The notes below the pieces were generated by a model, which was given only the letters and a program-made list of their open reading frames with translations, was not told the DNA's origin and ran no database searches. This document shows, piece by piece, positions 1-64,000 of a stretch of DNA of 64,000 nt. Origin of the DNA: an uncultured Mycoplasmatota bacterium. GTDB taxonomy: Bacteria > Bacillota_I > Bacilli_A > RF39 > UBA660. The translations under genes and the position numbers were made by a program. The stretch is from the NCBI GenBank assembly GCA_947649365.1, contig CANSRH010000008.1, positions 1,795 through 65,794 on the forward strand, in the 5' to 3' direction. Position 1 is the first letter of the stretch; every line of letters begins with the position of its first letter.

Positions 1-53
1 ATTATTCTTTTTATCTTAAGGTTTTTAATAAGACTAAAAAAATAAAAAACAGG

Positions 54-965
54 ATGATTTCTTTGTATGAAGCACAAATTCATAGTACGGGAATTGAATT
101 AATCGATCTTTTAACTTGTCTCCATAAAGCAGAAAATCCTGTTTTTTTGACACAAAAAATTGTGGATGACCTTTCTACTATGTTGTATGAGTGTATGCTT
201 TTAGAAATTTGTTATAAAAAAACACATTTTCTTTTTGATGTGGTAAAAAAATCTAAAATCCCTTTTTCTTCTATTGAAAAAAAGATAAAAGAAGATCTTT
301 TTCTAGAAAATATAAAAAATGATTTTTCTATTCTTAAGGATTTAGATGAAGAATTGTTGATGTTTCTTGGTAATAGAAAAATGCGTCAACTGAAAGAAAA
401 TTATCTTTTACAAGTTCATTTGTATGATAGTTTGAATAGAGATTATTTAAAGCAAGAGGACAAGGAAATTATTTTTAAAATTAAAGACGTGAAAAAGAAG
501 AAAAATAGAATTAAACTTCAACAATGGAAACGATTTTTGTTTGGTTTATTTTGTTTAGGAATAGTGAATCTGGGATTGTTCAATCTGTTTTTGGATGTGG
601 GAAAAGATGGAGAATTTTCTAAAGAAAAAAATATAGAATATGAAAATTTTACATTGTTACAAGAAGATAATTTATTGTCTCATAATTTCTTTTTTTCAGG
701 AACGGTGATTTTTGATTTGTTTTCTATTTACATCATTCATTTGAAAATGAAAACAGAACCTTTTGAAAAAGATAACGAAGAGATTGAAAAAACATTGTGT
801 GAATTAGAATGTGCTTTGGAAAGAGAAATTAATCAAAAAAAACAACAAAGAAATCATTTAATAGAAAGAAAAGAGCAACTAGATAATGACTTTCAACGGC
901 TTCCTTTAAGTATTCAAGAAGAAATAACAAGAGCCCTTCGTAAAAATAATACATCAACTTTTTGA
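54..965 (+). CDS. hypothetical protein (303 aa), no recognisable domain; may start upstream of window edge
   Basis: Long ORF with weak RBS. Has one hydrophobic segment (FLFGLFCLGIVNLGLFNLFL) and a coiled-coil-like acidic C-terminus. Ends in TGA. Confidence 0.45.
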   Translation: MISLYEAQIHSTGIELIDLLTCLHKAENPVFLTQKIVDDLSTMLYECMLLEICYKKTHFLFDVVKKSKIPFSSIEKKIKEDLFLENIKNDFSILKDLDEELLMFLGNRKMRQLKENYLLQVHLYDSLNRDYLKQEDKEIIFKIKDVKKKKNRIKLQQWKRFLFGLFCLGIVNLGLFNLFLDVGKDGEFSKEKNIEYENFTLLQEDNLLSHNFFFSGTVIFDLFSIYIIHLKMKTEPFEKDNEEIEKTLCELECALEREINQKKQQRNHLIERKEQLDNDFQRLPLSIQEEITRALRKNNTSTF

Positions 966-1000
966 AGTAAGTTTTAAAAGTGTCAATTGACATCAACTTT

Positions 1001-1029
1001 TTGCGAACCTCTTTTTTTTATGCTATACT
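1001..1029 (+). promoter_or_regulatory. sigma-A type promoter for parE: -35 TTGCGA (1001-1006), 17-nt spacer, extended -10 TGcTATACT (1021-1029)
   Basis: Read directly from sequence, about 20 nt upstream of the AGGTGA RBS of parE. Confidence 0.4.
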
Positions 1030-1047
1030 TTTAAAGTAGGTGATAAC

Positions 1048-2955
1048 ATGACAAAATACGATGCATCGTCGATTAAGATATTGGAAGGTTTAGAAGCCGT
1101 AAGAAAACGACCTGGTATGTATATTGGTTCTACCGATAAAAGAGGTTTACATCATTTGATTTGGGAAATTGTTGATAATGCCATTGATGAAGTGATTAAT
1201 GGCTATGGAGATACAATTAAAATCACATTAAATTCTGATGAATCGATTACCATCAGTGATAATGGTCGAGGAGTTCCTATTGGAATGCATGAATCCGGGA
1301 AATCAACACCTGAGGTTATTTATACTGTGCTACATGCAGGTGGAAAATTTGAGAGTGACGGCTACAAAGTAAGTGGTGGATTACATGGTGTTGGTGCTAG
1401 TGTTGTTAACGCTTTGTCTAAAAGAATGGATGTTACAATTTATACTGATGGAAAAATTAGTAATATACGATTTTGTGATGGAGGGCATGTCGAAAGTCCT
1501 TTAAAAACAATTGGAGAGACAAAAAAGACAGGAACAACGGTAACATTTTTACCAGACTATGAAATGTTTAAAAATTCTAGCTTTTCTTATACAACCATTG
1601 TAGAGCGGATGCAAGAGAGTGCTTTTTTGCTTCCTAATTTAAAAGTAGTGATTGAAGATACTGCGGATAATAAATCTTGTGAATTCCATTATGAAAATGG
1701 CTTAATGAGTTTTGTTGAATATATCAATGAAGGAAAGAAAACGTTACATAAAGTAATTTCTTTTAATGGTATAAAAAGTGAGATAGAAGTTTCAATTGCC
1801 CTACAATATAGTGAATCGTATAATGAAAATATTTTGAGTTTTGTAAACAATGTTAAAACGGGTGATGGAGGAACTCATGAGGTAGGTTTTAAAACTGGAA
1901 TTACAAAAGCTTTCAATGATTATGCGAAAGCAAATAATTTGATTAAAGGGAAAGAGGGTAATTTAGAAGGTAGCGATGTTAGGGAAGGCTTAAGTGCGGT
2001 CATTAGTTTAAAAATTCCTGAGAAATTGTTGCAGTTTGAGGGTCAAACCAAAGGAAAGCTTGGAACACCAGAAGCAAAAAGTATTACAGAATCGATTACG
2101 TATGAAAATTTAAAATTCTTTTTAGAAGAAAATAAAGAAGTTGCTTTATCAATTTTAGATAAAGCATTAAAAAGTAAAAGTGCAAGAGAAGCTGCAAGGA
2201 AAGCTCGTGAAGCTGTACGTAAAGGAACGGGAAAAAATTCCAAAGAACGTGTTTTAAGTGAAAAGTTAGCTAAGGCAACGGGAAGAGATTATAAGAAAAA
2301 TGAACTTTTTTTGGTGGAAGGAGATAGTGCAGGAGGGTCTGCTAAATCGTTTCGAAATAGAGAGACTCAAGCCATCCTTCCTTTGCGAGGAAAAGTTTTA
2401 AATTGTGAGAAGGCAAGTACTCATGATATTGAAGCCAATGCAGAATTAAAACAAATCGAATACGCAATTGGAGCAGGTTTAGGTGCTGACTTTGATCCAA
2501 AGGATTCTAATTACGGAAAAGTCATTATCATGACCGATGCCGATGTCGATGGGTCTCACATTCAAATCTTACTTATTACATTCTTTTACCGGTTTATGCG
2601 TCCTTTAATTGAAGAGGGAATGCTTTATATTGCAACTCCTCCTTTGTATTCGATTGAAGTTGGAAACAAAGGAAAAGAGTATATTGCAGATGATGAAGAA
2701 TTGGCAGAACGAAAGAAAACTTTAAAAGGAAATTTTAAAATTCAACGTTTTAAAGGACTTGGAGAAATGAATGCTAATGAACTTTTCGAAACAACGATGG
2801 ACCCAGCAAACCGAAGGCTTTTACGCGTTAACTTAACGGATGCCGCTTTGGCAGAAAAACGAATTCATCTTTTGATGGGAGACCAAGTAGAACCAAGAAA
2901 AGAATGGATCAATGAAAATGTTGATTTTACTTTGGAAGATGATTTTAGGAAGTGA
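1048..2955 (+). CDS. parE: DNA topoisomerase IV subunit B (GyrB/ParE family ATPase)
   Basis: N-terminal GHKL ATPase motifs (LEGLEAVRKRPGMYIGS, EIVDNAIDE). TOPRIM motifs (LVEGDSAGGSAK, IMTDADVDGSHI). Immediately upstream of a ParC/GyrA-like gene. Length of 635 aa fits ParE. Confidence 0.85.
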   Translation: MTKYDASSIKILEGLEAVRKRPGMYIGSTDKRGLHHLIWEIVDNAIDEVINGYGDTIKITLNSDESITISDNGRGVPIGMHESGKSTPEVIYTVLHAGGKFESDGYKVSGGLHGVGASVVNALSKRMDVTIYTDGKISNIRFCDGGHVESPLKTIGETKKTGTTVTFLPDYEMFKNSSFSYTTIVERMQESAFLLPNLKVVIEDTADNKSCEFHYENGLMSFVEYINEGKKTLHKVISFNGIKSEIEVSIALQYSESYNENILSFVNNVKTGDGGTHEVGFKTGITKAFNDYAKANNLIKGKEGNLEGSDVREGLSAVISLKIPEKLLQFEGQTKGKLGTPEAKSITESITYENLKFFLEENKEVALSILDKALKSKSAREAARKAREAVRKGTGKNSKERVLSEKLAKATGRDYKKNELFLVEGDSAGGSAKSFRNRETQAILPLRGKVLNCEKASTHDIEANAELKQIEYAIGAGLGADFDPKDSNYGKVIIMTDADVDGSHIQILLITFFYRFMRPLIEEGMLYIATPPLYSIEVGNKGKEYIADDEELAERKKTLKGNFKIQRFKGLGEMNANELFETTMDPANRRLLRVNLTDAALAEKRIHLLMGDQVEPRKEWINENVDFTLEDDFRK

Positions 2956-3079
2956 GAAAGTGTTTATTGTTTGGAAAAAGAATTAGGGAAGTCTGTAATT
3001 AGTAATAAAAATAAATTAAACTGTCAATATATAGAAGAAGAAAGTTTTAATAATAAAAATAAAAAAACAGGTGAGAAGT

Positions 3080-3775
3080 ATGGAATATGTTTATCACGGT
3101 AGTAAAATTCAAGGATTAAAAATACTAATTCCGCATAAGTCAACACATGGAACATATGTGTATGCGACTAAAATCAAAGCAATAGCAATTATAATGTCAA
3201 AAAGATGTGGTGATGATGCGACATATAGTTTAGGGTCGAATGAAGGTGATAAACTAGATTTAATTGAAAGATTACCTAATGCTTTTGAAAAAATGTTTTC
3301 GAATAAATTTTCGTTATATACATTAGATAGTGCATTATTTAAAAATATAAATACTGGATTTGATGAAGTTGTATCAGAAACTGAAGTTCCAGTTATAAAA
3401 GAAGAAACGTATCTAAGTTTAATAGATGCTATAAATAAATTAGTTGATAATAATTTAATTAATATATATTATTACCCTGATAGACCTAATTATATTCCAG
3501 AGGATGATAGTGATTTAATTGATAAAGTTAGAAATCTTTATATAGGAAAAATGCATAAACAATATACAGATAGAGAAATTGCTCGTTGGATTTTTTTACA
3601 TCCTAATTTGGAAGATGAATTTAGAATTCTTGCAAAAGAACAAAATATTAATGTACCGAGTTATGATGAAATAAAAAAGATATTCATTAATGCTCAAAAA
3701 GAAAGACCAGAACATGAAATGTATATTGATAATGCATTAGAAATATATGAACTATATAATAAAAAAAGGAGATAA
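3080..3775 (+). CDS. hypothetical protein (about 231 aa) inserted between parE and parC; no recognisable domain
   Basis: ATG at 3080 with AGGTGA RBS at 3068-3073; the ORF track's GTG at 3071 lies inside the RBS. AT-rich, N/K/Y-rich composition differs from the flanking topo IV genes. Confidence 0.55.
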   Translation: MEYVYHGSKIQGLKILIPHKSTHGTYVYATKIKAIAIIMSKRCGDDATYSLGSNEGDKLDLIERLPNAFEKMFSNKFSLYTLDSALFKNINTGFDEVVSETEVPVIKEETYLSLIDAINKLVDNNLINIYYYPDRPNYIPEDDSDLIDKVRNLYIGKMHKQYTDREIARWIFLHPNLEDEFRILAKEQNINVPSYDEIKKIFINAQKERPEHEMYIDNALEIYELYNKKRR

Positions 3776-3776
3776 A

Positions 3777-3941
3777 ATGCCTAGATATTCATGGATGACA
3801 GAAATAGTTGAGGATAGCATTGATGCTGTGGGAGATATTTTTGCCTATGCAAAAATTCATTTTAGAACCGAGGAAGTTTATAAAAAGATAGAAGAAATAA
3901 CAAATATTGTAAAGAATGAATTAAAAGAGTTCATTGTTTAA
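3777..3941 (+). CDS. small hypothetical protein (54 aa), acidic; possible partner of the upstream gene
   Basis: ATG at 3777 preceded by AGGAGA RBS. It sits 1 nt after the stop of the upstream ORF, so the two look translationally coupled. Confidence 0.4.
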   Translation: MPRYSWMTEIVEDSIDAVGDIFAYAKIHFRTEEVYKKIEEITNIVKNELKEFIV

Positions 3942-3959
3942 AAATGGAGAAGTGATAAC

Positions 3960-6473
3960 ATGCCAAAGAAAAAAGAAGTAAAAGAAATTATAGAAAAAAT
4001 TTATGACTATAGTTTAGAAGAAATTATGGAGACTGGATTTGGAAGATATTCTAAAGAGATTATTCAAGAACGTGCATTACCAGATGTTCGTGATGGATTA
4101 AAACCAGTGCAAAGAAGAATATTGTATTCGATGTTTATTTCCGGATTCAAACATGACAAACCACATCGAAAAAGTGCGAGAGCGGTTGGAGATATCATGG
4201 GTAAATTCCATCCACATGGAGATTCTTCTATTTATGAAGCTTTGATTCGTATGAGTCAAAACTGGAAAATGCGAGAAACTTTGATTGATATTCATGGAAA
4301 CAATGGTTCCATTGATGGGGATGGGCCAGCTGCTATGCGTTATACAGAAGCTCGTCTTACGCGTCTTGCAGAAACACTTCTTACTTCTATTCCTAAAAAT
4401 ACAGTGGAAATGGCATGGAATTTTGATGACGAAGAAAAAGAACCAACCGTTCTTCCTGCAACATTCCCTAATTTACTTGTGAATGGCTCTACAGGGATTA
4501 GTGCAGGGTATGCGACCAATATCCCTACCCATAATTTGGCAGAAGTAATTGATGCTACCATCAAGCGAATTGATTCCCCTAGTTGTCGTTTGGAAACGAT
4601 TATGGAACTTTTACCAGGTCCGGATTTTCCAACGGGTGGTGTGATTGAAGGAAAAAATGGTTTAATTGATGCTTATACCAAAGGAAAAGGAAAAGTGGTT
4701 TTAAAAGCAAAAACTGAAATTGTGAAATCGGGAAGCAAACAACAAATTATCGTTCATTCGATTCCTTATGAGGTAATTAAAGAGCAATTGATTAAAAAAA
4801 TTACAGAGATTAAATTGGATAAAAAAATAGAAGGAATCAATGAAATTATTGATGAATCGGATCATGAACATATGGCTCGTATTGTCATTGATTTAAAGAA
4901 AGAAGCCAATGCTGAGCTGGTTCTTAATTATTTATTTAAAAATACGGATTTGCAAGTGAATTATAATTTTAATATGGTTGCCATTGTGAATCGTCGTCCA
5001 AGACTTGTTGGCATTTTGGAAATTTTGGATGCGTTTATTAATCATCAAAAAGATGTGATTACTAGAAGAACAGAATGGGATTTAAAGAAAGCAAGATTTG
5101 ATTATCATATTTTGGAAGGTTTGGTAAAAGCCATTGATATTTTGGATGAAGTGATTCGTATTATTCGGGGTAGTAAGAATAAGAGTGATGCGATTGCTAA
5201 TTTATCTTGCGAATACGATTTTACGTTTGAACAAGCAAAAGCCATTGTAGAATTACAACTTTATCGTTTGACGAATACGGATATTGTCGCTTTACAAGAA
5301 GAAATGGAGAAGCTTCGAAAAAATATTCAAATTTGGGAGCAAATTCTGAGCAATGAAGAGGCTCTTAAATATGTCATGAAAACAGAGTTAAAGGCAATTA
5401 AAAAAGAGTATGGAAATCCAAGAAGAACAGAAATTAAAGCAGAAGTTACAGAAATTAAGTTGGATATGCTGGATATGATTCCTAAGGAAAATGTGGTCGT
5501 TGTCGTTACAAATGAGGGCTATATGAAACGAGTAAGTAGCAAGTCCTATGCATCTCGTGGAGAGGAAATGACCACACTAAAACCAGGAGATTTTATTATC
5601 GGACTTTATGAAGTAACGACATTGGATACGATTGTAGCGTTTACTAATTTAGGAAATTATTTGTATATTCCAGTGCATAAAATACCAGAAGCAAAATGGA
5701 GGGAACTTGGAAAACATGTAAATAATATCGTATTCTTGTCCTCAGAGGAACAAATGGTTGCTTCGTTTGTGTTCGATAAGGAAAAAGAAATTGTTACTGT
5801 TTCAAAATATGGAATGATTAAAAGAAGTCGTATGGCAGAATATGAGGTGACAAGGTATTCCAAACCACTCCTTGCTATGAAGTTAAAAGATGGAGATGAA
5901 GTGGTAAGTGTTGTAACTGCTAAATCCAATTGTCTACTTGTAAGTAGTGATGGCTATTATGTTCAGTTTGCCAAAGAAGAAATTCCTCTAACAGGAGTTA
6001 AGGCAGCTGGTGTTAAAGGAATGAATTTGAAAGACGATTTTGTTGTTTCTGGGGTTTCTTATGATGCAGCAGATTATTTGGATGTGTTTACGAATCAAAG
6101 AACTGCCAAACGAATGAAAATCGCTGATTGTCTATCAACAGGACGTGCAAAACGGGGAAATACTTTAATCAAAAAAGTAAAGTCTGTGAATTATCAAATT
6201 ATTCAAGCCTTTCTTATGGAGTCTCGGGATGTTGTACTTCTTAAATCAGATAGTGAAATTCGAGAATTAAAAAATAGTGATATTGCAATTTTGGATACAG
6301 CAAGTACAGGTTCTGTTATTTCTAAGTACAAAATTGATGATGTTTCTAAAAAAGTGAATTTGGAAAGTTATTTAAAAAAAGAAAGCAAACAAGAAGAAAA
6401 TAGTTCTGGTGAAAAAGAAGTAAAAATTAAAGAATTTACGATGGATGATTTTTTGGACGATTTTAAGATTTAG
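3960..6473 (+). CDS. parC: DNA topoisomerase IV subunit A (GyrA/ParC family)
   Basis: Motifs RALPDVRDGLKPVQRRILY and HPHGDSSIYEALIRMSQ with active-site Tyr context (AAMRYTEARL). C-terminal beta-pinwheel region present. 837 aa. Confidence 0.85.
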   Translation: MPKKKEVKEIIEKIYDYSLEEIMETGFGRYSKEIIQERALPDVRDGLKPVQRRILYSMFISGFKHDKPHRKSARAVGDIMGKFHPHGDSSIYEALIRMSQNWKMRETLIDIHGNNGSIDGDGPAAMRYTEARLTRLAETLLTSIPKNTVEMAWNFDDEEKEPTVLPATFPNLLVNGSTGISAGYATNIPTHNLAEVIDATIKRIDSPSCRLETIMELLPGPDFPTGGVIEGKNGLIDAYTKGKGKVVLKAKTEIVKSGSKQQIIVHSIPYEVIKEQLIKKITEIKLDKKIEGINEIIDESDHEHMARIVIDLKKEANAELVLNYLFKNTDLQVNYNFNMVAIVNRRPRLVGILEILDAFINHQKDVITRRTEWDLKKARFDYHILEGLVKAIDILDEVIRIIRGSKNKSDAIANLSCEYDFTFEQAKAIVELQLYRLTNTDIVALQEEMEKLRKNIQIWEQILSNEEALKYVMKTELKAIKKEYGNPRRTEIKAEVTEIKLDMLDMIPKENVVVVVTNEGYMKRVSSKSYASRGEEMTTLKPGDFIIGLYEVTTLDTIVAFTNLGNYLYIPVHKIPEAKWRELGKHVNNIVFLSSEEQMVASFVFDKEKEIVTVSKYGMIKRSRMAEYEVTRYSKPLLAMKLKDGDEVVSVVTAKSNCLLVSSDGYYVQFAKEEIPLTGVKAAGVKGMNLKDDFVVSGVSYDAADYLDVFTNQRTAKRMKIADCLSTGRAKRGNTLIKKVKSVNYQIIQAFLMESRDVVLLKSDSEIRELKNSDIAILDTASTGSVISKYKIDDVSKKVNLESYLKKESKQEENSSGEKEVKIKEFTMDDFLDDFKI

Positions 6474-6520
6474 AGAGATAAAAATCACTTATTTGCATAT
6501 ATTGTAATAGGTGATTTTTT

Positions 6521-6877
6521 ATGGCAACAAAAGATGATTTTAAACTTTTTGCTAGAAAACATCCAGAACTTGTTCGTTTTATTCAAAATGGTGAGGCAAG
6601 TTGGCAAAAGTTTTATGAAATTTATGATATTTATGGGGAAGAGGAGTCTGCTTGGCAACCTTATTTTGCAAAACAAACTACTTCTAGTACGGATTATAGT
6701 TTTAAAAGTATTACCGATAAGATTAAAAATATTGATTTGAATTCGATTCAAGAACATATTACTACTGCTCAAAAAGCACTAGGAATTGTGCAAGAGCTAA
6801 CGGGAAAAGGAAGTAGTGCTGCTGCAGCGACTGAAGTGGTTAGTCCGCGTCCAATTAATAAAATATTTGAGGATTAG
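6521..6877 (+). CDS. ylbD: YlbD-like small protein (putative coat/cytosolic protein family)
   Basis: N-terminal FARKHPELVRFIQNGEASWQKFYEIYDIYGEEESAWQPY resembles the B. subtilis YlbD family. Followed directly by a ylbE-like gene, as in Bacillus. Confidence 0.5.
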   Translation: MATKDDFKLFARKHPELVRFIQNGEASWQKFYEIYDIYGEEESAWQPYFAKQTTSSTDYSFKSITDKIKNIDLNSIQEHITTAQKALGIVQELTGKGSSAAAATEVVSPRPINKIFED

Positions 6878-7099
6878 ATGGATTTATTCGTACAGCAAAA
6901 ACTTTTGGAAGATAAAAAAATGGATGGCTTTTTGAAAGAAAACTCTTACTGGATTAAAGAGTTGAATCGCAATGGGGAAAATTACAAACAATTTGTAGCA
7001 GCTATGAAGGATAAGTATCGCTTGAAAACGACAGATCGTATTAGCGATGCAATTGATCATATTGATTTGATTAGTGGGATATTAGACACTTTAAAATAA
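6878..7099 (+). CDS. ylbE: YlbE-like protein
   Basis: SYWIKELNRNGENYKQFVAAMKDKYRLKTTDRISDAIDHIDLISGIL fits the YlbE-like small protein family. Adjacent to ylbD-like, which is conserved synteny. Confidence 0.5.
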   Translation: MDLFVQQKLLEDKKMDGFLKENSYWIKELNRNGENYKQFVAAMKDKYRLKTTDRISDAIDHIDLISGILDTLK

Positions 7100-7106
7100 T
7101 AATTCG

Positions 7107-7135
7107 TTGACCCATCTTTATTCTTGAGGTATAAT
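7107..7135 (+). promoter_or_regulatory. sigma-A promoter: -35 TTGACC (7107-7112), 17-nt spacer, -10 TATAAT (7130-7135)
   Basis: Near-consensus hexamers read directly, about 20 nt upstream of the pilin-like gene RBS. Confidence 0.55.
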
Positions 7136-7154
7136 TGTTTTATGATAGATAAGG

Positions 7155-7610
7155 ATGGTAGTCTGTATGGGTGTGAAAAATAATAGAGGTTTTACTTTGG
7201 TTGAATTATTAGCAGTTATTGTTATATTGGCAGTTATTATTTTGATAGCTTCTAATAATGTGGGAAGTATTATGATTGATGCTCGTAAAAATGCTTTGGC
7301 TTTGGAAGGAAGTACATTGATTGATGCTGCTAAAACTGCTTATCAGATTGATATTTTGAATGATGGTATTACAGGCTCAAAATGTTATAATTTAGAAGAA
7401 TTATACAAAGAGGGATATTTTAGTAAAGGAAAAGATAAAGACGGATATACTGGAAGTGTACTTGTTGATACTAGCAACGAAAAAATTATTGAATATACGT
7501 TTTGGATTAGTAATGGGAAATATGTAGTTAGTGGTCCAGCAGGTACGACAGGAAAAAATGCCACTGCAGGAACGGAAGCATCTAAGTGTTGTGGTGGAAC
7601 TTGTTCTTAA
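7155..7610 (+). CDS. prepilin-type N-terminal cleavage/methylation domain protein (type IV pilin / ComGC-like pseudopilin)
   Basis: KNNRGFTLVELLAVIVILAVIIL is a class III signal with a G|FTLVE prepilin peptidase site. Start may be the ATG at 7167. The C-terminus ends in a Cys-rich tail (KCCGGTCS). Confidence 0.75.
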   Translation: MVVCMGVKNNRGFTLVELLAVIVILAVIILIASNNVGSIMIDARKNALALEGSTLIDAAKTAYQIDILNDGITGSKCYNLEELYKEGYFSKGKDKDGYTGSVLVDTSNEKIIEYTFWISNGKYVVSGPAGTTGKNATAGTEASKCCGGTCS

Positions 7611-7668
7611 GAAGAGATAGGCTTCTTTTTTTTTCTTTTTTATGAGATAATAGTTTTAGGTGAAGTGT

Positions 7669-8547
7669 ATGATTTTAGGTTGTCATGTTAATTTTACAAA
7701 TGAACAATTGCTTGGAAGTACAAAACAAGCTCTTTCTTATGGCGCGAATGCTTTTATGTTTTATACGGGAGCACCTCAAAATACCATGCGTAAATCTTTG
7801 GATATGGATTTGACGAAACAAGCTTGGAGTCTTATGAAGGAAAATCATATTGATTTGAAACATGTGATTTGTCATGCCCCTTATATTGTTAATTTGGCTA
7901 ATAACAAAGAGGAAGAAAAATGGCAATTTAGCATTCATTTTTTAAAACAAGAATTAAAACGTTGCAAAGAATTAGGTGTTTCTTATATTGTTGTTCATCC
8001 TGGAAGTGCAGTTGGTATTGAAAGAGAAACGGCTTTGCAAACTATTAGTAAAGCTTTGAATTGTATTATAGAAGAGGATGGAGTCATGATTTTGCTTGAA
8101 ACCATGGCAGGTAAGGGGACAGAATGTGGCTCTTCTTTGGAAGAAATAAAAGTTATTTTGGATGGGGTAGAATCTAAAAATATTGGTGTATGTTTGGATA
8201 CTTGTCACTTGAATGATGCAGGATATTCCATTCAAGAATTTGATTTACTTTTGGACGAAGTAGAAAAGGTCATTGGTTTAGAAAAAGTACATTGTGTACA
8301 TTTGAATGATAGTAAAAATCCAATGGGAGCACATAAAGATCGACATGAGAATATAGGACTGGGGACAATTGGTTTTTCTGCTCTTTCTTATGTAGTTCAA
8401 CATGAAAAATTAAAAGATGTTCCTAAAATTTTAGAAACACCTTATGTAGAGCGTGCCTACCCACCTTATCAATTTGAAATTGAAAGTTTAAAGGCAGGAC
8501 ATGAAAATCCACATTTACTTTCAGATATTATGAATTTTTATAAATAA
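7669..8547 (+). CDS. nfo: deoxyribonuclease IV (endonuclease IV, AP endonuclease family 2)
   Basis: LGCHVNF..GANAFMFYTGAPQNT..HAPYIVNLA..VVHPGS..HLNDSKN motifs match the Nfo TIM-barrel metal ligands. ATG at 7669 with AGGTGA RBS. Confidence 0.85.
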   Translation: MILGCHVNFTNEQLLGSTKQALSYGANAFMFYTGAPQNTMRKSLDMDLTKQAWSLMKENHIDLKHVICHAPYIVNLANNKEEEKWQFSIHFLKQELKRCKELGVSYIVVHPGSAVGIERETALQTISKALNCIIEEDGVMILLETMAGKGTECGSSLEEIKVILDGVESKNIGVCLDTCHLNDAGYSIQEFDLLLDEVEKVIGLEKVHCVHLNDSKNPMGAHKDRHENIGLGTIGFSALSYVVQHEKLKDVPKILETPYVERAYPPYQFEIESLKAGHENPHLLSDIMNFYK

Positions 8548-8798
8548 TTTTTGTAACGAGTAGAGTATTCTTTAAATAATTTTTTAATTTTGATTAGGTT
8601 TTCTTCTGAATATTTGTCTTGGTAGCGGTCAAAGTTTAATGCATTTGGATTGGCAATAACTGTTTGCCAATTTTTTTTCACGAAAACATAAGTAAATTCC
8701 AATTCTTCTTCGTTTAAAACAATGTTATTTTTTAAAGCAAAGTTATTGATATCGTCTTTTGTTAGTTTATTCATATATCTTTCTATTATATTAAACAT
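8538..8798 (-). CDS. DUF2624-like small protein (86 aa)
   Basis: Convergent small ORF overlapping the nfo stop by a few nt. The sequence pattern resembles Bacillus DUF2624 proteins. Confidence 0.4.
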   Translation of the reverse strand: MFNIIERYMNKLTKDDINNFALKNNIVLNEEELEFTYVFVKKNWQTVIANPNALNFDRYQDKYSEENLIKIKKLFKEYSTRYKNYL

Positions 8799-8862
8799 AA
8801 TACCACCTAGTATTATTGTATGAAAATTTCTTTTTTTTGAATACTAATAGTAGGTGTTTTTT

Positions 8863-10812
8863 ATGAAAAAAGTGTATTATTTGTTTATTTTCTTTTTTTT
8901 ATGCATTACTTTGTTTGCTCTTTATCGATTGACATTTTTAAAAGGTGCTTATTATCAAGATGTTTATGATAATAAAACCAATGTCTATGTGGAGTCTTTG
9001 TCTACTCCTAGAGGAAGAATTTTAGATATTCATGGAAATGTTTTGGTGGATAATGTAGGAGTAAAAACAATTGTTTATCGTAAGTTAAATGATATTTCTG
9101 TTGAAAAAGAGATGGAAGTTGCTTATCGTCTTGCCAATTTGTTGTCTTTTCCTGAGCAAGCGAGTGTATTAGAATTGAAAAAATTTTGGATGGTGAAATA
9201 TTCTGATGAAGCAAAACGTTTGCTTACTAGTGAAGAGTATCGTTTGTATGAGGAGAGAAAGCTAAATAGTCAAGATTTGTATTTGTTAAAGTTGGATCGA
9301 ATTACAGAGGAAGTGTTGTCTATTTTTTCAGAGGAAGATCAAAAGGCGGCTTATGTGTATGCATTAATGAATAAAGGATATTATTATGATGCAAAGGTAA
9401 TTAAAAAAGCAGTGATGGAAGAAGAGTATGCTTCTGTTTTGGAAGAGAAACTTATGGGGGTTACGAATGAAATGTATTTTGAAAGAGATTATCCTTATGG
9501 GAGTACTTTGAGAGGTTTGTTTGGAAAGATAGGAAGTATTCCGAAAGAAGAGGAAAGTGATTATTTACGTCGTGGGTATGCATCAAATGATATTGTAGGT
9601 ATTAGTTATCTTGAAAAAGAGTACGATACTTTTCTTCGTGGGGAAAAGGACACATATAAAATCAATCAGGATGGAACGCTTACACAGGTGAAGGAAGGAA
9701 AACGAGGAAATGATTTGGTTTTAAGTATTGATATTGCTATGCAACTTGGGATTGAAGAAATTGTAAAGGAACAAATAAAGAAGGGGAAAACGTTACCGAA
9801 TACAGAGTATTATAATGGTAGTTATGTTTTGATTGGAGATACAAAAACTGGTGCAATGAAAGCGATTGTGGGTCTTAAAATGGTTGGAGAAGATGTGTTT
9901 GTTTCCACAGAGAGTGATGTTGTGAATTCTTCTTTTACGGTTGGAAGTGTAGTAAAAGGGGCTTCTATGGCAATGGCTTATCAAAATGGTCTTGTGGATG
10001 TTGGGAAAAAAATAAAGGATGCGTGTGTGAAACTTTATTTGGTTCCTCAAAAGTGTTCTTATAAAAGCTTAGGGTATGTGGATGATATTACTGCTTTGAA
10101 GACAAGTTCTAATTATTATCAATTTTTACTTGCTATTCGACTTGCTGGTTATGAGTATTCTTATAATATGAAAATGAATGTGACTGAACGCGAATTTTCT
10201 ATTTATCGAAATGCTTTTGCTCAGTTTGGTTTAGGAGTGGAAACAGGTATTGATTTGCCTAAAGAGGTGACAGGGATTCAAGGAACAAAAATTGCTCCTG
10301 ATTTGCTTCTTAATTTTGCGATTGGGCAGTACGATACTTATACCCCTTTGCAATTGTTGCAGTACATTAATACCATTGCAAATAAGGGAAATAGAATGCG
10401 CTTGTCTTTGGTAGATCATATTGTAGATAAAGAAGGAGTAGTTTTGTTAAAAAAAGAGCCCGAAGTTTTGAGTACGTATGCTTTGGATTCTTCTTATTTT
10501 GATCGAATTCAAACAGGATTTTATCAAGTGGTGAATTTGGGAACTGGATATGGATATACGGATGTTGCTTTTCGTCCTGCTGGTAAAACGGGAACGAGTG
10601 AAACATATTTTGATTCGAATCAAGATGGTACGGGAGATGTTTTAACTATTACGAATACATATGCTATGTATGCTCCTTATGATGATGCCAAGTATAGTAT
10701 GGTGGTGATTAGTCCGAATGTTAATCATTATGAAGGAAAGACGGATTATTTTGCTTATATTAATCGATACATTAGCCGTGCTGTTAGTGATTATGTGTTT
10801 ACAAATTATTAG
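8863..10812 (+). CDS. penicillin-binding protein, class B transpeptidase (PBP2-like)
   Basis: N-terminal membrane anchor and a PBP dimerisation region (STPRGRILDIHGNVLVDN). Transpeptidase motifs SVVK (SxxK) and KTGTSE (KTG). ATG at 8863 after AGGTG; the GTG at 8854 overlaps the RBS. Confidence 0.8.
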   Translation: MKKVYYLFIFFFLCITLFALYRLTFLKGAYYQDVYDNKTNVYVESLSTPRGRILDIHGNVLVDNVGVKTIVYRKLNDISVEKEMEVAYRLANLLSFPEQASVLELKKFWMVKYSDEAKRLLTSEEYRLYEERKLNSQDLYLLKLDRITEEVLSIFSEEDQKAAYVYALMNKGYYYDAKVIKKAVMEEEYASVLEEKLMGVTNEMYFERDYPYGSTLRGLFGKIGSIPKEEESDYLRRGYASNDIVGISYLEKEYDTFLRGEKDTYKINQDGTLTQVKEGKRGNDLVLSIDIAMQLGIEEIVKEQIKKGKTLPNTEYYNGSYVLIGDTKTGAMKAIVGLKMVGEDVFVSTESDVVNSSFTVGSVVKGASMAMAYQNGLVDVGKKIKDACVKLYLVPQKCSYKSLGYVDDITALKTSSNYYQFLLAIRLAGYEYSYNMKMNVTEREFSIYRNAFAQFGLGVETGIDLPKEVTGIQGTKIAPDLLLNFAIGQYDTYTPLQLLQYINTIANKGNRMRLSLVDHIVDKEGVVLLKKEPEVLSTYALDSSYFDRIQTGFYQVVNLGTGYGYTDVAFRPAGKTGTSETYFDSNQDGTGDVLTITNTYAMYAPYDDAKYSMVVISPNVNHYEGKTDYFAYINRYISRAVSDYVFTNY

Positions 10813-10896
10813 ATGCTTTTCTTTTTTAAGTATCTTTTTTTCTTTTTTTGCGTTATGATTGTAAAATACGAGACTAGATTAATAATCGACAATTTC

Positions 10897-10925
10897 TTGA
10901 CTTTTTCGACATTTCATGTTAATGT
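10897..10925 (+). promoter_or_regulatory. sigma-A promoter: -35 TTGACT (10897-10902), 17-nt spacer, -10 TAATGT (10920-10925)
   Basis: Read directly; upstream of the GGAGG RBS of the first wzz-like gene. Confidence 0.45.
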
Positions 10926-10949
10926 AGGCGCAAATTTAGGAGGTTGACT

Positions 10950-11663
10950 ATGGAAGAAATTAATTTAAAAGAATTGTTTGAGTTTTTTAAGTCAAAATTT
11001 TTGTATCTGATTGCAATTGTAGTAACCATTTGTTTTGTTGTTTTGTTTTATTTGTTTGTGATACAACAACCAAGATATGAGTCTTCTACTTCTTTGATTT
11101 TAACCGGTTTTACTAATGTGAATAAAGATAATGAAGCAGCTATCAGTACAAATGATTTAAACATTAATCAAAAGTTATTAGCAACTTATCAAGAAATTAC
11201 AAAGTCTAAAAAAGTATTGGAACAAGTGATTCAAAGTTTAAGTCTTTCTTCTTCTGTCGAAACCTTAGCGAAGCATGTTTCTGTTACAGGAGTTCCCGAT
11301 ACAGAGATTATTAAGATTACCGTGTCTGATGGGAATGCCGAGGTAGCGTACCGAATTGTAGGAAAAATTGCTGAGGTGTTTAGTGAAGAAGTAAAAACGA
11401 TTTATAATGTTTCTAATGTTAGTATTTTGGATACTCCTAGTATTGCAACGAAAGCATCCAATATGGCACTTTCAAAAGCTTTGTTGGTTTCTTTGGTTTT
11501 GGGGATTGTGATTTCATTCAGTATTTTGTTTGTTGCTTATTATTTTGATACTACAGTAAAGAATGCTACTCAAATTGAAGCAAGAGTAGGAGTTCCTGTG
11601 TTGGGTTCTATTCCAGATTATCATAAAAAAAGTGTTCGAAAGAAGAAAAGAGGGAATGAGTAA
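10950..11663 (+). CDS. polysaccharide chain-length determinant / BY-kinase transmembrane modulator (Wzz/CpsC/YwqC family), copy 1
   Basis: Two TM segments flank a periplasmic Wzz-like domain. The conserved C-terminal motif (GSIPDY..KK, ending in a K/R tail) activates the cognate kinase. ATG at 10950 after GGAGG. Confidence 0.8.
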   Translation: MEEINLKELFEFFKSKFLYLIAIVVTICFVVLFYLFVIQQPRYESSTSLILTGFTNVNKDNEAAISTNDLNINQKLLATYQEITKSKKVLEQVIQSLSLSSSVETLAKHVSVTGVPDTEIIKITVSDGNAEVAYRIVGKIAEVFSEEVKTIYNVSNVSILDTPSIATKASNMALSKALLVSLVLGIVISFSILFVAYYFDTTVKNATQIEARVGVPVLGSIPDYHKKSVRKKKRGNE

Positions 11664-12337
11664 TGGATGAATTGATTGTTAGTAAAAATCCAAAATGTAG
11701 TGTTGCAGAAGCCATTCGAGTGATTCGAACGAATATTCAATTTTCTTTGAAATTAAAAAAAGGAAAAATGATTTTGGTGACTTCTTCTGTAAAAGGGGAA
11801 GGGAAGAGTTTTGTTAGTTCCAATTTGGCCGTTTCTTTTGCTCAGAAAAATTTAAAGGTGTTGCTTGTGGATTCTGATTTACGTCTTGGTCGATTGCATC
11901 AAATTTTCAAAGCAAGTAATAAGAACGGATTTTCTGAACTTTTGGTGAATGATGATGGACGAAAGTATCAAAAGTATGTCAAAGATACAGGGATCGAAAA
12001 TCTTTCGTTTATTTCAAGAGGAATGGTTCCTCCTAATCCTAGTGAACTTTTGGATTCTCCCAATATTGCTTCTTTTTTGGAACAAGCGGGAAACGATTAT
12101 GATGTGATTTTGTTTGATGGTACACCAATTAATGGCTTGACGGACTCTTTGGTGTTTACAAAATATGTAGATAAAGTTGTGGTCGTTAGTGCTGCGAATT
12201 ATACCAAGATGAATTTATTAGAGAATACCATTAAAAGTTTACAAAATTTACATGTTGATATTGCTGGTGTTGTTTTAAATAAAGTATCTATCAATTCTTC
12301 TAGCTCTTATTATAATGATTATTATACGGATTTATGA
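11663..12337 (+). CDS. tyrosine-protein kinase (BY-kinase, CpsD/Wze/YwqD family), copy 1
   Basis: Walker A (TSSVKGEGKS), Walker A-prime (VLLVDSDLR), Walker B (VILFDG). C-terminal Tyr cluster (SSSYYNDYYTDL). Start overlaps the upstream stop. Confidence 0.85.
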   Translation: MDELIVSKNPKCSVAEAIRVIRTNIQFSLKLKKGKMILVTSSVKGEGKSFVSSNLAVSFAQKNLKVLLVDSDLRLGRLHQIFKASNKNGFSELLVNDDGRKYQKYVKDTGIENLSFISRGMVPPNPSELLDSPNIASFLEQAGNDYDVILFDGTPINGLTDSLVFTKYVDKVVVVSAANYTKMNLLENTIKSLQNLHVDIAGVVLNKVSINSSSSYYNDYYTDL

Positions 12338-13065
12338 TTGATATTCATTCTCATGTTTTGTATGGAATTGATGATGGGGCAAAAACAGTAGAGGAAAGTG
12401 TAGCAATTCTTAAACAAATGGCAGACTTAGGGTTTACAAAACTGCTTGTTACACCCCATTATATGGAAAATACAGAATATGTTGCTGATAATAAAAGAAA
12501 GAAAGAAATTATAAAAGAGTTAAAAGAAAAATTAGAAGAAGAATCGATTGCTTTGGAATTGTATTTAGGAAACGAAGTATATATTTTTGAAGAGATTGTT
12601 GAAAGGATTCAAAGCCAAGCCATTTTTACTTTGAACCAAACCAATTATATTTTGGTAGAACTTCCACTTTTAGAACATATGCACGCAGATTTGGATATTT
12701 TGTTTGAGTTGGTTGCAAGTGGCGTGCATGTTGTTCTTGCTCATCCTGAACGTTATGTTCTGTTTCAAAAAAATCCAAACTTGTTAGATAAATATACCGA
12801 TATGGGGATTTTGTTACAAGGGAATTATGAATCTCTTTGTGGGAAGTATGGAAAGAAAACACAAGCTTTAATGAAACAATGGTTAAAAGAAAAACGATAT
12901 TTTACTTTAAGTAGTGATGTTCATAAAGAAAATTCTAGTTTTTTTAAGAATTTTCCTAAAGTACAAAAAAAATTATTAAAATTGGTAGATACGATATATT
13001 TGCAACAATTGCAAAAGGAAAACCCTCAAAAAATATTGGATGGTGTGTATGTAGAAAATGACTAG
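12334..13065 (+). CDS. phosphotyrosine-protein phosphatase, PHP family (CpsB/Wzh/YwqE)
   Basis: N-terminal MIDIHSHVLYGIDDGA and downstream His/Asp metal ligands (VLAHPERY) typical of CpsB. Overlaps the kinase stop. Confidence 0.85.
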   Translation: MIDIHSHVLYGIDDGAKTVEESVAILKQMADLGFTKLLVTPHYMENTEYVADNKRKKEIIKELKEKLEEESIALELYLGNEVYIFEEIVERIQSQAIFTLNQTNYILVELPLLEHMHADLDILFELVASGVHVVLAHPERYVLFQKNPNLLDKYTDMGILLQGNYESLCGKYGKKTQALMKQWLKEKRYFTLSSDVHKENSSFFKNFPKVQKKLLKLVDTIYLQQLQKENPQKILDGVYVEND

Positions 13066-13156
13066 AAATTCTAGTTGTTTTTTCTTTTTACATAAAAAAT
13101 ATTGATTATTTAATGAAAACCTTTATTTTAAAGCATATATGTAAAATATTTGATGC

Positions 13157-13180
13157 TTTTACTACCTATTTACTACTTTA
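13157..13180. repeat. direct-repeat motif TTTTACTACCTATTTACTACTTTA (TTTACTAC-N3-TTTACTAC), copy A
   Basis: A near-identical 24-nt motif recurs at 14174-14198. The half-site centre-to-centre distance is 11 bp. Confidence 0.6.
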
Positions 13181-13308
13181 TAAATATATATTAATTAGTT
13201 CTTTTTCTTTTATCATTATATCTGTGAGTATATAACATGTTTTCTAACAAAATAGAGTACAAAAAAAATATTCTATGATATAATAAAAAAGATTAGGGAG
13301 GGTTTTAA

Positions 13309-13923
13309 ATGGAGAAATTAGAGTTAATAAAACTTAGAAATGAAATAGTATTTGTTACAAGTAATAAAGGAAAAGTTGCTTCAGCTCAAAGACAATTAAC
13401 AGATATTAAATTAGAGATATTTGATTATGATTTAATCGAACCTAGAAGCGATGATGTTAGAGAAATAGCAGAATATAAGGTTAGAGAGGCATATGAAGTT
13501 ATAAAAAAACCATGTATTGCTTTGGATGCAGGTTTCTTTATAGAAGAATTGAATGGATTTCCTAGAGCCTTTGTAAACTTTGCTTTAGATACTTTAGGAA
13601 TAGATGGAATATTAAAACAAATGCATGACATTGAAAACAGGAAATGTGCTTTTAAAGAATGCTTAGCATATTATGATGGGCAAAATATATTATATTTTGA
13701 TGGAAATCATGAAGGAAAATTATCTACAGAAATAAGAGGAAATGATACTGATAAAAAATGGTCTAATTTATGGTATATATTTATTCCATATGGATATGAT
13801 AAAACATTAGCCGAGATGAGTGATGAAGAAAGAAATAATAGAATCAGATGCCCACAAAATACTAGTGCTATGGAAGAATTTGTAGATTACTATCATAAGA
13901 CTAGAAAATTAGTAAAAAATTAA
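13309..13923 (+). CDS. divergent Ham1/ITPase-like (Maf/Ham1 superfamily) non-canonical NTP pyrophosphatase
   Basis: N-terminal IVFVTSNKGK resembles the T-x-N-x-G-K motif, then an ALDAGF..LNGFP region resembles DSGL..LNG.PG, with a RGND..YGYD tail. Divergent. Sits in an AT-rich islet. Confidence 0.45.
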   Translation: MEKLELIKLRNEIVFVTSNKGKVASAQRQLTDIKLEIFDYDLIEPRSDDVREIAEYKVREAYEVIKKPCIALDAGFFIEELNGFPRAFVNFALDTLGIDGILKQMHDIENRKCAFKECLAYYDGQNILYFDGNHEGKLSTEIRGNDTDKKWSNLWYIFIPYGYDKTLAEMSDEERNNRIRCPQNTSAMEEFVDYYHKTRKLVKN

Positions 13924-13937
13924 AATTAGCAAATATG

Positions 13938-13961
13938 AATCGCAGAAATGCGATTTTTGTT
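13938..13961 (+). terminator. rho-independent terminator (AATCGCA-GAAA-TGCGATT + T-run)
   Basis: 7-bp GC-containing stem, GAAA tetraloop and TTTTTGTT tail directly after the Ham1-like stop. Confidence 0.6.
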
Positions 13962-14173
13962 ACAAGAATTTAATTTACTGTGTTTAACAGTTATTACTAA
14001 ATTTTGCTACATGCTTCATGCTACATAATAAGGGTAATACTATACCTTATTATGGCGAAGACTTAAGTGGCTACGCCCCTAAATCTCGCTTTTATAAATA
14101 GATATTCTTATACTGAGTAATGTCATAGTATTTTTTAAATATTTAAAATTAATACTTTAAAAGAGTTCTAAAA

Positions 14174-14198
14174 TTTTTACTACTAATTTACTACTTTT
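14174..14198. repeat. direct-repeat motif TTTTTACTACTAATTTACTACTTTT (TTTACTAC-N3-TTTACTAC), copy B
   Basis: Second copy of the 13157 motif, about 200 bp upstream of the second wzz-like gene. Confidence 0.6.
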
Positions 14199-14393
14199 GA
14201 AAGTGAAAATATAAGAAATTATAACAATTTATAAGAATATCATTCAAAAACAAAAATGCCGTAAATACTTATAAATAAAGGTTATAATGCTATTTAAGAA
14301 CTTATAAAAAGATACTCCCAAAAATACAATATTTTTTCTATACAAAATTTGTTCTTCATGATATAATTTTTTAAGAATAGGGAGAGGCGTTGT

Positions 14394-15086
14394 ATGGAAG
14401 AACTGGATTTAAGAGATTTATTGTCTTATTTTGGAAGTAAAATAGTTTCTTTTCTTTTTATTGTTTGTTTAGTAGTTACCGCTGGTTGTTTGTATTCTGT
14501 ATTTGTCCAAAAACCAGAATATACTTCAAAAACAAGTATTATTTTGACAGGATTTAGTAGTAATACGGAGTCTTCCATTACACAGTCTGATTTGACCGTA
14601 AATTCGAAACTTGTAAGTACTTATCAAGAAATTGTAAAGAGTCGTCGCGTTCTTAGTCAAGTAATTACCAATTTACGTCTTACTTTTACTACCAAGGAAC
14701 TGGCTCGTATGATTTCTGTTGGGGCAGTGAATGACACAGAGATTATTGAAATCTCTGTTACGAATTTGGATGCAAAACAAGCTTATTTGATTGCGAATGA
14801 GGTTGCAGAAGTGTTTGGTCATGAAGCGAAAGATTTGTACAATTTGTCAAATGTTTCTATTTTGGATTATGCAGAAATTGAGTCCGTACCATCGAATTTG
14901 AATATTACAAAGCAAGTATGTATTTATATTCTTGCTGGATTTCTTTTGGCTTTTGTTCTTTTGTTTGTGATTTATTATTTTGATACTTCTCTTAAGAGTG
15001 TTCATGATGTGGAAAGAAAGTTTGATTTGACCATTTTAGGTTCTGTTCCTGATTATACAAAGAAAAAGAAAAAGGGAGGAAAGTAA
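14394..15086 (+). CDS. Wzz/CpsC-family BY-kinase modulator, copy 2 (paralog)
   Basis: Same architecture as 10950-11663 (MEE..L..FG....IV, two TMs, GSVPDY..KKKKKGGK tail). Clearly homologous but diverged from copy 1. Confidence 0.8.
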   Translation: MEELDLRDLLSYFGSKIVSFLFIVCLVVTAGCLYSVFVQKPEYTSKTSIILTGFSSNTESSITQSDLTVNSKLVSTYQEIVKSRRVLSQVITNLRLTFTTKELARMISVGAVNDTEIIEISVTNLDAKQAYLIANEVAEVFGHEAKDLYNLSNVSILDYAEIESVPSNLNITKQVCIYILAGFLLAFVLLFVIYYFDTSLKSVHDVERKFDLTILGSVPDYTKKKKKGGK

Positions 15087-15087
15087 A

Positions 15088-15756
15088 ATGAATAATGAAA
15101 TTATTGTAGATCATAATCCTAAGAGTAGTGTTGCAGAAGCTATACGGATTATAAGAACAAATTTGGAGTTTTCAGGTGTAGATAAAAAAATTCATTCTGT
15201 TTTGATTACATCGTCTGTTCCATCAGAAGGAAAAAGTTTTATTAGTACAAATTTAGCAACTGCTTTTGCTCAAAACGGAAGTAAAGTTTTACTTATGGAT
15301 TGCGATATGCGTAAAGGTAGGTTGCATAAGATTTTTAATATTGTGAACGATAAGGGATTGTCTAATCTTCTTCTTGAAAATGTGGAGACAAAGTTTAGTA
15401 GTTATATTAAAAAAACCAATATTGAGAATTTGTATCTTTTACCGAAAGGAGTAGTTCCTCCTAATCCTAGTGAATTATTAAATTCTCCTAAGACAAAAGT
15501 TTTATTACGGACTTTATCTGATCGATTTGATTATATTATTTTGGATGGAACTCCAGTAAATGGTTTAACCGATTCGTTGATACTTACAAAATATGTTGAT
15601 AAAACAGTGATTGTTGCATCTTTAAATTATACAAAGACCAATGATTTGGAGTTTACAAAAAAGAGTTTAATGAGTGTAGGAGCAGATATAGCTGGGGTGA
15701 TTGTGAATAAAACACAAGATATTCATGGCAATTATTATGGCAATTATTATGAATGA
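15088..15756 (+). CDS. tyrosine-protein kinase (BY-kinase) copy 2 (paralog)
   Basis: Walker A (TSSVPSEGKS), Walker A-prime (VLLMDCDMR), Walker B (ILDG). C-terminal Tyr cluster (HGNYYGNYYE). No adjacent PHP phosphatase. Confidence 0.85.
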   Translation: MNNEIIVDHNPKSSVAEAIRIIRTNLEFSGVDKKIHSVLITSSVPSEGKSFISTNLATAFAQNGSKVLLMDCDMRKGRLHKIFNIVNDKGLSNLLLENVETKFSSYIKKTNIENLYLLPKGVVPPNPSELLNSPKTKVLLRTLSDRFDYIILDGTPVNGLTDSLILTKYVDKTVIVASLNYTKTNDLEFTKKSLMSVGADIAGVIVNKTQDIHGNYYGNYYE

Positions 15757-15830
15757 AATGTGTGTATTTAGGTACATAGTATTTTAAAAAATGGATATCC
15801 TATCTACTAGGTGTAAAGGTAGTAGGTAGT

Positions 15831-15953
15831 ATGAAATATATATTGTTTTTGTTGATAGCTTTTTTTGTTTTACTTGTTTATTCTTCTTGTTTTGTTTCAG
15901 GACAATGTAGTCGTTTGGAAGAAGAACAGGATTTTTCTTTTTTGGATTTGTAA
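15831..15953 (+). CDS. unannotated small hydrophobic peptide (40 aa, MKYILFLLIAFFVLLVYSSCFVSGQCSRLEEEQDFSFLDL)
   Basis: ATG at 15831 preceded by a weak AGGTAG Shine-Dalgarno-like sequence, if any. N-terminal signal-like hydrophobic stretch. Below the ORF-track length cutoff. Confidence 0.25.
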   Translation: MKYILFLLIAFFVLLVYSSCFVSGQCSRLEEEQDFSFLDL

Positions 15954-16038
15954 GAGTGTTTTCGAGTTTTTTATCTAAAACACTTTTTTTATTGTAATCA
16001 ATTATTTATGTTATAATGAGACTGAATTGAGGTAAAAT

Positions 16039-16527
16039 ATGGAGTCAACGCTTTGTTTATTGAGAAAAGAAAATCAGCTTTTGCTTGCTAAGAAAAAAAA
16101 GGGATTTGGTAAAGGAAAATACAATGGGGTAGGAGGAAAATTAGAGAAAGATGAAACGCCAGAGATGGCAATGATAAGAGAAGTAGAAGAAGAAATTTTT
16201 GTTACCCCTCTTCAGTATGAAAAGGTTGGAGTGATAGAATTTCTTGAGTATTTAAAGGATAAGAGAGAGAAAGTTCTCATTCATTTGTATGTTTGTAATC
16301 TTTGGGAGGGTGTTCCTTCGGAGTCGGAGGAAATGGAACCCAAATGGTTTTCTATTGATAAACTTCCTTATGATCAGATGTTTCTTGATGATAGGTATTG
16401 GTTACCACTTATTTTGGAGGGAAAGAAGATAAAAGCTTTTTTTGAATTTGATGAGGAATGGAATTTGGTGTTTCATGAAGTTCAAGAAGTTAGTGATGAA
16501 ACAGTTTGTGAGACCTTTTTGCAATAA
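16039..16527 (+). CDS. NUDIX hydrolase (MutT/8-oxo-dGTP diphosphatase-like)
   Basis: Nudix box GGKLEKDETPEMAMIREVEEEIFV (GX5EX7REUXEEXGU). Confidence 0.8.
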   Translation: MESTLCLLRKENQLLLAKKKKGFGKGKYNGVGGKLEKDETPEMAMIREVEEEIFVTPLQYEKVGVIEFLEYLKDKREKVLIHLYVCNLWEGVPSESEEMEPKWFSIDKLPYDQMFLDDRYWLPLILEGKKIKAFFEFDEEWNLVFHEVQEVSDETVCETFLQ

Positions 16528-16595
16528 GAAGTAAGCGAAGATTTTGCTTCTTTTTTTTTCTTTTTTTCATAGAATTTTATAAAGGAGCACTGGTT

Positions 16596-18503
16596 ATGTT
16601 TTTTAATTCTATTCATACTCGAATTCGTGTCGTATTTGTAGTTGTTTGTGTGTTGCTTTTGATCATCATTGGTCGTGTTTTTTATATTCAGGTTTTTAAG
16701 TACAATCAACTAAATAAGTTAGCGGAGTCATTATGGAGTAGAGAGCTTCCTATCACTGCTGATAGAGGAGAGATACGAGACCGAAATGGTAAGGTTTTGG
16801 CGAGTAATATTACGACTACTTCTTTGGTAGTGATTCCGAATCAAATTCAAAATAAAGAAGAAGTAGCAGAAAAACTTGCTGCTATTTTAAATGTTTCGTA
16901 TGAAGAGATGTATAGGCATATTTCTAAAAAAACTTCAATTGAAAGGGTTCATCCAGAAGGAAGACAACTTTCTTATGAAGTAGCAGAACAGATTAATAAT
17001 TTGGGATACGACGGGGTATACTTGGTAAAGGAGAGCAAAAGATATTATCCTTATGGAAATGTGTTGTCTCATGTTTTAGGATATGTTGGCATTGATAATC
17101 AGGGCCTTTCAGGAATTGAACTTAATTATGATACGTATTTAACAGGGGAATCTGGAGCGATTAAGTATTTTTCCGATGGTAAGGGAAATCGTTTGGAGTT
17201 ATCTGAGGTGTATGAAGAACCACAGAATGGTATTAATGTAGATTTAACGATTGATATTGATTTACAACTTGCTGTTGAAAATGAACTGGATAACGTGATG
17301 TCTAAGTATAGTCCAGAACAAGCTCTTATTTTAGCAATGAATCCTAAAACTGGAGAAATCTTGGCTATGGCAAGTCGACCTAATTTTAATCCAAACAATT
17401 ATCAAACTGCTTCTGTTGAGGTGATTAATCGAAATTTACCAATTTGGATGACGTATGAACCAGGAAGTACGTTCAAGATTATTACTCTTGCTGCTTCTTT
17501 AGAGGAGCAAACGATAAATCTTTTTAATGATTCGTATTATGATGGTGGTTCGATTCAAGTGGAAGGCGCTCGTATTAAATGTTGGAAAGCAGGAGGTCAT
17601 GGCGCGGAGACTATGCTTCAAGTCGTTGAAAATTCTTGTAATCCTGGATTCGTTGTGATGGGACAAAAGTTGGGGGCTGAACGACTTTTAAAGTATATCC
17701 AAAGTTTTGGTTTTGGAAAAAAAAGCGGTGTGGATTTGAATGGAGAAGCAAGTGGAATTTTGTTTTCTTTGGATAAAATGGGACCAGTTGAACTTGCAAC
17801 GACTAGTTTTGGTCAAGGAATTAGTGTGACTCCTATTCAACAAGTTCGAGCTGTTTCTGCTGCTGTGAATGGTGGAATTTTACATACTCCTTATATTGTT
17901 TCTAAAATGACAGAGCCTGAAACGAATAGTGTTGTGAAACTTTATTCGCCGGATGAAGGGGTACGAGTGATTAGTGAGGAAACGTCTAAAATGGTTCGCT
18001 ATGCACTTGAGAGTGTTGTTGCTAATGGTAGTGGAAAAAATGCTTATATTGAGAATTACCGGGTTGGTGGAAAGACTGGAACTGCTCAAAAAGTAAATAA
18101 TGGTGCCTATATGGTTGGAAATTATATTGTTTCTTTTATGGGATTTATGCCAGCTGATGATCCAGAGATTGTTGTTTATGTTGCGATTGATAATCCAAAA
18201 GGGATTACGCAGTATGGAGGAGTGGTTTCAGCACCCATTGCAAAAAATATTTTTAAGGCTGCTATTGATTTGTATGGATATTCTAAAACGCAAGAAGGTA
18301 TGCCTCGGGAATATACTTGGCTTGATACGAAGTACATGGTTCTTCCTGATGTTGTCGGTATGTCTTTAGAAGAAGCTAAGAAAACGTTAAAAGGATTTCA
18401 AATTGTGACGAGTGGGACAGGAGAACGTGTAATGTATCAGAGTCCTGAGGGGAATTATTATGTTCCTGAGGGAAGTAAGGTTTCTTTATTGTTGTCTAAT
18501 TAA
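16596..18503 (+). CDS. class B penicillin-binding protein with C-terminal PASTA domain (SpoVD/PBP2B/FtsI-like)
   Basis: STFK, SCN and KTGTA transpeptidase motifs. A single C-terminal PASTA (LPDVVGMSLEEAKKTLKGFQIV...). Immediately upstream of mraY. Confidence 0.85.
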   Translation: MFFNSIHTRIRVVFVVVCVLLLIIIGRVFYIQVFKYNQLNKLAESLWSRELPITADRGEIRDRNGKVLASNITTTSLVVIPNQIQNKEEVAEKLAAILNVSYEEMYRHISKKTSIERVHPEGRQLSYEVAEQINNLGYDGVYLVKESKRYYPYGNVLSHVLGYVGIDNQGLSGIELNYDTYLTGESGAIKYFSDGKGNRLELSEVYEEPQNGINVDLTIDIDLQLAVENELDNVMSKYSPEQALILAMNPKTGEILAMASRPNFNPNNYQTASVEVINRNLPIWMTYEPGSTFKIITLAASLEEQTINLFNDSYYDGGSIQVEGARIKCWKAGGHGAETMLQVVENSCNPGFVVMGQKLGAERLLKYIQSFGFGKKSGVDLNGEASGILFSLDKMGPVELATTSFGQGISVTPIQQVRAVSAAVNGGILHTPYIVSKMTEPETNSVVKLYSPDEGVRVISEETSKMVRYALESVVANGSGKNAYIENYRVGGKTGTAQKVNNGAYMVGNYIVSFMGFMPADDPEIVVYVAIDNPKGITQYGGVVSAPIAKNIFKAAIDLYGYSKTQEGMPREYTWLDTKYMVLPDVVGMSLEEAKKTLKGFQIVTSGTGERVMYQSPEGNYYVPEGSKVSLLLSN

Positions 18504-18574
18504 CGTCAAATATCTTTTCTCCTTTCTAAATTTTTTTATAAAGTGTTGTATAATTTGATTACGAGGTGGACGAA

Positions 18575-19567
18575 ATGTTAATATTAGCAAAAGCTGCAAT
18601 GGCAATTATGCTTGGATTTGTTATTTCTATGGTGTTTGGTTTCTTTTTTGTACGTTTTGCAAGAAGGAAACATATGGGACAGAATGTTAGTGAGACGATT
18701 GGAGAACGTCATATGAAAAAAAATGGGACTCCTACCATGGGTGGTTTTATTTTTATTCTACCTGTTCTTTTTTCTTTGCTTCTTTTGTATATTCGTGGAA
18801 GTATTCATTGGAATCATAATTTGTTTATATTGATTTTTGTTTTTATTGCTTATGCGGTTTTGGGTTTTGTCGATGATTTTTTGAAAATGAAGTATAAGAA
18901 CAATAAAGGAATTAGTATTGTTACGAAATTTTTATTGCAGATGGCAATTGCTCTCGTGTTCTTTTATATTTTTATGAAAAATGGAGGAGAACCGATTTTA
19001 TGGATTACTTCCATTGGAGTAAATATTCCTATGGGTTGGATGTTTGGTATTTTTATCTTGTTTGTGTTGGTGGGAACTTCTAATGCCGTTAATATTTCTG
19101 ATGGATTGGATGGTTTGGCTGGTGGTCTTTCTGCCATTGCTTTTTTGGCTTTTGGTATTATTGCTTGGAATACGGGTTGGATGCAAGGGTACGAAGAAGT
19201 TGCTATTTTTTGCTTTTTGTTAGTGGGAAGTTTACTTGGCTTTTTGCTTTACAATTCGCATCCTGCTAAAATCTTTATGGGGGACTTAGGAAGTCTTTCG
19301 TTAGGTGGTGCGCTTGCAACAGTTGCTATTGTAACAAGACATGAACTTTCTTTGGTTCTTGTTGGAGGAATTTTTGTTGTTGAAACGATTTCTAGTTTTG
19401 TACAGATTATTGCGATACGCAAGTTTCATAAAAAAGTATTTAAAATGGCACCTTTGCACCATCATTTTGAACAAATTGGTTGGTCAGAAACAGATATTGT
19501 TAAACTTTTTTGGGTCATCGGTTTTTTACTTGCAATGGCCGCAATTACTTATGGAGTATGGATATAG
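18575..19567 (+). CDS. mraY: phospho-N-acetylmuramoyl-pentapeptide transferase
   Basis: Polytopic membrane protein with MraY motifs (NAVNISDGLDGLAGG, FMGDLGSLSLGG, HHHFE). Start could also be the GTG at 18566. Confidence 0.85.
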   Translation: MLILAKAAMAIMLGFVISMVFGFFFVRFARRKHMGQNVSETIGERHMKKNGTPTMGGFIFILPVLFSLLLLYIRGSIHWNHNLFILIFVFIAYAVLGFVDDFLKMKYKNNKGISIVTKFLLQMAIALVFFYIFMKNGGEPILWITSIGVNIPMGWMFGIFILFVLVGTSNAVNISDGLDGLAGGLSAIAFLAFGIIAWNTGWMQGYEEVAIFCFLLVGSLLGFLLYNSHPAKIFMGDLGSLSLGGALATVAIVTRHELSLVLVGGIFVVETISSFVQIIAIRKFHKKVFKMAPLHHHFEQIGWSETDIVKLFWVIGFLLAMAAITYGVWI

Positions 19568-19602
19568 AAATATATCTTTTTTTGTTACAATTTCATTAGG
19601 TG

Positions 19603-19923
19603 ATGATTGTGAAAGAAGTAACATTAAAAAATTTGCAGAGACTTATTGGAAGTATTGACCATAAAAATGATGCTATTGATACATATTTTTATAAATTAGC
19701 AGAAGAAGTGTGAGAACTTGCTCAAGCAATTCGAAAAAATAGCAGACTTGCGGATACAAAAGAAATAAAAGGAACCATAGAGGAAGAACTTTATGATGTT
19801 TTGTACTATACTATTTGTTTAGCCAATATGTTCGAAATTGATTTAGAAGCCTGTGGAAGATTAAAGGAAGAGATTAATGCTTTAAAATATAATCGTCAGT
19901 CGTTTTTTGAAGAAGATAAATAA
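19603..19923 (+). pseudogene. MazG-like nucleotide pyrophosphohydrolase (YpjD-like) interrupted by in-frame TGA at 19711-19713
   Basis: ATG at 19603 after AGGTGA. Translation MIVKEVTLKNLQRLIGSIDHKNDAIDTYFYKLAEEV*ELAQAIRKN...EEELYDVLYYTICLANMFEIDLEA. The stop replaces the conserved Gly of the MazG E-E-x-G-E-L motif. Confidence 0.55.
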
Positions 19924-19989
19924 CTTTTTTTGGAATTTTTGTATTTTTAAAAAAAGTGTGTTAAAATACCTCTCTGTTGGAGGGGTTCT

Positions 19990-20439
19990 ATGGTATATCC
20001 AAGTGAGATATTGAATCGCATGGTAGAGAGTTCTACGAAACAAATTTATTATTATGAGCAGATGTGTTTAGAATATTATGTATCTTATGTAGGAAAAATG
20101 AGTGGTACGTTGTATCAAAAACTTTTTTCTTGTTTGCAAAAAGAACCTTTAGAACATAGTGTGCTTTTGCGTACAGAGTTTTTGGCAAAAGCATTGGTAC
20201 CAAATTCCTTTTTTTCTAAATTTTATGATTTGTTGAAGTTGTATCATTATTATCCAGTAGAGGAAATTTTAAAATGTATGAAAGATATTGCCGTTTGGCA
20301 TGGGGAGGAAAATATTAGTTTTTGGACAAAGACTCCTTGGATTAAGGAAGTGGCTAGGAGTTCAACTTCTTATTTGTTACATACAATAAAGGAGATTTCT
20401 CGTTTGTTCCTGCCTCTTTATCCTATAAAGAAGAAATAG
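19990..20439 (+). CDS. hypothetical protein (149 aa)
   Basis: ORF with GGAGGGG RBS. No recognisable domain. Sits where murD would be expected. Confidence 0.45.
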   Translation: MVYPSEILNRMVESSTKQIYYYEQMCLEYYVSYVGKMSGTLYQKLFSCLQKEPLEHSVLLRTEFLAKALVPNSFFSKFYDLLKLYHYYPVEEILKCMKDIAVWHGEENISFWTKTPWIKEVARSSTSYLLHTIKEISRLFLPLYPIKKK

Positions 20440-20474
20440 AAGAAATAAAAAGAAAAGGAAAAGAAACATACAAT

Positions 20475-20930
20475 TTGGATAGTACAAAGACTATGGCTAA
20501 TGGCTATAATTCTACATCTTTTTCTCATTTTGATTATAAATGTCATGCTGTTTCTTATGCTTTTTCTATTCTTTATCCAAAAAGTTATGTGGTAACTGCT
20601 ATTTGTCCTCGAGGGTTTAATGGTCTTTACGAATTTCATAGTTATAATATTTCTGAGGATTTTTCTTTTGTTATAGATTTATCAAATGGAATAGTTATGC
20701 TTTATGAAGAGTATGAACGACTTATGCAACCTGTGGTTTTAAATCAGATGCAAGGAGTAGAAGTTTCTTATCGAATGGATGAGGTGCGTTCTTCTAATTG
20801 GAATCTTTATTCTGCTACAAAACATGTTCCTTTAAAAACTTTGGCTTTTTATAGTTACGATGCTCTAAGTGATGCAAAAAGAGAAGAAACGTATGGTAGT
20901 TTACTAAAAAAATTGTCTAAATTGAAGTAG
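20475..20930 (+). CDS. hypothetical protein (151 aa)
   Basis: ORF; no recognisable domain. Confidence 0.4.
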   Translation: MDSTKTMANGYNSTSFSHFDYKCHAVSYAFSILYPKSYVVTAICPRGFNGLYEFHSYNISEDFSFVIDLSNGIVMLYEEYERLMQPVVLNQMQGVEVSYRMDEVRSSNWNLYSATKHVPLKTLAFYSYDALSDAKREETYGSLLKKLSKLK

Positions 20931-20980
20931 GAGACTACTTTTTTTTCTGCTTTTTTAATAAACTTTAATGAGGTTATTTT

Positions 20981-22063
20981 ATGAAGAGTAAAATGGATTA
21001 TAAATTGTTTATTGCAGTGGTTGCAATCGCTTTTTTTGGAATAGTTATGATTTATTCGGCGAGTAGTATTTGGGCTGAGTATAAGTTTTCTGATCCTTTT
21101 AAGTTTATTAAAGCACAAGGAATGTTTTTTCTCGTTGGTATTTTTGTTATGCGTTTCTTATCAAAAGTGGATTATCGTATTTATTATGAAAAGGCAAATT
21201 TGATTTTATTTGTTTGTTTTCTTTTGCTTGTTCTTGTTTTAATCCCTGGTATTGGGACGATTCGAAATGGAAGTCGAAGTTGGTTCGGGTTAGGGGGCTT
21301 TGGAATACAGCCTTCGGAATTTGCCAAAATTGGTCTTATTATTTATGTTGCGAAATATCTTTCTAACAATCAAAAAAATATGCGTGATATTCAATCTGGC
21401 GTTTTGCCTATAATGAGTGTTATTTTACTCTTTTTTGGACTTATTATGTTGGAGCCTGATTTTGGGACAGCAATGGTAATTGTCCTTACTTTGGTGGTTA
21501 TGATTTTTGTGTCTGGAGTCAAAATTTCTTTTTTTGTGAAAATAGGCCTTGTGGGTTTGGTTGGAATTGTTGGTTTGATTATTGTAGCTCCTTATCGAAT
21601 GGCTCGAATTGTTTCTTTTTTGAATCCGTGGACAGATCCTTTGGGAAGTGGATTTCAAATTATTCAGAGTTTGTATGCTATTGGACCTGGCGGACTTCTT
21701 GGCCAAGGTTTTATGGGGTCTCGTCAAAAACATTTTTATTTACCTGAACCACAAACAGATTTTATTTTTTCAATCATTAGTGAAGAGTTTGGCTTTTTAG
21801 GGGTTTTGATTGTAACAAGTGTTTTCTTTTTTATCTTTTACCAGGTTTTGAAAACTTCTTTTCGGCAAAGCGATTTGTTTGCTAAATATTTGTCTTTTGG
21901 CTTGTCTTTTGGCATTATTATACAAGCTTTACTTAACTTAATGGTGGTGGTAGGAATTATTCCAGTTACAGGTGTTACGTTACCATTTCTTTCTTATGGT
22001 GGAAGTAGTTTGCTTGTTAGTATGGCCAGTATAGGAATTATTTTGAATATTAGTAGGAAGTAG
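20981..22063 (+). CDS. ftsW: SEDS-family peptidoglycan glycosyltransferase (FtsW/RodA/SpoVE)
   Basis: Ten-TM SEDS architecture with conserved motifs (GSRSWF, EFAKI, LEPDFGTA, LPFLSYGGSS). Confidence 0.8.
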   Translation: MKSKMDYKLFIAVVAIAFFGIVMIYSASSIWAEYKFSDPFKFIKAQGMFFLVGIFVMRFLSKVDYRIYYEKANLILFVCFLLLVLVLIPGIGTIRNGSRSWFGLGGFGIQPSEFAKIGLIIYVAKYLSNNQKNMRDIQSGVLPIMSVILLFFGLIMLEPDFGTAMVIVLTLVVMIFVSGVKISFFVKIGLVGLVGIVGLIIVAPYRMARIVSFLNPWTDPLGSGFQIIQSLYAIGPGGLLGQGFMGSRQKHFYLPEPQTDFIFSIISEEFGFLGVLIVTSVFFFIFYQVLKTSFRQSDLFAKYLSFGLSFGIIIQALLNLMVVVGIIPVTGVTLPFLSYGGSSLLVSMASIGIILNISRK

Positions 22064-22123
22064 AAGTTGATATTTCTTTTATTTTCCGTTATAATAGCCT
22101 TCGGTAAAAAAAGGGGGTTAATA

Positions 22124-23065
22124 ATGAAAAATAGAGATGTATTTTCTTTTCCCGATTGGTATCCGTTTGGCATAGAAGTAGAAATATCTAATTTTTCTAT
22201 TTATAATATGGAAAAAATATTAGAAAAAGATAAAGATGTTTTTAATATTAAAAGAATAAGTTCTTGTAAAGATTTAAGTGTATCCTCTTATTCTTTTTGG
22301 CAAAATCGTAATTTGTTTTGGCAATATAAACGAGAATATACCAATCCTATTTTAAGTCTAGGAATGGAAATTACGAGTCCTATTTTATATAATCAAACGG
22401 AGCATTTAATTAATATGAGAAAGGCATTGGAACAAGTAAAACGGAATGGAGCAGAAGTAAATGAGAAGTGTTCTATTCATGTGCATATTGGTGCAAAACC
22501 TTTTTCTAGAGATTTTAAAAAGTTGTATTCTTTTTTTCTCTTTTACCTTTTGTTTGAACCTGTTTTTTATAAAATGAGTGCTATGGGAAATTTTGGTCAT
22601 GTTCGAGAAATAGCTTCAATATATGCTAATCCTTTGACTTTTCAAATGAAAAAGGCTAAGTTAAAAGAAAAAGAGGTAAAAGAATATATTTTTAATCCTA
22701 GAATGAAAAAACGAAATTCTTTGCATTTTGAAGGCTTTGATTTAAAAAATGATTCGTATGGTTCTTCATTTGAAGTTCGACCGTTTAATGGAACTTTAGA
22801 TTCTTTTGTTGTAGAAAACTATATTGCTATGGTTTTATCTAGTGTTCATTATTCGGTTGGAGATGCCTTTTTAAAAAGAAAAATGTTGAAACGTTGCAAA
22901 ACAGCGTTGAAAGAGAGAAACGAATGGAGTACGTTTGAAGATTTTGTTTCTTCTTCCGACATTTTGGTGGAAGAATTTATGGAGTTGGTTTTTCCAAGAC
23001 AATTGGATAAAGATTTATTTTATGAACAATATAGTGGTAACTATTTAAAAAGAGTTTTATATTGA
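22124..23065 (+). CDS. putative amidoligase / GCS2-like carboxylate-amine ligase family protein (tentative)
   Basis: ATG at 22124 after GGGGG RBS; the TTG at 22067 is less likely. GIEVEISN and CSIHVHIG segments are reminiscent of Amidoligase_2/glutamine-synthetase-like folds. The assignment is pattern-based only. Confidence 0.3.
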   Translation: MKNRDVFSFPDWYPFGIEVEISNFSIYNMEKILEKDKDVFNIKRISSCKDLSVSSYSFWQNRNLFWQYKREYTNPILSLGMEITSPILYNQTEHLINMRKALEQVKRNGAEVNEKCSIHVHIGAKPFSRDFKKLYSFFLFYLLFEPVFYKMSAMGNFGHVREIASIYANPLTFQMKKAKLKEKEVKEYIFNPRMKKRNSLHFEGFDLKNDSYGSSFEVRPFNGTLDSFVVENYIAMVLSSVHYSVGDAFLKRKMLKRCKTALKERNEWSTFEDFVSSSDILVEEFMELVFPRQLDKDLFYEQYSGNYLKRVLY

Positions 23066-23119
23066 TTTTTTTTAATAAGTTTTGTTTATTTATAGTATAA
23101 TAGTAACAAGGTGGTAACT

Positions 23120-24211
23120 ATGAATATTATTGTATCTGCAGGAGGAAGTGGGGGACATATCTATCCAGCGTTGTCTATTTTGGAAGAATTTCAAAAGCGT
23201 GAGAAGAATATAAAAGTTCTTTATATTGGAACACACAATCGTATGGAGAAGGAGATTGTTCCTGCTAAGGGTATTCCTTATGAATCAATAGAAATTTATG
23301 GATTTACAAAAGATATTCGGCGAGATATTAAAAATGTTTTTTTGATTAAAAAAGCATTAAAAAAATGTACCCAAATTATGAAGGAATTTCAACCTGATGT
23401 GGTAATAGGGGTTGGAGGATATGTCACGTATCCTGTTATTAAATCTGCGAAAAAGTTAGGGATTAAAACATTTATTCATGAACAAAATAGTCGTCCAGGG
23501 AAAGTCAATTTTTTAGTGTCTCGCTATGCAGATGTTGTGGGAGTGACGTTTAAAAGCTCTATCGATTTTTTTAAAAAAGCGAAGAAAATTGTTTATACCG
23601 GTCATCCTGCTTTGGATGGGGCTCGAAATGCGCAGCCTCTTGATAAAACGTTGCTTGGTTTTCAAGTTTCTAAAAAATTAGTGGTTTATGTAGCAGGAAG
23701 TTTGGGGAGTTCTTCTTTGAATCAAAAAATGCTTGATTTTTTGAATAGTGACTTGCATGAAAGTTATGAAATTTTATATATTACAGGAAGCAATGTCAAT
23801 TTGGAGGAATTTAAAAAGAAAGTGGAAAAGAAAAAAGGAATTAAAATTGTACCTTATTTCGATAATTTGCCTCGAATTTTAGCTTCTAGTGATTTGGTGA
23901 TTTCGCGTGCCGGCGCTGGAACTCTTTTTGAGATTCTTGGCTTGGAAAAACCAAGTATAGTGATTCCTTCTCCGAATGTTGCCAATAACCATCAATATTA
24001 CAATGCCAAAGAATTAGAAACTGCTGGAATCATTAAAGTTTTGGAAGAACAAAATTTAACAAAAGAAACATTATCAGAGATGATCACTACTTTGTTAACG
24101 AATCAAAAAGAAATCAATGATTTAAAGAAAAATATGCAAATGTATAACAAAAATCATCCTATAGAGACCATTTATAAAACAATCAAGGAATTAATTGGAA
24201 CTAGTAAATAG
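23120..24211 (+). CDS. murG: UDP-N-acetylglucosamine--N-acetylmuramyl-(pentapeptide) pyrophosphoryl-undecaprenol N-acetylglucosamine transferase
   Basis: N-terminal IIVSAGGSGGHIYPAL and GT28 C-terminal domain. ATG at 23120 after AAGGTGG. Confidence 0.85.
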   Translation: MNIIVSAGGSGGHIYPALSILEEFQKREKNIKVLYIGTHNRMEKEIVPAKGIPYESIEIYGFTKDIRRDIKNVFLIKKALKKCTQIMKEFQPDVVIGVGGYVTYPVIKSAKKLGIKTFIHEQNSRPGKVNFLVSRYADVVGVTFKSSIDFFKKAKKIVYTGHPALDGARNAQPLDKTLLGFQVSKKLVVYVAGSLGSSSLNQKMLDFLNSDLHESYEILYITGSNVNLEEFKKKVEKKKGIKIVPYFDNLPRILASSDLVISRAGAGTLFEILGLEKPSIVIPSPNVANNHQYYNAKELETAGIIKVLEEQNLTKETLSEMITTLLTNQKEINDLKKNMQMYNKNHPIETIYKTIKELIGTSK

Positions 24212-24247
24212 TTCTTTTTTTTGTTATGATTATAGTAGGTGGAATGT

Positions 24248-24958
24248 ATGAATAAAAAGAAGAAAAAGGTGAAACGTCATATTAAATGGAAAACTTTGTT
24301 TGTTCTTTTTGTTTTTCTTTCTTTTGGTTGTTTTTCTTTTTATTATGTCTCGCAGGTACGAATAAAAAATATTTATGTTTATGGAACGAATCTTTTATCC
24401 GATCATGATATCATTTTGGCAGCTAATATTAAAAATTATCCTAAATTATTTAAGTATAGTTCAAGAACGATGAAAAAAAATATTGCGACTTTGGATTTAG
24501 TGGATACAGTTCAAGTGAAGAAAACTTTGTTTGGTAAGGTGACAATTGAAATTGAGGAAGCCAAGGTATTGTTTTATAATCGAAATAATGGAAGTTATGT
24601 TTTATCTAGTGGAGTAGAGATTGCAGATGGCAATTTTACGGGTGTCCCTTTTCTTGTCAATTTTGTACCAGATTCTATTTATGAACGTTTGATTAAGGAA
24701 CTTGCTAAAATTGATAGCGAGTCTTTAGCAATGATTAGTGAAATTGAGTATTCTCAAAATAAAAGTGGGGATGTTGTGATTGATGATACAAGATTTTTGT
24801 TACGAATGAATGATGGAAATCAAGTTTATGTCAATTTAATTAATATTGACAGACTCAACTTGTATGCGGTAACCTATACTGCAATTCCGGATGGTGTCAA
24901 AGGAATACTGGAACTTGATAGTGACAATGGAAATGTGTATTGGCATGTTGTTGAGTAA
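24248..24958 (+). CDS. divIB: cell division protein DivIB/FtsQ (POTRA domain)
   Basis: K-rich cytoplasmic N-terminus, single TM, POTRA-like region (VRIKNIYVYGTNLLSDHDI). Position after murG. Confidence 0.65.
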   Translation: MNKKKKKVKRHIKWKTLFVLFVFLSFGCFSFYYVSQVRIKNIYVYGTNLLSDHDIILAANIKNYPKLFKYSSRTMKKNIATLDLVDTVQVKKTLFGKVTIEIEEAKVLFYNRNNGSYVLSSGVEIADGNFTGVPFLVNFVPDSIYERLIKELAKIDSESLAMISEIEYSQNKSGDVVIDDTRFLLRMNDGNQVYVNLINIDRLNLYAVTYTAIPDGVKGILELDSDNGNVYWHVVE

Positions 24959-24973
24959 AAGAAGGCGATTTTT

Positions 24974-25597
24974 TTGGAAAAAATAAATTATAATGAGCGA
25001 ATGGAAAAGGAAATCACACGTTTTACTGAGAAGAAAACACTACTTTTGCATAGTTGTTGTGCTCCTTGTTCTTCTAGTGTGATTGCACGTTTAAAGGATT
25101 TTTTTGCAATTACCATTTTGTATTATAATCCAAATATTGAACCGGAGGCAGAATATTTGAAACGAAAAGAGGAACAAATACGTTTTTTAAAAGAGTATGC
25201 TCCTTCTGTAAATATTTTGGACGTTCCCTATGAAAATGAGTGTTTTCAAGAGGTTTCTAAATATTTAGAAAAGGAAAAAGAAGGGGGCGCAAGATGTCAT
25301 AAATGTTACTATTTGCGTCTAGAAAGAACCATGAAAGAAGCGGTGAATCATCATTTTGATTATTTTGGAACCACTTTGACGGTAAGTCCTTATAAAAATG
25401 CTTTTGTGATAAATACCATTGGGTTACAATTGGAAGAAATGTATAATCGAGGAAAAGTAGAGAAAGATAAAATTAAGTTTTTGGTTTCTGATTTTAAGAA
25501 AAAGGATGGCTATAAAAAAAGTATCGAGTTATCAAAAGAATACCATTTGTATCGTCAGGAGTATTGCGGTTGTTTGTATGGAAAAGAAAACGAGTAG
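24974..25597 (+). CDS. queH: epoxyqueuosine reductase QueH (DUF208)
   Basis: LLLHSCCAPCSS motif and a C-terminal Cys cluster (YCGCLYG). TTG start at 24974; an alternative ATG lies at 25001. Confidence 0.75.
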   Translation: MEKINYNERMEKEITRFTEKKTLLLHSCCAPCSSSVIARLKDFFAITILYYNPNIEPEAEYLKRKEEQIRFLKEYAPSVNILDVPYENECFQEVSKYLEKEKEGGARCHKCYYLRLERTMKEAVNHHFDYFGTTLTVSPYKNAFVINTIGLQLEEMYNRGKVEKDKIKFLVSDFKKKDGYKKSIELSKEYHLYRQEYCGCLYGKENE

Positions 25598-25911
25598 TTT
25601 TTCTTTTTTTCTATTCTTTCGACATGAATTGACAAAATGGTACATTGTATTCATGAAATGACAGTCTTTTTTCTTTTTATTATACTTTATATTAGTAGAG
25701 AGAATAGATAGGACGTTTCCATCGTTTCATGATTTTTATAGAAACAACGTTGTTCTTTTTACAGCATTGTTTTGTGAGATAATAAAGTAGTAACTGTTTC
25801 AAAGTAGTTGGTTTCTTTGGAATACAGTTTTTTATTTTGGATGTTCCATTCATTATTTAAAAAAAAGCAGTACATTTTTTGTATTGCTTTTCTTTTTGGG
25901 GAGGAATTTTT

Positions 25912-26271
25912 ATGAGTCAAATTTATGAGAAATATGTGGCTTTAAAAGAGAAGAATAAAGAATTAATGTATTTGTTTCGAAGTGGAAATTTCTATATCTT
26001 TTTAGGGGAGGATGCAGAAAAAATTAACGAATACGTGGTTTTAAAAAAGACTCAGTTTTGTAAAGAAGCTTTGAAGTGTGGATTTCCAGTTTCAAGTTTG
26101 GATGCTTATCTTCGTATTTTTCAAAATCATGGATTGGATGTGAAAGTAGTAGAAAAAGAACTTGTTTCTTGTGAAAAGTTAATTGAATCTTTACGCAAAT
26201 TGGATTTGGATCATACGACTCCTATTCGAGCATTAAATATTTTGAAGGAATTAAAGGAATCATTAAAATAA
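25912..26271 (+). CDS. standalone MutS domain I-like mini protein (about 119 aa)
   Basis: ATG at 25912 after GGGGAGG. YEKYVALKEKNKELMYLFRSGNFYIFLGEDAEKI parallels the MutS N-terminal mismatch-binding domain (QQY..IK..HPD.LLFFR.GDFYELFYEDA). The C-terminal TPIRALNILKEL resembles the MutS C-terminal tail. Confidence 0.45.
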   Translation: MSQIYEKYVALKEKNKELMYLFRSGNFYIFLGEDAEKINEYVVLKKTQFCKEALKCGFPVSSLDAYLRIFQNHGLDVKVVEKELVSCEKLIESLRKLDLDHTTPIRALNILKELKESLK

Positions 26272-26299
26272 AGTCGTTGTTTAAAGGAAGTATGTTATA

Positions 26300-26665
26300 A
26301 TGAATTCGGTGATTACGTTGACTTTGCAGGATAGTTATTTTTTATTTACAATGCTAACAATTCTTTTGACACGATTCTTTGTTTATATGTTTCCTAAACC
26401 AAGCCCTACCATAAAAAATTTTAGAACTCACCATTGGATGTTTGGGTTGGTGTTTACTATTTTTCTTTTTTTAATCAAAACGTTTTATACAAATATTTAT
26501 TTATTGGCGATTGGTATGGGGATATTTTTTGATGAAATAGGCTTCATTTTACTGAAAGGGAAAACGCATGAAGATAATTATAGTCCGTCATCTTTTATCA
26601 TATTGTTTTGCTTTCTTGTTTTTTTGTTTCTCTTTAGAGAAACGATTGTTCATTTTTATTTATAA
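26300..26665 (+). CDS. hypothetical integral membrane protein (121 aa, 3-4 TM)
   Basis: Hydrophobic ORF directly downstream of the mini-MutS gene. Confidence 0.45.
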   Translation: MNSVITLTLQDSYFLFTMLTILLTRFFVYMFPKPSPTIKNFRTHHWMFGLVFTIFLFLIKTFYTNIYLLAIGMGIFFDEIGFILLKGKTHEDNYSPSSFIILFCFLVFLFLFRETIVHFYL

Positions 26666-26738
26666 AAAAATTGAGAAGCTTTGTCGAAAGTGCGGAAAAT
26701 GGGTTTTGTTTTTGCTATTCTTCTATTGGTGAAATGAT

Positions 26739-26960
26739 ATGGATATTTATTATAAAAATGAGACACTTTATGTAGATGTTACGAATGATATTACTGTAGA
26801 TACAATGAATGTTTTGAAAAGACGATTGTTTCGTATTTTGGATGATTATGGGATTGATAAGATTGTGATTTGTATTTTAGGTCATTCCAATAAAGAATTG
26901 CTTACCCATTTTAAACGATTGTATTATCAAAATTACAAAGGGTATTTGATGATTAAGTAG
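26739..26960 (+). CDS. small hypothetical protein (73 aa), weak resemblance to N-terminal half of STAS/SpoIIAA-like fold
   Basis: ORF only; low-confidence similarity. Confidence 0.3.
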   Translation: MDIYYKNETLYVDVTNDITVDTMNVLKRRLFRILDDYGIDKIVICILGHSNKELLTHFKRLYYQNYKGYLMIK

Positions 26961-27158
26961 AAAATGGTATATTTTCTGTCTTTCTTAACTATATTAGTAG
27001 TAAAAAAAGCTTGTATCTAGGCAGTAAATTTGCTAAAATACAAGTGGCTAAATGAGTTAGCAAATAGACATGTTTAAGGGATTAAATGTATCGAGTGCCG
27101 AAGAGGTGATAGGTTTAAGTTGATCTTAGCAGATGTTTTAACGAAGGAGGAATAATTT

Positions 27159-28118
27159 ATGGCCGTTGTTTCTATGAGTTATTTATTAGAAGCAGGAGTT
27201 CATTTTGGACATCAAACAAAAAGATGGAATCCAAAAATGAAACAATACATTTTTGCTGCAAGAGATGAAATTCATATTATTGATTTGTCAAAAACAGCAG
27301 AAAAATTAGAGGAAGGATACCAAGCAATTAAAACAATTGCAGATAATGGTGGAACATTCTTGTTTGTTGGTACGAAAAAACAAGCAAGTGAAGTTTGTAA
27401 AGAAGAAGCCATCCGTAGTAACAGTTACTATGTAACTGAAAGATGGTTGGGTGGTACTCTTACTAATTTTAGAACTATTAGAAGAAGAGTAAAACGTTTA
27501 GAAGAAATCGAAGCGATGGAATCCAATGGAGTATTTGAAGTACTTCCTAAAAAAGAAGTGATTGGACTTCGTAAAGAATATGAAAAATTGAATCGTGTGC
27601 TATGTGGAATTCGTGAAATGAATAAATTGCCACAAGCAGTGATTATTGTAGATCCTAAAAAAGAAATTAATGCAATTCGTGAAGCAAGAAAGTTAAATAT
27701 TCCAGTATTTGGTCTTGTAGATACAAATTGTGATCCAGATGATGTAGATTACGTTATTCCAGCAAATGATGATGCAGTGAGAGCTGTTAAAGTTGTTATT
27801 GGTGTTTTAAATAATGCTATTTGTGAATCACGTAATTTAGAAATGGTTGATTATGTTACAGAAGAAGATAAAAATAAAAAAGAATTTAACCAAGAAGTGG
27901 TAGAAAAATCTCCTAAAAAAGAAGAAGTACCTGTTGTTGAAACAACGAAAGAAGAAATTTCTGTAAAAGAAGAAACTGTTTTGGAAGAACAACCAGTAGA
28001 AGCTTCTACTGATTATAGTAAAATGACTTTGACAGAATTAAAAGCAATTGCTAAAGAACAAGGTGTTAAAGGTTATAGTGCAATGAAAAAAGATGAATTG
28101 ATTGCAAATTTAAAATAA
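27159..28118 (+). CDS. rpsB: 30S ribosomal protein S2 with C-terminal extension carrying a Rho_N-like helical motif
   Basis: N-terminal [19 protein letters not shown] is the S2 signature. The protein is 319 aa against about 250 typical. The last 30 aa ([31 protein letters not shown]) match the Rho N-terminal/SAP-like motif. Confidence 0.85.
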
Positions 28119-28142
28119 ATTTTAGGAAAAGGAGTGTGTGTT

Positions 28143-29024
28143 ATGGAAATTAGTGCAAGTATGGTTCGTGATTTACGTGAAGCTAGTGGAGCAGGTATGA
28201 TGGATTGCAAAAAGGCTTTGTCTGAATGCAATGGCGATATGGAAGCTGCTATGGATTATTTGCGTGAAAAAGGAATTGCGAAAGCAGAGAAAAAAGGAAG
28301 CCGTATTGCAGCAGAGGGACTCGCTAATATTTTTGTTGAAGGAAATAAAGCAGTGATTTTGGAAGTGAATTCTGAGACTGATTTTGTTAGTAAAAATGAA
28401 GAATTTACTACTATGATTGAAGTAATTGGTACTGCTATTTTGAAAAGCGATGTTACAACTTTAGAAGAAGCATTGCAAATTTCTTTAGAAGAAGGAACGA
28501 TTTCTGATTTAATTGTAGCTAAGACAGCTAAAATTGGTGAAAAGTTATCTTTGAGAAGAATAGAAGTTGTTCTAAAAGAGAACGATGAAGTATTTGGTTC
28601 TTATTTACACATGGGTGGTAAAATTGCGGTACTCTCTGTTTTAAAGGGTGCAAATGAAGCTGTTGCAAAGGATGTTTCTATGCAATCTGCTGCTATGAAA
28701 CCAAGTTATGTTTTTACAAGTGACGTTCCAGAGGATGTTGTTCTTCGTGAACGCGAAGTGTTGAAAGAACAAGCTATGAATGAGGGAAAACCAGCAGATA
28801 TTGCTGAAAAAATGGTAGAAGGAAGATTGAATAAATTTTATAAAGAAATCTGCCTTGCTGAACAAGCATTTATTAAAGATGGCGATGTTAGTGTATCCAC
28901 TTATGTAAAAAATAATGGTGGAGAAATTAAATCTATGATTCGTTATGAAGTTGGTGAAGGAATGGAACATAGAAGTGACAACTTTGCTGAGGAAGTTATG
29001 AATCAAGTAAATGGAACGAATTAA
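28143..29024 (+). CDS. tsf: translation elongation factor Ts
   Basis: EISASMVRDLREASGAGMMDCKKAL is the UBA-like N-terminus of EF-Ts. ATG at 28143 after AAGGAG. Confidence 0.85.
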   Translation: MEISASMVRDLREASGAGMMDCKKALSECNGDMEAAMDYLREKGIAKAEKKGSRIAAEGLANIFVEGNKAVILEVNSETDFVSKNEEFTTMIEVIGTAILKSDVTTLEEALQISLEEGTISDLIVAKTAKIGEKLSLRRIEVVLKENDEVFGSYLHMGGKIAVLSVLKGANEAVAKDVSMQSAAMKPSYVFTSDVPEDVVLREREVLKEQAMNEGKPADIAEKMVEGRLNKFYKEICLAEQAFIKDGDVSVSTYVKNNGGEIKSMIRYEVGEGMEHRSDNFAEEVMNQVNGTN

Positions 29025-29037
29025 TTCCTAGTTAGAA

Positions 29038-29070
29038 TGTCAATGAGAATCACTCATTGGCATTTTTTTG
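29038..29070 (+). terminator. rho-independent terminator of tsf (UGUCAAUGAG-AAUCA-CUCAUUGGCA + U-run)
   Basis: 10-bp stem with one G-U pair followed by TTTTTTT at 29064-29070. Confidence 0.6.
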
Positions 29071-29127
29071 ATTGAAATAAAATTAAATGTAAGATAAAAT
29101 TGTAATAGAAAATAGAGGAGAGATGAA

Positions 29128-30430
29128 ATGAAAAAAGAAAAGAAAATCCTCCCAACCAGTCGAATTCGTCTGGGGGGGGGGTATATTAAGTAAACCAGAA
29201 GGATTAGAAAGGTTTAGTAAAAACAAAAGAAACAAGAAAGTAGTACTTGGTTCTATATTAGGGATATTCATAGTACTAGGAAGTATAACACTATACAAAA
29301 CATTTGCTTTATATAAAGAAGAAAAGACATTTAATGTAATTAGAGGTCAAGTCCCAGAATTTCAAAGGATGGATATAGAACTACTATCATTTACATTGGA
29401 TGGAAAGAATATAGAAACAGCGCCAAGTAAGGGAGCGTATGATGTAAGTATAACATGTAACAATGGAGCAGAAGGATATTGGGATTATGAAGAATGGGGA
29501 GTAGAAATAAAAAACATAACCAAGCAAACAAAATGTAATATAACATTTACTACAGGGAAATATTTTAGTGAGTATATAAAAGATATAAGTAAGAGTAGTA
29601 GTAATGTAGTAAAGGTAAGTCATGAAAAAACAGAACAGACCCCAGCATTAGAAGATTATCGATATGTTGGATCTAACCCAGATAATTATGTCTATTTTGG
29701 ATGTAGTGAGAATTGTACGGATGATAATTTATATCGAGTGATTGGAGTCATCCCAACCCAAAGTACTATGGATGGAGAATATGAAAATCGAGTAAAACTG
29801 GTTAAAGATAAGTATTATACAGAAAATGAAACTGGATATCTAGAGAATGAAAATAGATATGAATACAATAGAGATACAGGGAGCAATAGTTGGTCAGAAA
29901 GTCCAATAAATAAAAAAGTATTAAATGACATATTTTGGAATTCTTTAGGAGAATATCAAGGGTATATAGAGCAAGCCAAATGGTATTTGGGAGCTCCACT
30001 TGGTGATGATGCTTCGATTTATACTTCAGACAACTTATACAATTTAGAAAGAAGTACAATTAGAGGAAAAAGTGGTGGAGCAATATCCTATATAAATAAT
30101 ATAGGATTAATACATCCAAGTGATTTTGGTTTTACAGTAGAAAGTAAGTATAGAGATAAGAGTATTAATGCCAATCTAGAAATATTTACAAAATCTTGGA
30201 TGACTCGAGGTAAAATGACTATATCACCGGAATCTCATCTAGCTGCTACAGGCCAATATGGTACAATTCATTGGATAATATCAGGATCAAAAAGTGAATT
30301 TTTAAATTGCCATCATACAAAAGGAGGATCTGGTTCTTATATATATCCTACTTTTTATCTAAGTGCTGATGTACAATATAAAAATGGGGATGGAACAAGA
30401 GAAAATCCTTATTGCATAAAAAAAGATTAG
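29128..30430 (+). CDS. phase-variable (currently OFF) membrane-anchored protein; G10 tract at 29172-29181 separates the RBS/ATG/anchor from the 353-aa body (ORF 29369..30430)
   Basis: GAGGAG RBS and ATG at 29128 (frame 1) read MKKEKKILPTSRIRLGGGYIK* through G10. Frame 2 is open from 29132 through 30430 and contains the TM helix VVLGSILGIFIVLGSITLY. One G fewer fuses the two. The internal ATG at 29369 has no usable RBS. Confidence 0.6.
29172..29181. repeat. poly(G)10 homopolymeric tract (slipped-strand mispairing site)
   Basis: The only homopolymeric G/C run of 8 or more in a roughly 30% GC window. Located in the 5' coding region. Confidence 0.8.
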
Positions 30431-30497
30431 ACATTTTCTTTACAAATGTCTTTTTTTCTGCTAGGAAAGCAGTTGTGTTCTTGCTATACTTGTTTTA

Positions 30498-31100
30498 GTG
30501 ATTAATATGAAAAAAGTGAAATTAAAAAATGTTCTTCAATTCCTTTTGTTTCTTGTTATGATTTATTTTTTTATTATTTTAGGTACAAAGGATTTTCAAA
30601 CTAGAGTAGCAGACAATGTCCGTTTTTCTAATGATTATAAAGATATTTCTAAGAATAATGTTTATAAATATATGGGAGAGTATGAAATTTTGGATCTATT
30701 TAATGGCAAATCTGGAATTGTTTTTTTTGGATTTCCAGGAAATATTTGGAGTCATTATTATGCGGATTATTTAAATGAGGTAGCTATTTTGAATAAGATT
30801 GATACCATTTATTATTATGATTTTAGAAGAGATCGTTCTATGAATAATAAGGCTTATACGTATATCGTTAATCATTTGAAAGATTATTTGTCTCTTGATG
30901 ATTTGGGAAATATGGATATAAAAGCTCCTACTGTGATTATTTTAAAAGAGGGGAAAGTCATTTATTTTAATAATGAAATTGTTTTTTTAAAAGGTTTAAT
31001 TACTCCAGAGGAGTATTTTACAGATTTGAAGAAATTACAGTTGAAGAGTCGTTTTGATCAAGCGATTAAAGAGTATTTGAAGGAAGATATTCATGAATGA
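30498..31100 (+). CDS. hypothetical membrane-anchored protein (200 aa)
   Basis: N-terminal TM (LQFLLFLVMIYFFIILG) followed by a soluble domain (GIVFFGFPGNIWSHYY, possibly thioredoxin-fold-like but without CxxC). Confidence 0.4.
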   Translation: MINMKKVKLKNVLQFLLFLVMIYFFIILGTKDFQTRVADNVRFSNDYKDISKNNVYKYMGEYEILDLFNGKSGIVFFGFPGNIWSHYYADYLNEVAILNKIDTIYYYDFRRDRSMNNKAYTYIVNHLKDYLSLDDLGNMDIKAPTVIILKEGKVIYFNNEIVFLKGLITPEEYFTDLKKLQLKSRFDQAIKEYLKEDIHE

Positions 31101-31872
31101 GGAGACAAATAGTTATTTAGGTTTTGGCTATTTCTTTTTGTTTATTTTAGTTATTGTGGTTGTAGGTTCTTTTTTAGTGTATCAGGAGAAACACGAAAAA
31201 GTGAAAGAAGTTCAGGTTCCTATGATAGAAAATTCTGTAAGTGAAAATAAAAAATTAGATCGAACCAAGGATTTTATTTATTACGATAAAGAAGATTGGA
31301 TTGTAAAAGAATTGTCTCTTGCTTATAAGTATCCAGTTATTAATTTGGATAGTGAAGATGCAAGGAATGTTACAACTCGTCTTACAACTATGGTGAATCA
31401 AAAGAAATCTTCTTTGCTTCCCATGAGCGCTAAACCAGAAAGTGTAGAGTGTGCTTCTTCTTATGATATTTATCAAGCAGAAATTGTTGATTTTGATGTT
31501 TTTTCTTATCAAGATTATGTAACTCTTGTTGTTTATTCGTCTTTTTATTCTTGTGATTCAGGTATTTCTTCTATTTTAGAGATGCAATCGTATCCTTTTT
31601 CTATTACTACAGGAGAGCGTGTATCTTATGAGCAGCTTTTGAAAACCTATCGTACTACGTTTTCAGAAGTAACATTATTGATTCGCGATGCTTTGATGGA
31701 AAGTCAAACCTATGTAGATGGTGTGCCCTATATTCAAATTGATGAAACGATTTCTTTATTGGAAGAGAATAAGAATTATATTCTTTTTGTGGATGAGAAT
31801 GGAGAACTTGTTGTGAAATATATTGTCAAAACGAATGGTGTCGATTATAATGATACTATAAGTATAAGTTGA
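31093..31872 (+). CDS. hypothetical membrane-anchored protein (259 aa)
   Basis: N-terminal TM (YFFLFILVIVVVGSFLV) then an extracytoplasmic domain. Overlaps the upstream stop, suggesting an operon. Confidence 0.4.
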   Translation: MNEETNSYLGFGYFFLFILVIVVVGSFLVYQEKHEKVKEVQVPMIENSVSENKKLDRTKDFIYYDKEDWIVKELSLAYKYPVINLDSEDARNVTTRLTTMVNQKKSSLLPMSAKPESVECASSYDIYQAEIVDFDVFSYQDYVTLVVYSSFYSCDSGISSILEMQSYPFSITTGERVSYEQLLKTYRTTFSEVTLLIRDALMESQTYVDGVPYIQIDETISLLEENKNYILFVDENGELVVKYIVKTNGVDYNDTISIS

Positions 31873-31888
31873 AAATGAGGAGGAAATA

Positions 31889-32416
31889 ATGAATATCGAA
31901 CAAAAAATGGAAAAAGCAATTGTAGCTTTAGAAAATAAATTAATTAATATTCGGGCAGGAAGAGCTAATCCTGCTATGTTAAATGGAATTATGGTTTCTT
32001 ACTATGGATCGATGTCTCCAATTCAAAGCCTTGCTAATATTACGGTTCCTGAGGCAAGACAATTGATGATAAAACCATTTGATCGTAGTACTTTAAAGGA
32101 TATTGAAAGAGCCATCAATGAAGCAAATATTGGAATTACTCCAACGAATAATGGAGAAATTATTATTTTAACAGTTCCAGAGCTTACAGAGGATCGAAGA
32201 CGGGAATATGTTAAGCAAGCAAGAGATGTTGCAGAAGAGGCAAAAGTAGCTTTACGTAATATTCGTCAAGATGAAAATAATGCGATAAAAAAAGAAGAAT
32301 ATCCTGAAGATGAAGAAAAAATTCTTTTGAATGAAGTACAAGAAGCCATTAATAAGTACAATAAAATTGTAGAGGAGAAGCTAAAGGAAAAAGAAGAAGA
32401 ACTAATGCATGTTTAG
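31889..32416 (+). CDS. frr: ribosome recycling factor
   Basis: Typical RRF length (175 aa) and motifs (IRAGRANPAMLNGIMVSYYG, LTEDRRREYVKQ). Confidence 0.85.
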   Translation: MNIEQKMEKAIVALENKLINIRAGRANPAMLNGIMVSYYGSMSPIQSLANITVPEARQLMIKPFDRSTLKDIERAINEANIGITPTNNGEIIILTVPELTEDRRREYVKQARDVAEEAKVALRNIRQDENNAIKKEEYPEDEEKILLNEVQEAINKYNKIVEEKLKEKEEELMHV

Positions 32417-32437
32417 TTCTTTTTTTAAATAAAAAAA

Positions 32438-32466
32438 TTACAAATATTGATTCACAACATTTGTAA
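32438..32466 (+). terminator. hairpin TTACAAAT-(13 nt)-ATTTGTAA followed by T-rich tract; probable frr terminator overlapping 3' end of convergent gene
   Basis: 8-bp inverted repeat read directly. The large loop makes it marginal. Confidence 0.3.
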
Positions 32467-33799
32467 ATTCTTCTTTTATTTTTTCTAATTCTTCTTTTGT
32501 AGTTGCTTCAAAACGAAGGGTTAAATTTGGACCAGTATTGCTTGCTCGAACGAGTGCCCATCCATTGTTAAAAGTGATTCGAACACCATCAATCGCATTG
32601 ATTTGGTACTTCTTTTCTTTTGCGTATTCTAATACTTTTTTGGTAATTTCAAATTTTTTTTCATTTGATGTAGCTACTTTGATTTCTGGAGTTGAGACAT
32701 AGTGTGTAGTATCTTCTAATATTTCACTTAGTTTTTTATCTGTTTTGGATAAAATTTCTATGATTCTTAATCCTGCATAGATTCCACTTCCTAATGCGTA
32801 ATCTCTGTCATTAAAGAAGACATGCCCAGAAAATTCTCCTCCAAAGGAAAGATTTAGTTCTTTGGTTCTTGCTTCTGTGTAACTGGTTCCGGTCCGATAA
32901 CAGATTGGTGTACCTCCAAGTTTAATGATTTCATCTTCTAAAGATTTAGAACATTTTACATCGTATAAAATACTTTTGTTTTCTATAGTGGGTAATAAGT
33001 CTTTCACGATTAAAATCATTATTTGATCAGCTGAGATATACTTTCCATTTTCTAATACAATCCCAATGCGATCGCCATCACCATCGTAAGCAATACCCAC
33101 ATCTGCATTTGTTTTTAAGACAGTTTCTTTTAACATTTCCATGTTTTCTTCTACAGCGGGGTCTGGATGATGATTTGGAAATCTTCCATCGTTTTCACTA
33201 CAAATAAACGTTGCTTCTATGTTTGGAAATCTTTTGTGAATTTCTTTGGCAATGCAAGTGGTGGCTCCATTCCCTAAATCAATGACCGCTTTTACTTTTT
33301 TTGGACCCATGTGGATGTTTCTTTCCATGTAAGCATAGTATTCTAATTTAATATCTTTTTTGATTACTTTTCCTTTGCCACTGGTAAATTGTTTTGCTAT
33401 ACAATAATCACGGAATTCATAAATCATTTTTCCTCTAGCATTCGCAAGTTTGTCGAAAGAAAATTTGAATCCATTGTCTTCTTTAGGGTTGTGGCTTGCT
33501 GTTACCATAATTCCATACATGTTGTTAACATGTCTTGTTAAGTAATGCATGGGTGTTGTAATTTGGCCATAATCAATGACATTGCATCCGCTGTCTGTAA
33601 TTCCACAAATTAAAGCATTGCTAAGAGAAAAACTGCTTAAACGATTGTCTCTTCCTACAACGCATGTGTTTTCTCCTAATTTTTCTTTTAAATAACTTCC
33701 ATATCCACGTCCAATTTGATAGGCACTTTCTTCATCTAAGTCTTTTTTATAGGTTCCACGAATGTCATATTCTTTAAAAATAGATTTCTCTAGTATCAT
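32438..33799 (-). CDS. phosphohexomutase (phosphomannomutase/phosphoglucomutase family)
   Basis: IFKEYDIRGTY N-terminus, active-site TASHNP motif, metal loop DGDGDR, sugar-binding GEFSGH. Confidence 0.8.
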   Translation of the reverse strand: MILEKSIFKEYDIRGTYKKDLDEESAYQIGRGYGSYLKEKLGENTCVVGRDNRLSSFSLSNALICGITDSGCNVIDYGQITTPMHYLTRHVNNMYGIMVTASHNPKEDNGFKFSFDKLANARGKMIYEFRDYCIAKQFTSGKGKVIKKDIKLEYYAYMERNIHMGPKKVKAVIDLGNGATTCIAKEIHKRFPNIEATFICSENDGRFPNHHPDPAVEENMEMLKETVLKTNADVGIAYDGDGDRIGIVLENGKYISADQIMILIVKDLLPTIENKSILYDVKCSKSLEDEIIKLGGTPICYRTGTSYTEARTKELNLSFGGEFSGHVFFNDRDYALGSGIYAGLRIIEILSKTDKKLSEILEDTTHYVSTPEIKVATSNEKKFEITKKVLEYAKEKKYQINAIDGVRITFNNGWALVRASNTGPNLTLRFEATTKEELEKIKEEFTNVVNQYL

Positions 33800-33933
33800 A
33801 CAAACCGCCTCTTTCTATATTAATACTATAGCATACAAAATAAAAAAAATGTCAGATTGTAAAGGTGTTTACTTTTCGTTGACAATAAGGAGTAAAAAAG
33901 AGTATAGTTTTTATATAAGGAGTTGAGTATTTT

Positions 33934-34860
33934 ATGAATCATGATGAAATGCATGAAATTACTTTGAGTGATCTTGATGAAAACACAATAGGGGAAGCTT
34001 TGCAAAATGTAAGTGCAAGCATAGAAGAGGGGCATCAGCATTTAGAAAATTTACAAAATTTAGAATCTCCTGGTTTTTCTGAATATGAAAAAAGACAAAA
34101 TTTGCTTCAACAGCAAGCACAAGATATGTTAGTAGATATTCGTTCTTTTACCAATGAGGCTATCGAAGAAAGAACTTATATTTCAGAGGAACCTAGGGAA
34201 GAACCTTCTATTGTTGTTAAAGATGAGAAAGAAGAACAAAACGTTAAAAAAATAAATATCCCTCCTTTGGATGTTGCTTCTTTAAAAAAGCAAATTTATT
34301 CTTTTGGCTATCAAAAAAGTGTTGTAAAGGTGGTACTTTCTAATGTACGAAAGATGAAGAGAGTCGTGAAGAATCATTTTGCAGTTTTTGCAGTTTCTAT
34401 TGGACTTATAGGAAGTGTTACTCATGTTGCGGGGATAAATGCTCTTGTTCAAGATGTTATTGAATGGAGTCAAGAAGGAAACGTTCTTAAAGATGCCTTG
34501 GAGTATTATCGTTTGAATGTTTTTGAAGAAAATCGAAGTGACATCATGGTTCAAAATGAGCAACCCATTTATGAATTTTATATGAAAAATATGATTACTA
34601 GTCTTCATGAAAAATATGATGGAGATTCATTTGTTACTTGGTATTTTTATTATACTACGTTTATGAACTATGGCGGAGAATATGCTTTAAACAATAACAT
34701 GGTACAAATTCTAAACACTTATAATAAGTTCTATCATACTGATTATGTCAATATGGAGGATTTTTTAATAAAAAATGGGTTTCAAGATGAAAGTGAATTT
34801 AGAGAATATGTTACTTTGCAAATAGAGGCATGGAAAGAAAGGAAATCAAGGGGAGTATGA
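33934..34860 (+). CDS. hypothetical bitopic membrane protein (308 aa)
   Basis: Acidic N-terminal region, one TM (FAVFAVSIGLIGSVTHVAGI), C-terminal Y/N-rich domain. Confidence 0.4.
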   Translation: MNHDEMHEITLSDLDENTIGEALQNVSASIEEGHQHLENLQNLESPGFSEYEKRQNLLQQQAQDMLVDIRSFTNEAIEERTYISEEPREEPSIVVKDEKEEQNVKKINIPPLDVASLKKQIYSFGYQKSVVKVVLSNVRKMKRVVKNHFAVFAVSIGLIGSVTHVAGINALVQDVIEWSQEGNVLKDALEYYRLNVFEENRSDIMVQNEQPIYEFYMKNMITSLHEKYDGDSFVTWYFYYTTFMNYGGEYALNNNMVQILNTYNKFYHTDYVNMEDFLIKNGFQDESEFREYVTLQIEAWKERKSRGV

Positions 34861-35099
34861 AAGAGATAGAAACTGTTGTTTTAGAAGACAATAAGGAATA
34901 CGCCATTATGGATACGATTCCTATTGATGGTGTTAAATATATTTACATGTGCCAAGTAGATAATGCGCAGGCTTTGTGTATTCGAAAACTTTCTAGTGAT
35001 GAAAAGAATATTTTAGGACTTTCTAGTGAAGAAGAATTTCAAATGGCACTTCAAGCTTATGTTACAAAATATAAAAGTATTTTGACAGAGGAATCGTGA
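34857..35099 (+). CDS. DUF1292 (YrzB-like) family protein
   Basis: ATG at 34857 after AAGGGGAG. Pattern VVLEDNKEYAIMDTIPIDGVKYIYM..EEEFQMALQAYV matches the DUF1292 fold. Confidence 0.5.
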   Translation: MKEIETVVLEDNKEYAIMDTIPIDGVKYIYMCQVDNAQALCIRKLSSDEKNILGLSSEEEFQMALQAYVTKYKSILTEES

Positions 35100-35102
35100 T
35101 AC

Positions 35103-35486
35103 TTGATGAATGAAGATCGTATGAGATGTATTACTTCCACGACTACTTCTTTAACTCAATTACGAGATTTGGAACGTTTTTTGAAGCAAAATGTGATGGA
35201 TATGCAACTTCAAGAGATAAAAAAATCGTTTGATGAAGAAAAAATTAGCCAGTTTCGAGAGGAGTATCCATTTTTACTGCCTTTTTTAGAGGAAATGAAA
35301 CGAATGAGTTTAAGAAAAAGTAAAATTCTTTTTCAAAAAAGACGAAAACGAATACAAAATTTGGAAAAGGTTTTAGTTATTGAAATTTTTTTGTTGGTGG
35401 GAGCTCTTTTTTTGAATTTTGAAATGGATGTGAAAAAACTTTTAGATCCTCAAGAGATTCAAATCGAAGAGGAGTTTAAAAGATAA
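35103..35486 (+). CDS. hypothetical protein with C-terminal TM (127 aa)
   Basis: ORF only. Confidence 0.35.
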   Translation: MMNEDRMRCITSTTTSLTQLRDLERFLKQNVMDMQLQEIKKSFDEEKISQFREEYPFLLPFLEEMKRMSLRKSKILFQKRRKRIQNLEKVLVIEIFLLVGALFLNFEMDVKKLLDPQEIQIEEEFKR

Positions 35487-35487
35487 T

Positions 35488-35516
35488 TTGTTGACATCAA
35501 TTTGGGAATTGTATAT
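35488..35516 (+). promoter_or_regulatory. sigma-A promoter: -35 TTGACA (35488-35493), 17-nt spacer, -10 TATACT (35511-35516)
   Basis: Consensus -35 read directly. Drives the T-box leader. Confidence 0.55.
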
Positions 35517-35519
35517 ACT

Positions 35520-35735
35520 AAGAGTGAAAGACAGGGAACAAGAGAGTAAGTTGAAACTTATTGATAGAGAGTTCATGGTTGGTGGAAATGAATGATTGGT
35601 TTTTTCTGAAAATCACTTGGGAGTTGAAAGTCTGAAAAAAGTAAGATTTTCCGCAGGATTGCGTTATCAAAAATAAGTAAAAATGAAGGTGGTACCACGC
35701 ATTTTGCGTCCTTTTGGTAGCCACTTTTTTTGTTT
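35520..35735 (+). promoter_or_regulatory. T-box riboswitch leader (specifier AUC = Ile) with terminator/antiterminator
   Basis: AGAGA K-turn region. Candidate specifier AUC-A at 35612-35615. T-box sequence AATGAAGGTGGTACCACG at 35682-35699. Terminator hairpin plus T7 at 35724-35731. Confidence 0.7.
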
Positions 35736-35750
35736 TAGGAGGATATTTGT

Positions 35751-38700
35751 ATGAAAGATTTTAAGGAATTAGACAAACGAGCTGCAAGTGAAGTGGAACA
35801 AGATATTCTATCTTCTTGGGGCGGGATGATGTCTATTTTAAAGCGACAGAATGAATGGAGAAAAGATGCTCGCAATTTCGTGTTTTATGATGGCCCTGCA
35901 ACCGCCAATGGTTTTCCAGGACTTCATCATATGCTTGCTAAGTTTTTAAAGGATTCGTTTTGTAAGTATCATGTTATGAAAGGGGAACGTGTCATTCGTA
36001 AAGTGGGATGGGATACCCATGGACTTCCAGTAGAGCTTGGTGTAGAAAAAGAGTTAGGTTTTACAGGGAAAGGCGATATCGAAACGTATGGGATTGAAGC
36101 ATTTAATAAAAAGTGCAAAGAATCGGTTTGGAAAAATAAGGAAGCATTTACGGATTTAACAGAAAAGATGGGACAATTTATTGATATTCAAAATCCTTAT
36201 GTTACGTATGATAATGATTACATTGAAACAGAATGGTATATTTTAAAAGAATTTTTTAAACAAGGATTGTTTTATGAAGGACATAAAATTTTACCTTATT
36301 GTCCTCGTTGTGGAACTGGTCTTGCTAGTCATGAGGTTGCACAGGGTTATAAAGAAATTTCTGTTGATACCGTTATTGTTCCGATGAAGAAAAAGGGAGA
36401 AGATGTTTATTTTTTGGTATGGACTACCACTCCTTGGACTCTTATTTCTAATGTGGCTTTGTGTGTGAATCCAGAATTTACTTATGTAAAAGTGAAGAGT
36501 GGAGACTATCAATTTATTTTAGCTGAGAGTTTGGTTTCAAAGGTTTTAGGGGACGATGTAGAAGTATTGGAAACCTATAAGGGAAAAGATTTAGAATATA
36601 TGGAGTACGAACAATTGATTCCGGAATTGTCTGTTTCCAAAAAAGCTTTTTTTGTTACTTGTGATTCTTATGTAACGGCTTCTGATGGAACAGGAATTGT
36701 TCATATCGCTCCTGCTTTTGGAGAAGATGACGCGAGTGTGGGACGTAAATACGATTTGCCTTTCTTAAACCCAGTTGGAGAAGATGGACATTATACAGAA
36801 GGTCCTTGGAAGGGCATGCTTATTTTTGATGCGGACCTAGAAGTAATTAAGTATTTGAAAGAACAGGATAAATTGTTTAAAAAACAAAAAATGATTCATA
36901 ACTATCCTCATTGCTGGAGATGCGATTCCCCACTTGTTTATTATTCAAAACCTTCTTATTATTTAAAAGTGACAGAAATAAAGGATAAAATTATTGAAGC
37001 TAATAAAAAGGTAAATTGGTTTCCTAATTATGTTGGAGAAAAGCGTTTTGGAAATTGGCTTTTGAATATGAATGATTGGGCTATTTCTAGAAGTCGATAT
37101 TGGGGTACACCTTTGCCTTATTGGATTTGTTCTTGTGGCCATGATGAGATGATTGGTTCTAGAAAAGAACTGGTAGAGCGTGCGATCGAGAAAATTGATG
37201 AAAGTATTGATTTGCATCGACCTTTTGTGGATGAAGTGCATCTTACTTGTCCAGAATGTGGCGGTGTGATGAGTCGGTGCAAAGATGTAATTGATTGTTG
37301 GTTTGATTCAGGTTCGATGCCTTTTGCTCAATACCATTATCCCTTTGAGAATGAAGAACTTTTTGAAAGCCAATTTCCAGCTGATTTTATCTGTGAGGGA
37401 ATTGACCAAACAAGAGGTTGGTTTTATACTTTGCTTATTATTTCAGTATTTTTAAAAGGAGTGGCTCCTTACAAAAATGTTTTGGTGAATGATTTGATTC
37501 AGGATGCAGAAGGAAAGAAAATGAGTAAGTCCAAAGGCAATATTGTAGAACCATTTACTACAATGAAAGAGTATGGCGCTGATGTAGTTCGTTTTTATCT
37601 TCCTTATGTCTCTCCTGTGTGGACTCCGTTACGTTTTGATATGAATGGTTTAAAAGAGGTGCATTCGAAATTTTTTAATCCTCTTAAGAATACGTATACT
37701 TTCTTTCAAATGTATGCGAATACAGATAAAATAGATATTTCGGATTGCGATGTTCCTTATGAGAAACGAGAAGAAATTGATAAATGGTTGTTATCTAAAT
37801 ACAACAAGTTATTAGAGTTCGTTACATCGTCTTATGAAGAATACGATTTAAATAAAGTGGTTCGTGCTGTAACAGAGTTTGTTAGTGAAGATTTATCGAA
37901 CTGGTACATTAGACGTAATCGTAAACGTTTTTGGTCTTCTGTTTTCGATGATTCTAAAAAAGCTGTTTATAAGACAACGTACGAAGTTTTGGAAGGATTG
38001 TGTCGTATGATGGCTCCAATTATTCCATTCACAACTGAAGAAATCTATACGAAATTAACAGGAAAAGAATCGGTTCATTTAAGTGATTTTCCAAAAGTGA
38101 ATGCATCTTTCATTCATGAAGAAATTGAAGAACGTATGGATTTGGTAAGAGATTTAATTCGAATTGGACGTTTTGTTCGAGAAGAGGCAAAAATTAAGGT
38201 AAGACAACCACTTAGTGAAGCACTTATTGATGGGACAAATAGAGAATTAATTCAAGATTTGCTTCCTTTAATTGAAGAAGAGTTAAATGTAAAACAAGTT
38301 GTGTTTGTGGATGATCTTTCTTCTTATATGAATTTTACTTTGAAGCCTAATTTTAAAGTTGTTGGAAAGTTGTTTGGTTCAAAAGTAAAAGAATTCCAAA
38401 CAAAATTGGAAACGTTAATTGAAGAAGACATTACAAAATTAAATAACGATGAAACTATAAAGATGGATTTAAGTGGAGAAGCGCATGAAATTACCAAAGA
38501 GTGTGTGGATATTCGTATAGAATCCAAAGAAGGTTTCAATGTGGGAATGGAAAATAATCATTTTATTATTTTAAATACAGAACTTACAGAAGAATTGATT
38601 CTTGAGGGAATTGCTCGTGAATTTGTGTCAAAGGTACAAAATCTACGTAAGACCAAGGATTATAATGTAGTGGATCGCATTCGTATTTCTGTTTCAGGTG

Positions 38701-38852
38701 ATGAAGCATTTAAAAAATCTTTGGAATTGTTTGCTTCCTATATTAAGGAAGAAACTCTTGCGCTACAAATCGAAGAGATGGGGAATTTAAAAGAGTCTTA
38801 TGATTTGAATGGACATGAGGTATTTATAGAAATTGAAAAAGTGACTCAGTAA
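35751..38852 (+). CDS. ileS: isoleucyl-tRNA synthetase, type 2 (eukaryote/archaeal-like, about 1030 aa)
   Basis: FVFYDGPATANGFPGLHHML (HIGH-class motif), GWDTHGLP, KMSKSKGN. Length and N-terminus fit type-2 IleRS rather than ValS. Confidence 0.75.
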   Translation: MKDFKELDKRAASEVEQDILSSWGGMMSILKRQNEWRKDARNFVFYDGPATANGFPGLHHMLAKFLKDSFCKYHVMKGERVIRKVGWDTHGLPVELGVEKELGFTGKGDIETYGIEAFNKKCKESVWKNKEAFTDLTEKMGQFIDIQNPYVTYDNDYIETEWYILKEFFKQGLFYEGHKILPYCPRCGTGLASHEVAQGYKEISVDTVIVPMKKKGEDVYFLVWTTTPWTLISNVALCVNPEFTYVKVKSGDYQFILAESLVSKVLGDDVEVLETYKGKDLEYMEYEQLIPELSVSKKAFFVTCDSYVTASDGTGIVHIAPAFGEDDASVGRKYDLPFLNPVGEDGHYTEGPWKGMLIFDADLEVIKYLKEQDKLFKKQKMIHNYPHCWRCDSPLVYYSKPSYYLKVTEIKDKIIEANKKVNWFPNYVGEKRFGNWLLNMNDWAISRSRYWGTPLPYWICSCGHDEMIGSRKELVERAIEKIDESIDLHRPFVDEVHLTCPECGGVMSRCKDVIDCWFDSGSMPFAQYHYPFENEELFESQFPADFICEGIDQTRGWFYTLLIISVFLKGVAPYKNVLVNDLIQDAEGKKMSKSKGNIVEPFTTMKEYGADVVRFYLPYVSPVWTPLRFDMNGLKEVHSKFFNPLKNTYTFFQMYANTDKIDISDCDVPYEKREEIDKWLLSKYNKLLEFVTSSYEEYDLNKVVRAVTEFVSEDLSNWYIRRNRKRFWSSVFDDSKKAVYKTTYEVLEGLCRMMAPIIPFTTEEIYTKLTGKESVHLSDFPKVNASFIHEEIEERMDLVRDLIRIGRFVREEAKIKVRQPLSEALIDGTNRELIQDLLPLIEEELNVKQVVFVDDLSSYMNFTLKPNFKVVGKLFGSKVKEFQTKLETLIEEDITKLNNDETIKMDLSGEAHEITKECVDIRIESKEGFNVGMENNHFIILNTELTEELILEGIAREFVSKVQNLRKTKDYNVVDRIRISVSGDEAFKKSLELFASYIKEETLALQIEEMGNLKESYDLNGHEVFIEIEKVTQ

Positions 38853-38880
38853 ATTGATTTAAGTAATAAAGATTAAAAAA

Positions 38881-38910
38881 ATTAGGTGAAAAAATGCACC
38901 TAATTTTTTT
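38881..38910. terminator. bidirectional rho-independent terminator (ATTAGGTG-loop-CACCTAAT flanked by A- and T-runs)
   Basis: 8-bp perfect stem between convergent ileS and GNAT genes, with A-run upstream and T-run downstream. Confidence 0.6.
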
Positions 38911-38935
38911 AGTTGAAATGAATTTTTTTGAGTTG

Positions 38936-39460
38936 TCAAAGTGATGCTTTTAAACTTCTTTCTCGTGTAAGTTTTATTTCTTTATATTGTTCCATTTTAT
39001 ATATGGAGAAAAATTCTCCACCTTCTTCCAACATTATTTCATCTAGGCTATAATCTTGCTGCCAGCCTAATTTTTCTATAACGCGCAAGGAGGATGTATT
39101 GTTAGGATTAATGTTGATATAGAAGTTTTCACAATCTGGACAAAAACTATTTATTGTTTCTGTTAATTTATTCAGTGCAATTCCTGCAATGTTGTTGCCA
39201 CGATAGGTTGGTAATATATAATAATCAATTGATTTTCCTTTTATAAAGTTTTGTAACCTTATTAATCCTACTAAAACATTATTTATAAAAATTCCAATTA
39301 AACTTTTGGTGTAAGAAGTAAAATCTACGTAATTTTCTATATTCCTGCCATGTTTTTTTTCTTCTTTGGTTTTATTGTATTCTTCTATAATCGTACTTTG
39401 TATAGTGCTATATTCCTTTTCTGTAAGTGATTTTAATTTCATATTTTCTTCAGTTTTCAT
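38936..39460 (-). CDS. GNAT family N-acetyltransferase
   Basis: Acetyl-CoA binding motif region YRGNNIAGIALNKL and the following NPNNTSSLRVIEKLGW. Confidence 0.6.
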   Translation of the reverse strand: MKTEENMKLKSLTEKEYSTIQSTIIEEYNKTKEEKKHGRNIENYVDFTSYTKSLIGIFINNVLVGLIRLQNFIKGKSIDYYILPTYRGNNIAGIALNKLTETINSFCPDCENFYININPNNTSSLRVIEKLGWQQDYSLDEIMLEEGGEFFSIYKMEQYKEIKLTRERSLKASL

Positions 39461-39619
39461 TTATTGTTTTCCTCTCTAGTTATTTTTAGAATGTTCTTGA
39501 GATAATATTTTAATTGAAGAAGTGTCATTGTGACAATGAAAAATACATTTACTTTACATTATAAAATGATTCATGAAATATCTACTCAAATAATATGTTT
39601 TTATAAAAGGAGTATTTTC

Positions 39620-41140
39620 ATGAAGAATTATAAGTTGTCTACTATGGTTTTTGCTTATGATTCATTTTATAATGAACTTTCAGAAATTTTGTATCATCCG
39701 AATAATAAGTTTTGTGTGACGCATCATCTGCCAATTGGTAAAAGTACCTGTGGCTTTCCTTTGGAACATTATTCCATTGGTTGGGGAGAGAACCATATTT
39801 GTTATATGGCTGGAGCACATGGTAACGAGATTATAGGTGTGTCTTTTGTTTTGCAGATGATGAAAAATTTGGCTTTGGGTAGGGGAGAATTTGCAAATTT
39901 TCGTCCTGATTTGTTTACGATTCATTTTTTGCCTTGTCAAAATCCAGAAGGATATTTTACAACAACCTATGCTTTGCAATCTGTTATGAAAGATATGTCT
40001 ATTTTAGAAAGAAAGCAATTTTGTTATGATTATTATTCTATTTATCGAGAAGAGAATAAGGAGATACAAACCATTAATGAAATTTTGCAGATTTGTTGTG
40101 GATGCAAAGAAGAGGTTGCTTTGAAAGAAACGATTCGCTCTTTTTGGGATTTTTCTTACCGAAAGGAAATAGATGCCGAAGAGATTCTTTCTTTTTTAGA
40201 AAACCAATGTTCTATAGAAAGAGATGCTGTTTTAAAGATTGTAGAACGTCTTTGGGTCAAGCATTTTGGGCATAGAAAAATCAATACTTTTCAAAAAAAA
40301 TATCAAACCCCTTTTTGGAATTTGACTTTTGATTGTATTCCTGAAATAGATGAAAAACATAAAATGTTAAAAAAGAAATTGCAGAAACTTTATAGTAATA
40401 AAGCGTTTCCAATGTGTACTCTTGCTAACTTTCTTGCTAATGCAGATGGAGTGAATTTGAATGACAACAACCCTTATTATTTTAAGATTTTGAAAGAACA
40501 AAGAAAGAAGAAGGGCATTTTGTGTGCGAATCCTATGTATAATTATCCAAAGAGTATACCGGGACCGATAGGAACTGCCAGTGTTTCTTTTTCAAAATTT
40601 TGTTATGCGCCAGAGAATAAGGCTTTGCTTTCTTTTTTAGAATGTTTGGGAGATTCGTCTTATGCTTTTTTTCATTTGCATGGGACGGGAGGACAATTGT
40701 ATGTTGAGCCTTTTTATGAAGAAAACGCACAAAAACCAAGAGATTTTTCTTTTTATATTAATAATCGAATTGCTACAGAATATTTAAAAGGTATTAAAGA
40801 AATTTATGTAGAAAAAACTTCTAAAAACGAAGAGTATTTTACGATGCCTTATCCAAATAGAATCACAGGATTTGCAGATATGTTACGTTCTAAATATCCA
40901 GGACAATTTTTAGTAGAATTATCTAAAGCTGGTGGAAATCCTATAGGACCTTTTATTGAACCTAATTATACACTTACTATGGAAGCCAATTTTAAGGCTT
41001 TTATGAAAATTTTGGACGTAATTTTAGAAGTAAAGCATTTGTATGGAGAATCGTATGTGTTACAATACAATAAAAGAGGAGAAGTTGTCTATGAAATCCA
41101 ATCTCGCAGACGGATGCGTAAAAAAGATAGTTGCGAATAG
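39620..41140 (+). CDS. M14-family zinc carboxypeptidase-like protein
   Basis: ATG at 39620 after AAAGGAG. HGNE (HxxE zinc ligands) in AGAHGNEIIG and a downstream FHLHG-type second His. Confidence 0.55.
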   Translation: MKNYKLSTMVFAYDSFYNELSEILYHPNNKFCVTHHLPIGKSTCGFPLEHYSIGWGENHICYMAGAHGNEIIGVSFVLQMMKNLALGRGEFANFRPDLFTIHFLPCQNPEGYFTTTYALQSVMKDMSILERKQFCYDYYSIYREENKEIQTINEILQICCGCKEEVALKETIRSFWDFSYRKEIDAEEILSFLENQCSIERDAVLKIVERLWVKHFGHRKINTFQKKYQTPFWNLTFDCIPEIDEKHKMLKKKLQKLYSNKAFPMCTLANFLANADGVNLNDNNPYYFKILKEQRKKKGILCANPMYNYPKSIPGPIGTASVSFSKFCYAPENKALLSFLECLGDSSYAFFHLHGTGGQLYVEPFYEENAQKPRDFSFYINNRIATEYLKGIKEIYVEKTSKNEEYFTMPYPNRITGFADMLRSKYPGQFLVELSKAGGNPIGPFIEPNYTLTMEANFKAFMKILDVILEVKHLYGESYVLQYNKRGEVVYEIQSRRRMRKKDSCE

Positions 41141-41669
41141 TAGAGAAAAAACGTTATCTTTGTTTGAAAATGGTTCTTTGGTGAGTGTTTTTCATGAGAT
41201 TTGTTTTGGCAAAAATGGTGTAAAAAAGGAAAAAATAGAGGGCGATTTTTGTACTCCGGAAGGAGTGTTTTCTTTAGGATTTGCGTTTGGAACCAATGAT
41301 GTAGATTTTGTTTATCCTTATTATCTTATCCATGAAAATGTGTATTGGGTGAGTGATGCTAATTCAAAATATTATAATGAATGGGTGGAAGTAACTGAGG
41401 AAAAGAAATATTTTGCTTTTTCTTATATGAATCCTTCTTCAAGTATCGATTGGGAAGAGGCGGAGCATTTAATTGATTATAAGAAACAATATGAGCTAGC
41501 TATCGTTATTGAATACAATATGGAAAAAGAAAAGGGAAAAGGAAGTGCTATTTTTTTGCATGTAAAGAATAAAGAATATACGAGTGGGTGTATTGCGACG
41601 ACGAGAGAAAATATGGAGTTTATTATTCGTTGGTTGGGATGCGATAAGGGGAAAATAGAAATAAAATAA
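41091..41669 (+). CDS. L,D-transpeptidase catalytic domain (YkuD/ErfK) protein
   Basis: Catalytic motif SAIFLHV...YTSGCIATT (H-x(n)-S-x-G-C-I). ATG at 41091 after GAGGAG. Overlaps the 3' end of the M14 gene by 50 nt. Confidence 0.65.
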   Translation: MKSNLADGCVKKIVANSREKTLSLFENGSLVSVFHEICFGKNGVKKEKIEGDFCTPEGVFSLGFAFGTNDVDFVYPYYLIHENVYWVSDANSKYYNEWVEVTEEKKYFAFSYMNPSSSIDWEEAEHLIDYKKQYELAIVIEYNMEKEKGKGSAIFLHVKNKEYTSGCIATTRENMEFIIRWLGCDKGKIEIK

Positions 41670-41681
41670 AAAAACAAGAAA

Positions 41682-42170
41682 TTACTTGTTTTCGATTGAT
41701 GTTGGAACTTTTGTGACTAATTTTCGGCTTGTTGGTTCTTCATTATTGATTGCGTCTATTAAATTAGAAACATAGTCCCCTGAACAATTCTTTAATTCTT
41801 GAATTAAAGCTAAATGAACAGGTTTTCCTTCAAATAGAACATCTTTCCCATAGTATTCTTCATATCTTTTAATGAAATCTAAAGATACTTCTTGAAAGCC
41901 TTGGTTTGTCGTATATCTTTGTTTCGCATCATAGTAATTCTCATTGAATTTTATAACAAAATGATTTTCTGTCTCATTACTACAAATTTGAACTTTTGGA
42001 ATAAAGTATTGTAAAACTTTAGCTAATTCTAAACTGCCTTTACTAAAAAAATAGTCACTCATAGTTACTTTTCTAATATGTACAGCCTCAACACAATAAT
42101 CAAACTCATCATATGCTAATTCAATAATAAAATCAATAAATGTTTGCATATTGTCTTTTTGTTCATTCAT
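41682..42170 (-). CDS. hypothetical protein (162 aa)
   Basis: Start at the MNEQKD... codon (complement 42170), preceded by a GGAAGGAAG RBS. No domain recognised. Confidence 0.45.
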   Translation of the reverse strand: MNEQKDNMQTFIDFIIELAYDEFDYCVEAVHIRKVTMSDYFFSKGSLELAKVLQYFIPKVQICSNETENHFVIKFNENYYDAKQRYTTNQGFQEVSLDFIKRYEEYYGKDVLFEGKPVHLALIQELKNCSGDYVSNLIDAINNEEPTSRKLVTKVPTSIENK

Positions 42171-42304
42171 GTTAAACTTCCTTCCTTTCTTGTGCTCTCT
42201 ATTATAACAATTCATAAAAATATTAAAATCTTTTTTTTCGTCAGATTACATTTACTTTACATTTGCTTTTGTGATAAGATAAATGTGTTTAGGAGGTTAT
42301 GAAA

Positions 42305-43699
42305 ATGAATGCATTGTCCGTTAAGAAAATAGTAGAAATTGTAGGGGGGAAACTTTATTGTGGTAGTGAAGAGGTCCTTTGTACGACTTTTACAAAAGAT
42401 ACGCGAACTATAAAGGCAGGAGATACTTACATAGGGATTAAGGGAGAAAAGTTTGATGGAAATCTGTTTTATAAGGATGCGTTTTCTAAAGGAGCTGTGT
42501 GTGCTATTTTGGAACAATCCTCTTTTGTAAAAGATACGTCGTATACGTATGAACAACCAATTGTTTTGGTAGAAAATTCTATTTTTGCTTTAAAAAAATT
42601 AGGGGAGTATAAAAGAGAAAATTCTGTTGCACATTTTGTGGGAGTAACTGGAAGTGTTGGTAAGACAAGTACAAGAGATATGATTTATAGTGTTTTAAAA
42701 GAAGAGTTTCAAACACTTAAAACAGAAGGAAATTATAATAATAATATAGGGTTACCTTTAACACTTCTGCGTATTCAGGAGGAAGAAGCTGTTGTTTTAG
42801 AGATGGGAATGAATGCTTTAGGGGAGATTGACTATTTATCACAAATTGCTCGTCCTCATATTAGTGTGATTACCAATGTGGGTACAGCTCATATTGGAGA
42901 ACTTGGTTCGAGAGAAAATATTTTAAAGGCGAAACTTGAAATTTGTAATGGAATGGATGATGATGGTGTTCTTGTTATTAATAATGACAATGATTTATTG
43001 CATGATTACTATTTGCAACATGATAAATCTATTGTGACAGTTGGTATAGAGAATCCGAGTGATTATATGGCTACTTCAATTTTAACTTTTTCTGATTCTT
43101 CAAAATTTGTGATTCAACACGAAAAGGAAGAATGGGAAGTGGTTTGTCCTGTTCCAGGACGTGCTTTTGTCTATAATAGTTTGGTTGCTTTTGCCGTAGG
43201 AAGAGAACTTGGTATTTCTCCTGAGAAGATAATCAAGGGAATTGAAAACTTTACTTTGACAAAAAATCGTTTGGAAGCGTTTAAAATTAAGAACGATATT
43301 ACAATTATTAATGATGTTTATAATGCCAGTGTGGATTCTATGAAATCCAGTTTAGAAATAACAAAAAATAAAGAAGGAGGTAGGAAGATAGCGGTTTTAG
43401 GAGATATGCTAGAACTGGGTAGCTTTTCTAAATCTTTGCATGAAGAGGTTGGGCGTGCTGTTTATGAAAATAAAATGGATTTATTGGTGACTGTTGGAAA
43501 CGATGCAAAATCCATTGCTTCTTCTGCGATTCGTTTTGGAATGCCAAAAAAACAAGTTTTTGTTTTTTCTACCAATCAAGAAGCTATTTCTTTTCTAAAG
43601 GAAAATAAAAAACAGGGTGATGTTATTTTGTTAAAGGCTTCTAATGGAATGCATTTTATGGAAATAGTGAATGCTTTAAGGGAGGAAAATGAAACATAA
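42305..43699 (+). CDS. murF: UDP-N-acetylmuramoyl-tripeptide--D-alanyl-D-alanine ligase
   Basis: Mur ligase motifs (VGVTGSVGKTST, ITNVGTAHIGELGS). Domain order typical of MurF. Confidence 0.8.
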   Translation: MNALSVKKIVEIVGGKLYCGSEEVLCTTFTKDTRTIKAGDTYIGIKGEKFDGNLFYKDAFSKGAVCAILEQSSFVKDTSYTYEQPIVLVENSIFALKKLGEYKRENSVAHFVGVTGSVGKTSTRDMIYSVLKEEFQTLKTEGNYNNNIGLPLTLLRIQEEEAVVLEMGMNALGEIDYLSQIARPHISVITNVGTAHIGELGSRENILKAKLEICNGMDDDGVLVINNDNDLLHDYYLQHDKSIVTVGIENPSDYMATSILTFSDSSKFVIQHEKEEWEVVCPVPGRAFVYNSLVAFAVGRELGISPEKIIKGIENFTLTKNRLEAFKIKNDITIINDVYNASVDSMKSSLEITKNKEGGRKIAVLGDMLELGSFSKSLHEEVGRAVYENKMDLLVTVGNDAKSIASSAIRFGMPKKQVFVFSTNQEAISFLKENKKQGDVILLKASNGMHFMEIVNALREENET

Positions 43700-43830
43700 G
43701 AGAAAAAAATCTTGTGTTTTTTTATGTCAATTTTTTTAAATTTTTCTTTCTAACTATTTACTTTTTTTTCTCTTTCGTGTAAGATAATGGTAGACAGTGG
43801 TACATTGTGGTAGAAAGTGGGGGATTTGAA

Positions 43831-44265
43831 TTGTTCATGGGCGAATATCATCATAATATTGATGACAAATCAAGACTTGTGTTGCCTTCGAAGTTTCGGA
43901 ACCTACTTGGGTCAAACTTCATTGTGACGCGTGGTTTTGAGAAGTGTTTGTATGTTTATTCTATTGCGGAATGGGAAAAACTAGAAAACCAATTAAAAAC
44001 TCTACCTTTTACAAAAAAAGATGCCCGAACAATTAATCGATTCTTCTTTTCTGGTGCTACTGAATGCGAGTTCGATTCACAAGGACGGACTTGCCTTACC
44101 TCCCCACTCGTGAGTTACGCCGGTTTATCCCGTGAATGCGTAGTAATCGGCGCTAACGATCGAATTGAAATTTGGGATGAAACTATGTGGGAGGAATTTA
44201 TGACAGACAATAATGATAAGATGTCTGACTTGGCTGAAAATTTATTTATGGATGTGAATTTTTAA
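43831..44265 (+). CDS. mraZ: transcriptional regulator MraZ
   Basis: (M)FMGEYHHNIDDKSRLVLPSKFR is the MraZ N-terminus. Probable TTG start at 43831, 6 nt after AAGTGGGGGA. An ATG alternative lies at 43837. Confidence 0.8.
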   Translation: MFMGEYHHNIDDKSRLVLPSKFRNLLGSNFIVTRGFEKCLYVYSIAEWEKLENQLKTLPFTKKDARTINRFFFSGATECEFDSQGRTCLTSPLVSYAGLSRECVVIGANDRIEIWDETMWEEFMTDNNDKMSDLAENLFMDVNF

Positions 44266-45188
44266 TGAAGCATTATAGTGTACTTTTAAAGGAAAGCATT
44301 GATGGACTTGCGGTGAAAGAAGATGGCATTTATATTGATGCAACTCTTGGATATGCAGGACATAGTAAAGAACTACTTAAATTGTTAAAAACTGGATATT
44401 TGTATGCGTTTGATGCGGATTTGGAAGCCATTCAATATTCGAAAAAAGAGTTGGAAACTTATGGAAATCGCTTTTTGATTTTTCATAGTAATTTTGTTCA
44501 TATGAAAACATGTTTGCTTGAGAAAAATATTTTAGAAGTGGATGGTATTTTGTTTGATTTGGGAGTTTCTAGCCCACAAATTGATGAAGCAGAACGAGGT
44601 TTTTCTTTTATGAAGGAAGCAAAACTTGATATGCGAATGGATAGAGAACAAGACTTTTCTGCTTATGATGTAATAAATACCTATTCTAAAGAAGATTTGT
44701 TGTCTTTGTTTTATACTTATGCGGAAGAAGCACGAAGTAAATATATCGTTTCTTCTATTCTTAAGTACCGAGAGTCAAAAAGGATTGAAACGACGACAGA
44801 ACTTGTTTCTATTATAAAACAGGCGGTTGGGGCAAACTATTTTCATTTGAAACATCCGGAACGAGAAATTTTTCAAGCAATTCGGATGGAAGTGAATCAT
44901 GAACTACGAGTGCTAGAACGAGTTTTACCAGATGCAATTTCTTTATTAAAACGTGGAGGGAGACTTTGTGTAATAACGTTTCATTCCTTAGAAGATCGTA
45001 TTGTAAAACGTATTTTTAAACGTTTAAGTGAAGTGGATCCCATGGTTCAAGGTCTTCCGGAAATTCCAGAAGAATACCGACCAAAAATAAAATTGATTAC
45101 TAAAAAGCCTATTTTGGCAAGTGAATCAGAAATTCTAGAAAATTCTAGAAGTAAGAGCGCTAAGCTACGCATTATAGAAAGGGTGTAA
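44265..45188 (+). CDS. rsmH: 16S rRNA (cytosine1402-N4)-methyltransferase
   Basis: SAM-binding motifs (YIDATLGYAGHS, FDLGVSSPQID). Confidence 0.85.
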   Translation: MKHYSVLLKESIDGLAVKEDGIYIDATLGYAGHSKELLKLLKTGYLYAFDADLEAIQYSKKELETYGNRFLIFHSNFVHMKTCLLEKNILEVDGILFDLGVSSPQIDEAERGFSFMKEAKLDMRMDREQDFSAYDVINTYSKEDLLSLFYTYAEEARSKYIVSSILKYRESKRIETTTELVSIIKQAVGANYFHLKHPEREIFQAIRMEVNHELRVLERVLPDAISLLKRGGRLCVITFHSLEDRIVKRIFKRLSEVDPMVQGLPEIPEEYRPKIKLITKKPILASESEILENSRSKSAKLRIIERV

Positions 45189-45500
45189 ATGATGAGAAAA
45201 AGAAGTACTAGCAATAAAAAGTTTACTATTTTAAAAGGGGAGAAAATTTTATATTTTCTATTGTTTTTACTAGTGATTGCTGTGCCAATTTCGAATGTTT
45301 TTACGAAAGCTTTATTGTCCGAATCGAATATTGAAGTAGAACAATTAAAAAGTAAAATAGCAAAACAAACGAATCTTAATGAAAGTTTAGGAATGCAAAT
45401 CAATGAACTTGCTTCTTTGGATAAAATACAAGAAGTTGCAAAAGAGGCTGGTTTAACGTATAATAATGATAATATAAAGGTCATTCATGAAAACCATTAA
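45189..45500 (+). CDS. ftsL: cell division protein FtsL
   Basis: Small bitopic protein: K-rich N-terminus, one TM, extracytoplasmic coiled coil. Position between rsmH and the PBP gene. Confidence 0.65.
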   Translation: MMRKRSTSNKKFTILKGEKILYFLLFLLVIAVPISNVFTKALLSESNIEVEQLKSKIAKQTNLNESLGMQINELASLDKIQEVAKEAGLTYNNDNIKVIHENH

Positions 45501-45510
45501 AAGGAGTAAG

Positions 45511-47616
45511 ATGATGAAAAGAAAGAATAGCATTCATTATAATTTAAAGTTAACAATGCTAGGTCTTTCTTTTTTGTTTGTTTTGATTGCAGCAAAACTT
45601 GTTTATGTTGCTGTTTCTAACGATGTGGATGGGACAGATTTACGCGTTTTTGCTGATAATAGAAATACTGCTACGAAAACTCTTTATGCTTCTCGTGGAA
45701 CCATTTATGATAGAAATAACAATATCTTGGCTGTGGATACCAATTCCTATACTGTGATTGCTTATTTGGAACCAAGTCGAACAACGAATGAAACGAATCC
45801 TCAACATGTTTTGGATAAGGAAACTACAGCACGTTTGCTTGCACCTGTTTTGGAGCGAGAGGAAAGTGTTTTGTTGGAACTTTTAAGTCGGGAGAATTTG
45901 TATCAAGTGGAGTTGAAACGTGGCATTACAGAAGCAAAGAAAAATGAGATTATTGCTCTTGATTTGCCTGGGATTGATTTTTTACAGAGTACGAAACGCT
46001 ATTATCCTTATGGGAATTATGCATCTTATCTTTTAGGGTATGCCAAAGCGGATGATGAGGGAGAAATCCAGGGAGAGATGGGTATTGAACAATACTTTAA
46101 TGATACACTAAAAGGAGAGAATGGCTCGATTACTTATCAAAGAGATTTGTATGGGTATCGAATTCCAAATGTCCCTTATACGCAAATTGAAAGTAAGAGT
46201 GGAGCCAATTTGTATTTGACTTTGGATCAGGATATTCAACTTGTTTTAAAAAATGCTATTCATGATTTAACAAGTCACTATAGTTTTGATTGGGCAACTA
46301 TAACTGTGATGGATGCCAAAAGTGGTGCTATTTTAGGAAGTTCTAATAATCCAAGTTTTGATTTGAATACAAGGGAAGATTTGGAGTCCTATTTGAATCC
46401 TTTGGTTTCTTATACTTATGAGCCAGGAAGTGTTATGAAGATTTTTTCGTTTATGGATGCTATTGAAAAGGGAGTTTATAATGGAGAAGAGGTTTTTCGC
46501 TCTGGCTCTATTGAACTGAGTGATGGAACGAAGATTAAAGATTTTAATAATACAGGTTGGGGAGATATAACTTTTGATACAGGGTTTGCTTATTCGAGTA
46601 ATGTTGCTGCTACCAATTTGGCTTTGCGTTTGGGTGCAAAAGAATTACGTGAGTTTTATGAGAATTTGGGCTTTGGTAAAACAACAGGGATTGAACTTCC
46701 AGGAGAGTTGGATGGGAAGATTGCTTTTCAATACGAAAGTGAGCTTGCGACTGCTTCTTTTGGCCAAGGAATTACTGTTACTCCGATTCAAATGCTGCAG
46801 GCTTTGTCTGTTCTTTGTAATGATGGGGTGATGGTGAAGCCTTATTTGGTTTCTAAAATTGTAGATGAGTCTGGTTCTGTTTTAGAAGAGTTTGGAAGAA
46901 CAGAGATTGGACAAGTTGCAAGTAAGGAGACAGTACAAAAGGTAAGAGATTTGATGTATAAAATGATTTATGATGGTTTTTCTTCTAGTCGTGAATTTGC
47001 TCCTTCGAATGTGAGTTTGATAGGAAAGACGGGAACTGCACAAATTGCGAGTCCTAAGGGAGGATATTTGACAGGAGAGTACGATTATATTAAGAGTTTT
47101 GCAGGTGTGTTTCCAAATGATAATCCTCAATATGTTGTTTATATCGCTATTAAAAAGTTTGTCGGAGGTACTAGTGATATTGCTAGGATTGTTAAGGCGG
47201 TAGTGGAGGAAACGGCTAAAGCTATGCATATTGTAGAAACAAAAAGCGATGTGGATGAAAGTAAAATTATTACTCTTAGTTATTTTATTTCTAAGCAAAC
47301 GGAAATTATAGTTGATGATCTTACAAAAAAAGGGTTGGTTCCAGTTGTTTTGGGAGATGGGAAGTACATTGTGAATCAATACCCCTTCCATCAGCAGAAA
47401 GTACTTCAAGGAGCTAAAGTGTTTTTGGTTACGAATTCTGTACAAGTTAAGATGCCTGATGTTTCTGGATATAGTACAAATGAAATTGTGACTCTTTGTA
47501 ATTTACTTGGTGTTCCTTATCAGTTGAATGGCTATGGTAAGGTTGTATCTACTTCTGTTCCAACAGGAGAATTTATTGATAAGACTTCAATTTTAGAAAT
47601 TCATTTAGAGAAGTAA
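45511..47616 (+). CDS. pbpB: class B penicillin-binding protein 2B with two C-terminal PASTA domains
   Basis: Dimerisation domain (RGTIYDRNNNILAV), SVMK (SxxK) and KTGTAQ motifs. Two PASTA-like repeats in the last 130 aa. Confidence 0.85.
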   Translation: MMKRKNSIHYNLKLTMLGLSFLFVLIAAKLVYVAVSNDVDGTDLRVFADNRNTATKTLYASRGTIYDRNNNILAVDTNSYTVIAYLEPSRTTNETNPQHVLDKETTARLLAPVLEREESVLLELLSRENLYQVELKRGITEAKKNEIIALDLPGIDFLQSTKRYYPYGNYASYLLGYAKADDEGEIQGEMGIEQYFNDTLKGENGSITYQRDLYGYRIPNVPYTQIESKSGANLYLTLDQDIQLVLKNAIHDLTSHYSFDWATITVMDAKSGAILGSSNNPSFDLNTREDLESYLNPLVSYTYEPGSVMKIFSFMDAIEKGVYNGEEVFRSGSIELSDGTKIKDFNNTGWGDITFDTGFAYSSNVAATNLALRLGAKELREFYENLGFGKTTGIELPGELDGKIAFQYESELATASFGQGITVTPIQMLQALSVLCNDGVMVKPYLVSKIVDESGSVLEEFGRTEIGQVASKETVQKVRDLMYKMIYDGFSSSREFAPSNVSLIGKTGTAQIASPKGGYLTGEYDYIKSFAGVFPNDNPQYVVYIAIKKFVGGTSDIARIVKAVVEETAKAMHIVETKSDVDESKIITLSYFISKQTEIIVDDLTKKGLVPVVLGDGKYIVNQYPFHQQKVLQGAKVFLVTNSVQVKMPDVSGYSTNEIVTLCNLLGVPYQLNGYGKVVSTSVPTGEFIDKTSILEIHLEK

Positions 47617-47674
47617 TGTTTGCAGTTTTCTAAATATTACGTTATAATACAAACAAAATGAAAGGGGACAATCT

Positions 47675-50134
47675 ATGGAACCTAGACAATACAATGAAAA
47701 AGTTTATAATAAAGACGTTGCTTTATTACGCAATAAAATAAGAGCGTTAGAGGAAGACATTTTGAATGGAAAAATGCAGGTGGAAACACTTGCGGATTTT
47801 AATCGTGTATTGGAAGAAGTAATTGCTATTGAAAGTGAATTTTCATTGATTTATGAAGAGTCGCTTCATCAAAATTATACTTTAGATTTGAATACTTATT
47901 TTTCTTATGAAAGTAGATTTTTACATGAGTTCGTTTATTTTTTAAAAATTTTTGATAATTATCATAAAGCAGCAGGAGAATTATTGATCGATGATGCTAC
48001 TATAAAACAAGAATGGAAAGATATTATTACTATAATTCGCTTTAATAAAACAGAAATGCTTTTAGAAAAGTGGGGAGTTTTTTTGTATGATAAAGATTGT
48101 GAAAATGAAAAGGAATATCTTGCTTCTTTTATGAAAGATTTGCAGGTAGGTCTAGATGTTAGTGAAGATAATTTCCAGAATAAGTGGCAAGACATGGTTT
48201 TGATTGAAGCTTTTAAAAAGTTGGATGATGAAATATCAAAAATTGATAAAGTTCGAAATGGCGATGAGTATGATCGTTTAGTTCCTTTGTATAATGAATT
48301 AAATAAAGAAATAGATTCTAAACTATTGCCAAGATTGAAAATAATTATCTCCAATACTAATTTTGGGAATAAAGAAAGATATAAAGGGAATATTGGAGCT
48401 ATTTGTCAACAAATTTCGCAAAAAAATTGTTCTGCTACTATGGAGAGTGTTAATCGAATTTTGGATGCAGAGGAGAATCCAGCTTATTATCAAAGGATGC
48501 GATCTAAAGAATTTCAAGAACAAAGAAAAAAAGATGTTATATTGGATAGAAATTTTATGAAACAATTAACGCTTTCTAGTCAAATTAAATATATTCGTTT
48601 GGTTTTACAAAATATCATATCTATTGAATTAGAAGACGAAGAAGAGGTAGCTCATGTTTTTATTGATGGAAAAGAGTATTCCTATCCAAAACGTTATCAA
48701 TATAGAGTGGAGAATTATTTGGTAGATTTAAAACAATTAGAAAGAAGACAAGAAAAAGCTACGATTTTAGAAGAAAGTAATTCTGTTTCAGAAGAAAAAG
48801 CTACGATTTTAGAAAAAAGTAATTCAATTTTAGAAGAAAAAGATCAAATTATTGCTGAACGATATGCTGAACTTCAATTAGAAATGGATAAAATTATTGC
48901 TTCTATGCGATTTTTGGAAGAGAAAGGAAATTCTTATTTAAATAAAGACAAGGTCGTTTCAGGGATTGTCAATGGAGAAAAAATCTCTGTTTTAAAAAAG
49001 GATTATGAAGAATATCAAACTTTGTTTCAAAAAGCTAAATCTATAAAGGCTACTCTTATTGAGATTGAAACAAAAAATCATTATTATGAAGATGAAAAAG
49101 ATTTAGGAAGTGAAAAGAAACAAATAGAATTTTGGCATAGAAGAAAATGTGAAATTCAAAAAGGAAAAAAGAGTGCTTTTCTTGCAAATGCGATTCTCTT
49201 AATAAATCGTTTAAATATTCCAAAGAAATTTCAAGCTTTGTATACAACTATTTTGTATGATACAGAATCATTTATAAGCTCTAAAAAATATACCAATTCT
49301 ACCAAACGAAAAGGATTGAATAATCTTTGTTCGTTATTAAATCGTTTACAAGATAAAAATTATCGAAATGAAAAATTTGTTGAGTTTGTAGAAAATTCCA
49401 AATTAAAAATGTTGTCTAGTTTGGCTATGATGCCTGTAAAAGAGACAGAAACGTTTGTTATTCGTAAAGTGAAAAAGAGTTCTTCCAAACCATGGAAAAA
49501 AGTTGTTGTTGTTTCTGCTTTAAGCTCTTTGATAGGATTAGGCGCGTTATTTGCGCTATCTAATAAAAAAATGGATGTCAAGAATTTTTTCGTTGCTAAT
49601 CAACATTCCACTCTTCCTTCTTTAGAGACAAGAATTGAAGAGAATGTCGTAGCTTCTAAGATGGAAATGTTAGCGGATAAGATTATTCAATACCAAAAAG
49701 AACATCCAGATTGGGAAATGACTTTTGAAAAAGAGCAAAATACACCTTCTATTATGTCTTCTGTTAGAACGACGGTAGAACAGCAAGAGACATTGGATAA
49801 AGTAGAGGGCGCAGAAAAGGTTAATATGTATGATTTGGTTTATCTTAAACCTGATAGTAGAGTTTTTGCAACACGTGGAGCTATGGAAAGTGAAGCATGT
49901 AGTGCTGATATTACTGTTCCTTATCAAGTGACTGGAGTGCAGTATCAGAATGGTGCTTGGATTAGTGCTGAGAGTAAAGAGTATGATGCCTCTTCCATGT
50001 GTCGGGCATGTAATGCACAAGAAAACTATTCTCAAGTTAGAGTTAGACTTGTTAATCCTACAACGGGAGCTTATATCGGTTTTGTTGGTTTGGATTCTAT
50101 TGTTGCTCAAAATGAATTAGGGAAAGGAAGGTAA
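47675..50134 (+). CDS. large hypothetical bitopic coiled-coil protein (819 aa) with internal tandem repeat
   Basis: A roughly 600-aa cytoplasmic coiled-coil region, TM (VVVVSALSSLIGLGALFAL), and a roughly 190-aa C-terminal extracytoplasmic domain with Cys residues. A 14-aa unit EEKATILE(E/K)SNS is tandemly repeated at nt 48757-48840. Confidence 0.5.
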   Translation: MEPRQYNEKVYNKDVALLRNKIRALEEDILNGKMQVETLADFNRVLEEVIAIESEFSLIYEESLHQNYTLDLNTYFSYESRFLHEFVYFLKIFDNYHKAAGELLIDDATIKQEWKDIITIIRFNKTEMLLEKWGVFLYDKDCENEKEYLASFMKDLQVGLDVSEDNFQNKWQDMVLIEAFKKLDDEISKIDKVRNGDEYDRLVPLYNELNKEIDSKLLPRLKIIISNTNFGNKERYKGNIGAICQQISQKNCSATMESVNRILDAEENPAYYQRMRSKEFQEQRKKDVILDRNFMKQLTLSSQIKYIRLVLQNIISIELEDEEEVAHVFIDGKEYSYPKRYQYRVENYLVDLKQLERRQEKATILEESNSVSEEKATILEKSNSILEEKDQIIAERYAELQLEMDKIIASMRFLEEKGNSYLNKDKVVSGIVNGEKISVLKKDYEEYQTLFQKAKSIKATLIEIETKNHYYEDEKDLGSEKKQIEFWHRRKCEIQKGKKSAFLANAILLINRLNIPKKFQALYTTILYDTESFISSKKYTNSTKRKGLNNLCSLLNRLQDKNYRNEKFVEFVENSKLKMLSSLAMMPVKETETFVIRKVKKSSSKPWKKVVVVSALSSLIGLGALFALSNKKMDVKNFFVANQHSTLPSLETRIEENVVASKMEMLADKIIQYQKEHPDWEMTFEKEQNTPSIMSSVRTTVEQQETLDKVEGAEKVNMYDLVYLKPDSRVFATRGAMESEACSADITVPYQVTGVQYQNGAWISAESKEYDASSMCRACNAQENYSQVRVRLVNPTTGAYIGFVGLDSIVAQNELGKGR

Positions 50135-50137
50135 GAA

Positions 50138-50446
50138 ATGAATCCTATTGAATTGTATGATATTTTAACAATTGGTGGAAAAGACGGTGATAAAGAGTAT
50201 ACTGTTGCAAATATGATTGAACACAATCATGCCACCTATTTGTATTTGATTGAAGTGGATGCAGATGAAAATTTGATTGAAAGCAATCAAATGATTGTAC
50301 GAAGAGTTTTAAAAGATGGAGAAGAAGCGGTTGAAGTTGTTACAGATGAAAAAGAAAAACAAGAAGTAGCTCGTTTGTTCTTCCGATTGTTTAAAGATCA
50401 GATGGATGAAATGAATAAAGAAGAAACTACTGGTACAGAAAACTAG
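50138..50446 (+). CDS. DUF1292 (YrzB-like) family protein, second paralog
   Basis: IELYDILTIGGKDGDKEYTVANMIEHNHATYLYL..DENLIE pattern, same family as 34857-35099. Confidence 0.45.
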   Translation: MNPIELYDILTIGGKDGDKEYTVANMIEHNHATYLYLIEVDADENLIESNQMIVRRVLKDGEEAVEVVTDEKEKQEVARLFFRLFKDQMDEMNKEETTGTEN

Positions 50447-50650
50447 TAGTTTTTTTGTATATTCTTTTTTGTTTTTTATCATAATTATATAGCTATTGAA
50501 TTTGCAAAAATTCTTCTTTTTATGGGGGAATGTCGATTTTTGTAGACTTTTGCGAAATTTGTGTTACAATAGTAGGCAATTTAATGGATATGTAGTATAA
50601 TGGACTTATGATTAGGGTTATTTTGAAATAGTAATTTTGGAGGAATGGTT

Positions 50651-51328
50651 ATGAATTCAGAAAGTGTGATATTAAGAGAAAGAGTAGAATCTTCAGTTAG
50701 TTTACGCAAAGAATTTTATTTCTTTTTGAAAAGGGCTATTGATATTTTTGTGGGTTTTTTTGGAATTCTTCTGTTGTTTCCCCTTGCTTTTATTATAAAA
50801 GCAGTCTCTATTTACAATAGAGACTATAAAAGTATTTTCTTTAAACAAAAAAGAATTGGACTCAATGGAAAATTATTTACTATGTACAAATTTAGAACAA
50901 TGGTCCCAAATGCAGATGAAATGTTAGTGGAGTTAATGCGTACAGATGCACAATTTCGAAATGAATATTTTGTAAATAAGAAAGTGAAGAATGATCCTAG
51001 AATTACAAAAGTAGGTATGTTTTTAAGGAAAACGTCTTTGGATGAAATTCCCCAATTTATTAATGTATTTTTAGGACAAATGAGTTTAGTAGGGAATCGT
51101 CCTTATTTACCACGTGAAAAAGAGGATATGGGAGAATTTTATAAAGGAATTATTTCAAGTAAACCTGGAATTACTGGCTTATGGCAGACGAGTGGTAGAA
51201 GCAAATTAACATTTTATGATCGTTTAGTAATTGAAAAAAAATATAGTAAAATTCAAAGCTTGAAATTGGATTTAGAGATTGTGTGTAAAACCATTGCACA
51301 AGTCTTTAAAAAAGATGGGGCAGAGTAA
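50651..51328 (+). CDS. undecaprenyl-phosphate sugar phosphotransferase (bacterial sugar transferase family, short form)
   Basis: One N-terminal TM, then KRIGLNGKLFTMYKFRTM...DEIPQFINVFLGQMSLVGNRP, the initiating-transferase catalytic motif. ATG at 50651 after GGAGG. Confidence 0.8.
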   Translation: MNSESVILRERVESSVSLRKEFYFFLKRAIDIFVGFFGILLLFPLAFIIKAVSIYNRDYKSIFFKQKRIGLNGKLFTMYKFRTMVPNADEMLVELMRTDAQFRNEYFVNKKVKNDPRITKVGMFLRKTSLDEIPQFINVFLGQMSLVGNRPYLPREKEDMGEFYKGIISSKPGITGLWQTSGRSKLTFYDRLVIEKKYSKIQSLKLDLEIVCKTIAQVFKKDGAE

Positions 51329-51404
51329 AAGGGGTACTAAAAACAAGAAGACTATATACATAGATGTGCCATGTATATAGTTTTTTTAACTAGGTGGTGA
51401 AAAT

Positions 51405-52652
51405 ATGGAAAAAAAGCGAATGTTGGTTTATGCAAATTACTTTTATCCAGAAGTAGCATCTACTGCACAAATTTTAACAGAATTGTGTCAGGGGTTACAA
51501 AACGATTATCAAATTACAGTGATTTGTGCTGTACCATGTTATACTGGTCAAATTGATAAATCATATAAAAATGCAAACTACTTTTTTGAAAAATTAGAAA
51601 CGATTGATATTATACGAGTAAGAGTAAAAGAGTTTGATAAGAAAAAGAAATTGAGTCGAATCTTTCATATTTTGAGTTATTTTTTTCGTTCTATTTTTGC
51701 CACTTTTAAAGTGGGCAAACAAGATATTGTCTTTACAATTTCTCAACCGCCTATTTTAGGAGGGATTTTAGGAAATATAGGAAGAATTTTGACTAAAGGG
51801 AAGCTTGTTTATACGATTCAAGATTTTAATCCAGAGCAAATTATGGCAATTTCCTATTCTAAGAATCAATTGTTGTTACAATTGCTGCTGCTTTTGGATA
51901 AACATACTTGTAAAAAAGCCAGTTTGGTTATTACCGTTGGAAGAGATATGCAAGAAACTTTGAAGCAACGTTTTCGAAAACAAGTTGTTCCTCCTAATGT
52001 TGTGATTAATAATTGGATGAATGAAAAGGAAGTTTATCCTCTTAGAAAAACGGACGAACAAGTTCAACAATTTAAAAAGAAATATGGGTTAGAAAATAAA
52101 TTTGTTATTATGTATTCAGGGAATATTGGCCTTTATTATGATCTTGAAAATTTAATAAAAGTCATTGCAACATTTAAAGAAGAAAAAGATGTTTGTTTTG
52201 CGTTTGTTGGAGATGGGAATACAAAAGATGATTTGATTCGATATTGTAAGGAAAATTTTTTAGAAAATGTTGTTTTTATTCCTTATCAAGAAAAAAAGAA
52301 TTTAGTTTATAGCTTGAATGCTGCAGATGTTCATTTGGTTACGAATGCTAAAGGAATCAAAGGGGTGTCTGTGCCTAGTAAAATTTATGGTTGTATGGCA
52401 ACAAATGTCCCAGTATTTGGAATTTTAGAAAAAGAAAGCGAAGCTTGGAATTTGATTACTGATTCTAATTGCGGAATTGTTGTTGAGACTGCTAACTACG
52501 AAGAAATCAGAAAAAGTATGTTTGAAATAATCAAAGAAAAAGAAAAATTTGTAAAACAACATGAAACGGGAAGAGTTTATTTGGAAAAGAATTTTACGAA
52601 AGATAAGTCCATTGCAAAATATTATGAAGAAATAGAAAAGGCGATAAAGTAG
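51405..52652 (+). CDS. glycosyltransferase family 4
   Basis: GT-B fold with a C-terminal donor-binding region. WbuB/WcaI-like architecture. Confidence 0.65.
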   Translation: MEKKRMLVYANYFYPEVASTAQILTELCQGLQNDYQITVICAVPCYTGQIDKSYKNANYFFEKLETIDIIRVRVKEFDKKKKLSRIFHILSYFFRSIFATFKVGKQDIVFTISQPPILGGILGNIGRILTKGKLVYTIQDFNPEQIMAISYSKNQLLLQLLLLLDKHTCKKASLVITVGRDMQETLKQRFRKQVVPPNVVINNWMNEKEVYPLRKTDEQVQQFKKKYGLENKFVIMYSGNIGLYYDLENLIKVIATFKEEKDVCFAFVGDGNTKDDLIRYCKENFLENVVFIPYQEKKNLVYSLNAADVHLVTNAKGIKGVSVPSKIYGCMATNVPVFGILEKESEAWNLITDSNCGIVVETANYEEIRKSMFEIIKEKEKFVKQHETGRVYLEKNFTKDKSIAKYYEEIEKAIK

Positions 52653-52662
52653 GTGATAAATA

Positions 52663-53205
52663 GTGGGAAATCTTTATAAAGTTATTTTATATCTTCAAAA
52701 GGTTCGTTATGGTAAGAAATTAAAAATGAAAGGGATTCCAGTGATTATAAATAAAGGGATAATGGAAATTGGAGAGAATGTTACTATAAAATCTTCTTTT
52801 TTATCCAATTTAATTGGTTTGTATCAAAGAACAATTTTATGTGCAAGAACATGTAAGGCAAAAATAATCATTGGAAATCATGTAGGCATTTCTGGTGCAA
52901 CTTTGTATGCTAGAGAAAAAATAGAAATCGGAGATCATACATTTATTGGTGCGAATACAAAAATCATGGATAATGATTTTCATCCTCTAGATATTGAAGC
53001 AAGAAACAAAGATGACAAGGATAGTATACAAACCAAACCTATTATTATAGGAAAAAATTGTTTTATTGGTTGTAATTCGATTATTTTGAAAGGTACAAAA
53101 TTAGGAGATGGTTGTATTGTCGGTGCAGGTTCTGTTGTAAGCGGAATATTTGAAGACAATAGTACGATTGTTGGCAATCCTGGGAAAGTAATAAAGAAGG
53201 GATAA
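52663..53205 (+). CDS. hexapeptide-repeat (LbH) acetyltransferase (WbbJ/WcaF-like sugar O-acetyltransferase)
   Basis: Repeating [LIV]G-x4 hexapeptides (IGNHVGISGATL, IGDHTFIGANTKI, IGKNCFIGCNSIIL, GDGCIVGAGSVV). Confidence 0.75.
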   Translation: MGNLYKVILYLQKVRYGKKLKMKGIPVIINKGIMEIGENVTIKSSFLSNLIGLYQRTILCARTCKAKIIIGNHVGISGATLYAREKIEIGDHTFIGANTKIMDNDFHPLDIEARNKDDKDSIQTKPIIIGKNCFIGCNSIILKGTKLGDGCIVGAGSVVSGIFEDNSTIVGNPGKVIKKG

Positions 53206-53208
53206 ATT

Positions 53209-54105
53209 ATGTTAGATTTGACAGTAATTATTTTGACAAAAAATGAAGAGAAAAATATTGAAAAGTGTGTTTCATCTTTTAAAGGAATAGTGAAAAGATT
53301 TGTAATTGTTGATAGTTATAGTGACGATCATACCAAAAAGATATGTTTCCGTTTAAATGAAGAATTAAGTAAGAATGGTTCAAAGTTAGATTTTTATGAA
53401 AATCCATGGGTTGATTATGCCACTCAATTCAATTGGGCAATTGAAAATACAAAAATCGATACCACTTGGACTATGCGTATGGATGCAGATGAAGAACTAC
53501 TTCCTCTACTTGCTCATGAGGTTTCTGAAAAACTAAACGCTATTTCTCATGAAGTCAATGGAATTGTTTTGAAAAGAAGATTGGTATTTATGGGAAAATG
53601 GATAAGACACGGAGGAAGATATCCAGAACTGCTTTTACGTATATGGCGTACTGGATTTGGTAAATGCGAGCAAAAAGTGATGGATGAACATATTGTTCTT
53701 TCAGAAGGGAAAACGATTACATTTATAAATGACTTGCAAGATAATAATCAAAAGGATTTAAATTGGTGGATTCATAAACATAATTGGTATAGTAATAGAG
53801 AGGTTTTGGATCATCAGTTGACTTTAGAAAAAAAATCGGAAGACCTTTTATGGAATACATCAAAACAAGCTTCTAGAAAAAGGAAAATAAAAAATAAAAG
53901 ATATTATAAGCTTCCTAAGTTTTTTAGAGCACATCTTTATTTTATTTATCGATATTATATCCGATTGGGTTTTTTAGATGGAAAAGAAGGAAAGATATTT
54001 CACTTTCTTCAAGCTTATTGGTATCGTTTTTTAGTAGATTCTAAATTGTATGAATGTGAAAAAAATGGGACAATGATGGAAAAACAAGGAGATTTGAAAA
54101 GTTAG
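53209..54105 (+). CDS. glycosyltransferase family 2
   Basis: N-terminal VIILTKNEEKNIEKCV and DxD-containing GT-A fold (RMDADEE). Confidence 0.7.
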   Translation: MLDLTVIILTKNEEKNIEKCVSSFKGIVKRFVIVDSYSDDHTKKICFRLNEELSKNGSKLDFYENPWVDYATQFNWAIENTKIDTTWTMRMDADEELLPLLAHEVSEKLNAISHEVNGIVLKRRLVFMGKWIRHGGRYPELLLRIWRTGFGKCEQKVMDEHIVLSEGKTITFINDLQDNNQKDLNWWIHKHNWYSNREVLDHQLTLEKKSEDLLWNTSKQASRKRKIKNKRYYKLPKFFRAHLYFIYRYYIRLGFLDGKEGKIFHFLQAYWYRFLVDSKLYECEKNGTMMEKQGDLKS

Positions 54106-54116
54106 GAGTGATATAT

Positions 54117-55286
54117 GTGAAGGTAGTACATATATGTTTAGGGAATTTTTATATTGATAATTATTCTTATCAAGAAAATATGTTACCAAAATATCATAAA
54201 AAGTTAGGCTATGATGTTGAAATAATAGCCTCGTTAATGAGTTTTGATAAAAATGGAAAACGATCTTTTTTAGAAACTGAAAAGGTTTATGAAAATGAAA
54301 ATGGAATCAAAGTTACAAGATTGGAATACAAAAAACCTCAATTGATTTTTAAAAAGTTAAAAAGATATGTTGGTACTTATAAAATTCTAAAAGAATCGAA
54401 ACCAGATATTCTTTTTATTCATGGATGTCAATTTTTAGATATGTCCATTATTGTAAAGTATTTAAAAAAATATCCGATTGAAAAAGTATATGTAGATAAT
54501 CATGCAGATTTTTCAAATAGTGCTACCAATTTTTTATCTAAAAATATTTTACATAAAATTTTTTGGAAACACACTGCTCAAATAATAGAACCTTATACTC
54601 AAAAATTCTTTGGTGTTTTGCCTGCAAGAGTAGAATTTCTTCAAAATATTTATAAAGTACCTACTAATAAATGTGAGCTATTAATTATGGGAGCAAATGA
54701 TGAGCTTATTGAAAAATATTGTAATGAGAAAAGTCGTGAAACTTTTAGAAATCTTTTAGGAATTAAGAAAAATGATTTTGTAATTGTGACTGGTGGAAAA
54801 ATAGATAAATCTAAAAAGCAAACATTATTTTTAATGAAAGCAATAAGAAACATGAATGCTACCAATATAAAATTGTTTATTTTTGGATCTATTGCAGTAG
54901 AGATAAAAAAAGAATTTGAAAACTTATGTTGTGAAAATATTAAATATATAGGATGGGCAAATGAAGAAGAGTCCTATAAAAATTTTTCTATAGCGGATTT
55001 GGTAGTTTTTCCAGGTCGACATTCTGTTTATTGGGAGCAGGTTGTAGCTATGGGTATACCAATGATTTGCAAGTTTTGGGAAGGAACGACTCATGTGGAT
55101 ATTGGTGGGAATGTAAAGTTTTTGAATGAAGATAGTGAAAAAGAAATTAAAAGGAATTTAGAAGAGATTATTTATAATCCAGAAGTTTATGAAAATATGT
55201 GTAAAAACGCCACAAAAAAAGAAAAAAATACTTTTTTATATAGTTATATAGCTAAAAAAAGTATTGGAGAAATAACAAATGATTAA
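54117..55286 (+). CDS. glycosyltransferase (GT-B, GT4-like)
   Basis: Probable GTG start at 54117, 8 nt after AGGAG. C-terminal VVFPGRHSVYWEQVVAMGIPMI resembles the GT4 E-x7-E region. Confidence 0.5.
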   Translation: MKVVHICLGNFYIDNYSYQENMLPKYHKKLGYDVEIIASLMSFDKNGKRSFLETEKVYENENGIKVTRLEYKKPQLIFKKLKRYVGTYKILKESKPDILFIHGCQFLDMSIIVKYLKKYPIEKVYVDNHADFSNSATNFLSKNILHKIFWKHTAQIIEPYTQKFFGVLPARVEFLQNIYKVPTNKCELLIMGANDELIEKYCNEKSRETFRNLLGIKKNDFVIVTGGKIDKSKKQTLFLMKAIRNMNATNIKLFIFGSIAVEIKKEFENLCCENIKYIGWANEEESYKNFSIADLVVFPGRHSVYWEQVVAMGIPMICKFWEGTTHVDIGGNVKFLNEDSEKEIKRNLEEIIYNPEVYENMCKNATKKEKNTFLYSYIAKKSIGEITND

Positions 55287-56184
55287 GTTTTTTTATGAAT
55301 TAACTGTCAAACTAAAACAAAAAAATATGAAGGTATGGCCGTGGTTTTATAAAATAAATAAAGTGATTATTAATTTATTTTATCCTTGCTTTCAATTTTT
55401 TAATAAAAAATATGGATTGGATGAAAATAGTAGTGTTATTGTTTCTTTGACATCATTTCCAGAAAGAATAAATATAGTATGGCTCACAATTGCGACCATA
55501 TTGAATCAAAATCTAAAACCAAAGAAAATAATTTTATGGTTAGCTCAGGATCAATTTCCTACACATAAATTACCCTATAGCTTGAAAAGATTGTGTAAAA
55601 GAGGATTGGAAATACAATATTGTGAAGACTTAAAACCTCATAAAAAATATTTTTTTACAATGAAGAATTATAAAGAGTCATTTATAATAACTATTGATGA
55701 TGATATGTTGTATCCGGAAGATTTTATTGAAAACTTGGTAAAGAATGTTAAAAAATATCCAAATACTATAATTTGCAATTGGGCTCATAAAATTACTTTT
55801 GATCAAAAAGGTGATTTTAATCCGTATAAATTATGGGTACATTCTAGTAATGAGGTAGGGAAGCTTATTGTTCCTATTGGATGTTGTGGTATATTGTATC
55901 CTCCTAATTCATTAAATTTAGAAGTTTTTGAAATTGAAAAAATTAAAAAATTAGCCTTTTATTGTGATGATTTATGGTTGAAATGTATGGCGTTAAAAAA
56001 TAATACGTTGGCTGTAAATGTTAATTTGAATGACCTAATATTTTTTAATAATTTAAGAAATCAAAAATCAGGTTTGTGGAAACATAATACTTTAGGAGAA
56101 AATAGAAATGATAAAGTTTGGTCTGATTTGATGGATGCATATAAAGAGTTAGAAGAACTTATGAAAGGAGAAATTAGAAAATAA
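55279..56184 (+). CDS. putative glycosyltransferase (capsular polysaccharide synthesis protein family, DxD)
   Basis: VSLTSFPERI...TIDDDMLY is a GT-A-like DxD arrangement, as seen in Caps_synth-type transferases. Confidence 0.45.
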   Translation: MIKFFYELTVKLKQKNMKVWPWFYKINKVIINLFYPCFQFFNKKYGLDENSSVIVSLTSFPERINIVWLTIATILNQNLKPKKIILWLAQDQFPTHKLPYSLKRLCKRGLEIQYCEDLKPHKKYFFTMKNYKESFIITIDDDMLYPEDFIENLVKNVKKYPNTIICNWAHKITFDQKGDFNPYKLWVHSSNEVGKLIVPIGCCGILYPPNSLNLEVFEIEKIKKLAFYCDDLWLKCMALKNNTLAVNVNLNDLIFFNNLRNQKSGLWKHNTLGENRNDKVWSDLMDAYKELEELMKGEIRK

Positions 56185-57344
56185 TGAAAAAAAAGATGTT
56201 ATTATTTTTTATTATTTTATTTTTGCTAAAGCCTACTGGTTTAGAAGAGCTTTCACCTATTTTAAATTCTTTCATGAATGTTTTTAGATTAATCTCTATG
56301 ATACTAATATTATTATTATATATACTTAATCTAAAGAATAAAAGGGTACGATTAAATAAATACATTATTTTAATCTTTATAATTGAAGTACTTAGTATTA
56401 TTTGTTGTCTTTATAATAAACAATCGTGTTATAATGCTATTGTTTATTGGCAAGGAATTTTATCTTTAATGTTGCTAGCGGAAATTGAATTAAAAAATAT
56501 TTTAGACTTTATAAGAATTTTAATTGCAGTTTTAGGGACATATGTTTTAATCAATTTTCTCTATATATTATTTATCTATGACTATATAAATTATAATACA
56601 ATTTTTATTTTAGGTAAAAAAAATATGATTATATTGTATGTTTTTCCTTTTATTTATTTTTTGCTTCATTTGTATTCTGTTACTAAAAATGGAAAAAAAT
56701 CAATTTTTCTAATATTAATGATATTAATTTCATTGTTTTCTATTTATGTCACTTCTTCTGCAACATCTATATTTGCTTGTGCTATTTTGTTTGTTTATTT
56801 TATTTTTCAGAATAATGCTTTGATAAATAGAGTTTTGACAAAGATAACTGCAAAGAAAATATTGTATATCATTTTTACTTTTTTCTTACTTATAATTGTA
56901 TTTGAAATTCAAAAATATTTTTCTTTTCTTATTAAAATTTTAGGAAAAGATTTAACTTTTACAGGTAGAACTTTTATTTGGAATCGAGTTATACAATTAA
57001 TTCGAGCGAATCCGTTTGGTTATGGTTGGAATTCTTCTGTACCAGATGTAGTATCTTTATTGAATTGGAATGAGACTTTAAGTATCGGTCATGCCCATAA
57101 TTATATTTTAAATTTAGTTTATAAAGCTGGAATTATTACGGCAATTGTTTTTGTAATCTATTTGTTTGGTATTGCGAAAAGAATAGATACGTGTTCTAAT
57201 CGTAAATTGTCATCTTTGATGAAAATCACCTTTTTTATATTTCTGCTGCTTGCGATGTTTGAATCTTACCCGACAAATTGTATTTGTTTATTTTTTATCT
57301 GTTATATATTTATCAATAATAATTATACCTATAAAAAAGATTGA
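56184..57344 (+). CDS. wzy: polysaccharide polymerase (Wzy / O-antigen ligase-like) integral membrane protein
   Basis: At least 10 TM segments. A large extracytoplasmic loop holds the conserved His pair (SIGHAHNYILN). Location inside a GT-rich locus. Confidence 0.6.
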   Translation: MKKKMLLFFIILFLLKPTGLEELSPILNSFMNVFRLISMILILLLYILNLKNKRVRLNKYIILIFIIEVLSIICCLYNKQSCYNAIVYWQGILSLMLLAEIELKNILDFIRILIAVLGTYVLINFLYILFIYDYINYNTIFILGKKNMIILYVFPFIYFLLHLYSVTKNGKKSIFLILMILISLFSIYVTSSATSIFACAILFVYFIFQNNALINRVLTKITAKKILYIIFTFFLLIIVFEIQKYFSFLIKILGKDLTFTGRTFIWNRVIQLIRANPFGYGWNSSVPDVVSLLNWNETLSIGHAHNYILNLVYKAGIITAIVFVIYLFGIAKRIDTCSNRKLSSLMKITFFIFLLLAMFESYPTNCICLFFICYIFINNNYTYKKD

Positions 57345-57411
57345 TTATTTAATAAGTTTTAATGAGGTGTTTTTGAATTAATCCCTAGTTTGATGAAAGG
57401 AGAAAGCTTAT

Positions 57412-58617
57412 ATGAAGAAAGTGTTAATTATCAGTGGAAATCGACAACCTATTCCACCTATACAAGGTGGGGCTGTAGAAAATCTTGCACAAATGTTTAT
57501 TGATAGTAATGAATGTTATAATCTTTTTGAAATAATCGTGATTTCGTGTTTTCCAAAAGCTAAAATTGATGTATCCAATTATAAAAAAGTAAACTATTTT
57601 TTTGCTTCGGAGGAGTTTAAAACAAATAAGAGTTTAATGTATATAAATTTATTTTTAAGTAAAATTTTTCACAAAACTTTTGTATTTTCTTCAAGATATT
57701 CTAAATTTGTAATAGATAAGATAAAAAAAGAAAATATTTCTTTTGATTCAATTATCGTTGAAAATTATATTGAGGCAGTTTTACCTTTAAGAAGTGCTTT
57801 TCCAGATAAAGAAATATTTTTGCATTTGCATAATGATAAACTAAATGAAAGTGTTTTAAATGGTAAACGAATTGTAAAAGCATGTAATAAAATAATTACA
57901 GTTAGTGACTATATAAAAACACGAGTGGATTCAATTAAAAATGCTTCTCAAAAAAGTGTAACTTTAATTAATTCGATAGAAGTGAGTAAATTTGGAACTT
58001 TGGAATCTCGAAAAAAAGGAGAAGCATTACGTGAAAAATATAATATAAGTAATGACGAATTTTTGATTTTATTTACGGGTCGTATAGCAAAAACAAAAGG
58101 TGTTTTGGAATTGATAAAAGCTTTTTCGATGTTAACAAATTTAAAAAGTAAATTGGTAATAATTGGTAATTCATGGTATGGAAAGGGAATGCCAAATGAT
58201 AAATATATGCATGAATTATGTAAAGCTACCAATAAAATAAAAGACAAAATAATTTTTACTGGATACGTTGATTATAATAGAATTCAAGAGTATTATTCAA
58301 TGGCTGATTTAGTTGTTATTCCATCCATTTGGCAGGAACCTTGTTCATTGACTTTATTTGAAACCATGGCTTCAAATGTTCCTTTAATCACAACCAATAC
58401 AGGAGGAACTGTACAAATTGTTAAAGATTATGCTATAGTGTTAGACGTTAATAAGCAATTTATTTCAAATCTTTCAATGGAAATTGAGAAAGCTTATGAA
58501 AATTATAAATCAATGAAAAAACGCGCAGAAGCTGCTTTTAAATATGTCCAAGGTTTTAACCCAGAACATTATTATAAGGAAATGGCTTATATTATTGAAG
58601 GAGAAATGAATAAGTGA
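57412..58617 (+). CDS. glycosyltransferase family 4
   Basis: EPCSLTLFETMASNVPLITT is the E-x7-E motif. Confidence 0.7.
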   Translation: MKKVLIISGNRQPIPPIQGGAVENLAQMFIDSNECYNLFEIIVISCFPKAKIDVSNYKKVNYFFASEEFKTNKSLMYINLFLSKIFHKTFVFSSRYSKFVIDKIKKENISFDSIIVENYIEAVLPLRSAFPDKEIFLHLHNDKLNESVLNGKRIVKACNKIITVSDYIKTRVDSIKNASQKSVTLINSIEVSKFGTLESRKKGEALREKYNISNDEFLILFTGRIAKTKGVLELIKAFSMLTNLKSKLVIIGNSWYGKGMPNDKYMHELCKATNKIKDKIIFTGYVDYNRIQEYYSMADLVVIPSIWQEPCSLTLFETMASNVPLITTNTGGTVQIVKDYAIVLDVNKQFISNLSMEIEKAYENYKSMKKRAEAAFKYVQGFNPEHYYKEMAYIIEGEMNK

Positions 58618-59717
58618 AAAGAGTAGTCCAATTTGGTATGACTCCCAATTATGGTGGAGTAGAAGCATTTATAATGAATCTTTATCGAAATCTTAATCAT
58701 GAAGAAATACAATTTGACTTTTTTGTGAACTCAAATTCTCCTATTTCTTATGAGGATGAAATTAAATCTTTGGGTGGTAGAATAATACATCAACGTTTTG
58801 TCTCTAGGAAAAAAAATCCATTTAAACATTATAAAGAATTATTTCAATATTTTAAAGAAAATCCAGATATAATTGCTGTGCATTTAAATAAAGCAAATAT
58901 TAGGGATATTGATTTATTAATTGTTGCAAAACTTATGAAAATTCCAGTTAGAATTATTCATTCTCATATTGATAATCGTCTTCAAAAGTTACAATTTTTT
59001 GAGAAAATAAATCAAAAATTATTAAAATGTGTAACGACTCATTTGCTTGCTTGTTCATATGAAGCAGGAAACTACATGTTTGGAAAACTAGATTATCAAG
59101 TTATAAAAGATGGTGTAAATATCCAAAAATTTCAGTTTAATAAACTTTATAGAAGTCAAATAAGAAAACAATTGAATATTTTGGATGATGAATTTGTAGT
59201 AGGTAGTATTGGAAGATTTTGTGAACAAAAGAATACTTTATTTTTATTAGATATATTTTTTGAAATTTATAAAGAAGATAAAAATAGCAAATTGCTTTTG
59301 ATTGGTAATGGTCCTTTGAAAACAGAAGTAAATAAAAAAATATATGATTTTAATTTACAAGATAATGTTATTTTAATAGATGAAACAATAGAAGCTAATA
59401 AATACTATTCCGCTATGGATATATTTTTATTTCCTTCCTTGTATGAAGGATTTGGTATGGTTTTATTAGAAGCTCAAATTTCAGGATTAAAATGTATAGC
59501 TTCTAAGGATGTTATTCCTGAATTAGTTGATATTACGAAAGAAATTGAATATGTTTCGTTAACATCAACTGCTAAATGGTGGGCCAATTGTGTTTCTAAA
59601 TACAAAAAAATAAAAAGATATGATAAAGTGAATTTAGTAATAAATGCAGGTTTTGATATAAATGATATTGCTGAACAATTGGAAAAAATATATCGAGAAG
59701 GTGAAATAAATGAATAG
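58614..59717 (+). CDS. glycosyltransferase family 4
   Basis: FPSLYEGFGMVLLEAQISGLKCI is the E-x7-E motif. Confidence 0.7.
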   Translation: MKRVVQFGMTPNYGGVEAFIMNLYRNLNHEEIQFDFFVNSNSPISYEDEIKSLGGRIIHQRFVSRKKNPFKHYKELFQYFKENPDIIAVHLNKANIRDIDLLIVAKLMKIPVRIIHSHIDNRLQKLQFFEKINQKLLKCVTTHLLACSYEAGNYMFGKLDYQVIKDGVNIQKFQFNKLYRSQIRKQLNILDDEFVVGSIGRFCEQKNTLFLLDIFFEIYKEDKNSKLLLIGNGPLKTEVNKKIYDFNLQDNVILIDETIEANKYYSAMDIFLFPSLYEGFGMVLLEAQISGLKCIASKDVIPELVDITKEIEYVSLTSTAKWWANCVSKYKKIKRYDKVNLVINAGFDINDIAEQLEKIYREGEINE

Positions 59718-61218
59718 AAGTAAAAGTGCAATCAGAAATGTATTTTTTTCTATAATTTCGGCATTTGTTTCTTTAATATTAACCTTAATCAATCGTAAAG
59801 TTTTATTGTATTTTTTAGGATCAGAAATGTTAGGATATGAAAGTTTATTTGCAAACATTTTTTCCGTGCTATCATTGACAGAAATGGGTGCAGGGACAGT
59901 TATATCTTATCAGTTATATAAAAGTGTTGCTGAAAAAAATCAAGAGGAAACAAATCATTTAATTTCAATATATAAGTATTTATATAGAATTGTTGGTATT
60001 TTAGTTTTTGTAATAGGCATATTTTTATTCTTTTTCTTGGAATACATTGTAAAAAATCCTACATCCTCTTTTGTTTTTATACAAAAAATATATTTAATTC
60101 AATTATCAGCGACTGTTGTTTCTTATTTTTTAGGCTATAAAAGAATGTTGTTTATTTCAGATCAAAAAGAATTTGTAATTACTAAAATTGACATATTCAT
60201 TAATTTTATTTCGCAAATTTTGAAAATTGCAATCATAGCTTTTTTTCAAAATTATATTCTTTATTTAATAGTTACTGTTGGAAAGGCTATTATTGTAAAT
60301 TTAATAGTAAATTGGAAAGCGAAAAAGTATTATTCCTCATATCAATATATAAAAGTTAAAAGAGAACATTTAAAAGAGCGGAAAATTTTTAAAGACATGT
60401 TCCATTTTTTATCTCAAAAAATATCGGGGACAATTTATTACAATACAGATAATATTTTGATTTCTATGATATTAGGAGTGTCCACAGTGGGGATTTATTC
60501 AAATTATTATATGATAAAAACTCAAGTTTTTCATTTAACTACTAAATTATTTAATCCTATTCAATCCTCTATTGGAAATTTTATTAATGATCCTAATAAG
60601 AAAAATCAAGGTGAGTCTTTATTTAATGCGTTAGAAATTATTAGTTATAGTTTTGCATTGATTTTTGCCTGTTGTTTGTATAATATATTACAGCCTTTTA
60701 TAGAATTATGGTATGGAAAAAACTATTTGCTTTCTCATATGGTTGTTTTATTAATTACAATAAATGCCTATATAGAGACCTTACGAGAAATTCCTTATTA
60801 TTTTAGAAGTGCTTTTGGACAATATGAAATAGATAAAAAATATATGTTTATAGGTGCATTTTTAAATATTGTTTTGTCTATTATTTTAGGAAAAATTTTT
60901 GGTTTAGTTGGAATTTTAGTGGGAACTATAATTGGGATGATTTTTTTATGGCATGGTGTAATCTATTTTATACATAAAATTTATTTAGGAAAGAGTTTAA
61001 TAACTTATTATTTTAAACATTTGAAATATAGTATTTTCTCTTTTTTGGTAATATTTATTTGCAATAAAATTTGTTCATTCATTATAATTTCTGTTTTTGG
61101 TATAATTGTAAGAGTTCTAATATGTGTATCGCTTCCTTTGATTGTTATCATTTTTCTATTTAAAAATACGGAGTCTTTTCAATTTTACAAAAATATATTA
61201 AATAATTATAGAAAATAG
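59710..61218 (+). CDS. wzx: polysaccharide repeat-unit flippase (Wzx, MOP/MATE superfamily)
   Basis: 12-14 TM protein with Wzx-like length, located next to wzy and the GTs. Confidence 0.65.
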   Translation: MNRSKSAIRNVFFSIISAFVSLILTLINRKVLLYFLGSEMLGYESLFANIFSVLSLTEMGAGTVISYQLYKSVAEKNQEETNHLISIYKYLYRIVGILVFVIGIFLFFFLEYIVKNPTSSFVFIQKIYLIQLSATVVSYFLGYKRMLFISDQKEFVITKIDIFINFISQILKIAIIAFFQNYILYLIVTVGKAIIVNLIVNWKAKKYYSSYQYIKVKREHLKERKIFKDMFHFLSQKISGTIYYNTDNILISMILGVSTVGIYSNYYMIKTQVFHLTTKLFNPIQSSIGNFINDPNKKNQGESLFNALEIISYSFALIFACCLYNILQPFIELWYGKNYLLSHMVVLLITINAYIETLREIPYYFRSAFGQYEIDKKYMFIGAFLNIVLSIILGKIFGLVGILVGTIIGMIFLWHGVIYFIHKIYLGKSLITYYFKHLKYSIFSFLVIFICNKICSFIIISVFGIIVRVLICVSLPLIVIIFLFKNTESFQFYKNILNNYRK

Positions 61219-61321
61219 TAAGAAGTAACAATTTGTTTTTTATTCAAATGTAAAGAAAATATACATTTATTATAATATTTTTGAAAGTAAAATAGAAAAT
61301 ATATGTTACAATAATCAGAAG

Positions 61322-62794
61322 TTGAAGGAGTTACTTATGAAAGAAAAAAAAGAAATCATTTTAAAAGTTTTAAATATTTTAACAATAATATTTTTTGGTA
61401 TAAGTTCAGGATTATTTGTTTTTGGGTTAATTAAATTAAATATTATTCCTACAAAATACTTGTTTGTTGGTTTTAGTATTGTACTATTCACTTTTGCAGC
61501 TTTATTTTATTTTATATTTAGTAAAAAGAAGAAAATTAGTAAAGTTGTTGCTCTAATAGTTGCAATATTATTTTCGATTTTATTTATAGCTGGTACAAAC
61601 TATTTAGATAATACTTATCATTTTTTTGAAAATACAACAAAGCAAAACTATGATACTTTAGTTTATTCTATATTAGTTTTAAATGAAAAAAATTATAATG
61701 AAATCAGTGATTTAAATGAAAAAAATATTTTGTATTTAAATGACGATTATAAAGAAGATGTGATAAAAGAATTAGAAAATAAAATTAACTATGAAGAATT
61801 AACTTTTGATACATTTGGCGGAATGGGAGAAGCACTTTTAAATGACGAAGTTGATGCAATTGTTATAGAAGAAAGCTATATGCTTTTAGCAAAAGAAGAA
61901 GTCGAAACATTTGAAGAAAAAACAAAAGTTATTTATACTTTTGAGGTGCAAGTAAAATCACATAAAGAGGATCCAGAAGAAAACGAAAACATTCATATTA
62001 ATAGCATTGATACACCATTTATTTTATATATTAGTGGTATAGATACTTCTGGGAATATAAAAAATTCTAGAAGTAGAAGTGATGTGAATCAATTGGTTGT
62101 AATTAATCCAAAAACAAATCATATTTTGCTTGTAAATACCCCAAGAGATTATTATGTACAACTTGCTGGTACAAGTGGTTTAAAAGATAAGCTTACTCAT
62201 GCTGGTGTGTATGGTATTGATAAAAGTATTAAAACATTAGAAAATTTTTATAATATTGATGTTCGTTATTATGTAAGAGTTAATTTTACAAGTTTAATTA
62301 AAATAGTTGATGTTATTGGTGGTATCGAAGTAGAAAGTGATAAAGAATTTGATTCTAATTATTTAAAAGGTTGGCATGTTTTAAAAGGCTTGAATCATAT
62401 GGATGGAAAAAAAGCACTTGCTTATTCTCGTGAACGTTATGCGTATGTTGATGGTGATCATCATCGTGGAAAAAATCAACAGGCAGTCTTAACGGCAATT
62501 ATTAATAAAGTAACCAATTCTAAAGTATTAATTAGTAAATACAATAGTATTTTAAAAGCTTTGGAGGGAAGTTTCCAAACGGATATGCCTATGGAAGAAA
62601 TGACATCTTTTATTAAATATCAATTGGATAAAATGCCTTCTTGGAAGATTGAGTCGATTGCTGTTACTGGAACGGGAGATATGCAACCAACTTATAGTAT
62701 GGGTTCAAAATTAAAGCTTTATGTTATGAACCCAGATATGGGAAGCGTTGCTAAAGCAAAAGAAAAAATAAATGAGGTTTTCAATGAAGGGTAA
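61322..62794 (+). CDS. LytR-CpsA-Psr (LCP) family phosphotransferase
   Basis: N-terminal TM and accessory domain, then an LCP core (SDVNQLVVINPKTNHILLVNTPRDYYV, HAGVYG, RERYAY..GDHHRGKNQ). Confidence 0.75.
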   Translation: MKELLMKEKKEIILKVLNILTIIFFGISSGLFVFGLIKLNIIPTKYLFVGFSIVLFTFAALFYFIFSKKKKISKVVALIVAILFSILFIAGTNYLDNTYHFFENTTKQNYDTLVYSILVLNEKNYNEISDLNEKNILYLNDDYKEDVIKELENKINYEELTFDTFGGMGEALLNDEVDAIVIEESYMLLAKEEVETFEEKTKVIYTFEVQVKSHKEDPEENENIHINSIDTPFILYISGIDTSGNIKNSRSRSDVNQLVVINPKTNHILLVNTPRDYYVQLAGTSGLKDKLTHAGVYGIDKSIKTLENFYNIDVRYYVRVNFTSLIKIVDVIGGIEVESDKEFDSNYLKGWHVLKGLNHMDGKKALAYSRERYAYVDGDHHRGKNQQAVLTAIINKVTNSKVLISKYNSILKALEGSFQTDMPMEEMTSFIKYQLDKMPSWKIESIAVTGTGDMQPTYSMGSKLKLYVMNPDMGSVAKAKEKINEVFNEG

Positions 62795-63242
62795 GAGAAT
62801 CACTTTCACTTTGTTAGTGATTCTTTGTCTTGGAACTATTTTCGCTTTTTCTCATCAGATTGGAACAACAAGTGAAAGTATCAGTGATGGTTTTACTATT
62901 GGAATAATAAATGTTTATTCTAAAATTACATCCAAAGAGATTAGTGAAAGTAGAAAAGAAGAACTTGTAAAAGATTTACGGAAAGTAGTACGAAAGAGTG
63001 CTCATTTTACCATTTATTTCTTTCTGGGGATTTTTATGTATGCAACTTTATCTAGTTATGGTTGCAATCATTCTGTATTGTTCACTCTTGTCTTTTGCTT
63101 TTTGTATGCGTGTAGTGATGAAGTACACCAATTATTTGTTATTCATCGAACTGGAAGAGTTTTTGATGTATTTATTGATACAATTGGTTCTAGTTTAGGT
63201 GTGAGTTTCTCTTTGCTTTTCAAAAAAATAGTTAGGAAATAA
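62784..63242 (+). CDS. VanZ-like family membrane protein
   Basis: RKSAHFTIYFFLG...SDEVHQLFVIHRTGRVFDVFIDTIGSSLG matches VanZ family motifs. ATG at 62784 after GAGG. Confidence 0.6.
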   Translation: MKGKRITFTLLVILCLGTIFAFSHQIGTTSESISDGFTIGIINVYSKITSKEISESRKEELVKDLRKVVRKSAHFTIYFFLGIFMYATLSSYGCNHSVLFTLVFCFLYACSDEVHQLFVIHRTGRVFDVFIDTIGSSLGVSFSLLFKKIVRK

Positions 63243-63339
63243 AGGAAATCTCTAAGTTCTATTGTATATATATAGTATAAGAGATTTTTTTAATAATTAA
63301 AACGTTTTGTATTATACTTATAGAAAAGAGGAGAAACTT

Positions 63340-63824
63340 ATGGAAGTTGAAAGAGATATTATTAAAAATTCTTTATATGTTGTTTCTTATTTTAATAAAA
63401 ATAAAAGGGATGTAACTAATCTAATGTTGGAAAAATTGCTTTATTTTTGGAGGCAATTTATATGGTTATGACTGATGAAGACTATTTATTTTTGGAAGAC
63501 TTTATCGCTTATGGATTTGGTCCAGTTAACGAAATTGTTTATCAAAAATATAAGTATTTTGGACGAGTTCCCATTCTTATCGACGAAGATATTTCCATTC
63601 CTTCCGTTAACGAAGTTTATATAAAACAATTGTATGATTTATTTAAAGATTATAAAGCTAGTGATTTGGTGAATCTTTCTCATCAAAAAGGTTCTCCATG
63701 GTATCAAATTGACCAAAAATATAATTCTGAAATACCTAATCATGTTATTATTTCTAAACTTGAGACAAAAAATTGGTTTAATTCTATTGTGGAGAAAGAA
63801 AATGAAAACGAATCTAAAAATTAA
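63340..63824 (+). pseudogene. Panacea-domain (DUF4065, SocA-like antitoxin / phage-associated) gene disrupted by -1 frameshift at T5 run (63444-63448)
   Basis: GAGGAG RBS and ATG at 63340 give MEVERDIIKNSLYVVSYFNKNKRDVTNLMLEKLLYFW... and a TGA at 63469. The continuation ...LEAIYMVMTDEDYLFLEDFIAYGFGPVNEIVYQKYKYFG is in the adjacent frame (ORF 63447..63824). One extra T restores LYFLEAIY. Confidence 0.5.
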
Positions 63825-64000
63825 AAACAATCAAGTTTTAGGACAAGATTATCGCAAACGACTACAAAGATTAGAAAATAGAATTAAATATAATCAAAAC
63901 GAAATAAATCGATTAAGTAAAGAATCGACAAAAGATGCAATTAATAAAGTAGATAGGTATTTTAATGATAATTTAAAGGAACTGAATGATTTGATTGAAA
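63802..64000 (+). CDS. hypothetical protein, 5' partial at window end (coiled-coil-like N-terminus)
   Basis: ATG at 63802 after GGAGAAAG. Overlaps the upstream stop. Runs off the window. Confidence 0.35.
   Translation, partial: MKTNLKIKNNQVLGQDYRKRLQRLENRIKYNQNEINRLSKESTKDAINKVDRYFNDNLKELNDLIE

Follow-up and report, generated by a model that had tools for sequence, protein, structure and literature searches.

A lineage-specific insertion between parE and parC of an uncultured gut Bacilli genome, probably built from one intact accessory gene and two gene remnants

The two genes for topoisomerase IV, parE and parC, are separated in the genome of an uncultured Mycoplasmatota bacterium by approximately 1,000 nt carrying two open reading frames, ORF1 and ORF2 (Table 1). 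This raises the question whether these ORFs constitute a two-gene module, such as a toxin with its antidote, or whether they came to lie next to each other independently. All positions refer to the window, i.e., the whole stretch of 64,000 nt of DNA that was analysed. The account which we consider probable is that of a lineage-specific insertion containing a single intact gene, possibly coding for an Arr-like ADP-ribosyltransferase, together with two gene remnants.

Table 1. Features of the parE-parC region, with positions in the window; L011 is the locus of the closest relative.
Feature	Position	Strand	Remarks
parE, topoisomerase IV subunit B	1048-2955	+	TIGR01058, 916.7 bits
Bro-N family gene, 3' remnant (pseudogene fragment)	2971-3042	+	tblastn and DNA match to the Bro-N gene of L011
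ORF1 unit, gene plus ~30 nt upstream	3046-3777	+	DNA common to ORF1 homologues in other contexts
ORF1, 231 aa	3080-3775	+	ATG start; RBS GGTGAG 6 nt upstream; stop TAA at 3773-3775
ORF2, 54 aa, pI 4.8	3777-3941	+	ATG start; RBS AGGAGA 4 nt upstream
Ancestral parE-stop/parC-RBS spacer	3949-3959	+	right GAAGTGA copy at 3949-3955, then TAAC
parC, topoisomerase IV subunit A	3960-6473	+	TIGR01061, 967.2 bits

The first-pass annotation had described the two ORFs as separated by 1 nt between stop and start, each provided with an RBS, the smaller one coding for an acidic protein and neither having a recognisable domain. All of this was confirmed: the acidity agrees with the computed pI (Table 1), and scans against Pfam, NCBIfam, PADLOC, and PHROGs gave no match above threshold for either ORF. 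According to the alignment of homologues (MEYVYHGS...), ORF1 starts with the ATG at 3080 and not with the upstream GTG at 3071. The apparent RBS of ORF2 is made by the final codons of ORF1 (AAA AAA AGG AGA TAA). Both genes had been described as more AT-rich than the flanking core genes, which holds only in part. ORF1, with 25.5% GC, ranks fifth from the bottom among 59 genes (mean 30.6, standard deviation 3.4), and ORF2 is average with 29.6%. With 34-35%, parE and parC are situated at the high end for this genome. Codon usage of both ORFs is coding-like in frame. On the plus strand, a terminator scan from parE to parC found no terminator-like site, and the promoter scan of the insert returned nothing notable, in particular no promoter of the clarity seen in front of ORF1 homologues at other places. 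An Rfam scan of positions 2700-4200 gave no RNA family match.

For comparison, ParE of the window was scanned against one genome per species. The resulting 80 loci all belong to metagenome-assembled genomes (MAGs) of uncultured gut Bacilli, with ParE proteins 71-92% identical to that of the window. Considering the 69 loci with parC also located within the fetched stretch, the gap between both genes measures at most 50 nt in 61 related species, and overlapping or near-overlapping genes are often observed. By tblastn neither ORF1 nor ORF2 was found in any of the 80 parE loci, i.e., the pair is absent from this junction in every related genome of the set. Loci L022 and L023 possess an uninterrupted junction, ...AGGAAGTGATAACATGCC..., and window positions 3949-3990 align there as well as to other relatives. 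The heptamer GAAGTGA contained in the uninterrupted sequence of L022, AGGAAGTGATAACATG, is found at both edges of the window insert, the left copy being the final 7 nt of parE (2949-2955). Where L022 and L023 read ...TTTAGGAAGTGATAACATGCC..., the window shows GAAGTGA a second time, directly before TAAC and the ATG of parC. The tight junction in relatives, the absence of the ORFs there, and the presence of GAAGTGA at both edges show, on comparison of the sequences, an insert of ~1,000 nt (2956-3955) that is lineage-specific and derived rather than ancestral. An independent public contig of 1,052 bp (L010, SRR15510223) comprises the tail of ORF1, ORF2, and the start of parC at 100% identity. The right-hand junction is corroborated by this contig, and the left junction is without an independent copy.

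Apart from the 7-nt direct repeat, the boundaries of the insert are marked only by an imperfect repeat (17/21) of chance-level frequency and doubtful significance. Neither an integrase, transposase, or recombinase gene nor a tRNA or att-like site was found in the insert, and searches of viral contigs and of phage and plasmid records gave no match to ORF1. An assignment as mobile genetic element (IS, transposon, integron cassette, or prophage) was rejected because of the missing recombinase or transposase gene and the missing matches of ORF1 in these collections. The expectation that an insertion at this place preserves the expression of parC is supported, since the derived insert is co-directional and has no terminator, so that read-through to parC is predicted.

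Gene-bearing inserts at the parE|parC junction were observed in five other species, and all of them are different. In L011, whose parE is 92% identical to that of the window, the insert has a size of 2.4 kb and encodes, besides an unknown protein of 189 aa, one Bro-N and one KilA-N protein. A disrupted GNAT gene is located at the junction in L012, an unknown 83-aa ORF in L018, a NUDIX gene in L035, and a thymidine kinase gene in L040. Seven further species have other genes over at least 4.7 kb behind parE, and the fetched stretch contains no parC there; one of these neighbours, judged by eye, resembles an ORF6N-type gene and seems to precede ArsR and metal-ATPase genes.

The insert of the window is itself probably a mosaic of three pieces, namely a 3' remnant of a Bro-N gene, the intact ORF1, and ORF2 as the remaining 3' part of a HIT-family gene. 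The first piece, positions 2971-3042, encodes LEKELGKSVISNKNKLNCQYIEEE, which agrees at 15 of 24 positions with residues 254-277 of the Bro-N protein of L011 (tblastn E 3e-4); at the DNA level, identity is 77% over 70 nt. This L011 protein of 290 aa matches PF02498 (Bro-N) and occupies the same parE|parC junction. To judge by these alignments, the first piece is left over from the type of cargo which the closest relative still carries at this junction. The second piece was delimited by six loci with ORF1 homologues (L008 and L157-L161). DNA homology of the window to these loci always starts approximately 30 nt before the ORF1 start and ends at 3768-3777, i.e., at or a few bases before the ATG of ORF2. 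In detail, the blastn matches extend from 3046 to 3773 for L158 (89% identity), from 3052 to 3776 for L157, and from 3050 to 3777 for L008. Due to the end of the homology at or near the ORF2 start codon, a recombination breakpoint is indicated rather than a co-inherited pair.

Except for its own copy, no homologue of ORF2 was found among 5.8 billion proteins, and tblastx of the ORF2 region against 90 loci and the window returned L010 alone. A link to the HIT family surfaced only when ORF2 was compared with the neighbours of ORF1 homologues: a 159-aa protein of locus L118 shares 47% identity with ORF2 over 49 aa, namely its residues 110-158 (E 8e-16 pairwise and 2e-13 against the neighbour set). 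This protein matches PF01230 (HIT) over residues 27-114 with 30.3 bits (cut-off 21.5) and carries the triad motif HLHVWIMPRH, and ORF2 starts at a Met directly after the triad. In ORF2 itself, the HIT domain and the histidine triad HxHxHxx are absent, and no Pfam HIT match was obtained. As it aligns only past the triad, ORF2 was rejected as a HIT family member and corresponds to a fragment of one. Probably a HIT-family gene was truncated here and ORF2 is the 3' tail that was kept, starting at an internal Met. ORF2 may still be translated, in which case the product would lack the catalytic domain.

ORF1 is an intact gene under purifying selection and belongs to an unannotated family that is widespread in uncultured gut Bacilli. 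One search identified at least 202 homologues, and a second one gave 310 representative clusters at E <= 1e-3; they originate from Erysipelotrichales, Bacilli, and Candidatus Coprovivens MAGs and, where named, are designated "hypothetical protein". A dN/dS ratio of 0.15-0.24 against five homologues indicates that ORF1 is maintained by selection. Homologues with 45-84% identity occur in at least eight unrelated, mostly co-directional contexts. Some of them follow rplS-lepB or an HD gene, others precede tatD, lie between GNAT genes, or are situated close to FTHFS and GrpB genes. None of the homologue loci examined has an ORF1 homologue between parE and parC. Several homologues possess their own TATAAT -10 element and one has its own terminator. 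Across ~70 loci, the next gene after the ORF1 homologue varies from 32 to 988 aa and its spacing from 4 to 375 nt, and neither a conserved downstream small ORF nor an ORF2-like gene was found. Directly downstream of the closest homologues, RhuM, ASCH, a split GrpB, and unrelated unknowns were observed. The 150 proteins neighbouring ORF1 homologues are distributed over 109 Pfam families, of which only GNAT recurs (6 of 150), and neither a macrodomain nor a recurrent antitoxin-type family is found among them. Members of the ORF1 family are repeatedly fused to GNAT acetyltransferases, which may be situated on either side, and to P-loop kinases. A second copy of ORF1 was not found within the window. 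Two genes upstream of the L003 homologue were ruled out as ORF1 paralogues by hmmsearch, and a 32-aa ORF after the L158 homologue lacks Pfam support as a NUDIX fragment. Considering its contexts, ORF1 is a solitary accessory gene and not half of a module.

AlphaFold2 predicts with high confidence for ORF1 a mixed beta/alpha N-terminal domain (residues ~1-143) and a helical C-terminal part (144-231); the pLDDT of the full protein is 94.3, and that of residues 1-143 modelled separately is 93.5. Among PDB structures, Foldseek ranks the rifampin ADP-ribosyltransferase Arr first: 2HW2 and 9IAF were matched with a probability of 0.94-0.95 by the full model and 0.85-0.94 by the domain model, 9IBA, likewise Arr, with 0.47-0.60, and every other PDB match with at most 0.15. 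E-values of the Arr matches are only 0.02-0.03 and the TM-score is ~0.4. The top match points to the ADP-ribosyltransferase (ART) fold, which is possible for ORF1 and occurs in toxins, DarT and ParT among them (PMC8120803), but the link is weak.

Profile comparisons agree in direction with the fold search at low significance. In an hhalign comparison with a 113-sequence Arr profile, ORF1 residues 1-131 run collinear with Arr residues 17-150 (score 18.9, P 0.003-0.04, weak); YHGS of ORF1 is paired with YHGT of Arr and YVYAT with HIYFS, by which H6 corresponds to H19 and Y28 to Y49. Of 200 controls with shuffled columns, 4 reached the real score. With an Arr profile of two sequences the result was not significant, HMM searches of PDB sequences with ORF1 family profiles found neither Arr nor another ART, and ORF1 gave no match to PF12120 (Arr-ms). 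Two family members match ART-PolyVal (PF18760) below threshold (best 18.9 bits, cut-off 31.2), and in case of member P0200 the match covers residues 4-48, i.e., the His/Tyr segment. Sub-threshold matches to DUF6886 (PF21820) were observed for 22 of 47 members over residues ~42-124, with 13.8 bits for ORF1 and 25.8 bits for the best member (cut-off 27). DUF6886 is a family without known function, and a literature search found no papers on it. None of the members tested reaches the gathering threshold of DUF6886 or ART-PolyVal. Since ORF1 remains below the thresholds of PF12120, DUF6886, and ART-PolyVal, it cannot be filed under any of them. In a search of viral folds (BFVD), the best matches were mostly uncharacterised proteins.

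Arr has a diphtheria-toxin-like fold and belongs to the H-Y-D enzymes (PMC8120803). Among 74 sequences of the ORF1 family, E63 and F87 do not vary, and conservation is 90% or higher at H6, Y28, Y80, and E96. The conserved His and Tyr of an ART are present as H6 (YHGS) and Y28 (YVYAT), located on predicted strands 3-8 and 24-30. E96 is situated at the start of predicted strand 96-99, and Arr D84 aligns to a gap in ORF1. Going by the models, the N-terminal domain of ORF1 has a rather good chance of adopting an ART-like fold, and the family would at most be a new, divergent family of the ART superfamily, which is plausible but unproven.

The resemblance to Arr and other ARTs might also be spurious and ORF1 an intact accessory protein with some other role; the insertion, the remnants, and the solitary nature of the gene would stand all the same. 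Such a reading is consistent with the sub-threshold level of all ART evidence, with a DUF as the nearest Pfam family (DUF6886, at best 25.8 bits versus 27, in 22 of 47 members), and with the uncharacterised proteins that form the best viral fold matches. We assign it a minor, still appreciable probability: four independent weak signals agree in direction, Arr is the sole high-probability Foldseek fold of the PDB in two separate models, the collinear profile alignment pairs the His and Tyr motifs at a score rarely reached by shuffles (4 of 200), ART-PolyVal is hit, albeit below threshold, and polar H, Y, and E residues are invariant or at least 90% conserved.

Assuming that ORF1 is an ART, the nature of its target can be addressed only tentatively. 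The fusions to GNAT and kinase modules and the missing immunity partner favour a small molecule, or an otherwise non-self-toxic target, over a role as toxin, and it is a possibility we put forward with reserve. The occurrence of ORF1 as a solitary chromosomal gene likewise argues against self-toxicity, despite a possible fold that is used by toxins. Rifamycins are the only known targets of small-molecule ADP-ribosylation (bioRxiv 10.1101/2025.02.20.639278). A more far-reaching proposal, namely that the family represents unrecognised minimal Arr-like ADP-ribosyltransferases acting on small molecules and, in addition, that single genes move as bare units into spacers of essential genes by an undescribed mechanism, appears unlikely to us as a whole.

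To the first-pass annotation both ORFs had looked like an addiction or defence-type module or another selfish insertion. Spelled out, the module reading would make ORF1 a toxin, e.g., one that ADP-ribosylates, with the small acidic ORF2, perhaps a co-opted HIT tail, as its antidote. The 1 nt between stop and start, the RBS of both ORFs, the low pI of ORF2, the ART fold suggested for ORF1, which is shared with the toxins DarT and ParT (PMC8120803), and the foreign nature of the inserted segment are in agreement with this idea. It is nevertheless very improbable: ORF2 is related only to its own copy and to the tail of a HIT enzyme, the ~70 loci of ORF1 homologues contain neither an ORF2-like nor any other conserved partner, some homologues are monocistronic with own promoter and terminator, and the DNA homology to other ORF1 loci stops at or just before the ORF2 ATG. 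PADLOC gave no match for ORF1 or ORF2 and only four single weak matches for 74 family members, and macrodomain or antitoxin-type neighbours do not recur. An assignment to type II toxin-antitoxin systems or other two-gene defence modules was rejected, as a conserved pairing is missing and the downstream gene differs in every context. With ORF2 as a probable HIT tail and no conserved partner, the candidacy as toxin-antitoxin or defence pair does not hold up, and this reading should be dropped.

A functional tie to topoisomerase IV, by which ORF1 modifies ParE or ParC or inactivates a topoisomerase-targeting compound, would explain its location. Resistance or protection genes sometimes adjoin the genes for their targets, and this general precedent, together with the predicted position of ORF1 inside the parE/parC transcription unit without a terminator in between, could be adduced for it. 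Every other ORF1 homologue examined is located elsewhere (rplS-lepB, tatD, HD, GNAT, FTHFS), and in other species the same junction harbours cargo of various unrelated kinds (thymidine kinase, NUDIX, GNAT, Bro-N/KilA-N), by which the location of ORF1 looks incidental and the tie highly improbable. An assembly chimera with truly adjacent parE and parC, conceivable in view of a genome that is absent from the public gene-position collection and a left junction without a second assembly, has next to no credibility against the exact match of the independent contig to the ORF1 tail, ORF2, and the parC start, the Bro-N remnant matching cargo at the same junction in L011, and a flanking GAAGTGA repeat and preserved parC spacer that fit a real insertion.

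The favoured account of an insertion with one intact gene and two remnants may be pictured as follows. The parE|parC spacer of these gut Bacilli would repeatedly acquire unrelated small genes, and the present insert would have arisen from more than one insertion or deletion event, the order of which we infer. As the insert has no terminator and no clear promoter, it would most likely be transcribed by read-through from the parE promoter, which would keep parC expressed. ORF1 would be the only functional cargo, with a family that may be distantly related to DUF6886. Most likely, as far as the models suggest, its N-terminal ~140 aa form a minimal ADP-ribosyltransferase fold like that of Arr, in which H6 (YHGS) and Y28 (YVYAT) would bind NAD+ and the catalytic acid would be a conserved Glu (E63 or E96). 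ADP-ribose would be transferred to a target harmless to the host cell. By analogy to Arr, a small molecule or xenobiotic is the first candidate for this target, a suggestion we make with considerable doubt.

The ORF1 family is large in gut Bacilli and named by no database, with Arr as its only meaningful match among solved structures. If the link to Arr is true, the family becomes a candidate for the modification of drugs and xenobiotics by gut commensals. It could then represent a second enzyme family after Arr known to ADP-ribosylate a small molecule, whether antibiotic, drug, or metabolite of dietary or host origin, with members sometimes fused to acetyltransferase or kinase modules. The locus also illustrates gain and loss of accessory genes in streamlined, strongly co-directional genomes, in which single genes would enter the spacer of an essential operon, be read through, and decay to short in-frame remnants. 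A remnant of this kind can mimic a tightly coupled small partner, which calls for caution with two-gene modules called from sequence alone.

Compared to known systems, the similarity to DarT-DarG, ParT-ParS, and type II toxin-antitoxin pairs consists of a possible ART-fold protein followed by a tightly coupled small acidic ORF. Unlike in these systems, the partner is not conserved and probably is the tail of a HIT gene, the ORF1 homologues are solitary, and a macrodomain, a DNA-binding antitoxin, and a PADLOC match are absent here. ORF2 resembles the HIT family (PF01230) in the C-terminal 49 residues of the L118 protein, but the whole HIT domain and the HxHxHxx motif are missing. DUF6886 and ART-PolyVal are approached only by sub-threshold matches, in 22 of 47 and in two ORF1 family members, respectively. 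Arr is the only high-probability fold match in the PDB, has a similar domain size (~135-140 aa), and is solitary without an immunity partner as well. In contrast to Arr, ORF1 shows no significant sequence similarity to it, leaves the catalytic Asp84 unaligned, the family having an invariant E63 and a conserved E96 instead, has an additional helical C-terminal region of ~90 aa, and occurs in gut Bacilli rather than on integrons or plasmids. Chromosomal hot spots and accessory-gene islets differ from the present locus, where single genes are arranged in line within an essential operon, the insert is flanked by a 7-nt repeat only, and integrase, transposase, tRNA, and att-like site are absent. 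The likeness to such hot spots lies in the parE|parC junction itself, which holds different, unrelated cargo in different species together with what appears to be decayed cargo of earlier occupation.

The cargo carried in the spacer between parE and parC differs between species, as seen in the relatives L011, L012, L018, L035, and L040, and insertions have landed at the parE/parC junction repeatedly among these gut Bacilli. DNA-binding genes resembling the Bro-N, KilA-N, ORF6N, or RhuM type were repeatedly observed directly 3' of parE.

Coordinates of genes at the parE-parC region of the window, at parE loci of related uncultured gut Bacilli (L011 to L089), and at a locus with an ORF1 homologue in another context (L157)
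Locus	Feature	Position	Strand	Remarks
Window	303-aa ORF	54-965	+	directly 5' of parE; 25.9% GC
Window	YlbD-like and YlbE-like genes, followed by gene for 151-aa protein	6521-7099 and 7155-7610		after parC; YlbD-like: PF14071, E 4e-18
L011	parE/parC spacer	6921-9272		unknown 189-aa protein, Bro-N protein, and KilA-N protein
L012	parE/parC spacer	3353-3900		GNAT gene, disrupted
L018	parE/parC spacer	6905-7174		83-aa ORF, unknown
L035	parE/parC spacer	4491-5080		NUDIX gene
L040	parE/parC spacer	6899-7520		thymidine kinase gene
L059	Bro-N/KilA-N/ORF6N/RhuM-like gene	about 5914-6804		assigned by eye only
L065	Bro-N/KilA-N/ORF6N/RhuM-like gene	about 7202-7906		assigned by eye only
L089	Bro-N/KilA-N/ORF6N/RhuM-like gene	about 6198-7109		assigned by eye only
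L157	RhuM gene	1853-2335		PF13310, E 4.5e-37; immediately after ORF1 homologue

Upstream of parE in the window, the 303-aa ORF gave no Pfam match, and none of the 80 parE loci from relatives contains a homologue. Probably, the ORF is a further gene specific to the lineage, next to the parE-parC operon. On the other side, the YlbD-like and YlbE-like genes are situated 3' of parC in most relatives as well. They are followed in the window by a 151-aa protein whose N-terminus is, by eye, prepilin-type in appearance.

Both inner edges of the insert carry an imperfect direct repeat (2957-2977 versus 3924-3944, 17 of 21 nt identical), which adjoins the exact GAAGTGA repeat in the arrangement X-Y ... 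Y'-X'. Due to the fact that ten comparable two-copy repeat families occur within the same 1.1 kb, the imperfect repeat may be a product of chance. Across the whole window, the + strand carries 56 of the 59 ORFs with a length of 100 aa or more. Where genes are co-directional to such an extreme degree, read-through of an in-line insertion is automatic. Eight consecutive + strand genes of very low GC content (22-26%) were observed at 54108-62794, a run that may represent an island of the surface-polysaccharide type.

Within the family of ORF1, the 231-aa gene of the insert, fusion proteins were found (P0021, P0024, P0160, P0174, P0247, P0123, and P0135), the partner being either a GNAT acetyltransferase domain, at either end, or a P-loop kinase domain (AAA_18/SKI-like). 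In case of L160, another locus with an ORF1 homologue, the GrpB gene situated 3' of this homologue (5820-6322) is split, its parts being ORFs of 89 aa and 63 aa, which is a further sign of gene decay around accessory units of the ORF1 type.

Follow-up and report, generated by a model that had tools for sequence, protein, structure and literature searches.

A small MutS-like gene in an uncultured Mycoplasmatota genome belongs to the Msl family of DGR accessory genes and has lost its own retroelement

Introduction

Wu et al. (2018) defined MSL (MutS-like) proteins as products of 112-283 aa that were present in 16 of 372 surveyed DGRs, as architecture D (PMC5758913). All 16 of these DGRs also carried avd, and the function of MSL was left open; DGRs acting on remote targets were described in the same survey (PMC5758913). 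A 2021 review repeats the 2018 account of MSL. Macadangdang et al. (2024) reported Msl in three Bacteroides DGRs, Bfr, Bth and Bun, and deletion of the host mutS raised DGR retrohoming 5-10 fold (10.1101/2024.11.15.621889).

Mismatch repair must be disabled for DGRs to work in E. coli, and engineered dominant-negative repair proteins, for example MutL E32K, boost the efficiency of DGRs and of recombineering. We found no functional study of any Msl in the searchable literature.

Here we describe an msl gene (for MutS-like DGR accessory protein) from an uncultured Mycoplasmatota bacterium. The window is the whole stretch of DNA that was analysed, 64 kb in length with a G+C content of 30.5%. A preliminary description of the gene had read its product as a standalone mini-MutS with a domain I-like N-terminus and a MutS-like C-terminal tail.

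Results

The msl gene and its surroundings

The gene and its ribosome binding site are as follows.

25912..26271, + strand: msl, 119 aa plus stop (ORF call, Pfam MutS_I)
25898..25904, + strand: Shine-Dalgarno sequence GGGGAGG, 7 nt ahead of the msl ATG (read from the sequence)

Both the coordinates and the length of the ORF given previously were correct, and the GGGGAGG that had been assigned to msl as its own RBS is present; GGAGG is kept at the same site before msl across homologous loci. An alternative TTG start at 25879 would lengthen the ORF. This start appears unlikely because homologues open with MSQIY or MSKIY, and because GGGGAGG sits 7 nt 5' of the ATG.

Upstream of msl the gene order is mraY, ftsW, an amidoligase-like gene, murG, divIB and queH (24974-25597), and the spacer between queH and msl is 314 nt. 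Downstream lie a gene for a 121-aa membrane protein (26300-26665), a 73-aa ORF, rpsB, tsf and, later, frr. The 26300-26665 product is hydrophobic, in agreement with the small membrane protein that had been predicted to follow msl. Its family comprises more than 170 homologous clusters, with 65-74% identity and from metagenome-assembled genomes of Bacilli and Erysipelotrichales; the protein has no Pfam domain and no name, and a homologue of it adjoins msl in none of the related loci.

Two other genes of the window are recorded here. The amidoligase-like gene (22067-23065, 332 aa) belongs to the Amidoligase_2 family and is placed between ftsW and murG in the cell-division cluster, a placement shared by locus L082. 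An 819-aa ORF at 47675-50134 gave no Pfam match at E<=0.001. A full-length mutS was sought in the 64 kb and none was found, the long ORFs being gyrB, gyrA, genes for penicillin-binding proteins, ileS and others. When 24.5-29.5 kb was scanned with Rfam, there was a single match, to SmY, which at 20 bits against a cut-off of 39 was below threshold and was dismissed as chance.

The N-terminal part of Msl is homologous to MutS domain I

The domain assigned to the N-terminal part is the following.

25918..26160, + strand: MutS domain I-like fold, residues 3-83 (aligned with MutS of E. coli and Taq; Foldseek rmsd 1.6-2.1 A)

A search against the Pfam MutS_I profile had been suggested as a check on the proposed domain I. 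The match was significant, with 44.9 bits against a cut-off of 20.6 (E=1.6e-11, residues 6-83), and the alternative that the likeness to MutS is a compositional artefact was rejected. The NCBIfam model TIGR01070 (mutS1) matched in its domain I part with E=9.6e-11, at 40.7 bits against the cut-off of 641.7. A profile built from 96 family members found MutS in the PDB with a best E value of 4.5e-7, and together phmmer and this profile retrieved the E. coli, Thermus and Neisseria MutS proteins and human MSH3, in each case at domain I. An AlphaFold2 model made from the family alignment had a mean pLDDT of 91, and Foldseek placed it on domain I of MutS and MSH3 over ~83 residues. Judged from these sequence matches and from the model superposition, the N-terminal resemblance is true homology, as had been proposed.

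Pfam detected MutS_I alone in the window protein, with no connector, core, clamp or ABC ATPase domain V and no match to the Smr domain. The earlier remark that the ATPase and clamp domains are missing thus holds, and can be extended to the connector. The Phe wedge, which is the Phe of the MutS Phe-X-Glu motif and F27 in Msl, is found in 96/96 aligned family members. The Glu of that motif corresponds to position 29, which is Ile in the window copy and I or L in 96/96 members. Every invariant residue of the family is retained in the window copy. In E. coli MutS, Glu38 mutants bind mismatches and are defective in discrimination and in licensing repair; structures of such mutants are listed in the PDB.

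The C-terminal tail resembles the end of MutS

After domain I the protein has one further element.

26170..26262, + strand: C-terminal helix-loop-helix, residues 87-117, resembling the very C-terminal end of MutS (E. coli 821-852)

The model places helices at residues 87-96 and 104-117 of the tail, and the family profile aligns Msl residues 87-118 with E. coli MutS 821-852. When the 34-aa tail of the window copy was searched by itself, it matched positions 812-839 of the 840 positions of TIGR01070 with E=0.018. The same positions were matched by 30/35 isolated tails of the family (best E=7.9e-4), and no family other than TIGR01070 recurred among the 35 scans. The MutS-like C-terminal motif of the preliminary description is therefore upheld: the likeness is real, but it is weak for any single sequence (E ~0.02).

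In the alignment, T103-P104 of Msl fall on T838-P839 of E. coli MutS, and D100 falls on D835. T103 is T in 88/96 members, P104 is P in 84/96 and D100 is D in 62/96. The dimer-only MutS mutants of PDB entries 3zlj and 6i5f are changed at D835 and P839; by the entry titles, P839E is the 'dimer mutant' and D835R the full-length crystal form.

Msl proteins form a large family of short proteins

Proteins of the family are 110-145 aa long, and at least 100 clusters at 90% identity, of 112-145 aa, match the window protein; relatives of the window Msl are present in 143 GTDB species. An exhaustive profile search yielded 326 clusters at 50% identity (E<=1e-10), and among the 150 clusters listed from this search nearly all had lengths of 77-237 aa. 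We sampled the 80 best genomic loci, all of them from genomes of uncultured Bacilli, 'Tenericutes' or Clostridia, mostly of the gut. In 76 of the 78 loci where the ORF could be called, msl encoded 104-161 aa. One locus, L043, has a 77-aa msl stump and is without a reverse transcriptase. The predicted pI is near neutral, with a family median of 7.2 and a value of 8.4 for the window copy. A search of GenBank phage records for Msl gave one weak, unannotated match.

Two members (P0249, 237 aa, and P0224, 205 aa) are fusions of MutS_I with bAvd. Other architectures were also seen. P0145 and P0171 include a 202-aa fusion of HTH_26 with MutS_I and a 2323-aa protein with DUF285 repeats and an ArdC-N-like stretch, in which Pfam found four MutS_I domains and the family-profile search found six MutS_I stretches. 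PF27441 is assigned as a second Pfam accession to many family members (P0017, P0018, P0045 and others) in precomputed annotation.

The family is an accessory component of DGRs

The neighbouring genes of the 80 loci were clustered to find conserved partners. Three were obtained: a ~346-aa protein in 69/80 loci, a ~120-aa protein in 65/80 and an upstream protein, typically several hundred and up to ~650 aa long, in 39/80. The ~346-aa partner is a reverse transcriptase (Pfam RVT_1), and the ~120-aa partner is bAvd (55 bits in Pfam, cut-off 40). The upstream partner, which is the target gene, gave a weak FGE-sulfatase-like Pfam match that is below cut-off (21.2 vs 23.3 bits). Among msl loci on viral contigs, 66/74 had a reverse transcriptase nearby.

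Template and variable repeat pairs were present in eight loci examined, the 3' end of the upstream target gene recurring 300-400 nt downstream. Five sampled loci had repeats whose differences lay mostly or exclusively at template adenines. In the three loci that were counted, mismatches between the repeats fell at template adenines in 12/13 (L020), 16/16 (L033) and 14/14 (L061) cases. Because a variable repeat, a template repeat with adenine-specific mismatches, Avd and a reverse transcriptase co-occur, the msl loci are DGRs, and we conclude that the msl family is an accessory component of DGRs.

Complete cassettes came in two orders, target(VR)-TR-hairpin-msl-avd-RT and target-184aa-TR-RT-msl. 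In the second subclass a protein of 183-187 aa takes the place of avd (L088 7235-7795, L090 648-1202, L086 201-752 and 24 viral loci). This protein gave no Pfam match, and hhalign assigned it a probability of 0.5% of matching bAvd; it may be analogous to Avd or represent another family of DGR accessory proteins. In L088 (7913-8687) and L001 (3896-4687) a unit that includes the template repeat is present in three tandem copies with a period of ~276-282 nt, flanked by the 186-aa gene and the reverse transcriptase, an unusual multi-template arrangement.

Some cassettes were incomplete. L052 (5303-6372) has a target, a variable repeat, a template repeat, the hairpin and msl, and within 12 kb lacks both a reverse transcriptase and Avd; in L045 and L068 msl and avd are followed by an unrelated 398-aa gene, without a reverse transcriptase.

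The window copy has lost its own retroelement

No reverse transcriptase or Avd was found in the 64-kb window when 69 reverse transcriptases and 65 Avd proteins served as tblastn queries (E<=1e-3), and HMMs run against the six-frame translation of the window (E<=1) detected neither of these nor the 184-aa accessory. The search for a template and variable repeat, made over 20-34 kb, returned low-complexity chance repeats alone, and the C-terminal, VR-bearing region of the targets had no tblastn match anywhere in the 64 kb.

The closest relatives with a reverse transcriptase have Msl proteins 82% (L090), 79% (L092) and 75% (L093) identical to the window copy, each encoded directly after the RVT_1 gene. 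The order in these three contigs is RT-msl-orf73, followed in two of them by rpsB. A 62% identical relative shows queH, a target of 374 aa with a variable repeat, a 186-aa gene, three tandem template-like repeats, RT, msl and rpsB; in a 65% identical relative, whose contig starts inside the cassette, the order is a 183-aa gene, RT, msl and rpsB.

Two segments of the queH-msl spacer were recognised by comparison with these relatives.

25598..25690, + strand: conserved queH-downstream segment, the left border of the DGR site in relatives (83% identical to L082)
25787..25837, + strand: remnant of a cassette terminator hairpin (blastn, 80% identity over 51 nt, E=1.6e-6)

A 45-nt core of the first segment is also found downstream of queH in L088, L089 and L001. 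The homologue of the second segment in L090 is the terminator hairpin that stands after the 184-aa gene and before the template repeat, and the alignment of the two contains compensatory changes. Because the queH-downstream segment, the 51-nt terminator homologue and the hairpin and RBS region of msl all remain, the spacer is a deletion scar. The window msl has lost its own retroelement by deletion of the target, template repeat, 184-aa accessory gene and reverse transcriptase from the queH-rpsB interval; it is a member of the Msl family by descent, though not by its present gene context.

A second orphan was seen in L082, whose Msl is 82% identical to the window copy and which has no DGR parts near msl in 14 kb. 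Its junction is shorter than, and different from, that of the window. The flanks of L082 are 96% identical to those of the RT-bearing loci L090 and L092, and the flanks of the window are 86% identical. Given the differing junctions and these flank identities, the DGR core was probably lost at least twice with msl kept.

Pairwise dN/dS for the window msl was 0.08-0.10, with dS saturated (~1.3), so that these values do not isolate the time since loss of the reverse transcriptase. Low dN/dS of this kind would fit an intact relic and a gene still under selection alike.

Two further observations were made around these loci. Within the species-level group formed by L082, L090 and L092, the orf73-rpsB flanks are 96% identical in DNA and the msl genes 82-85% (dS 0.6-0.8); the cassette region therefore has a much longer history than its surroundings, by way of recombination or allele exchange. 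In the window, a 353-aa ORF after tsf (29123-30430) has an N-terminal domain 38-40% identical to DGR targets over 130-178 aa. Its true 5' end (ATG 29128, with a signal-anchor helix) and the body of the gene are in different frames. The frame breaks at a run of ten G at 29172-29181, and addition of one G or removal of two restores it, making the ORF either a candidate phase-variable surface protein or the product of a homopolymer assembly error.

A conserved hairpin precedes msl

Directly 5' of the RBS the terminator scan identified one more element.

25863..25897, + strand: terminator-like hairpin (AGCAGTACA / TGTATTGCT) with T-run

The stem is formed by 25866-25874 and 25880-25888 and can be extended to 25863-25891; the fold has an energy of -14.4 kcal/mol (z=-3.5). 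The hairpin and T-run that had been noticed upstream of the gene are thus present, and they are conserved among relatives. The 9-bp stem AGCAGTACA/TGTAYTGCT, the T-run and GGAGG precede msl in at least 20 lineages, and 4 of the 9 pairs show compensatory changes across lineages. A strict pattern for the stem was ~30 times commoner within 100 nt upstream of msl than in the remainder of the loci. Where a DGR is present, the hairpin follows the template repeat at a distance of ~170-200 nt; loci whose reverse transcriptase gene directly adjoins msl (L090, L086) lack it.

In the window, the space separating the hairpin from the RBS is too small for a promoter, so msl would be transcribed through the hairpin from promoter-like sites upstream, at 25619-25686. 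In complete cassettes the hairpin may be an intrinsic terminator that ends an RNA made of the template repeat plus spacer, with read-through past it supplying msl-avd-RT.

Discussion

Our preferred reading, to which we give a probability of about 0.8, is that the gene encodes an Msl-family DGR accessory built as a two-piece MutS, and that it stands in the window as the intact relic of a deleted cassette whose present usefulness is uncertain. The gene belongs to a described family and is neither a new class nor a mismatch-repair gene.

A model for Msl in DGRs

The DNA binding, oligomerisation and anti-repair role of Msl, together with the functional state of the window copy, we infer. Domain I by itself, carrying the Phe wedge, should remain able to recognise DNA that is kinked or mismatched, and in a DGR Msl might bind the densely mismatched heteroduplex of cDNA and VR or other distorted DNA. 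Because the tail is MutS-like, its helices may serve for self-association or for docking onto the tail of the host MutS. With no ATPase and no MutL interface, Msl would be unable to signal to MutL or to start repair. The heteroduplex could in this way be shielded from host mismatch repair, or be resolved in favour of the cDNA. Since MutS_I-bAvd fusions exist (P0249, P0224), it is conceivable that Msl acts physically with the Avd-RT complex.

A shield or decoy that binds heteroduplex would be the most economical model of Msl; alternatives are that it directs strand resolution or has no repair role at all. The preliminary description had proposed a decoy or competitor of MutS, which is plausible and fits the published 5-10 fold suppression of retrohoming by MutS. 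If a genome encoded neither MutS nor MutL, there would be little point in an anti-repair role.

Other explanations for the window copy

The window copy might instead still function as an Msl, acting in trans for a DGR that this genome carries outside the 64 kb, which we regard as possible but unlikely. Its ORF is intact, with all invariant residues present and a strong RBS, msl also stands apart from a reverse transcriptase in L052, L045 and L068, and DGRs with remote targets were described in the 2018 survey (PMC5758913). Against this, the 64 kb contain no reverse transcriptase or Avd and the 20-34 kb stretch no template or variable repeat, the local scar indicates that this copy's own cassette was deleted, and the nearest orphan relative, L082, is likewise without a DGR part in 14 kb.

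It is also doubtful, at the level of the family, that Msl is a natural dominant-negative fragment of MutS whose orphans modulate mismatch repair in trans or independently of the retroelement in gut Bacilli with reduced genomes. For this the tail would have to mimic the MutS oligomerisation domain and dock onto the host MutS or, in another form of the proposal, oligomers of Msl would occupy mismatches by way of the Phe wedge; the repair signal would then be blocked, Glu38 and the ATPase being absent.

That the host has co-opted orphan Msl as a retroelement-independent, dominant-negative modulator of mismatch repair or recombination, raising the rate of mutation or of homeologous recombination, seems to us improbable. 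The core of the cassette was probably lost independently in two lineages (the window and L082) with msl kept, dN/dS is low (0.08-0.10), and the tail resembles the MutS oligomerisation domain. However, just two orphan lineages were seen in the clade, decay does happen, as in the 77-aa L043 copy without a reverse transcriptase, and the dN/dS cannot be tied to the time that followed the loss of the reverse transcriptase.

A decayed fragment of a host mutS or mutS2, the latter having been raised in the preliminary description, would account for an ORF that carries just the two ends of MutS, but is ruled out by gene context and by a length conserved across the family: hundreds of homologues are likewise ~120 aa long and are found within DGR cassettes, not at mutS loci, the window gene has no mutS-derived sequence on either side, and MutS2 lacks domain I.

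Implications

The relic of a deleted DGR cassette thus remains the reading that we prefer for the window gene, which annotation should label a DGR relic instead of a mismatch-repair gene. For the family, Msl is one of few recurrent DGR accessory factors. Several points may be new: that the tail is homologous to the MutS oligomerisation domain, that the Glu is universally lost, that the hairpin is conserved, that Msl-Avd fusions exist and that msl has repeatedly outlasted the reverse transcriptase. Testable handles are the kept Phe wedge with its lost Glu, the D835 and P839 equivalents in the tail, the Avd fusions, the hairpin and the survival of orphans. Should Msl be a natural factor that opposes repair, it could serve as a compact tool for boosting DGR- or retron-based mutagenesis.

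Comparison with known systems

The window copy is like the Msl proteins of 2018 and 2024 in being small and homologous to MutS's mismatch-recognition domain, and its 119 aa are within the range of 112-283 aa; its close homologues (75-82%) stand directly beside a DGR reverse transcriptase. It differs in having no reverse transcriptase, avd or template/variable repeat nearby. Furthermore, the MSL of the 2018 survey was always found with avd, whereas the closest RT-bearing relatives of the window copy carry instead a 184-187-aa protein with no Pfam match and no hhalign similarity to bAvd. The 2018, 2021 and 2024 papers mention neither that the tail resembles the MutS oligomerisation domain nor that the Glu38 equivalent is lost.

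With bacterial MutS1 (E. coli, Thermus aquaticus) Msl shares the fold of domain I, the G-x-F-Y motif with the mismatch-stacking Phe, and a C-terminal helix-loop-helix with equivalents of D835 and T838-P839. In contrast to the ~800-860 aa of MutS1, Msl has ~120 aa and is without domains II-V, the ATPase and the clamp; it has no recognisable region for binding MutL or the beta clamp, and Glu38 of Phe-X-Glu is Ile or Leu in all 96 aligned Msl proteins. MutS2 has no domain I and bears a C-terminal Smr nuclease domain, whereas the window Msl has domain I and no Smr.

A functional analogy with MutL E32K is possible, in that a defective repair component would let mismatched intermediates escape repair. 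MutL E32K is a full-length engineered mutant, whereas Msl is a natural two-domain fragment of MutS.

Follow-up and report, generated by a model that had tools for sequence, protein, structure and literature searches.

In the canonical Firmicutes cluster rpsB-tsf-pyrH-frr(-uppS-cdsA), the UMP kinase gene pyrH lies between tsf and frr. The window analysed here, a 64,000-nt stretch of DNA from an uncultured Mycoplasmatota bacterium, keeps rpsB-tsf and frr in the same order and orientation, whereas its clade has no pyrH between tsf and frr, the gap being either empty or taken up by genes of anchored proteins. In the window three such genes (isl1, isl2 and isl3) occupy it, which raises the question of whether they arrived together, as the first-pass annotation had proposed, or have separate histories. 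We consider it likely that the interval consists of two layers of different age: an old isl2-isl3 pair and a newer, phase-variable isl1 insertion.

Gene order between tsf and frr

The layout described by the first-pass annotation, rpsB and tsf followed by a hairpin terminator, three same-strand genes of N-terminally anchored proteins and then frr, is present in the sequence with slightly corrected coordinates:

27159-28118, + strand: rpsB (ribosomal protein S2) with a C-terminal Rho_N/SAP-like extension (Pfam Ribosomal_S2, 2e-95; Rho_N, 1.7e-10, residues 287-317)
28134-29024, + strand: tsf (EF-Ts; Pfam EF_TS, 1.5e-70)
29017-30423, no strand assigned: isl1 cassette, a ~1.4-kb insertion relative to the sister species (blastn breakpoints)
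29180-30430, + strand: isl1 main reading frame, predicted to encode a cytoplasmic K-rich tail, a TM helix, a beta-sandwich and a DUF6273/C-type-lectin-like domain
30507-31100 (alternative start 30498), + strand: isl2, predicted membrane-anchored thioredoxin-fold protein
31093-31872, + strand: isl3, predicted membrane-anchored protein with a PdaC/DUF4163-DUF3298-like fold; 8-nt overlap with isl2
31889-32416, + strand: frr (ribosome recycling factor; Pfam RRF, 3.1e-56)

Close relatives match rpsB over its full length, extension included. Translation of tsf likely starts at ATG 28143, and the corresponding 293-aa form is the version recorded in other assemblies. For the three proteins encoded between tsf and frr, Pfam and NCBIfam returned nothing above threshold, and PDB sequence searches with the isl1, isl2 and isl3 profiles gave no meaningful matches. 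The genes had also been described as unlike the rest of the window; their GC content, 0.24-0.32 against ~0.30-0.34 in the flanks, shows no clear anomaly.

pyrH and the tsf-frr interval in related genomes

The absence of pyrH from the window was borne out by tblastn with seven diverse PyrH queries (E<=10), which gave no credible match across the 64 kb, the best having E=0.04 over 70 aa. The canonical order, too, is genuine: tsf-pyrH-frr(-uppS) was found in the fetched Bacillaceae, Erysipelotrichaceae and Clostridia loci. The idea that an island had displaced pyrH fared worse. None of the 13 nearest loci has pyrH downstream of tsf, and in L020 tsf and frr are adjacent, with an empty gap and no pyrH there. 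As all clade members examined, L020 included, lack pyrH here, its absence is older than the isl1 insertion and has no connection with it.

Sister species (L093-L097) have the order rpsB(Rho_N)-tsf-isl2-isl3-frr without isl1, isl3 adjoining isl2 in every case. Spacing between tsf and isl2 is 88 nt in L093-L096 and 77 nt in L097; identity to the window is 62% for isl2 in L093-L096 and 66% for isl3 in L097, and downstream of frr L097 has the window's gene order (pgm on the minus strand, a 310-aa gene, ileS). The more distant L045 and L002 carry an isl2 homologue directly 3' of tsf (phmmer E 2e-15 and 3e-13, respectively), while the 304-aa gene between the isl2-like gene and frr of L045 has no detectable homology to isl3. 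In L006, L030 and L038 the gap is occupied by other anchored proteins, so that the site does collect surface-protein genes. Judged by this synteny, isl2 and isl3 are lineage-typical residents of the interval and not an acquisition, and the tsf-frr layout is fairly ordinary for the lineage. The first-pass annotation had itself named relatives sharing the genes, with pyrH elsewhere, as an argument against an accessory island; such sharing is what we find for isl2 and isl3, and not for isl1.

isl1 is the inserted unit

Alignments of L093-L097 to the window (blastn) end at 29016 and restart at 30423-30426, and the sequence following isl1 (TAGACATTTTCTTTACAAATGTCTTTTTTTCTGCTAGGAAAG) aligns with the sequence following tsf in L097 and L093. 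At this site L093-L097 lack isl1, which all four contigs of the window's species carry. On this comparative evidence isl1 is the sole inserted unit, a recent, species-specific ~1.4-kb single-gene cassette, so that of the proposed three-gene accessory island the isl1 part stands and the isl2-isl3 part does not. The cassette entered precisely between the stop codon of tsf and its former terminator, bringing along a hairpin terminator, a putative promoter, an RBS and a leader. Signals along the interval are the following, all promoters being consensus matches only:

29034-29070, + strand: hairpin (14-pair stem, 29034-29066) plus T-run that arrived with the insertion, now the predicted terminator 3' of tsf
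29072-29100, + strand: putative isl1 promoter-like site TTGAAA-17-TAAAAT (10/12 consensus match)
about 29112-29120, + strand: putative isl1 RBS AGAGGAGAG, 3' of the promoter-like site
30429-30457, + strand: ancestral tsf terminator (GACATTT...AAATGTC + T7; by alignment), now 3' of isl1
30482-30490, + strand: putative extended -10 promoter-like element TGCTATACT for isl2-isl3
31823-31851, + strand: putative frr promoter-like site TTGTCA-17-TATAAT within the isl3 3' end (11/12, the best in the scanned region)

The strong terminator reported 3' of tsf is confirmed as a hairpin at 29034-29066 followed by a T-run; at -17.1 kcal/mol (z = -4.5), it was equalled by none of 200 shuffles. A similar TTGAAA-17-TAGAAT lies upstream of an isl1 homologue in L085. 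The terminator at 30429-30457 aligns with the sequence immediately 3' of the tsf stop in L097 and L093.

Neither meaningful repeats at its flanks, direct or inverted, nor an integrase or other mobility signature was found for the insertion, there is no tRNA in the window, and the 1.4-kb insert holds a single ORF with GC close to that of the flanks. Compared with genomic islands in general, isl1 shares patchy presence at its site, and lacks the mobility, repeat, tRNA and compositional features. Its homologues occur in unrelated contexts (near pheST, near mntP/murA, 3' of leuS, 5' of ruvAB); for the closest ones, P0002 and P0005, there are no encoding contigs on record.

A G10 tract in the isl1 leader

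The isl1 start codon, ATG 29128, is separated from the main reading frame by a run of ten G residues, and the ATG frame meets a stop at 29191-29193. The leader elements are:

29128-29193, + strand: isl1 start and leader in the ATG frame, ending at G10 after 21 codons (MKKEKKILPTSRIRLGGGYIK, then stop), OFF
29172-29181, + strand: G10 homopolymer tract, the proposed switch; G9 restores the frame
29148-29181, + strand: predicted leader hairpin in which CCUCCC..CCAG pairs with CUGG..GGGGGG (-22.2 kcal/mol, z = -2.7)

Codons 15-18 cross the tract as CTG and three GGG codons. Such a run lies far beyond chance, with ~0.005 G10 runs expected in the window, where the second-longest G run is 6. The tract alone breaks the frame: the 417 codons downstream are open to 30430, and a G9 version encodes a protein of 433 aa, its N-terminus homologous to those of intact homologues. 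As assembled, isl1 would be OFF, translation from ATG 29128 stopping after 21 codons. Slipped-strand mispairing at replication could remove one G (or add two) and join the leader to the 417-codon frame, turning the gene ON, and in a cell population this surface protein would thereby alternate between ON and OFF at random and heritably.

The homologues carry the comparison further. The leader and its tract are shared by L085 (two genes), L086 and L208, a G tract at the same leader position being present in four other genes of three other genomes. Of the near-identical genes in L206 and L207, the former has G10 (OFF) and the latter G9 (ON), with differing upstream contexts; L208, owing to another frame offset, is ON at G10; L093 has a paralogue with a decayed G6 tract, locked ON. 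Some homologues in databases carry the full leader in frame (P0044, P0047, P0025), and many are gene calls truncated at the N-terminus. The states found among homologues, G9/ON, G10/ON and G10/OFF, fit slipped-strand phase variation, whereby one G more or less toggles between full-length and truncated product. At the window's own locus tract length showed no variation, L083, the only other same-species assembly covering the tract, being G10 as well; switching there is putative.

The arrangement resembles the poly-G/poly-C contingency genes of Campylobacter jejuni, Haemophilus influenzae and Neisseria in having, in an AT-rich genome, a tract of G9-G10 towards the 5' end of the coding sequence for a surface protein, in toggling between full length and early stop by a single G, and in the occurrence of both ON and OFF alleles among homologues. 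It differs from them in its host, an uncultured Gram-positive-type gut Bacilli lineage, in the placement of the tract within a conserved portable leader, and in that switching is here deduced from sequence. This leader is made up of the RBS, a K-rich peptide, LPT, the G tract, a signal anchor and the CCUCCC/G-run hairpin. A literature search on homopolymeric-tract phase variation in Firmicutes metagenomes turned up no account of a system of the isl1 type.

It should be noted that, of the seven tracts inspected, six have exactly ten G residues, a narrower spread than freely drifting repeats would give, and that five of these six need the same +1 correction. One could explain this if G10 were maintained and isl1 were no heritable switch, a set, low rate of full-length protein being made by RNA-polymerase slippage along the G run or +1 ribosomal frameshifting with the help of the hairpin. 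The leader lends itself to such a reading, as its very rare codons (CTC, CTG, ACC and three GGG; CTC accounts for 10 of 1078 Leu codons) form a conserved hairpin, the same fold reaching -25.5 and -27 kcal/mol in L085 and L086, with z between -2.7 and -3.9 overall. Against it, L207 is in frame at G9 and L208 at G10 by a different offset, so that the frame relationship is not conserved, as contingency loci predict; a split of approximately one third ON and two thirds OFF alleles is the expectation for random tract lengths; the leader of L206/L207 wholly lacks CCTCCC; and RNA-polymerase slippage is best documented on A/T runs, not G runs. We therefore regard maintained slippage as improbable and heritable phase variation as the preferred reading.

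Doubtful too, when all its parts are taken jointly, is a broader proposal in which the leader (RBS, ATG, K-rich peptide, CTC-CCA-AC(C/T), G10, signal anchor) is a portable switch cassette. Here it would have been joined to various ectodomain genes among uncultured gut Bacilli, its anti-Shine-Dalgarno-like CCUCCC would pair with the G run in an mRNA hairpin and the tract would be held near G10, full-length protein arising by programmed RNA-polymerase or ribosome slippage or by hairpin-tuned DNA slippage rather than by unassisted drift. A scan of JGI metagenomes for the leader pattern CCTCCCAACC-N8-30-TG8 returned 108 stretches, none with a low-GC ATG/K-rich leader context, and these matches are thus attributed to chance or to unrelated sequence; the isl1 family seems confined to ENA, NCBI and Logan gut assemblies.

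A gene disrupted as assembled might also be a dead pseudogene, or an intact gene with a homopolymer error in its assembly, given that homopolymers are error-prone in sequencing and that related short contigs have low coverage (~4x). We give this little weight: G10 recurs in the independent same-species assembly, the tract is the sole lesion ahead of a long open frame, its position in the leader is repeated in other genomes, and retention of G10 by chance is not expected in a 30%-GC genome.

The isl1 protein

The isl1 protein has 72 homologues without a Pfam domain. Its AF2 model (pLDDT 82.6) has one significant fold match in the PDB, the IgA peptidase of Thomasclavelia ramosa (Foldseek to 9qa6, E 1.2e-5, probability 1.0, 319 aligned columns, with a modest TM-score of 0.33). 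The N-terminal domain of this enzyme (IgAse/ThomasA, PDB 9QA6) is described as a DUF6273/CTLD, an enlarged C-type-lectin-like domain of unknown function that is dispensable for catalysis (PMC12402451, PMC12237041). As Foldseek gave no alignment ranges, we assigned the match to this domain by its size, its secondary-structure content, the lack of HExxH and one weak DUF6273 match. The latter was seen in 1 of 35 family members (E 0.0063), and the Pfam DUF6273 model does not match isl1 of the window itself.

Both proteins are surface proteins of gut Bacilli. They differ in sequence (12% identity, with no PDB match at the sequence level) and in attachment, isl1 having an N-terminal TM-helix anchor where IgAse has a signal peptide and a sortase motif. 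Direct reading of isl1 against the M64 IgA peptidase (igalysin) showed no HExxH motif, and the protein lacks the length for the 313-residue catalytic domain besides the matched region, from which we conclude that the M64 domain is missing. On the model, isl1 is a type-II-anchored surface protein with an enlarged C-type-lectin-like DUF6273 domain and no peptidase domain, and its putative role would be the binding of a ligand or glycan.

The first-pass annotation had suggested a variable surface system or a phage-receptor masking or exclusion module. The former holds for isl1, which would encode a variable surface protein. For the latter we obtained no specific support, a comparison of isl1 with a viral fold library giving one borderline match that carries no name.

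isl2 and isl3

In the family alignment the active-site residues of isl2 read NIWS instead of CxWC. A profile search collected 851 representative clusters; among the best 150 of these, most of the cysteine-keeping ones have CPWC or CxWC at this position. Pro144, for which a cis conformation is assumed, does not vary in the close family, and 139 of 151 aligned representatives have Pro there. It is this conservation of CxWC and Pro in the wider family that underlies the thioredoxin assignment; matches to the Pfam thioredoxin clan are subthreshold, and hhalign of the isl2 profile with E. coli TrxA aligned the correct motif at 5% probability. The homologue of L002 matches TIGR01295 (PedC/BrcD) at 4.6e-8, with 33 bits against a family cut-off of 120, and isl2 of the window does not match it. 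We conclude from the family alignment that isl2 is a membrane-anchored thioredoxin-fold protein whose active site has degenerated in this subclade. With both CXXC cysteines lost it cannot be a thiol-disulfide oxidoreductase. The isl2 family shares with PedC/BrcD-type isomerases an N-terminal anchor, CPWC/CxWC in most top representatives and a cis-Pro-like proline; it departs from them in the loss of both cysteines in isl2, the absence of a bacteriocin locus nearby and a L002 homologue far below the cut-off.

Structure prediction, which the first-pass annotation had recommended, gave for isl3 an AF2 model (pLDDT 81.8) that matches 3cyg_A (Foldseek E 1.5e-4, probability 1.0, TM 0.44/0.51) and, more weakly, 4e72 (DUF3298) and 2hhi (MPT64). 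On this model isl3 is anchored in the membrane and has a PdaC/DUF3298-like fold, the TM-scores of 0.44-0.51 being modest. One of 11 homologues matches Pfam PF13739 (PdaC; E 0.0068), while isl3 gave nothing at gathering score with the DUF4163/DUF3298 Pfam models. Its topology is ambiguous by the positive-inside rule, and a cysteine pair retained or lost jointly among homologues points to an extracytoplasmic location. In fold isl3 resembles the PdaC N-terminal domain, the RsiV lysozyme-binding domain and MPT64, and it has an N-terminal TM anchor as PdaC and RsiV do; in contrast to the latter two it has no deacetylase or anti-sigma domain, and its partner is the redox-dead thioredoxin-like isl2.

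The pair, which forms the old layer, would be translationally coupled and transcribed from its own extended -10 promoter; this element is kept as TGTTATAAT in L097 and as TGTTATACT in L093. The two proteins may form an extracytoplasmic envelope-protein complex, perhaps with a chaperone-like or ligand-binding role and no redox chemistry. Since the ancestral tsf terminator and this promoter-like element lie between isl1 and isl2, the three genes do not form one transcription unit, contrary to the co-transcription first proposed. It is thus highly improbable that they make up one co-transcribed, strain-specific surface or envelope island at the former pyrH site, perhaps for phage exclusion: the common anchoring and strand, the lack of pyrH in the window and the other anchored proteins in the gap of L006, L030 and L038 would suit such an island, which is nevertheless largely refuted by synteny (isl2-isl3 in the same position without isl1, pyrH gone clade-wide), by the signals separating isl1 from isl2, and by the lack of mobility genes, flanking repeats or a compositional anomaly.

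Downstream, frr probably has its own promoter inside the isl3 3' end. Both hexamers are identical in L097 and L093, a conservation that is ambiguous as they also encode the conserved isl3 C-terminus.

Implications of the two-layer interval

The missing pyrH and two of the three supposed island genes belong to clade-level synteny, which corrects a tempting misreading of this locus. What the newer layer adds is that a poorly known, uncultured lineage of gut Bacilli appears to employ Campylobacter-style poly-G contingency switches. These sit on a membrane-anchored family of ~70 members whose DUF6273/C-type-lectin-like domain corresponds in type to the unexplained one at the N-terminus of the T. 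ramosa IgA peptidase, so that isl1 may offer a way of testing how these organisms vary the surface that faces host or phage. The older layer, a redox-dead thioredoxin-like protein and a PdaC/DUF3298-like protein encoded beside frr, is a small unexplained envelope module. One relative carries a G11 tract in a promoter spacer; this tract and the isl1 leader suggest where further switches may be sought.

Gene layout between tsf and frr

In the AT-rich window (GC ~30%), three open reading frames, isl1, isl2 and isl3 in that order, lie between a hairpin downstream of tsf and frr, each with an N-terminal hydrophobic anchor. The features, in window coordinates, are as follows.

27159-28118: rpsB, ribosomal protein S2 with a C-terminal Rho_N-like extension
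28134-29024: tsf
29034-29070: hairpin of 14 pairs with a T-run (free energy -17.1 kcal/mol, z = -4.5)
29128: ATG start of isl1, with a good RBS upstream
29172-29181: G10 tract in isl1
30498/30507-31100: isl2
31093-31872: isl3, overlapping isl2 by 8 nt
31823-31851: promoter-like site TTGTCA-17-TATAAT inside the 3' end of isl3, the best in the region
31889-32416: frr

The first-pass annotation is thus confirmed in its observations (gene layout, terminator, three anchored reading frames and absence of pyrH from the window, in which seven diverse PyrH queries gave no credible match; best E = 0.04 over 70 residues), while its interpretation is partly supported. No compositional anomaly was found over isl1-isl2-isl3. 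Upstream of rpsB, at 25879-26271, lies a stand-alone gene for a ~120-130 aa protein consisting of MutS domain I only (PF01624, according to the identical gene in L083, another assembly of the same species), an unusual truncated MutS fragment.

An old arrangement with a later insertion

Scanning a genome collection with EF-Ts as query returned 80 loci. The order tsf-pyrH-frr(-uppS) is found in Bacillaceae, Listeria, Erysipelotrichaceae (e.g. Breznakia) and many Clostridia. The 13 loci nearest to the window come from MAGs of uncultured gut 'Bacilli/Tenericutes' (EF-Ts identity 53-75%), and the stretch 3' of tsf is variable among them: tsf directly adjoins frr in L020, L045 carries an isl2-like gene and a gene for a second anchored protein, the gap in L006, L030 and L038 is taken up by further large proteins, either membrane-anchored or secreted (with a DUF4176 protein in L006), and L001-L005 are rearranged but retain fragments of the old uppS-cdsA-rseP-proS-polC neighbourhood. 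In this clade, genes for surface proteins have repeatedly landed in the tsf-frr gap. None of the 13 loci, L020 with its adjoining tsf and frr included, has pyrH 3' of tsf, which speaks against the proposal that an island had displaced this gene.

The RpsB extension (residues ~285-317, a Rho_N/SAP-like domain; Pfam Rho_N 1.7e-10) is common to most of these 13 loci; being present in the nearest MAG relatives and absent in Bacillaceae, it can be used as a clade marker.

Closer relatives were found via homologues of isl2 and isl3. The sister-species loci L093-L096 (GCA_949025205.1 and others) and L097 all show rpsB(Rho_N)-tsf-isl2-isl3-frr, with 88 nt between tsf and isl2 in the former and 77 nt in the latter, and gene order 3' of frr is the same in L097 as in the window. 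The arrangement tsf-isl2-isl3-frr is clade-typical, pyrH having moved away or disappeared from this position long ago, and isl2 and isl3 are residents of the lineage. The 'accessory island' therefore shrinks to one gene: isl1 was inserted, while the other two are found at the same position in L093-L097 without it.

Blastn alignments of L093-L097 to the window end at 29016 and resume at 30423-30426. In L097 and L093, the stretch that immediately follows tsf is homologous to the sequence 3' of the isl1 stop codon in the window, TAGACATTTTCTTTACAAATGTCTTTTTTTCTGCTAGGAAAG...TGCTATACT. Together, these breakpoints and this homology show that ~1.4 kb has been inserted after the tsf stop and ahead of the ancestral tsf terminator; the insertion consists of isl1 and, upstream of it, a hairpin, a promoter-like site and an RBS of its own. 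That old terminator and a promoter-like extended -10 element separate isl1 from isl2-isl3, contrary to the idea of one co-transcribed three-gene module. In other assemblies, four short contigs that belong to this species (99.98-100% identical) each contain isl1 sequence, so within this sample the insertion is specific to the species rather than to a strain. Neither repeats nor an integrase or a tRNA were found to mark the insertion. A single surface-protein gene with a putative poly-G switch later entered an older tsf-isl2-isl3-frr arrangement.

A probable poly-G switch in isl1

Past the G10 tract the isl1 ATG frame runs into a stop at 29191-29193, and the downstream frame is open to 30430; removal of one G gives a 433-aa protein. 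About 0.005 such runs are expected in the window, where the next longest G run is 6. The leader, made up of an RBS, ATG, K-rich peptide, CTC-CCA-AC(C/T), 13-20 nt and the G-tract, recurs in the relatives' contigs L085 (two different genes), L086 and L208. Seven tracts were inspected (ON, leader in frame with the main reading frame; OFF, out of frame).

G-tracts in the window and in relatives
Window, isl1: G10, OFF
L085, first gene: G10, OFF
L085, second gene, same leader (~7945-8000): G10, OFF
L086: G10, OFF
L206: G10, OFF
L208: G10, ON (TGG precedes the tract, so the frame offset differs)
L207: G9, ON

L206 and L207 carry near-identical genes that differ by one G. Among database homologues, P0044, P0047 and P0025 have full leaders in frame, the tract of P0069 is interrupted, and many gene calls start at or past the tract. 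A mixture of this kind, with about one third ON, is as expected of slipped-strand contingency loci. The window's own locus is seen as G10 only, here and in the one other assembly covering the tract, as programmed slippage at a fixed tract might also leave it; with both G9 and G10 among relatives, we consider this improbable. The early stop could equally mark a pseudogene or an assembly error, which is just as unlikely given the open downstream frame and the same G10 in the second assembly. The proposed contingency-locus mechanism is a familiar one; what is new here is its host lineage, together with a leader that seems portable and an ectodomain of putative DUF6273 type, discussed below.

An isl1-family paralogue lies ~1.5 kb upstream of rpsB in a sister species (L093:366-1568). 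Its tract has decayed to G6, GAGAGGGGGGT, in frame, which makes it a locked-ON version of the leader. The second leader copy in L085 precedes a different gene (8098-9672) for a 524-aa protein with a weak FGE-sulfatase/CTLD-like match (E 0.01); apparently, then, one leader serves more than one kind of ectodomain gene.

In the leader, CCUCCC, an anti-Shine-Dalgarno-like arm, pairs with the G run in a conserved hairpin of -22 to -27 kcal/mol (window 29148-29181; L085:1062-1099; L086:5873-5913). It is built from nearly unused codons (CTC, 10/1078 Leu codons or 0.9%; CTG, 18/1078; three GGG), which suggests selection at the nucleotide level. The switch does not depend on this hairpin, since the CCUCCC arm is missing from the L206/L207 leader.

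At L207:3315-3325 a G11 tract sits inside the spacer of a promoter-like site, TTGACA-N20-TATAAT, ahead of the next large gene, in which no Pfam domain is recognised. This relative would then have a second type of poly-G switch, one that acts on transcription.

Predicted folds of the three proteins

The 72 clusters of the isl1 family stem without exception from uncultured assemblies, and no Pfam domain is recognised in any of them. Homologues occur in unrelated settings: close to rubrerythrin and pheST, flanked by mntP and murA, behind leuS, or ahead of ruvAB. The AF2 model (pLDDT 82.6) combines a TM helix with a beta-sandwich and a large alpha/beta domain. It matches a single PDB entry significantly, the T. 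ramosa IgA peptidase 9QA6 (E 1.2e-5, 319 columns). In that enzyme the N-terminal domain (residues 31-322), which has an enlarged C-type-lectin-like fold and has been placed in DUF6273, is dispensable for catalysis (PMC12237041, PMC12402451). Unlike that enzyme, isl1 lacks an HExxH motif, and one family member matches DUF6273 weakly. From this we read isl1 as a putative DUF6273-type binding module on a membrane anchor and reject a peptidase.

For isl2 we found 37 close homologues and, by profile search, 851 representative clusters. Among the best 150 of these representatives, most cysteine-keeping members have CPWC or CxWC in the columns of window N82-I-W-S85, and 139 of the 151 aligned sequences share Pro144. 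The L002 homologue, with CPWC where the window protein has NIWS, matches TIGR01295 (PedC/BrcD) at 4.6e-8, under the family cut-off, and CPWC representatives give subthreshold matches to three Pfam families of the thioredoxin clan (TraF, Redoxin and Thioredoxin_8). On these grounds isl2 is a protein of thioredoxin fold in which the redox cysteines have been lost.

For isl3, 12 homologues were found. In its AF2 model (pLDDT 81.8) a disordered linker joins a TM helix to a globular domain; the model matches 3cyg at E 1.5e-4 and DUF3298 and MPT64 structures more weakly, and one homologue has a Pfam PdaC match. Homologues have either both or neither of two cysteines, a hint of a disulfide bond and of a location outside the cytoplasm. 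The promoter-like site in the 3' end of isl3 suggests a separate promoter for frr. Both hexamers are identical in L097 and L093, a conservation that is ambiguous because the same bases encode the invariant isl3 C-terminus.

Elsewhere in the window, genes for a Wzz-like chain-length determinant and a CpsD-like tyrosine kinase occur twice in succession (10944-13065 and 14394-15756), with a CpsB phosphatase gene after the first set, and a sugar transferase gene lies at 50645-51328. These loci are of the capsule or exopolysaccharide type.

Follow-up and report, generated by a model that had tools for sequence, protein, structure and literature searches.

The gene described here lies on a 64-kb stretch of DNA with a GC content of 30.5% (hereinafter, the window), where it forms a self-contained unit placed between tsf (ORF end at 29024) and frr, with promoter-like and terminator-like signals of its own (Table 1). 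According to the preliminary description of this DNA, the gene opens with GAGGAG-N7-ATG at 29128 and runs into a stop after 21 codons, straight behind a run of ten G residues; direct reading of the sequence bears this out. Equally accurate was the statement that the adjacent frame is open from just past this ATG to 30430: this frame, denoted +1, continues for 432 codons, whereas the other five frames over the same stretch contain 18 to 48 stops, and their longest open segments span 29 to 86 codons. The GGAGG-N7-9-ATG layout is also present in the leaders of homologues, and the leader is conserved among relatives both as a peptide (..K[KE][IN]LPT..SRLGGG) and as DNA. When the frames were recomputed for different tract lengths, G9 and G12 each yielded a single 433-aa product, that is, the fusion of about this size that had been proposed, and G8, G10 and G11 led to a stop 2-4 codons past the run, with no fusion. 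Given its position, changes in the length of the run would toggle expression, with G9 or G12 joining ATG 29128 to the body; the predicted trans-frame junction peptide across the run is ..SRIRLGGGILSK... The annotated ORF begins only at ATG 29369, which is directly abutted by CAAAGG (the lack of a spacer between AAAGG and this ATG, noticed previously, is evident in the sequence), and the body frame contains no ATG, GTG or TTG between 29132 and 29369.

Table 1. Features of the window gene and placements of G runs at the related loci (L numbers)
Feature	Position or loci	Strand	Details and basis
Intrinsic-terminator-like hairpin and T run	29034..29066	+	Ends the upstream rpsB-tsf unit; terminator scan
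Sigma-70-like promoter, TTGAAA-17 nt-TAAAAT	29072..29100	+	Promoter scan, 10/12 matches; consensus match only
Shine-Dalgarno sequence GAGGAG	29115..29120	+	7-nt spacer to ATG 29128; read in sequence
Leader frame with G10	29128..29193	+	21 codons, MKKEKKILPTSRIRLGGGYIK, TAA at 29191-29193
Body frame (+1)	29132..30430	+	432 codons open; stop at 30428-30430
Predicted mRNA hairpin	29148..29181	+	5' arm CCUCCC (29148-29153) pairs with the last six G's
G10 homopolymer, proposed switch	29172..29181	+	Exactly ten G's
Signal-anchor (or long signal-peptide) helix, VVLGSILGIFIVLGSITLY	29240..29296	+	Hydrophobic; conserved in the family
Small all-beta domain, residues 83-142	29375..29554	+	AlphaFold2 secondary structure
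~290-aa alpha/beta ectodomain, expanded C-type-lectin-like fold	29564..30427	+	Predicted structure
Terminator-like hairpin 3' of the gene	30458..30472	+	Terminator scan
Placement A, after a ~15-codon leader, as in the window	L003 (two), L006, L009, L015 (three), L016, L018, L102		
Placement B, inside the anchor helix	L008, L028, L030, L049		
Placement C, at the end of the anchor helix	L031, L041, L053, L065		
Placement D, between promoter TTGACA and TATAAT	L021, L045, L047, L059, L075		G9 and 17-nt spacer in L021; 19-21 nt in the others
Placement E, 7 codons past the ATG or fused to the ATG	L086, L099		

The run itself is the only G/C homopolymer of 8 or more in the window of about 30% GC, as had been claimed; the longest other G/C run is a single G6, and the expectation for G runs of at least 10 under independent, identically distributed bases is 0.004 per window. 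Thus, a hypermutable homopolymer beyond base composition, one of the features by which contingency loci are recognized, is found here, and so is a gene that is otherwise intact in the OFF state, given that the 432-codon body is open. Searches of the 64 kb with blastn and tblastn identify no paralogue of this gene, and viral contigs contain no relatives of it, so that a phage origin is not backed.

The predicted protein consists of a basic stretch, KNKRNKK, followed by a hydrophobic helix (AlphaFold2 models residues 33-61 as one helix), a small all-beta domain with two nearly invariant cysteines in the family, C110 and C136, and a large ectodomain. Sequence searches against Pfam, NCBIfam, Rfam and PDB return no match for the gene or the leader, and a search of the family profile against PDB chains gives none at E<=1. 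Hence the earlier statement that the body contains no recognisable domain stands with respect to Pfam and NCBIfam and fails at the level of the fold: the structure-prediction and remote-homology check that had been proposed for the 353-aa body was run, and the modelled ectodomain shows a predicted C-type-lectin-like fold. The AlphaFold2 model, built from 22 family sequences, has a pLDDT of 81.7, with the ~290-residue domain mostly above 90, and this domain gives a significant structural match, over its core, to the C-type-lectin-like fold of the type seen in the N-terminal domain (NTD) of an IgA protease. In the model, the body is therefore a lectin-like, predicted ligand-binding fold on an N-terminal anchor. 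The C-type-lectin-like fold is a ligand-binding type used on bacterial surfaces (PMC12237041). The basic tail, the single helix, and the beta and lectin-like domains together suggest a product that would be anchored, outward-facing and surface-exposed. The fused protein contains no cysteine in residues 1-109 and accordingly no lipobox, and Tandem Repeats Finder (TRF) detects only three weak 2-copy repeats at 29000-30500, with no tandem-repeat region.

The similarity to the IgA protease NTD of Thomasclavelia ramosa (PDB 9QA6), an expanded C-type-lectin-like domain, is predicted at the level of the fold. In contrast to the 9QA6 protein, the window protein contains no protease domain, shows no sequence-level match to any PDB chain, and has its anchor, a helix, at the N terminus, where the 9QA6 protein uses a C-terminal sortase signal. 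The C-type-lectin fold is also that of the variable proteins TvpA, Mtd and TaqVP, which are diversified by diversity-generating retroelements (DGRs), whereas the variation considered here is ON/OFF switching among paralogues and not retrohoming. The possibility that the gene is a DGR target was rejected because a template repeat of its 3' end was not found in the 64-kb window (blastn).

Homologues of this gene are numerous. A word-indexed search retrieves 72 homologues, many of which span the N-terminal tail and the helix, and a profile search reaches 6,610 representative clusters at E<=1e-3, 964 of them at E<=1e-30. More than 527 relatives were located in gut metagenome-assembled genomes (MAGs), with one genome per species scanned, and the best-matching 80 of these >527 loci, 523 kb in total, were inspected. 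The bins that contain these best 80 loci all derive from gut metagenomes (human, mouse, rabbit and chicken) and are mostly labelled as uncultured Tenericutes or Bacilli, with four Muribaculaceae and one Clostridium. A MAG typically carries several family loci, and tandem arrays are always co-oriented. On the strength of these searches, the gene is a member of a very large multigene family for which there is no Pfam model.

The 5' part of the family genes is not tied to one type of body. The same cassette of leader, run and anchor fronts another ectodomain (e.g., L015:456 and L003:2063), and the alternative ectodomains behind this cassette have no match in Pfam either. Conversely, the N-terminal cassette in front of bodies with more than 90% identity may contain a run or lack one (P0066 and P0204 versus P0205). 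Judging by these combinations, the 5' cassette acts as an exchangeable module. The exact protein of the window gene has no record elsewhere; look-ups by exact protein (P0001, P0002 and P0005), aimed at second assemblies of the locus, retrieve nothing, and two metagenome DNA-pattern scans for the window locus return nothing relevant. Among relatives followed across samples, P0027 is run-less (21 contigs) and P0061 carries an identical G10, and no length polymorphism of the same gene was caught.

The inspected 523 kb contain 27 runs of at least seven G's and not a single run of at least seven C's. The lengths are G10 (18 runs), G9 (five), G8 (one), G11 (one) and G7 (two). All 25 runs of G8 or longer are located on the coding strand, at the 5' ends of family genes: 22 of the 25 fall within 250 nt on either side of the N-terminal ends of these genes, a zone that comprises 7% of the DNA (binomial P 6e-23), and the remaining three belong to copies with a longer N-terminal extension, again at the 5' end. 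About 22 of the 80 copies with a visible 5' end bear a run. The runs occupy at least five distinct placements (Table 1), of which the first is that of the window gene. In the promoter-spacer placement, the arrangement is TTGACA-..G9-11..-TATAAT, with spacers of 17-21 nt; one additional run, the G7 upstream of the gene's own ATG in L037, was put in this class although it has no clear TTGACA and its flanks resemble a remnant of the placement inside the helix.

Run length differs between close copies with conserved flanks, another feature of contingency loci. In L015, a G8 and a G10 are embedded in flanks that are 96% identical; in one MAG, the G9 of L031 is in frame, and the G10 of L053 and of L065 is out of frame, the out-of-frame G10 sister copies of L031 being three in all; and L075 has G11 versus G9. 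A further relative, P0069 (L084/L085), has the RBS, leader and CCTCCC motif of the window gene, but an interrupted run (GGAGAGAGGAG), and its leader continues in frame into the anchor; judging by this arrangement, P0069 is a natural locked-ON form. The in-frame fusion of the P0069 leader confirms the RBS-proximal ATG, which corresponds to 29128 in the window, as the real start. In at least 13 of the 17 out-of-frame copies, the body ORF (~370-580 codons, in DNA of ~30% GC) has no interruption, which argues against long-dead pseudogenes.

The distribution of states is skewed. In about 16 of the 21 coding runs, the length is G10 and the loss of exactly one G would restore the frame; among the others, one is plainly in frame, one is a G8, one is a G9 that needs one G more, and two belong to G10 copies (L018 and L099) in which the body frame, read from an atypical start, stays open across the run. 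The N-termini of the type M..WGGG in P0008 and P0043 were considered as further cases of an in-frame G10 and rejected, being gene-caller GTG/TTG starts in the body frame. The promoter runs are mostly G10 as well, and so is the run of L102, a copy with a nonsense codon. These sequences suggest that G10 is the mutational mode, one step above the ON state, and that most copies are OFF. A simple random switch would predict more ON and more G8 states.

Given that homologues in other genomes repeatedly have G runs (7-11 residues) at their 5' ends specifically, phase variation is supported, and we consider it likely that the G run is an ordinary slipped-strand phase-variation switch of a lectin-like surface-protein gene. 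The slipped-strand ON/OFF reading that was offered from the window alone thus gains support from the recurrent 5' G runs, the length differences between paralogues, the existence of in-frame (G9) and locked-ON versions, the mostly intact bodies of OFF copies and the predicted ligand-binding fold of the ectodomain. Under the proposed mechanism, in the G10 state, ribosomes starting from the RBS and ATG 29128 would terminate after 21 codons, so that no anchored protein would be made (OFF); the loss of one G or the gain of two through slipped-strand mispairing would join leader, anchor and body (ON). The change of length would be reversible, and the run presumably fluctuates in this population, which would hold a minority of ON cells. 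With many paralogues bearing runs, each cell would show a varying subset of surface proteins, and this variation might help the cells to evade host IgA or phage, or to change ligand. The mechanism itself is known; the family and the lineage are new for it.

The mRNA of the window gene is predicted to form a hairpin at the run, with an inner stem, CCAG/CUGG, that uses the first two G's, and a minimum free energy of -22.2 kcal/mol (z -2.3 to -5.1); as DNA, the same hairpin is far weaker (-7.8 kcal/mol). All 14 loci of placements A and B show this pairing; in them, the 5' arm, CCUCCC or a C/U variant, is located 20-33 nt upstream of the run (z -2.1 to -7.2 versus shuffles of the upstream sequence). 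The 5' arm varies between C and U only and uses the codon CTC, which makes up 1% of the leucine codons in the housekeeping genes of the window and none of the 25 in the body of the gene. The hairpin is not present in placements C, D and E. Conceivably, it masks the Shine-Dalgarno-like G run in the mRNA. The hairpin together with UAUAUU was also considered as an intrinsic terminator and rejected, given that the terminator scan makes no such call. Internal initiation at an AUA past the run was set aside as well: it is not general, the AUA being missing in L003:626, and it would be pointless where the run sits within the anchor helix.

The hairpin bears on the readings in which protein is produced from the G10 state. 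One of these, which appears rather unlikely, holds that the out-of-frame G10 and the conserved CCUCCC:G-run hairpin together constitute a selected recoding device that, through RNA-polymerase slippage or a +1 ribosomal slip, would set a low or regulated level of each surface protein atop DNA switching; in such a device, the arms of the hairpin mimic anti-Shine-Dalgarno and Shine-Dalgarno sequences. The other, which we regard as unlikely, is recoding from a fixed G10, either by slippage of RNA polymerase (yielding G9) or by a +1 ribosome slip of tRNA-Gly on GGG GGG GGG, where the Shine-Dalgarno-like G run would help and the CCUCCC hairpin would modulate, the protein being made, at a low or regulated level and from a fraction of transcripts or ribosomes, without any change in the DNA. 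Recoding could account for the same shift being needed, in different species and placements, by the ~16 G10 runs among the 21 coding runs; a +1 slip on GGG GGG re-pairs perfectly, the G run itself resembles a Shine-Dalgarno sequence, and all 14 leader and helix loci keep, around the run, an RNA-specific hairpin that contains a rare CTC codon. However, the run length does vary between close paralogues (G8-G11), and an in-frame G9 copy exists; furthermore, promoter runs, for which the frame is irrelevant, and the nonsense-bearing L102 are G10 too, which points to a mutational rather than a selected mode. The hairpin is missing from the helix-end and promoter-spacer runs and from the early-coding runs of L086 and L099. 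The geometry also departs from that of prfB, in that the 0-frame stop lies 3-5 codons past the run (at the slip site in the window, the next 0-frame codon is UAU and the stop follows 4 codons later), whereas prfB has the stop at the shift site. Transcriptional slippage at A/T runs was reportedly described by Wagner et al. in 1990 (cited in PMC1088944), and, to our knowledge, the documented bacterial cases of such slippage involve A/T runs and none involves a G run, which speaks against recoding. Alongside a slipped-strand switch, some leaky expression from G10 by polymerase or ribosome slippage might nonetheless occur.

It is quite unlikely that the window gene is a plain pseudogene, that is, a decaying gene with a fixed frameshift in which the G run is merely the site of the lesion. 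Dead members of the family do exist, namely the fragments in L019, L030 and L053, as well as L100, with a frameshift without a run, L101, with a 13-nt deletion, and L102, with a nonsense codon. Moreover, the gene is present in one copy only in the window, and this copy departs from the family consensus at 12 of the 101 conserved columns, at the high end of the family range of 1-18; the departures include W246Y, W363M and R406Y. Against decay, the run is the sole defect in 1.3 kb, no damage is seen in the promoter, RBS, ATG, leader or terminator, the open body far exceeds the longest open segments of the other frames, and the same run is conserved in the same place across species.

An assembly or sequencing error in the homopolymer, such that the true run is G9 and the gene is intact, is very unlikely. 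Runs of ten are error-prone, and the window comes from a single assembly. However, the 15 A/T runs of at least 8 that sit inside intact long ORFs of the window contig are all in frame, so the contig is not generally hit by homopolymer indel errors; the out-of-frame G10 arrangement recurs in ~15 loci, obtained in independent projects with independent assemblers, and calls of G8, G9 and G11 occur as well; and in Campylobacter, Illumina draft assemblies contain more G9 than G10 calls, with no systematic bias from G9 to G10. Even with a true length of G9, the gene would still have a contingency tract at this point.

The probability that the gene is intact with G10 under an alternative genetic code, with a start at ATG 29123 and TGA 29129 read as Trp (code 4), is practically negligible: ATG 29123-AAA-TGA is indeed in the body frame and the nearest MAGs are labelled 'Tenericutes', but TGA terminates 11 of the 52 long ORFs, table 11 gives the window a coding fraction of 86% and housekeeping genes of full length, ATG 29123 is only 2 nt past the Shine-Dalgarno sequence, and cell-wall genes (FtsQ, L,D-transpeptidase and LytR) are present. 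The standard code thus removes the reading with G10 in frame, and the cell-wall genes indicate that the organism is a walled low-GC member of Bacillota.

As a slipped-strand switch, the system most closely resembles the phasome of Campylobacter jejuni and Campylobacter coli, which likewise belong to a host-associated genus of ~30% GC and possess G runs of 8-11 in the 5' parts of ORFs, surface-related products, frame toggles of one unit, many loci per genome, and run lengths that vary between homologues. The lengths of poly-G runs in Campylobacter peak at 9 (53%) and 10 (26%), and 9-10 is also the mode of the experimentally validated poly-G switches in this genus (PMC6321876). The differences are that the runs described here belong to one huge family of anchored lectin-like proteins rather than to glycosyltransferase, flagellar or capsule genes, that the mode is G10 with ON at G9, that a hairpin with the CCUCCC arm accompanies the run in two placements, and that the carrier of the proposed switch is an uncultured walled member of Bacillota. 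The promoter runs of some relatives resemble those of the Treponema pallidum tpr/tp0126 promoters and of Neisseria porA and opc, whereas the run of the window gene is located in a coding leader and not in a promoter. In T. pallidum, runs of up to 8 G's are permissive, and G10 is near background (PMC7864442).

The mycoplasmal families are alike in that they are surface multigene families of low-GC Bacillota relatives, the members of which are switched individually by simple repeats located in the promoter spacer or the 5' coding part. These repeats are the poly-A promoter spacer of Vlp, the poly-A frameshift tract of Vaa, GAA in pMGA/VlhA, and TA in Vmm. In the family analyzed here, by contrast, the runs consist of G rather than A, TA or GAA, the carrier has cell-wall genes, and the products are not lipoproteins (no cysteine before position 110) and have no tandem-repeat ectodomain; neither of these two Mycoplasma-type hallmarks, the lipobox and the tandem-repeat region, is found in the fused protein.

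Phase variation through homopolymers is textbook biology in a few cultured pathogens. The novelty lies in where it occurs: G runs have been taken up at several positions, and the genes share a 5' switch cassette that can be exchanged. In uncultured gut Bacilli, such runs appear to control a very large family of lectin-like surface proteins that lacks annotation and is carried by 'Tenericutes'/RF39-like MAGs from humans, mice, rabbits and chickens, and the loci listed here are sites where existing metagenome read pile-ups could measure switching in vivo. If this reading is correct, gene calls given as 'truncated' or 'frameshifted' in these MAGs would in many cases represent switches and not errors or pseudogenes, the ~290-aa domain resembling the IgA protease NTD would become a candidate module for interaction with the host or with phage, and these commensals would vary their surface stochastically.

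An mRNA hairpin formed by pairing of CCUCCC with the G run is predicted at the run of the finding gene (29148–29181), with counterparts at the matching positions of the related loci L003, L006, L008, L009, L015, L016, L018, L028, L030 and L049 from gut metagenome-assembled genomes (MAGs). The pairing is conserved in all loci in which the run is of the leader type or lies inside the anchor helix (14 of 14), and is absent in the remaining run placements among the related loci. The CCUCCC arm, which includes the rare codon CTC, resembles an anti-Shine-Dalgarno sequence, and the predicted stability of the hairpin is far greater for RNA than for DNA.

The run lengths in the related loci are skewed. 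About 16 of the 21 coding runs are G10, with the frame restored by the loss of exactly one G (L003, L008, L009, L015, L016, L028, L030, L041, L049, L053, L065, L086 and L102); the contrasting loci are L031, L006 and the run at position 463 of L015. G10 is also found in promoter-placed runs and in one copy that carries a nonsense codon. This distribution suggests either that G10 is the mutational mode, with G9 as the ON state, or else that leaky recoding takes place.

In sequence comparison, the 5′ cassette, which consists of the ribosome-binding site, leader, G run and anchor helix, behaves as a module. N-terminal cassettes with and without the run precede bodies that share over 90% identity (proteins P0066/P0204 versus P0205; L099 and L101), and the run-bearing 5′ cassette also precedes a different ectodomain, with no Pfam matches, in L015 (456–2040) and L003 (2063–3740). 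In several MAG contigs, the run-bearing cassette is located approximately 10–100 nt from the contig start (run at nt 95–99 in L018, L097 and L098, nt 10 in L075 and nt 63 in L009), and repeated cassettes may have caused short-read assembly to break at these points. The L101 allele of the P0066/P0205 gene encodes a product truncated by a 13-nt deletion around position 860, which is not a homopolymer change; an A9 run at position 751 lies within the basic N-terminal tail, and poly-A runs of this kind would be candidates for further switches.

At 27159–32416 of the window, rpsB and tsf are followed by the finding gene, then by two ORFs for small membrane proteins without a family match, and finally by frr. 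The tsf–frr interval lacks pyrH, which is located between these two genes in many Bacillota.

Additional features of the window
Feature	Coordinates	Strand	Details
Small membrane-protein ORF	30498–31100		
Small membrane-protein ORF	31093–31872		
MutS domain I ORF	25879–26271	+	130 aa, stand-alone; PF01624, E 2e-11
T-box leader	35525–35716	+	121 bits; immediately 5′ of ileS (35751–38852)
Rfam "ssNA-helicase RNA" match	14005–14054	-	44.9 bits, slightly over gathering score
Small protein, prepilin-type N-terminal methylation motif	7155–7610	+	PF07963

The protein with the prepilin-type motif suggests that the organism may have a competence system or one resembling type IV pili. MutS domain I is the sole domain match of its ORF, and no further MutS domains are encoded downstream; this stand-alone ORF could be relevant to the mismatch-repair status of the organism and to homopolymer instability.
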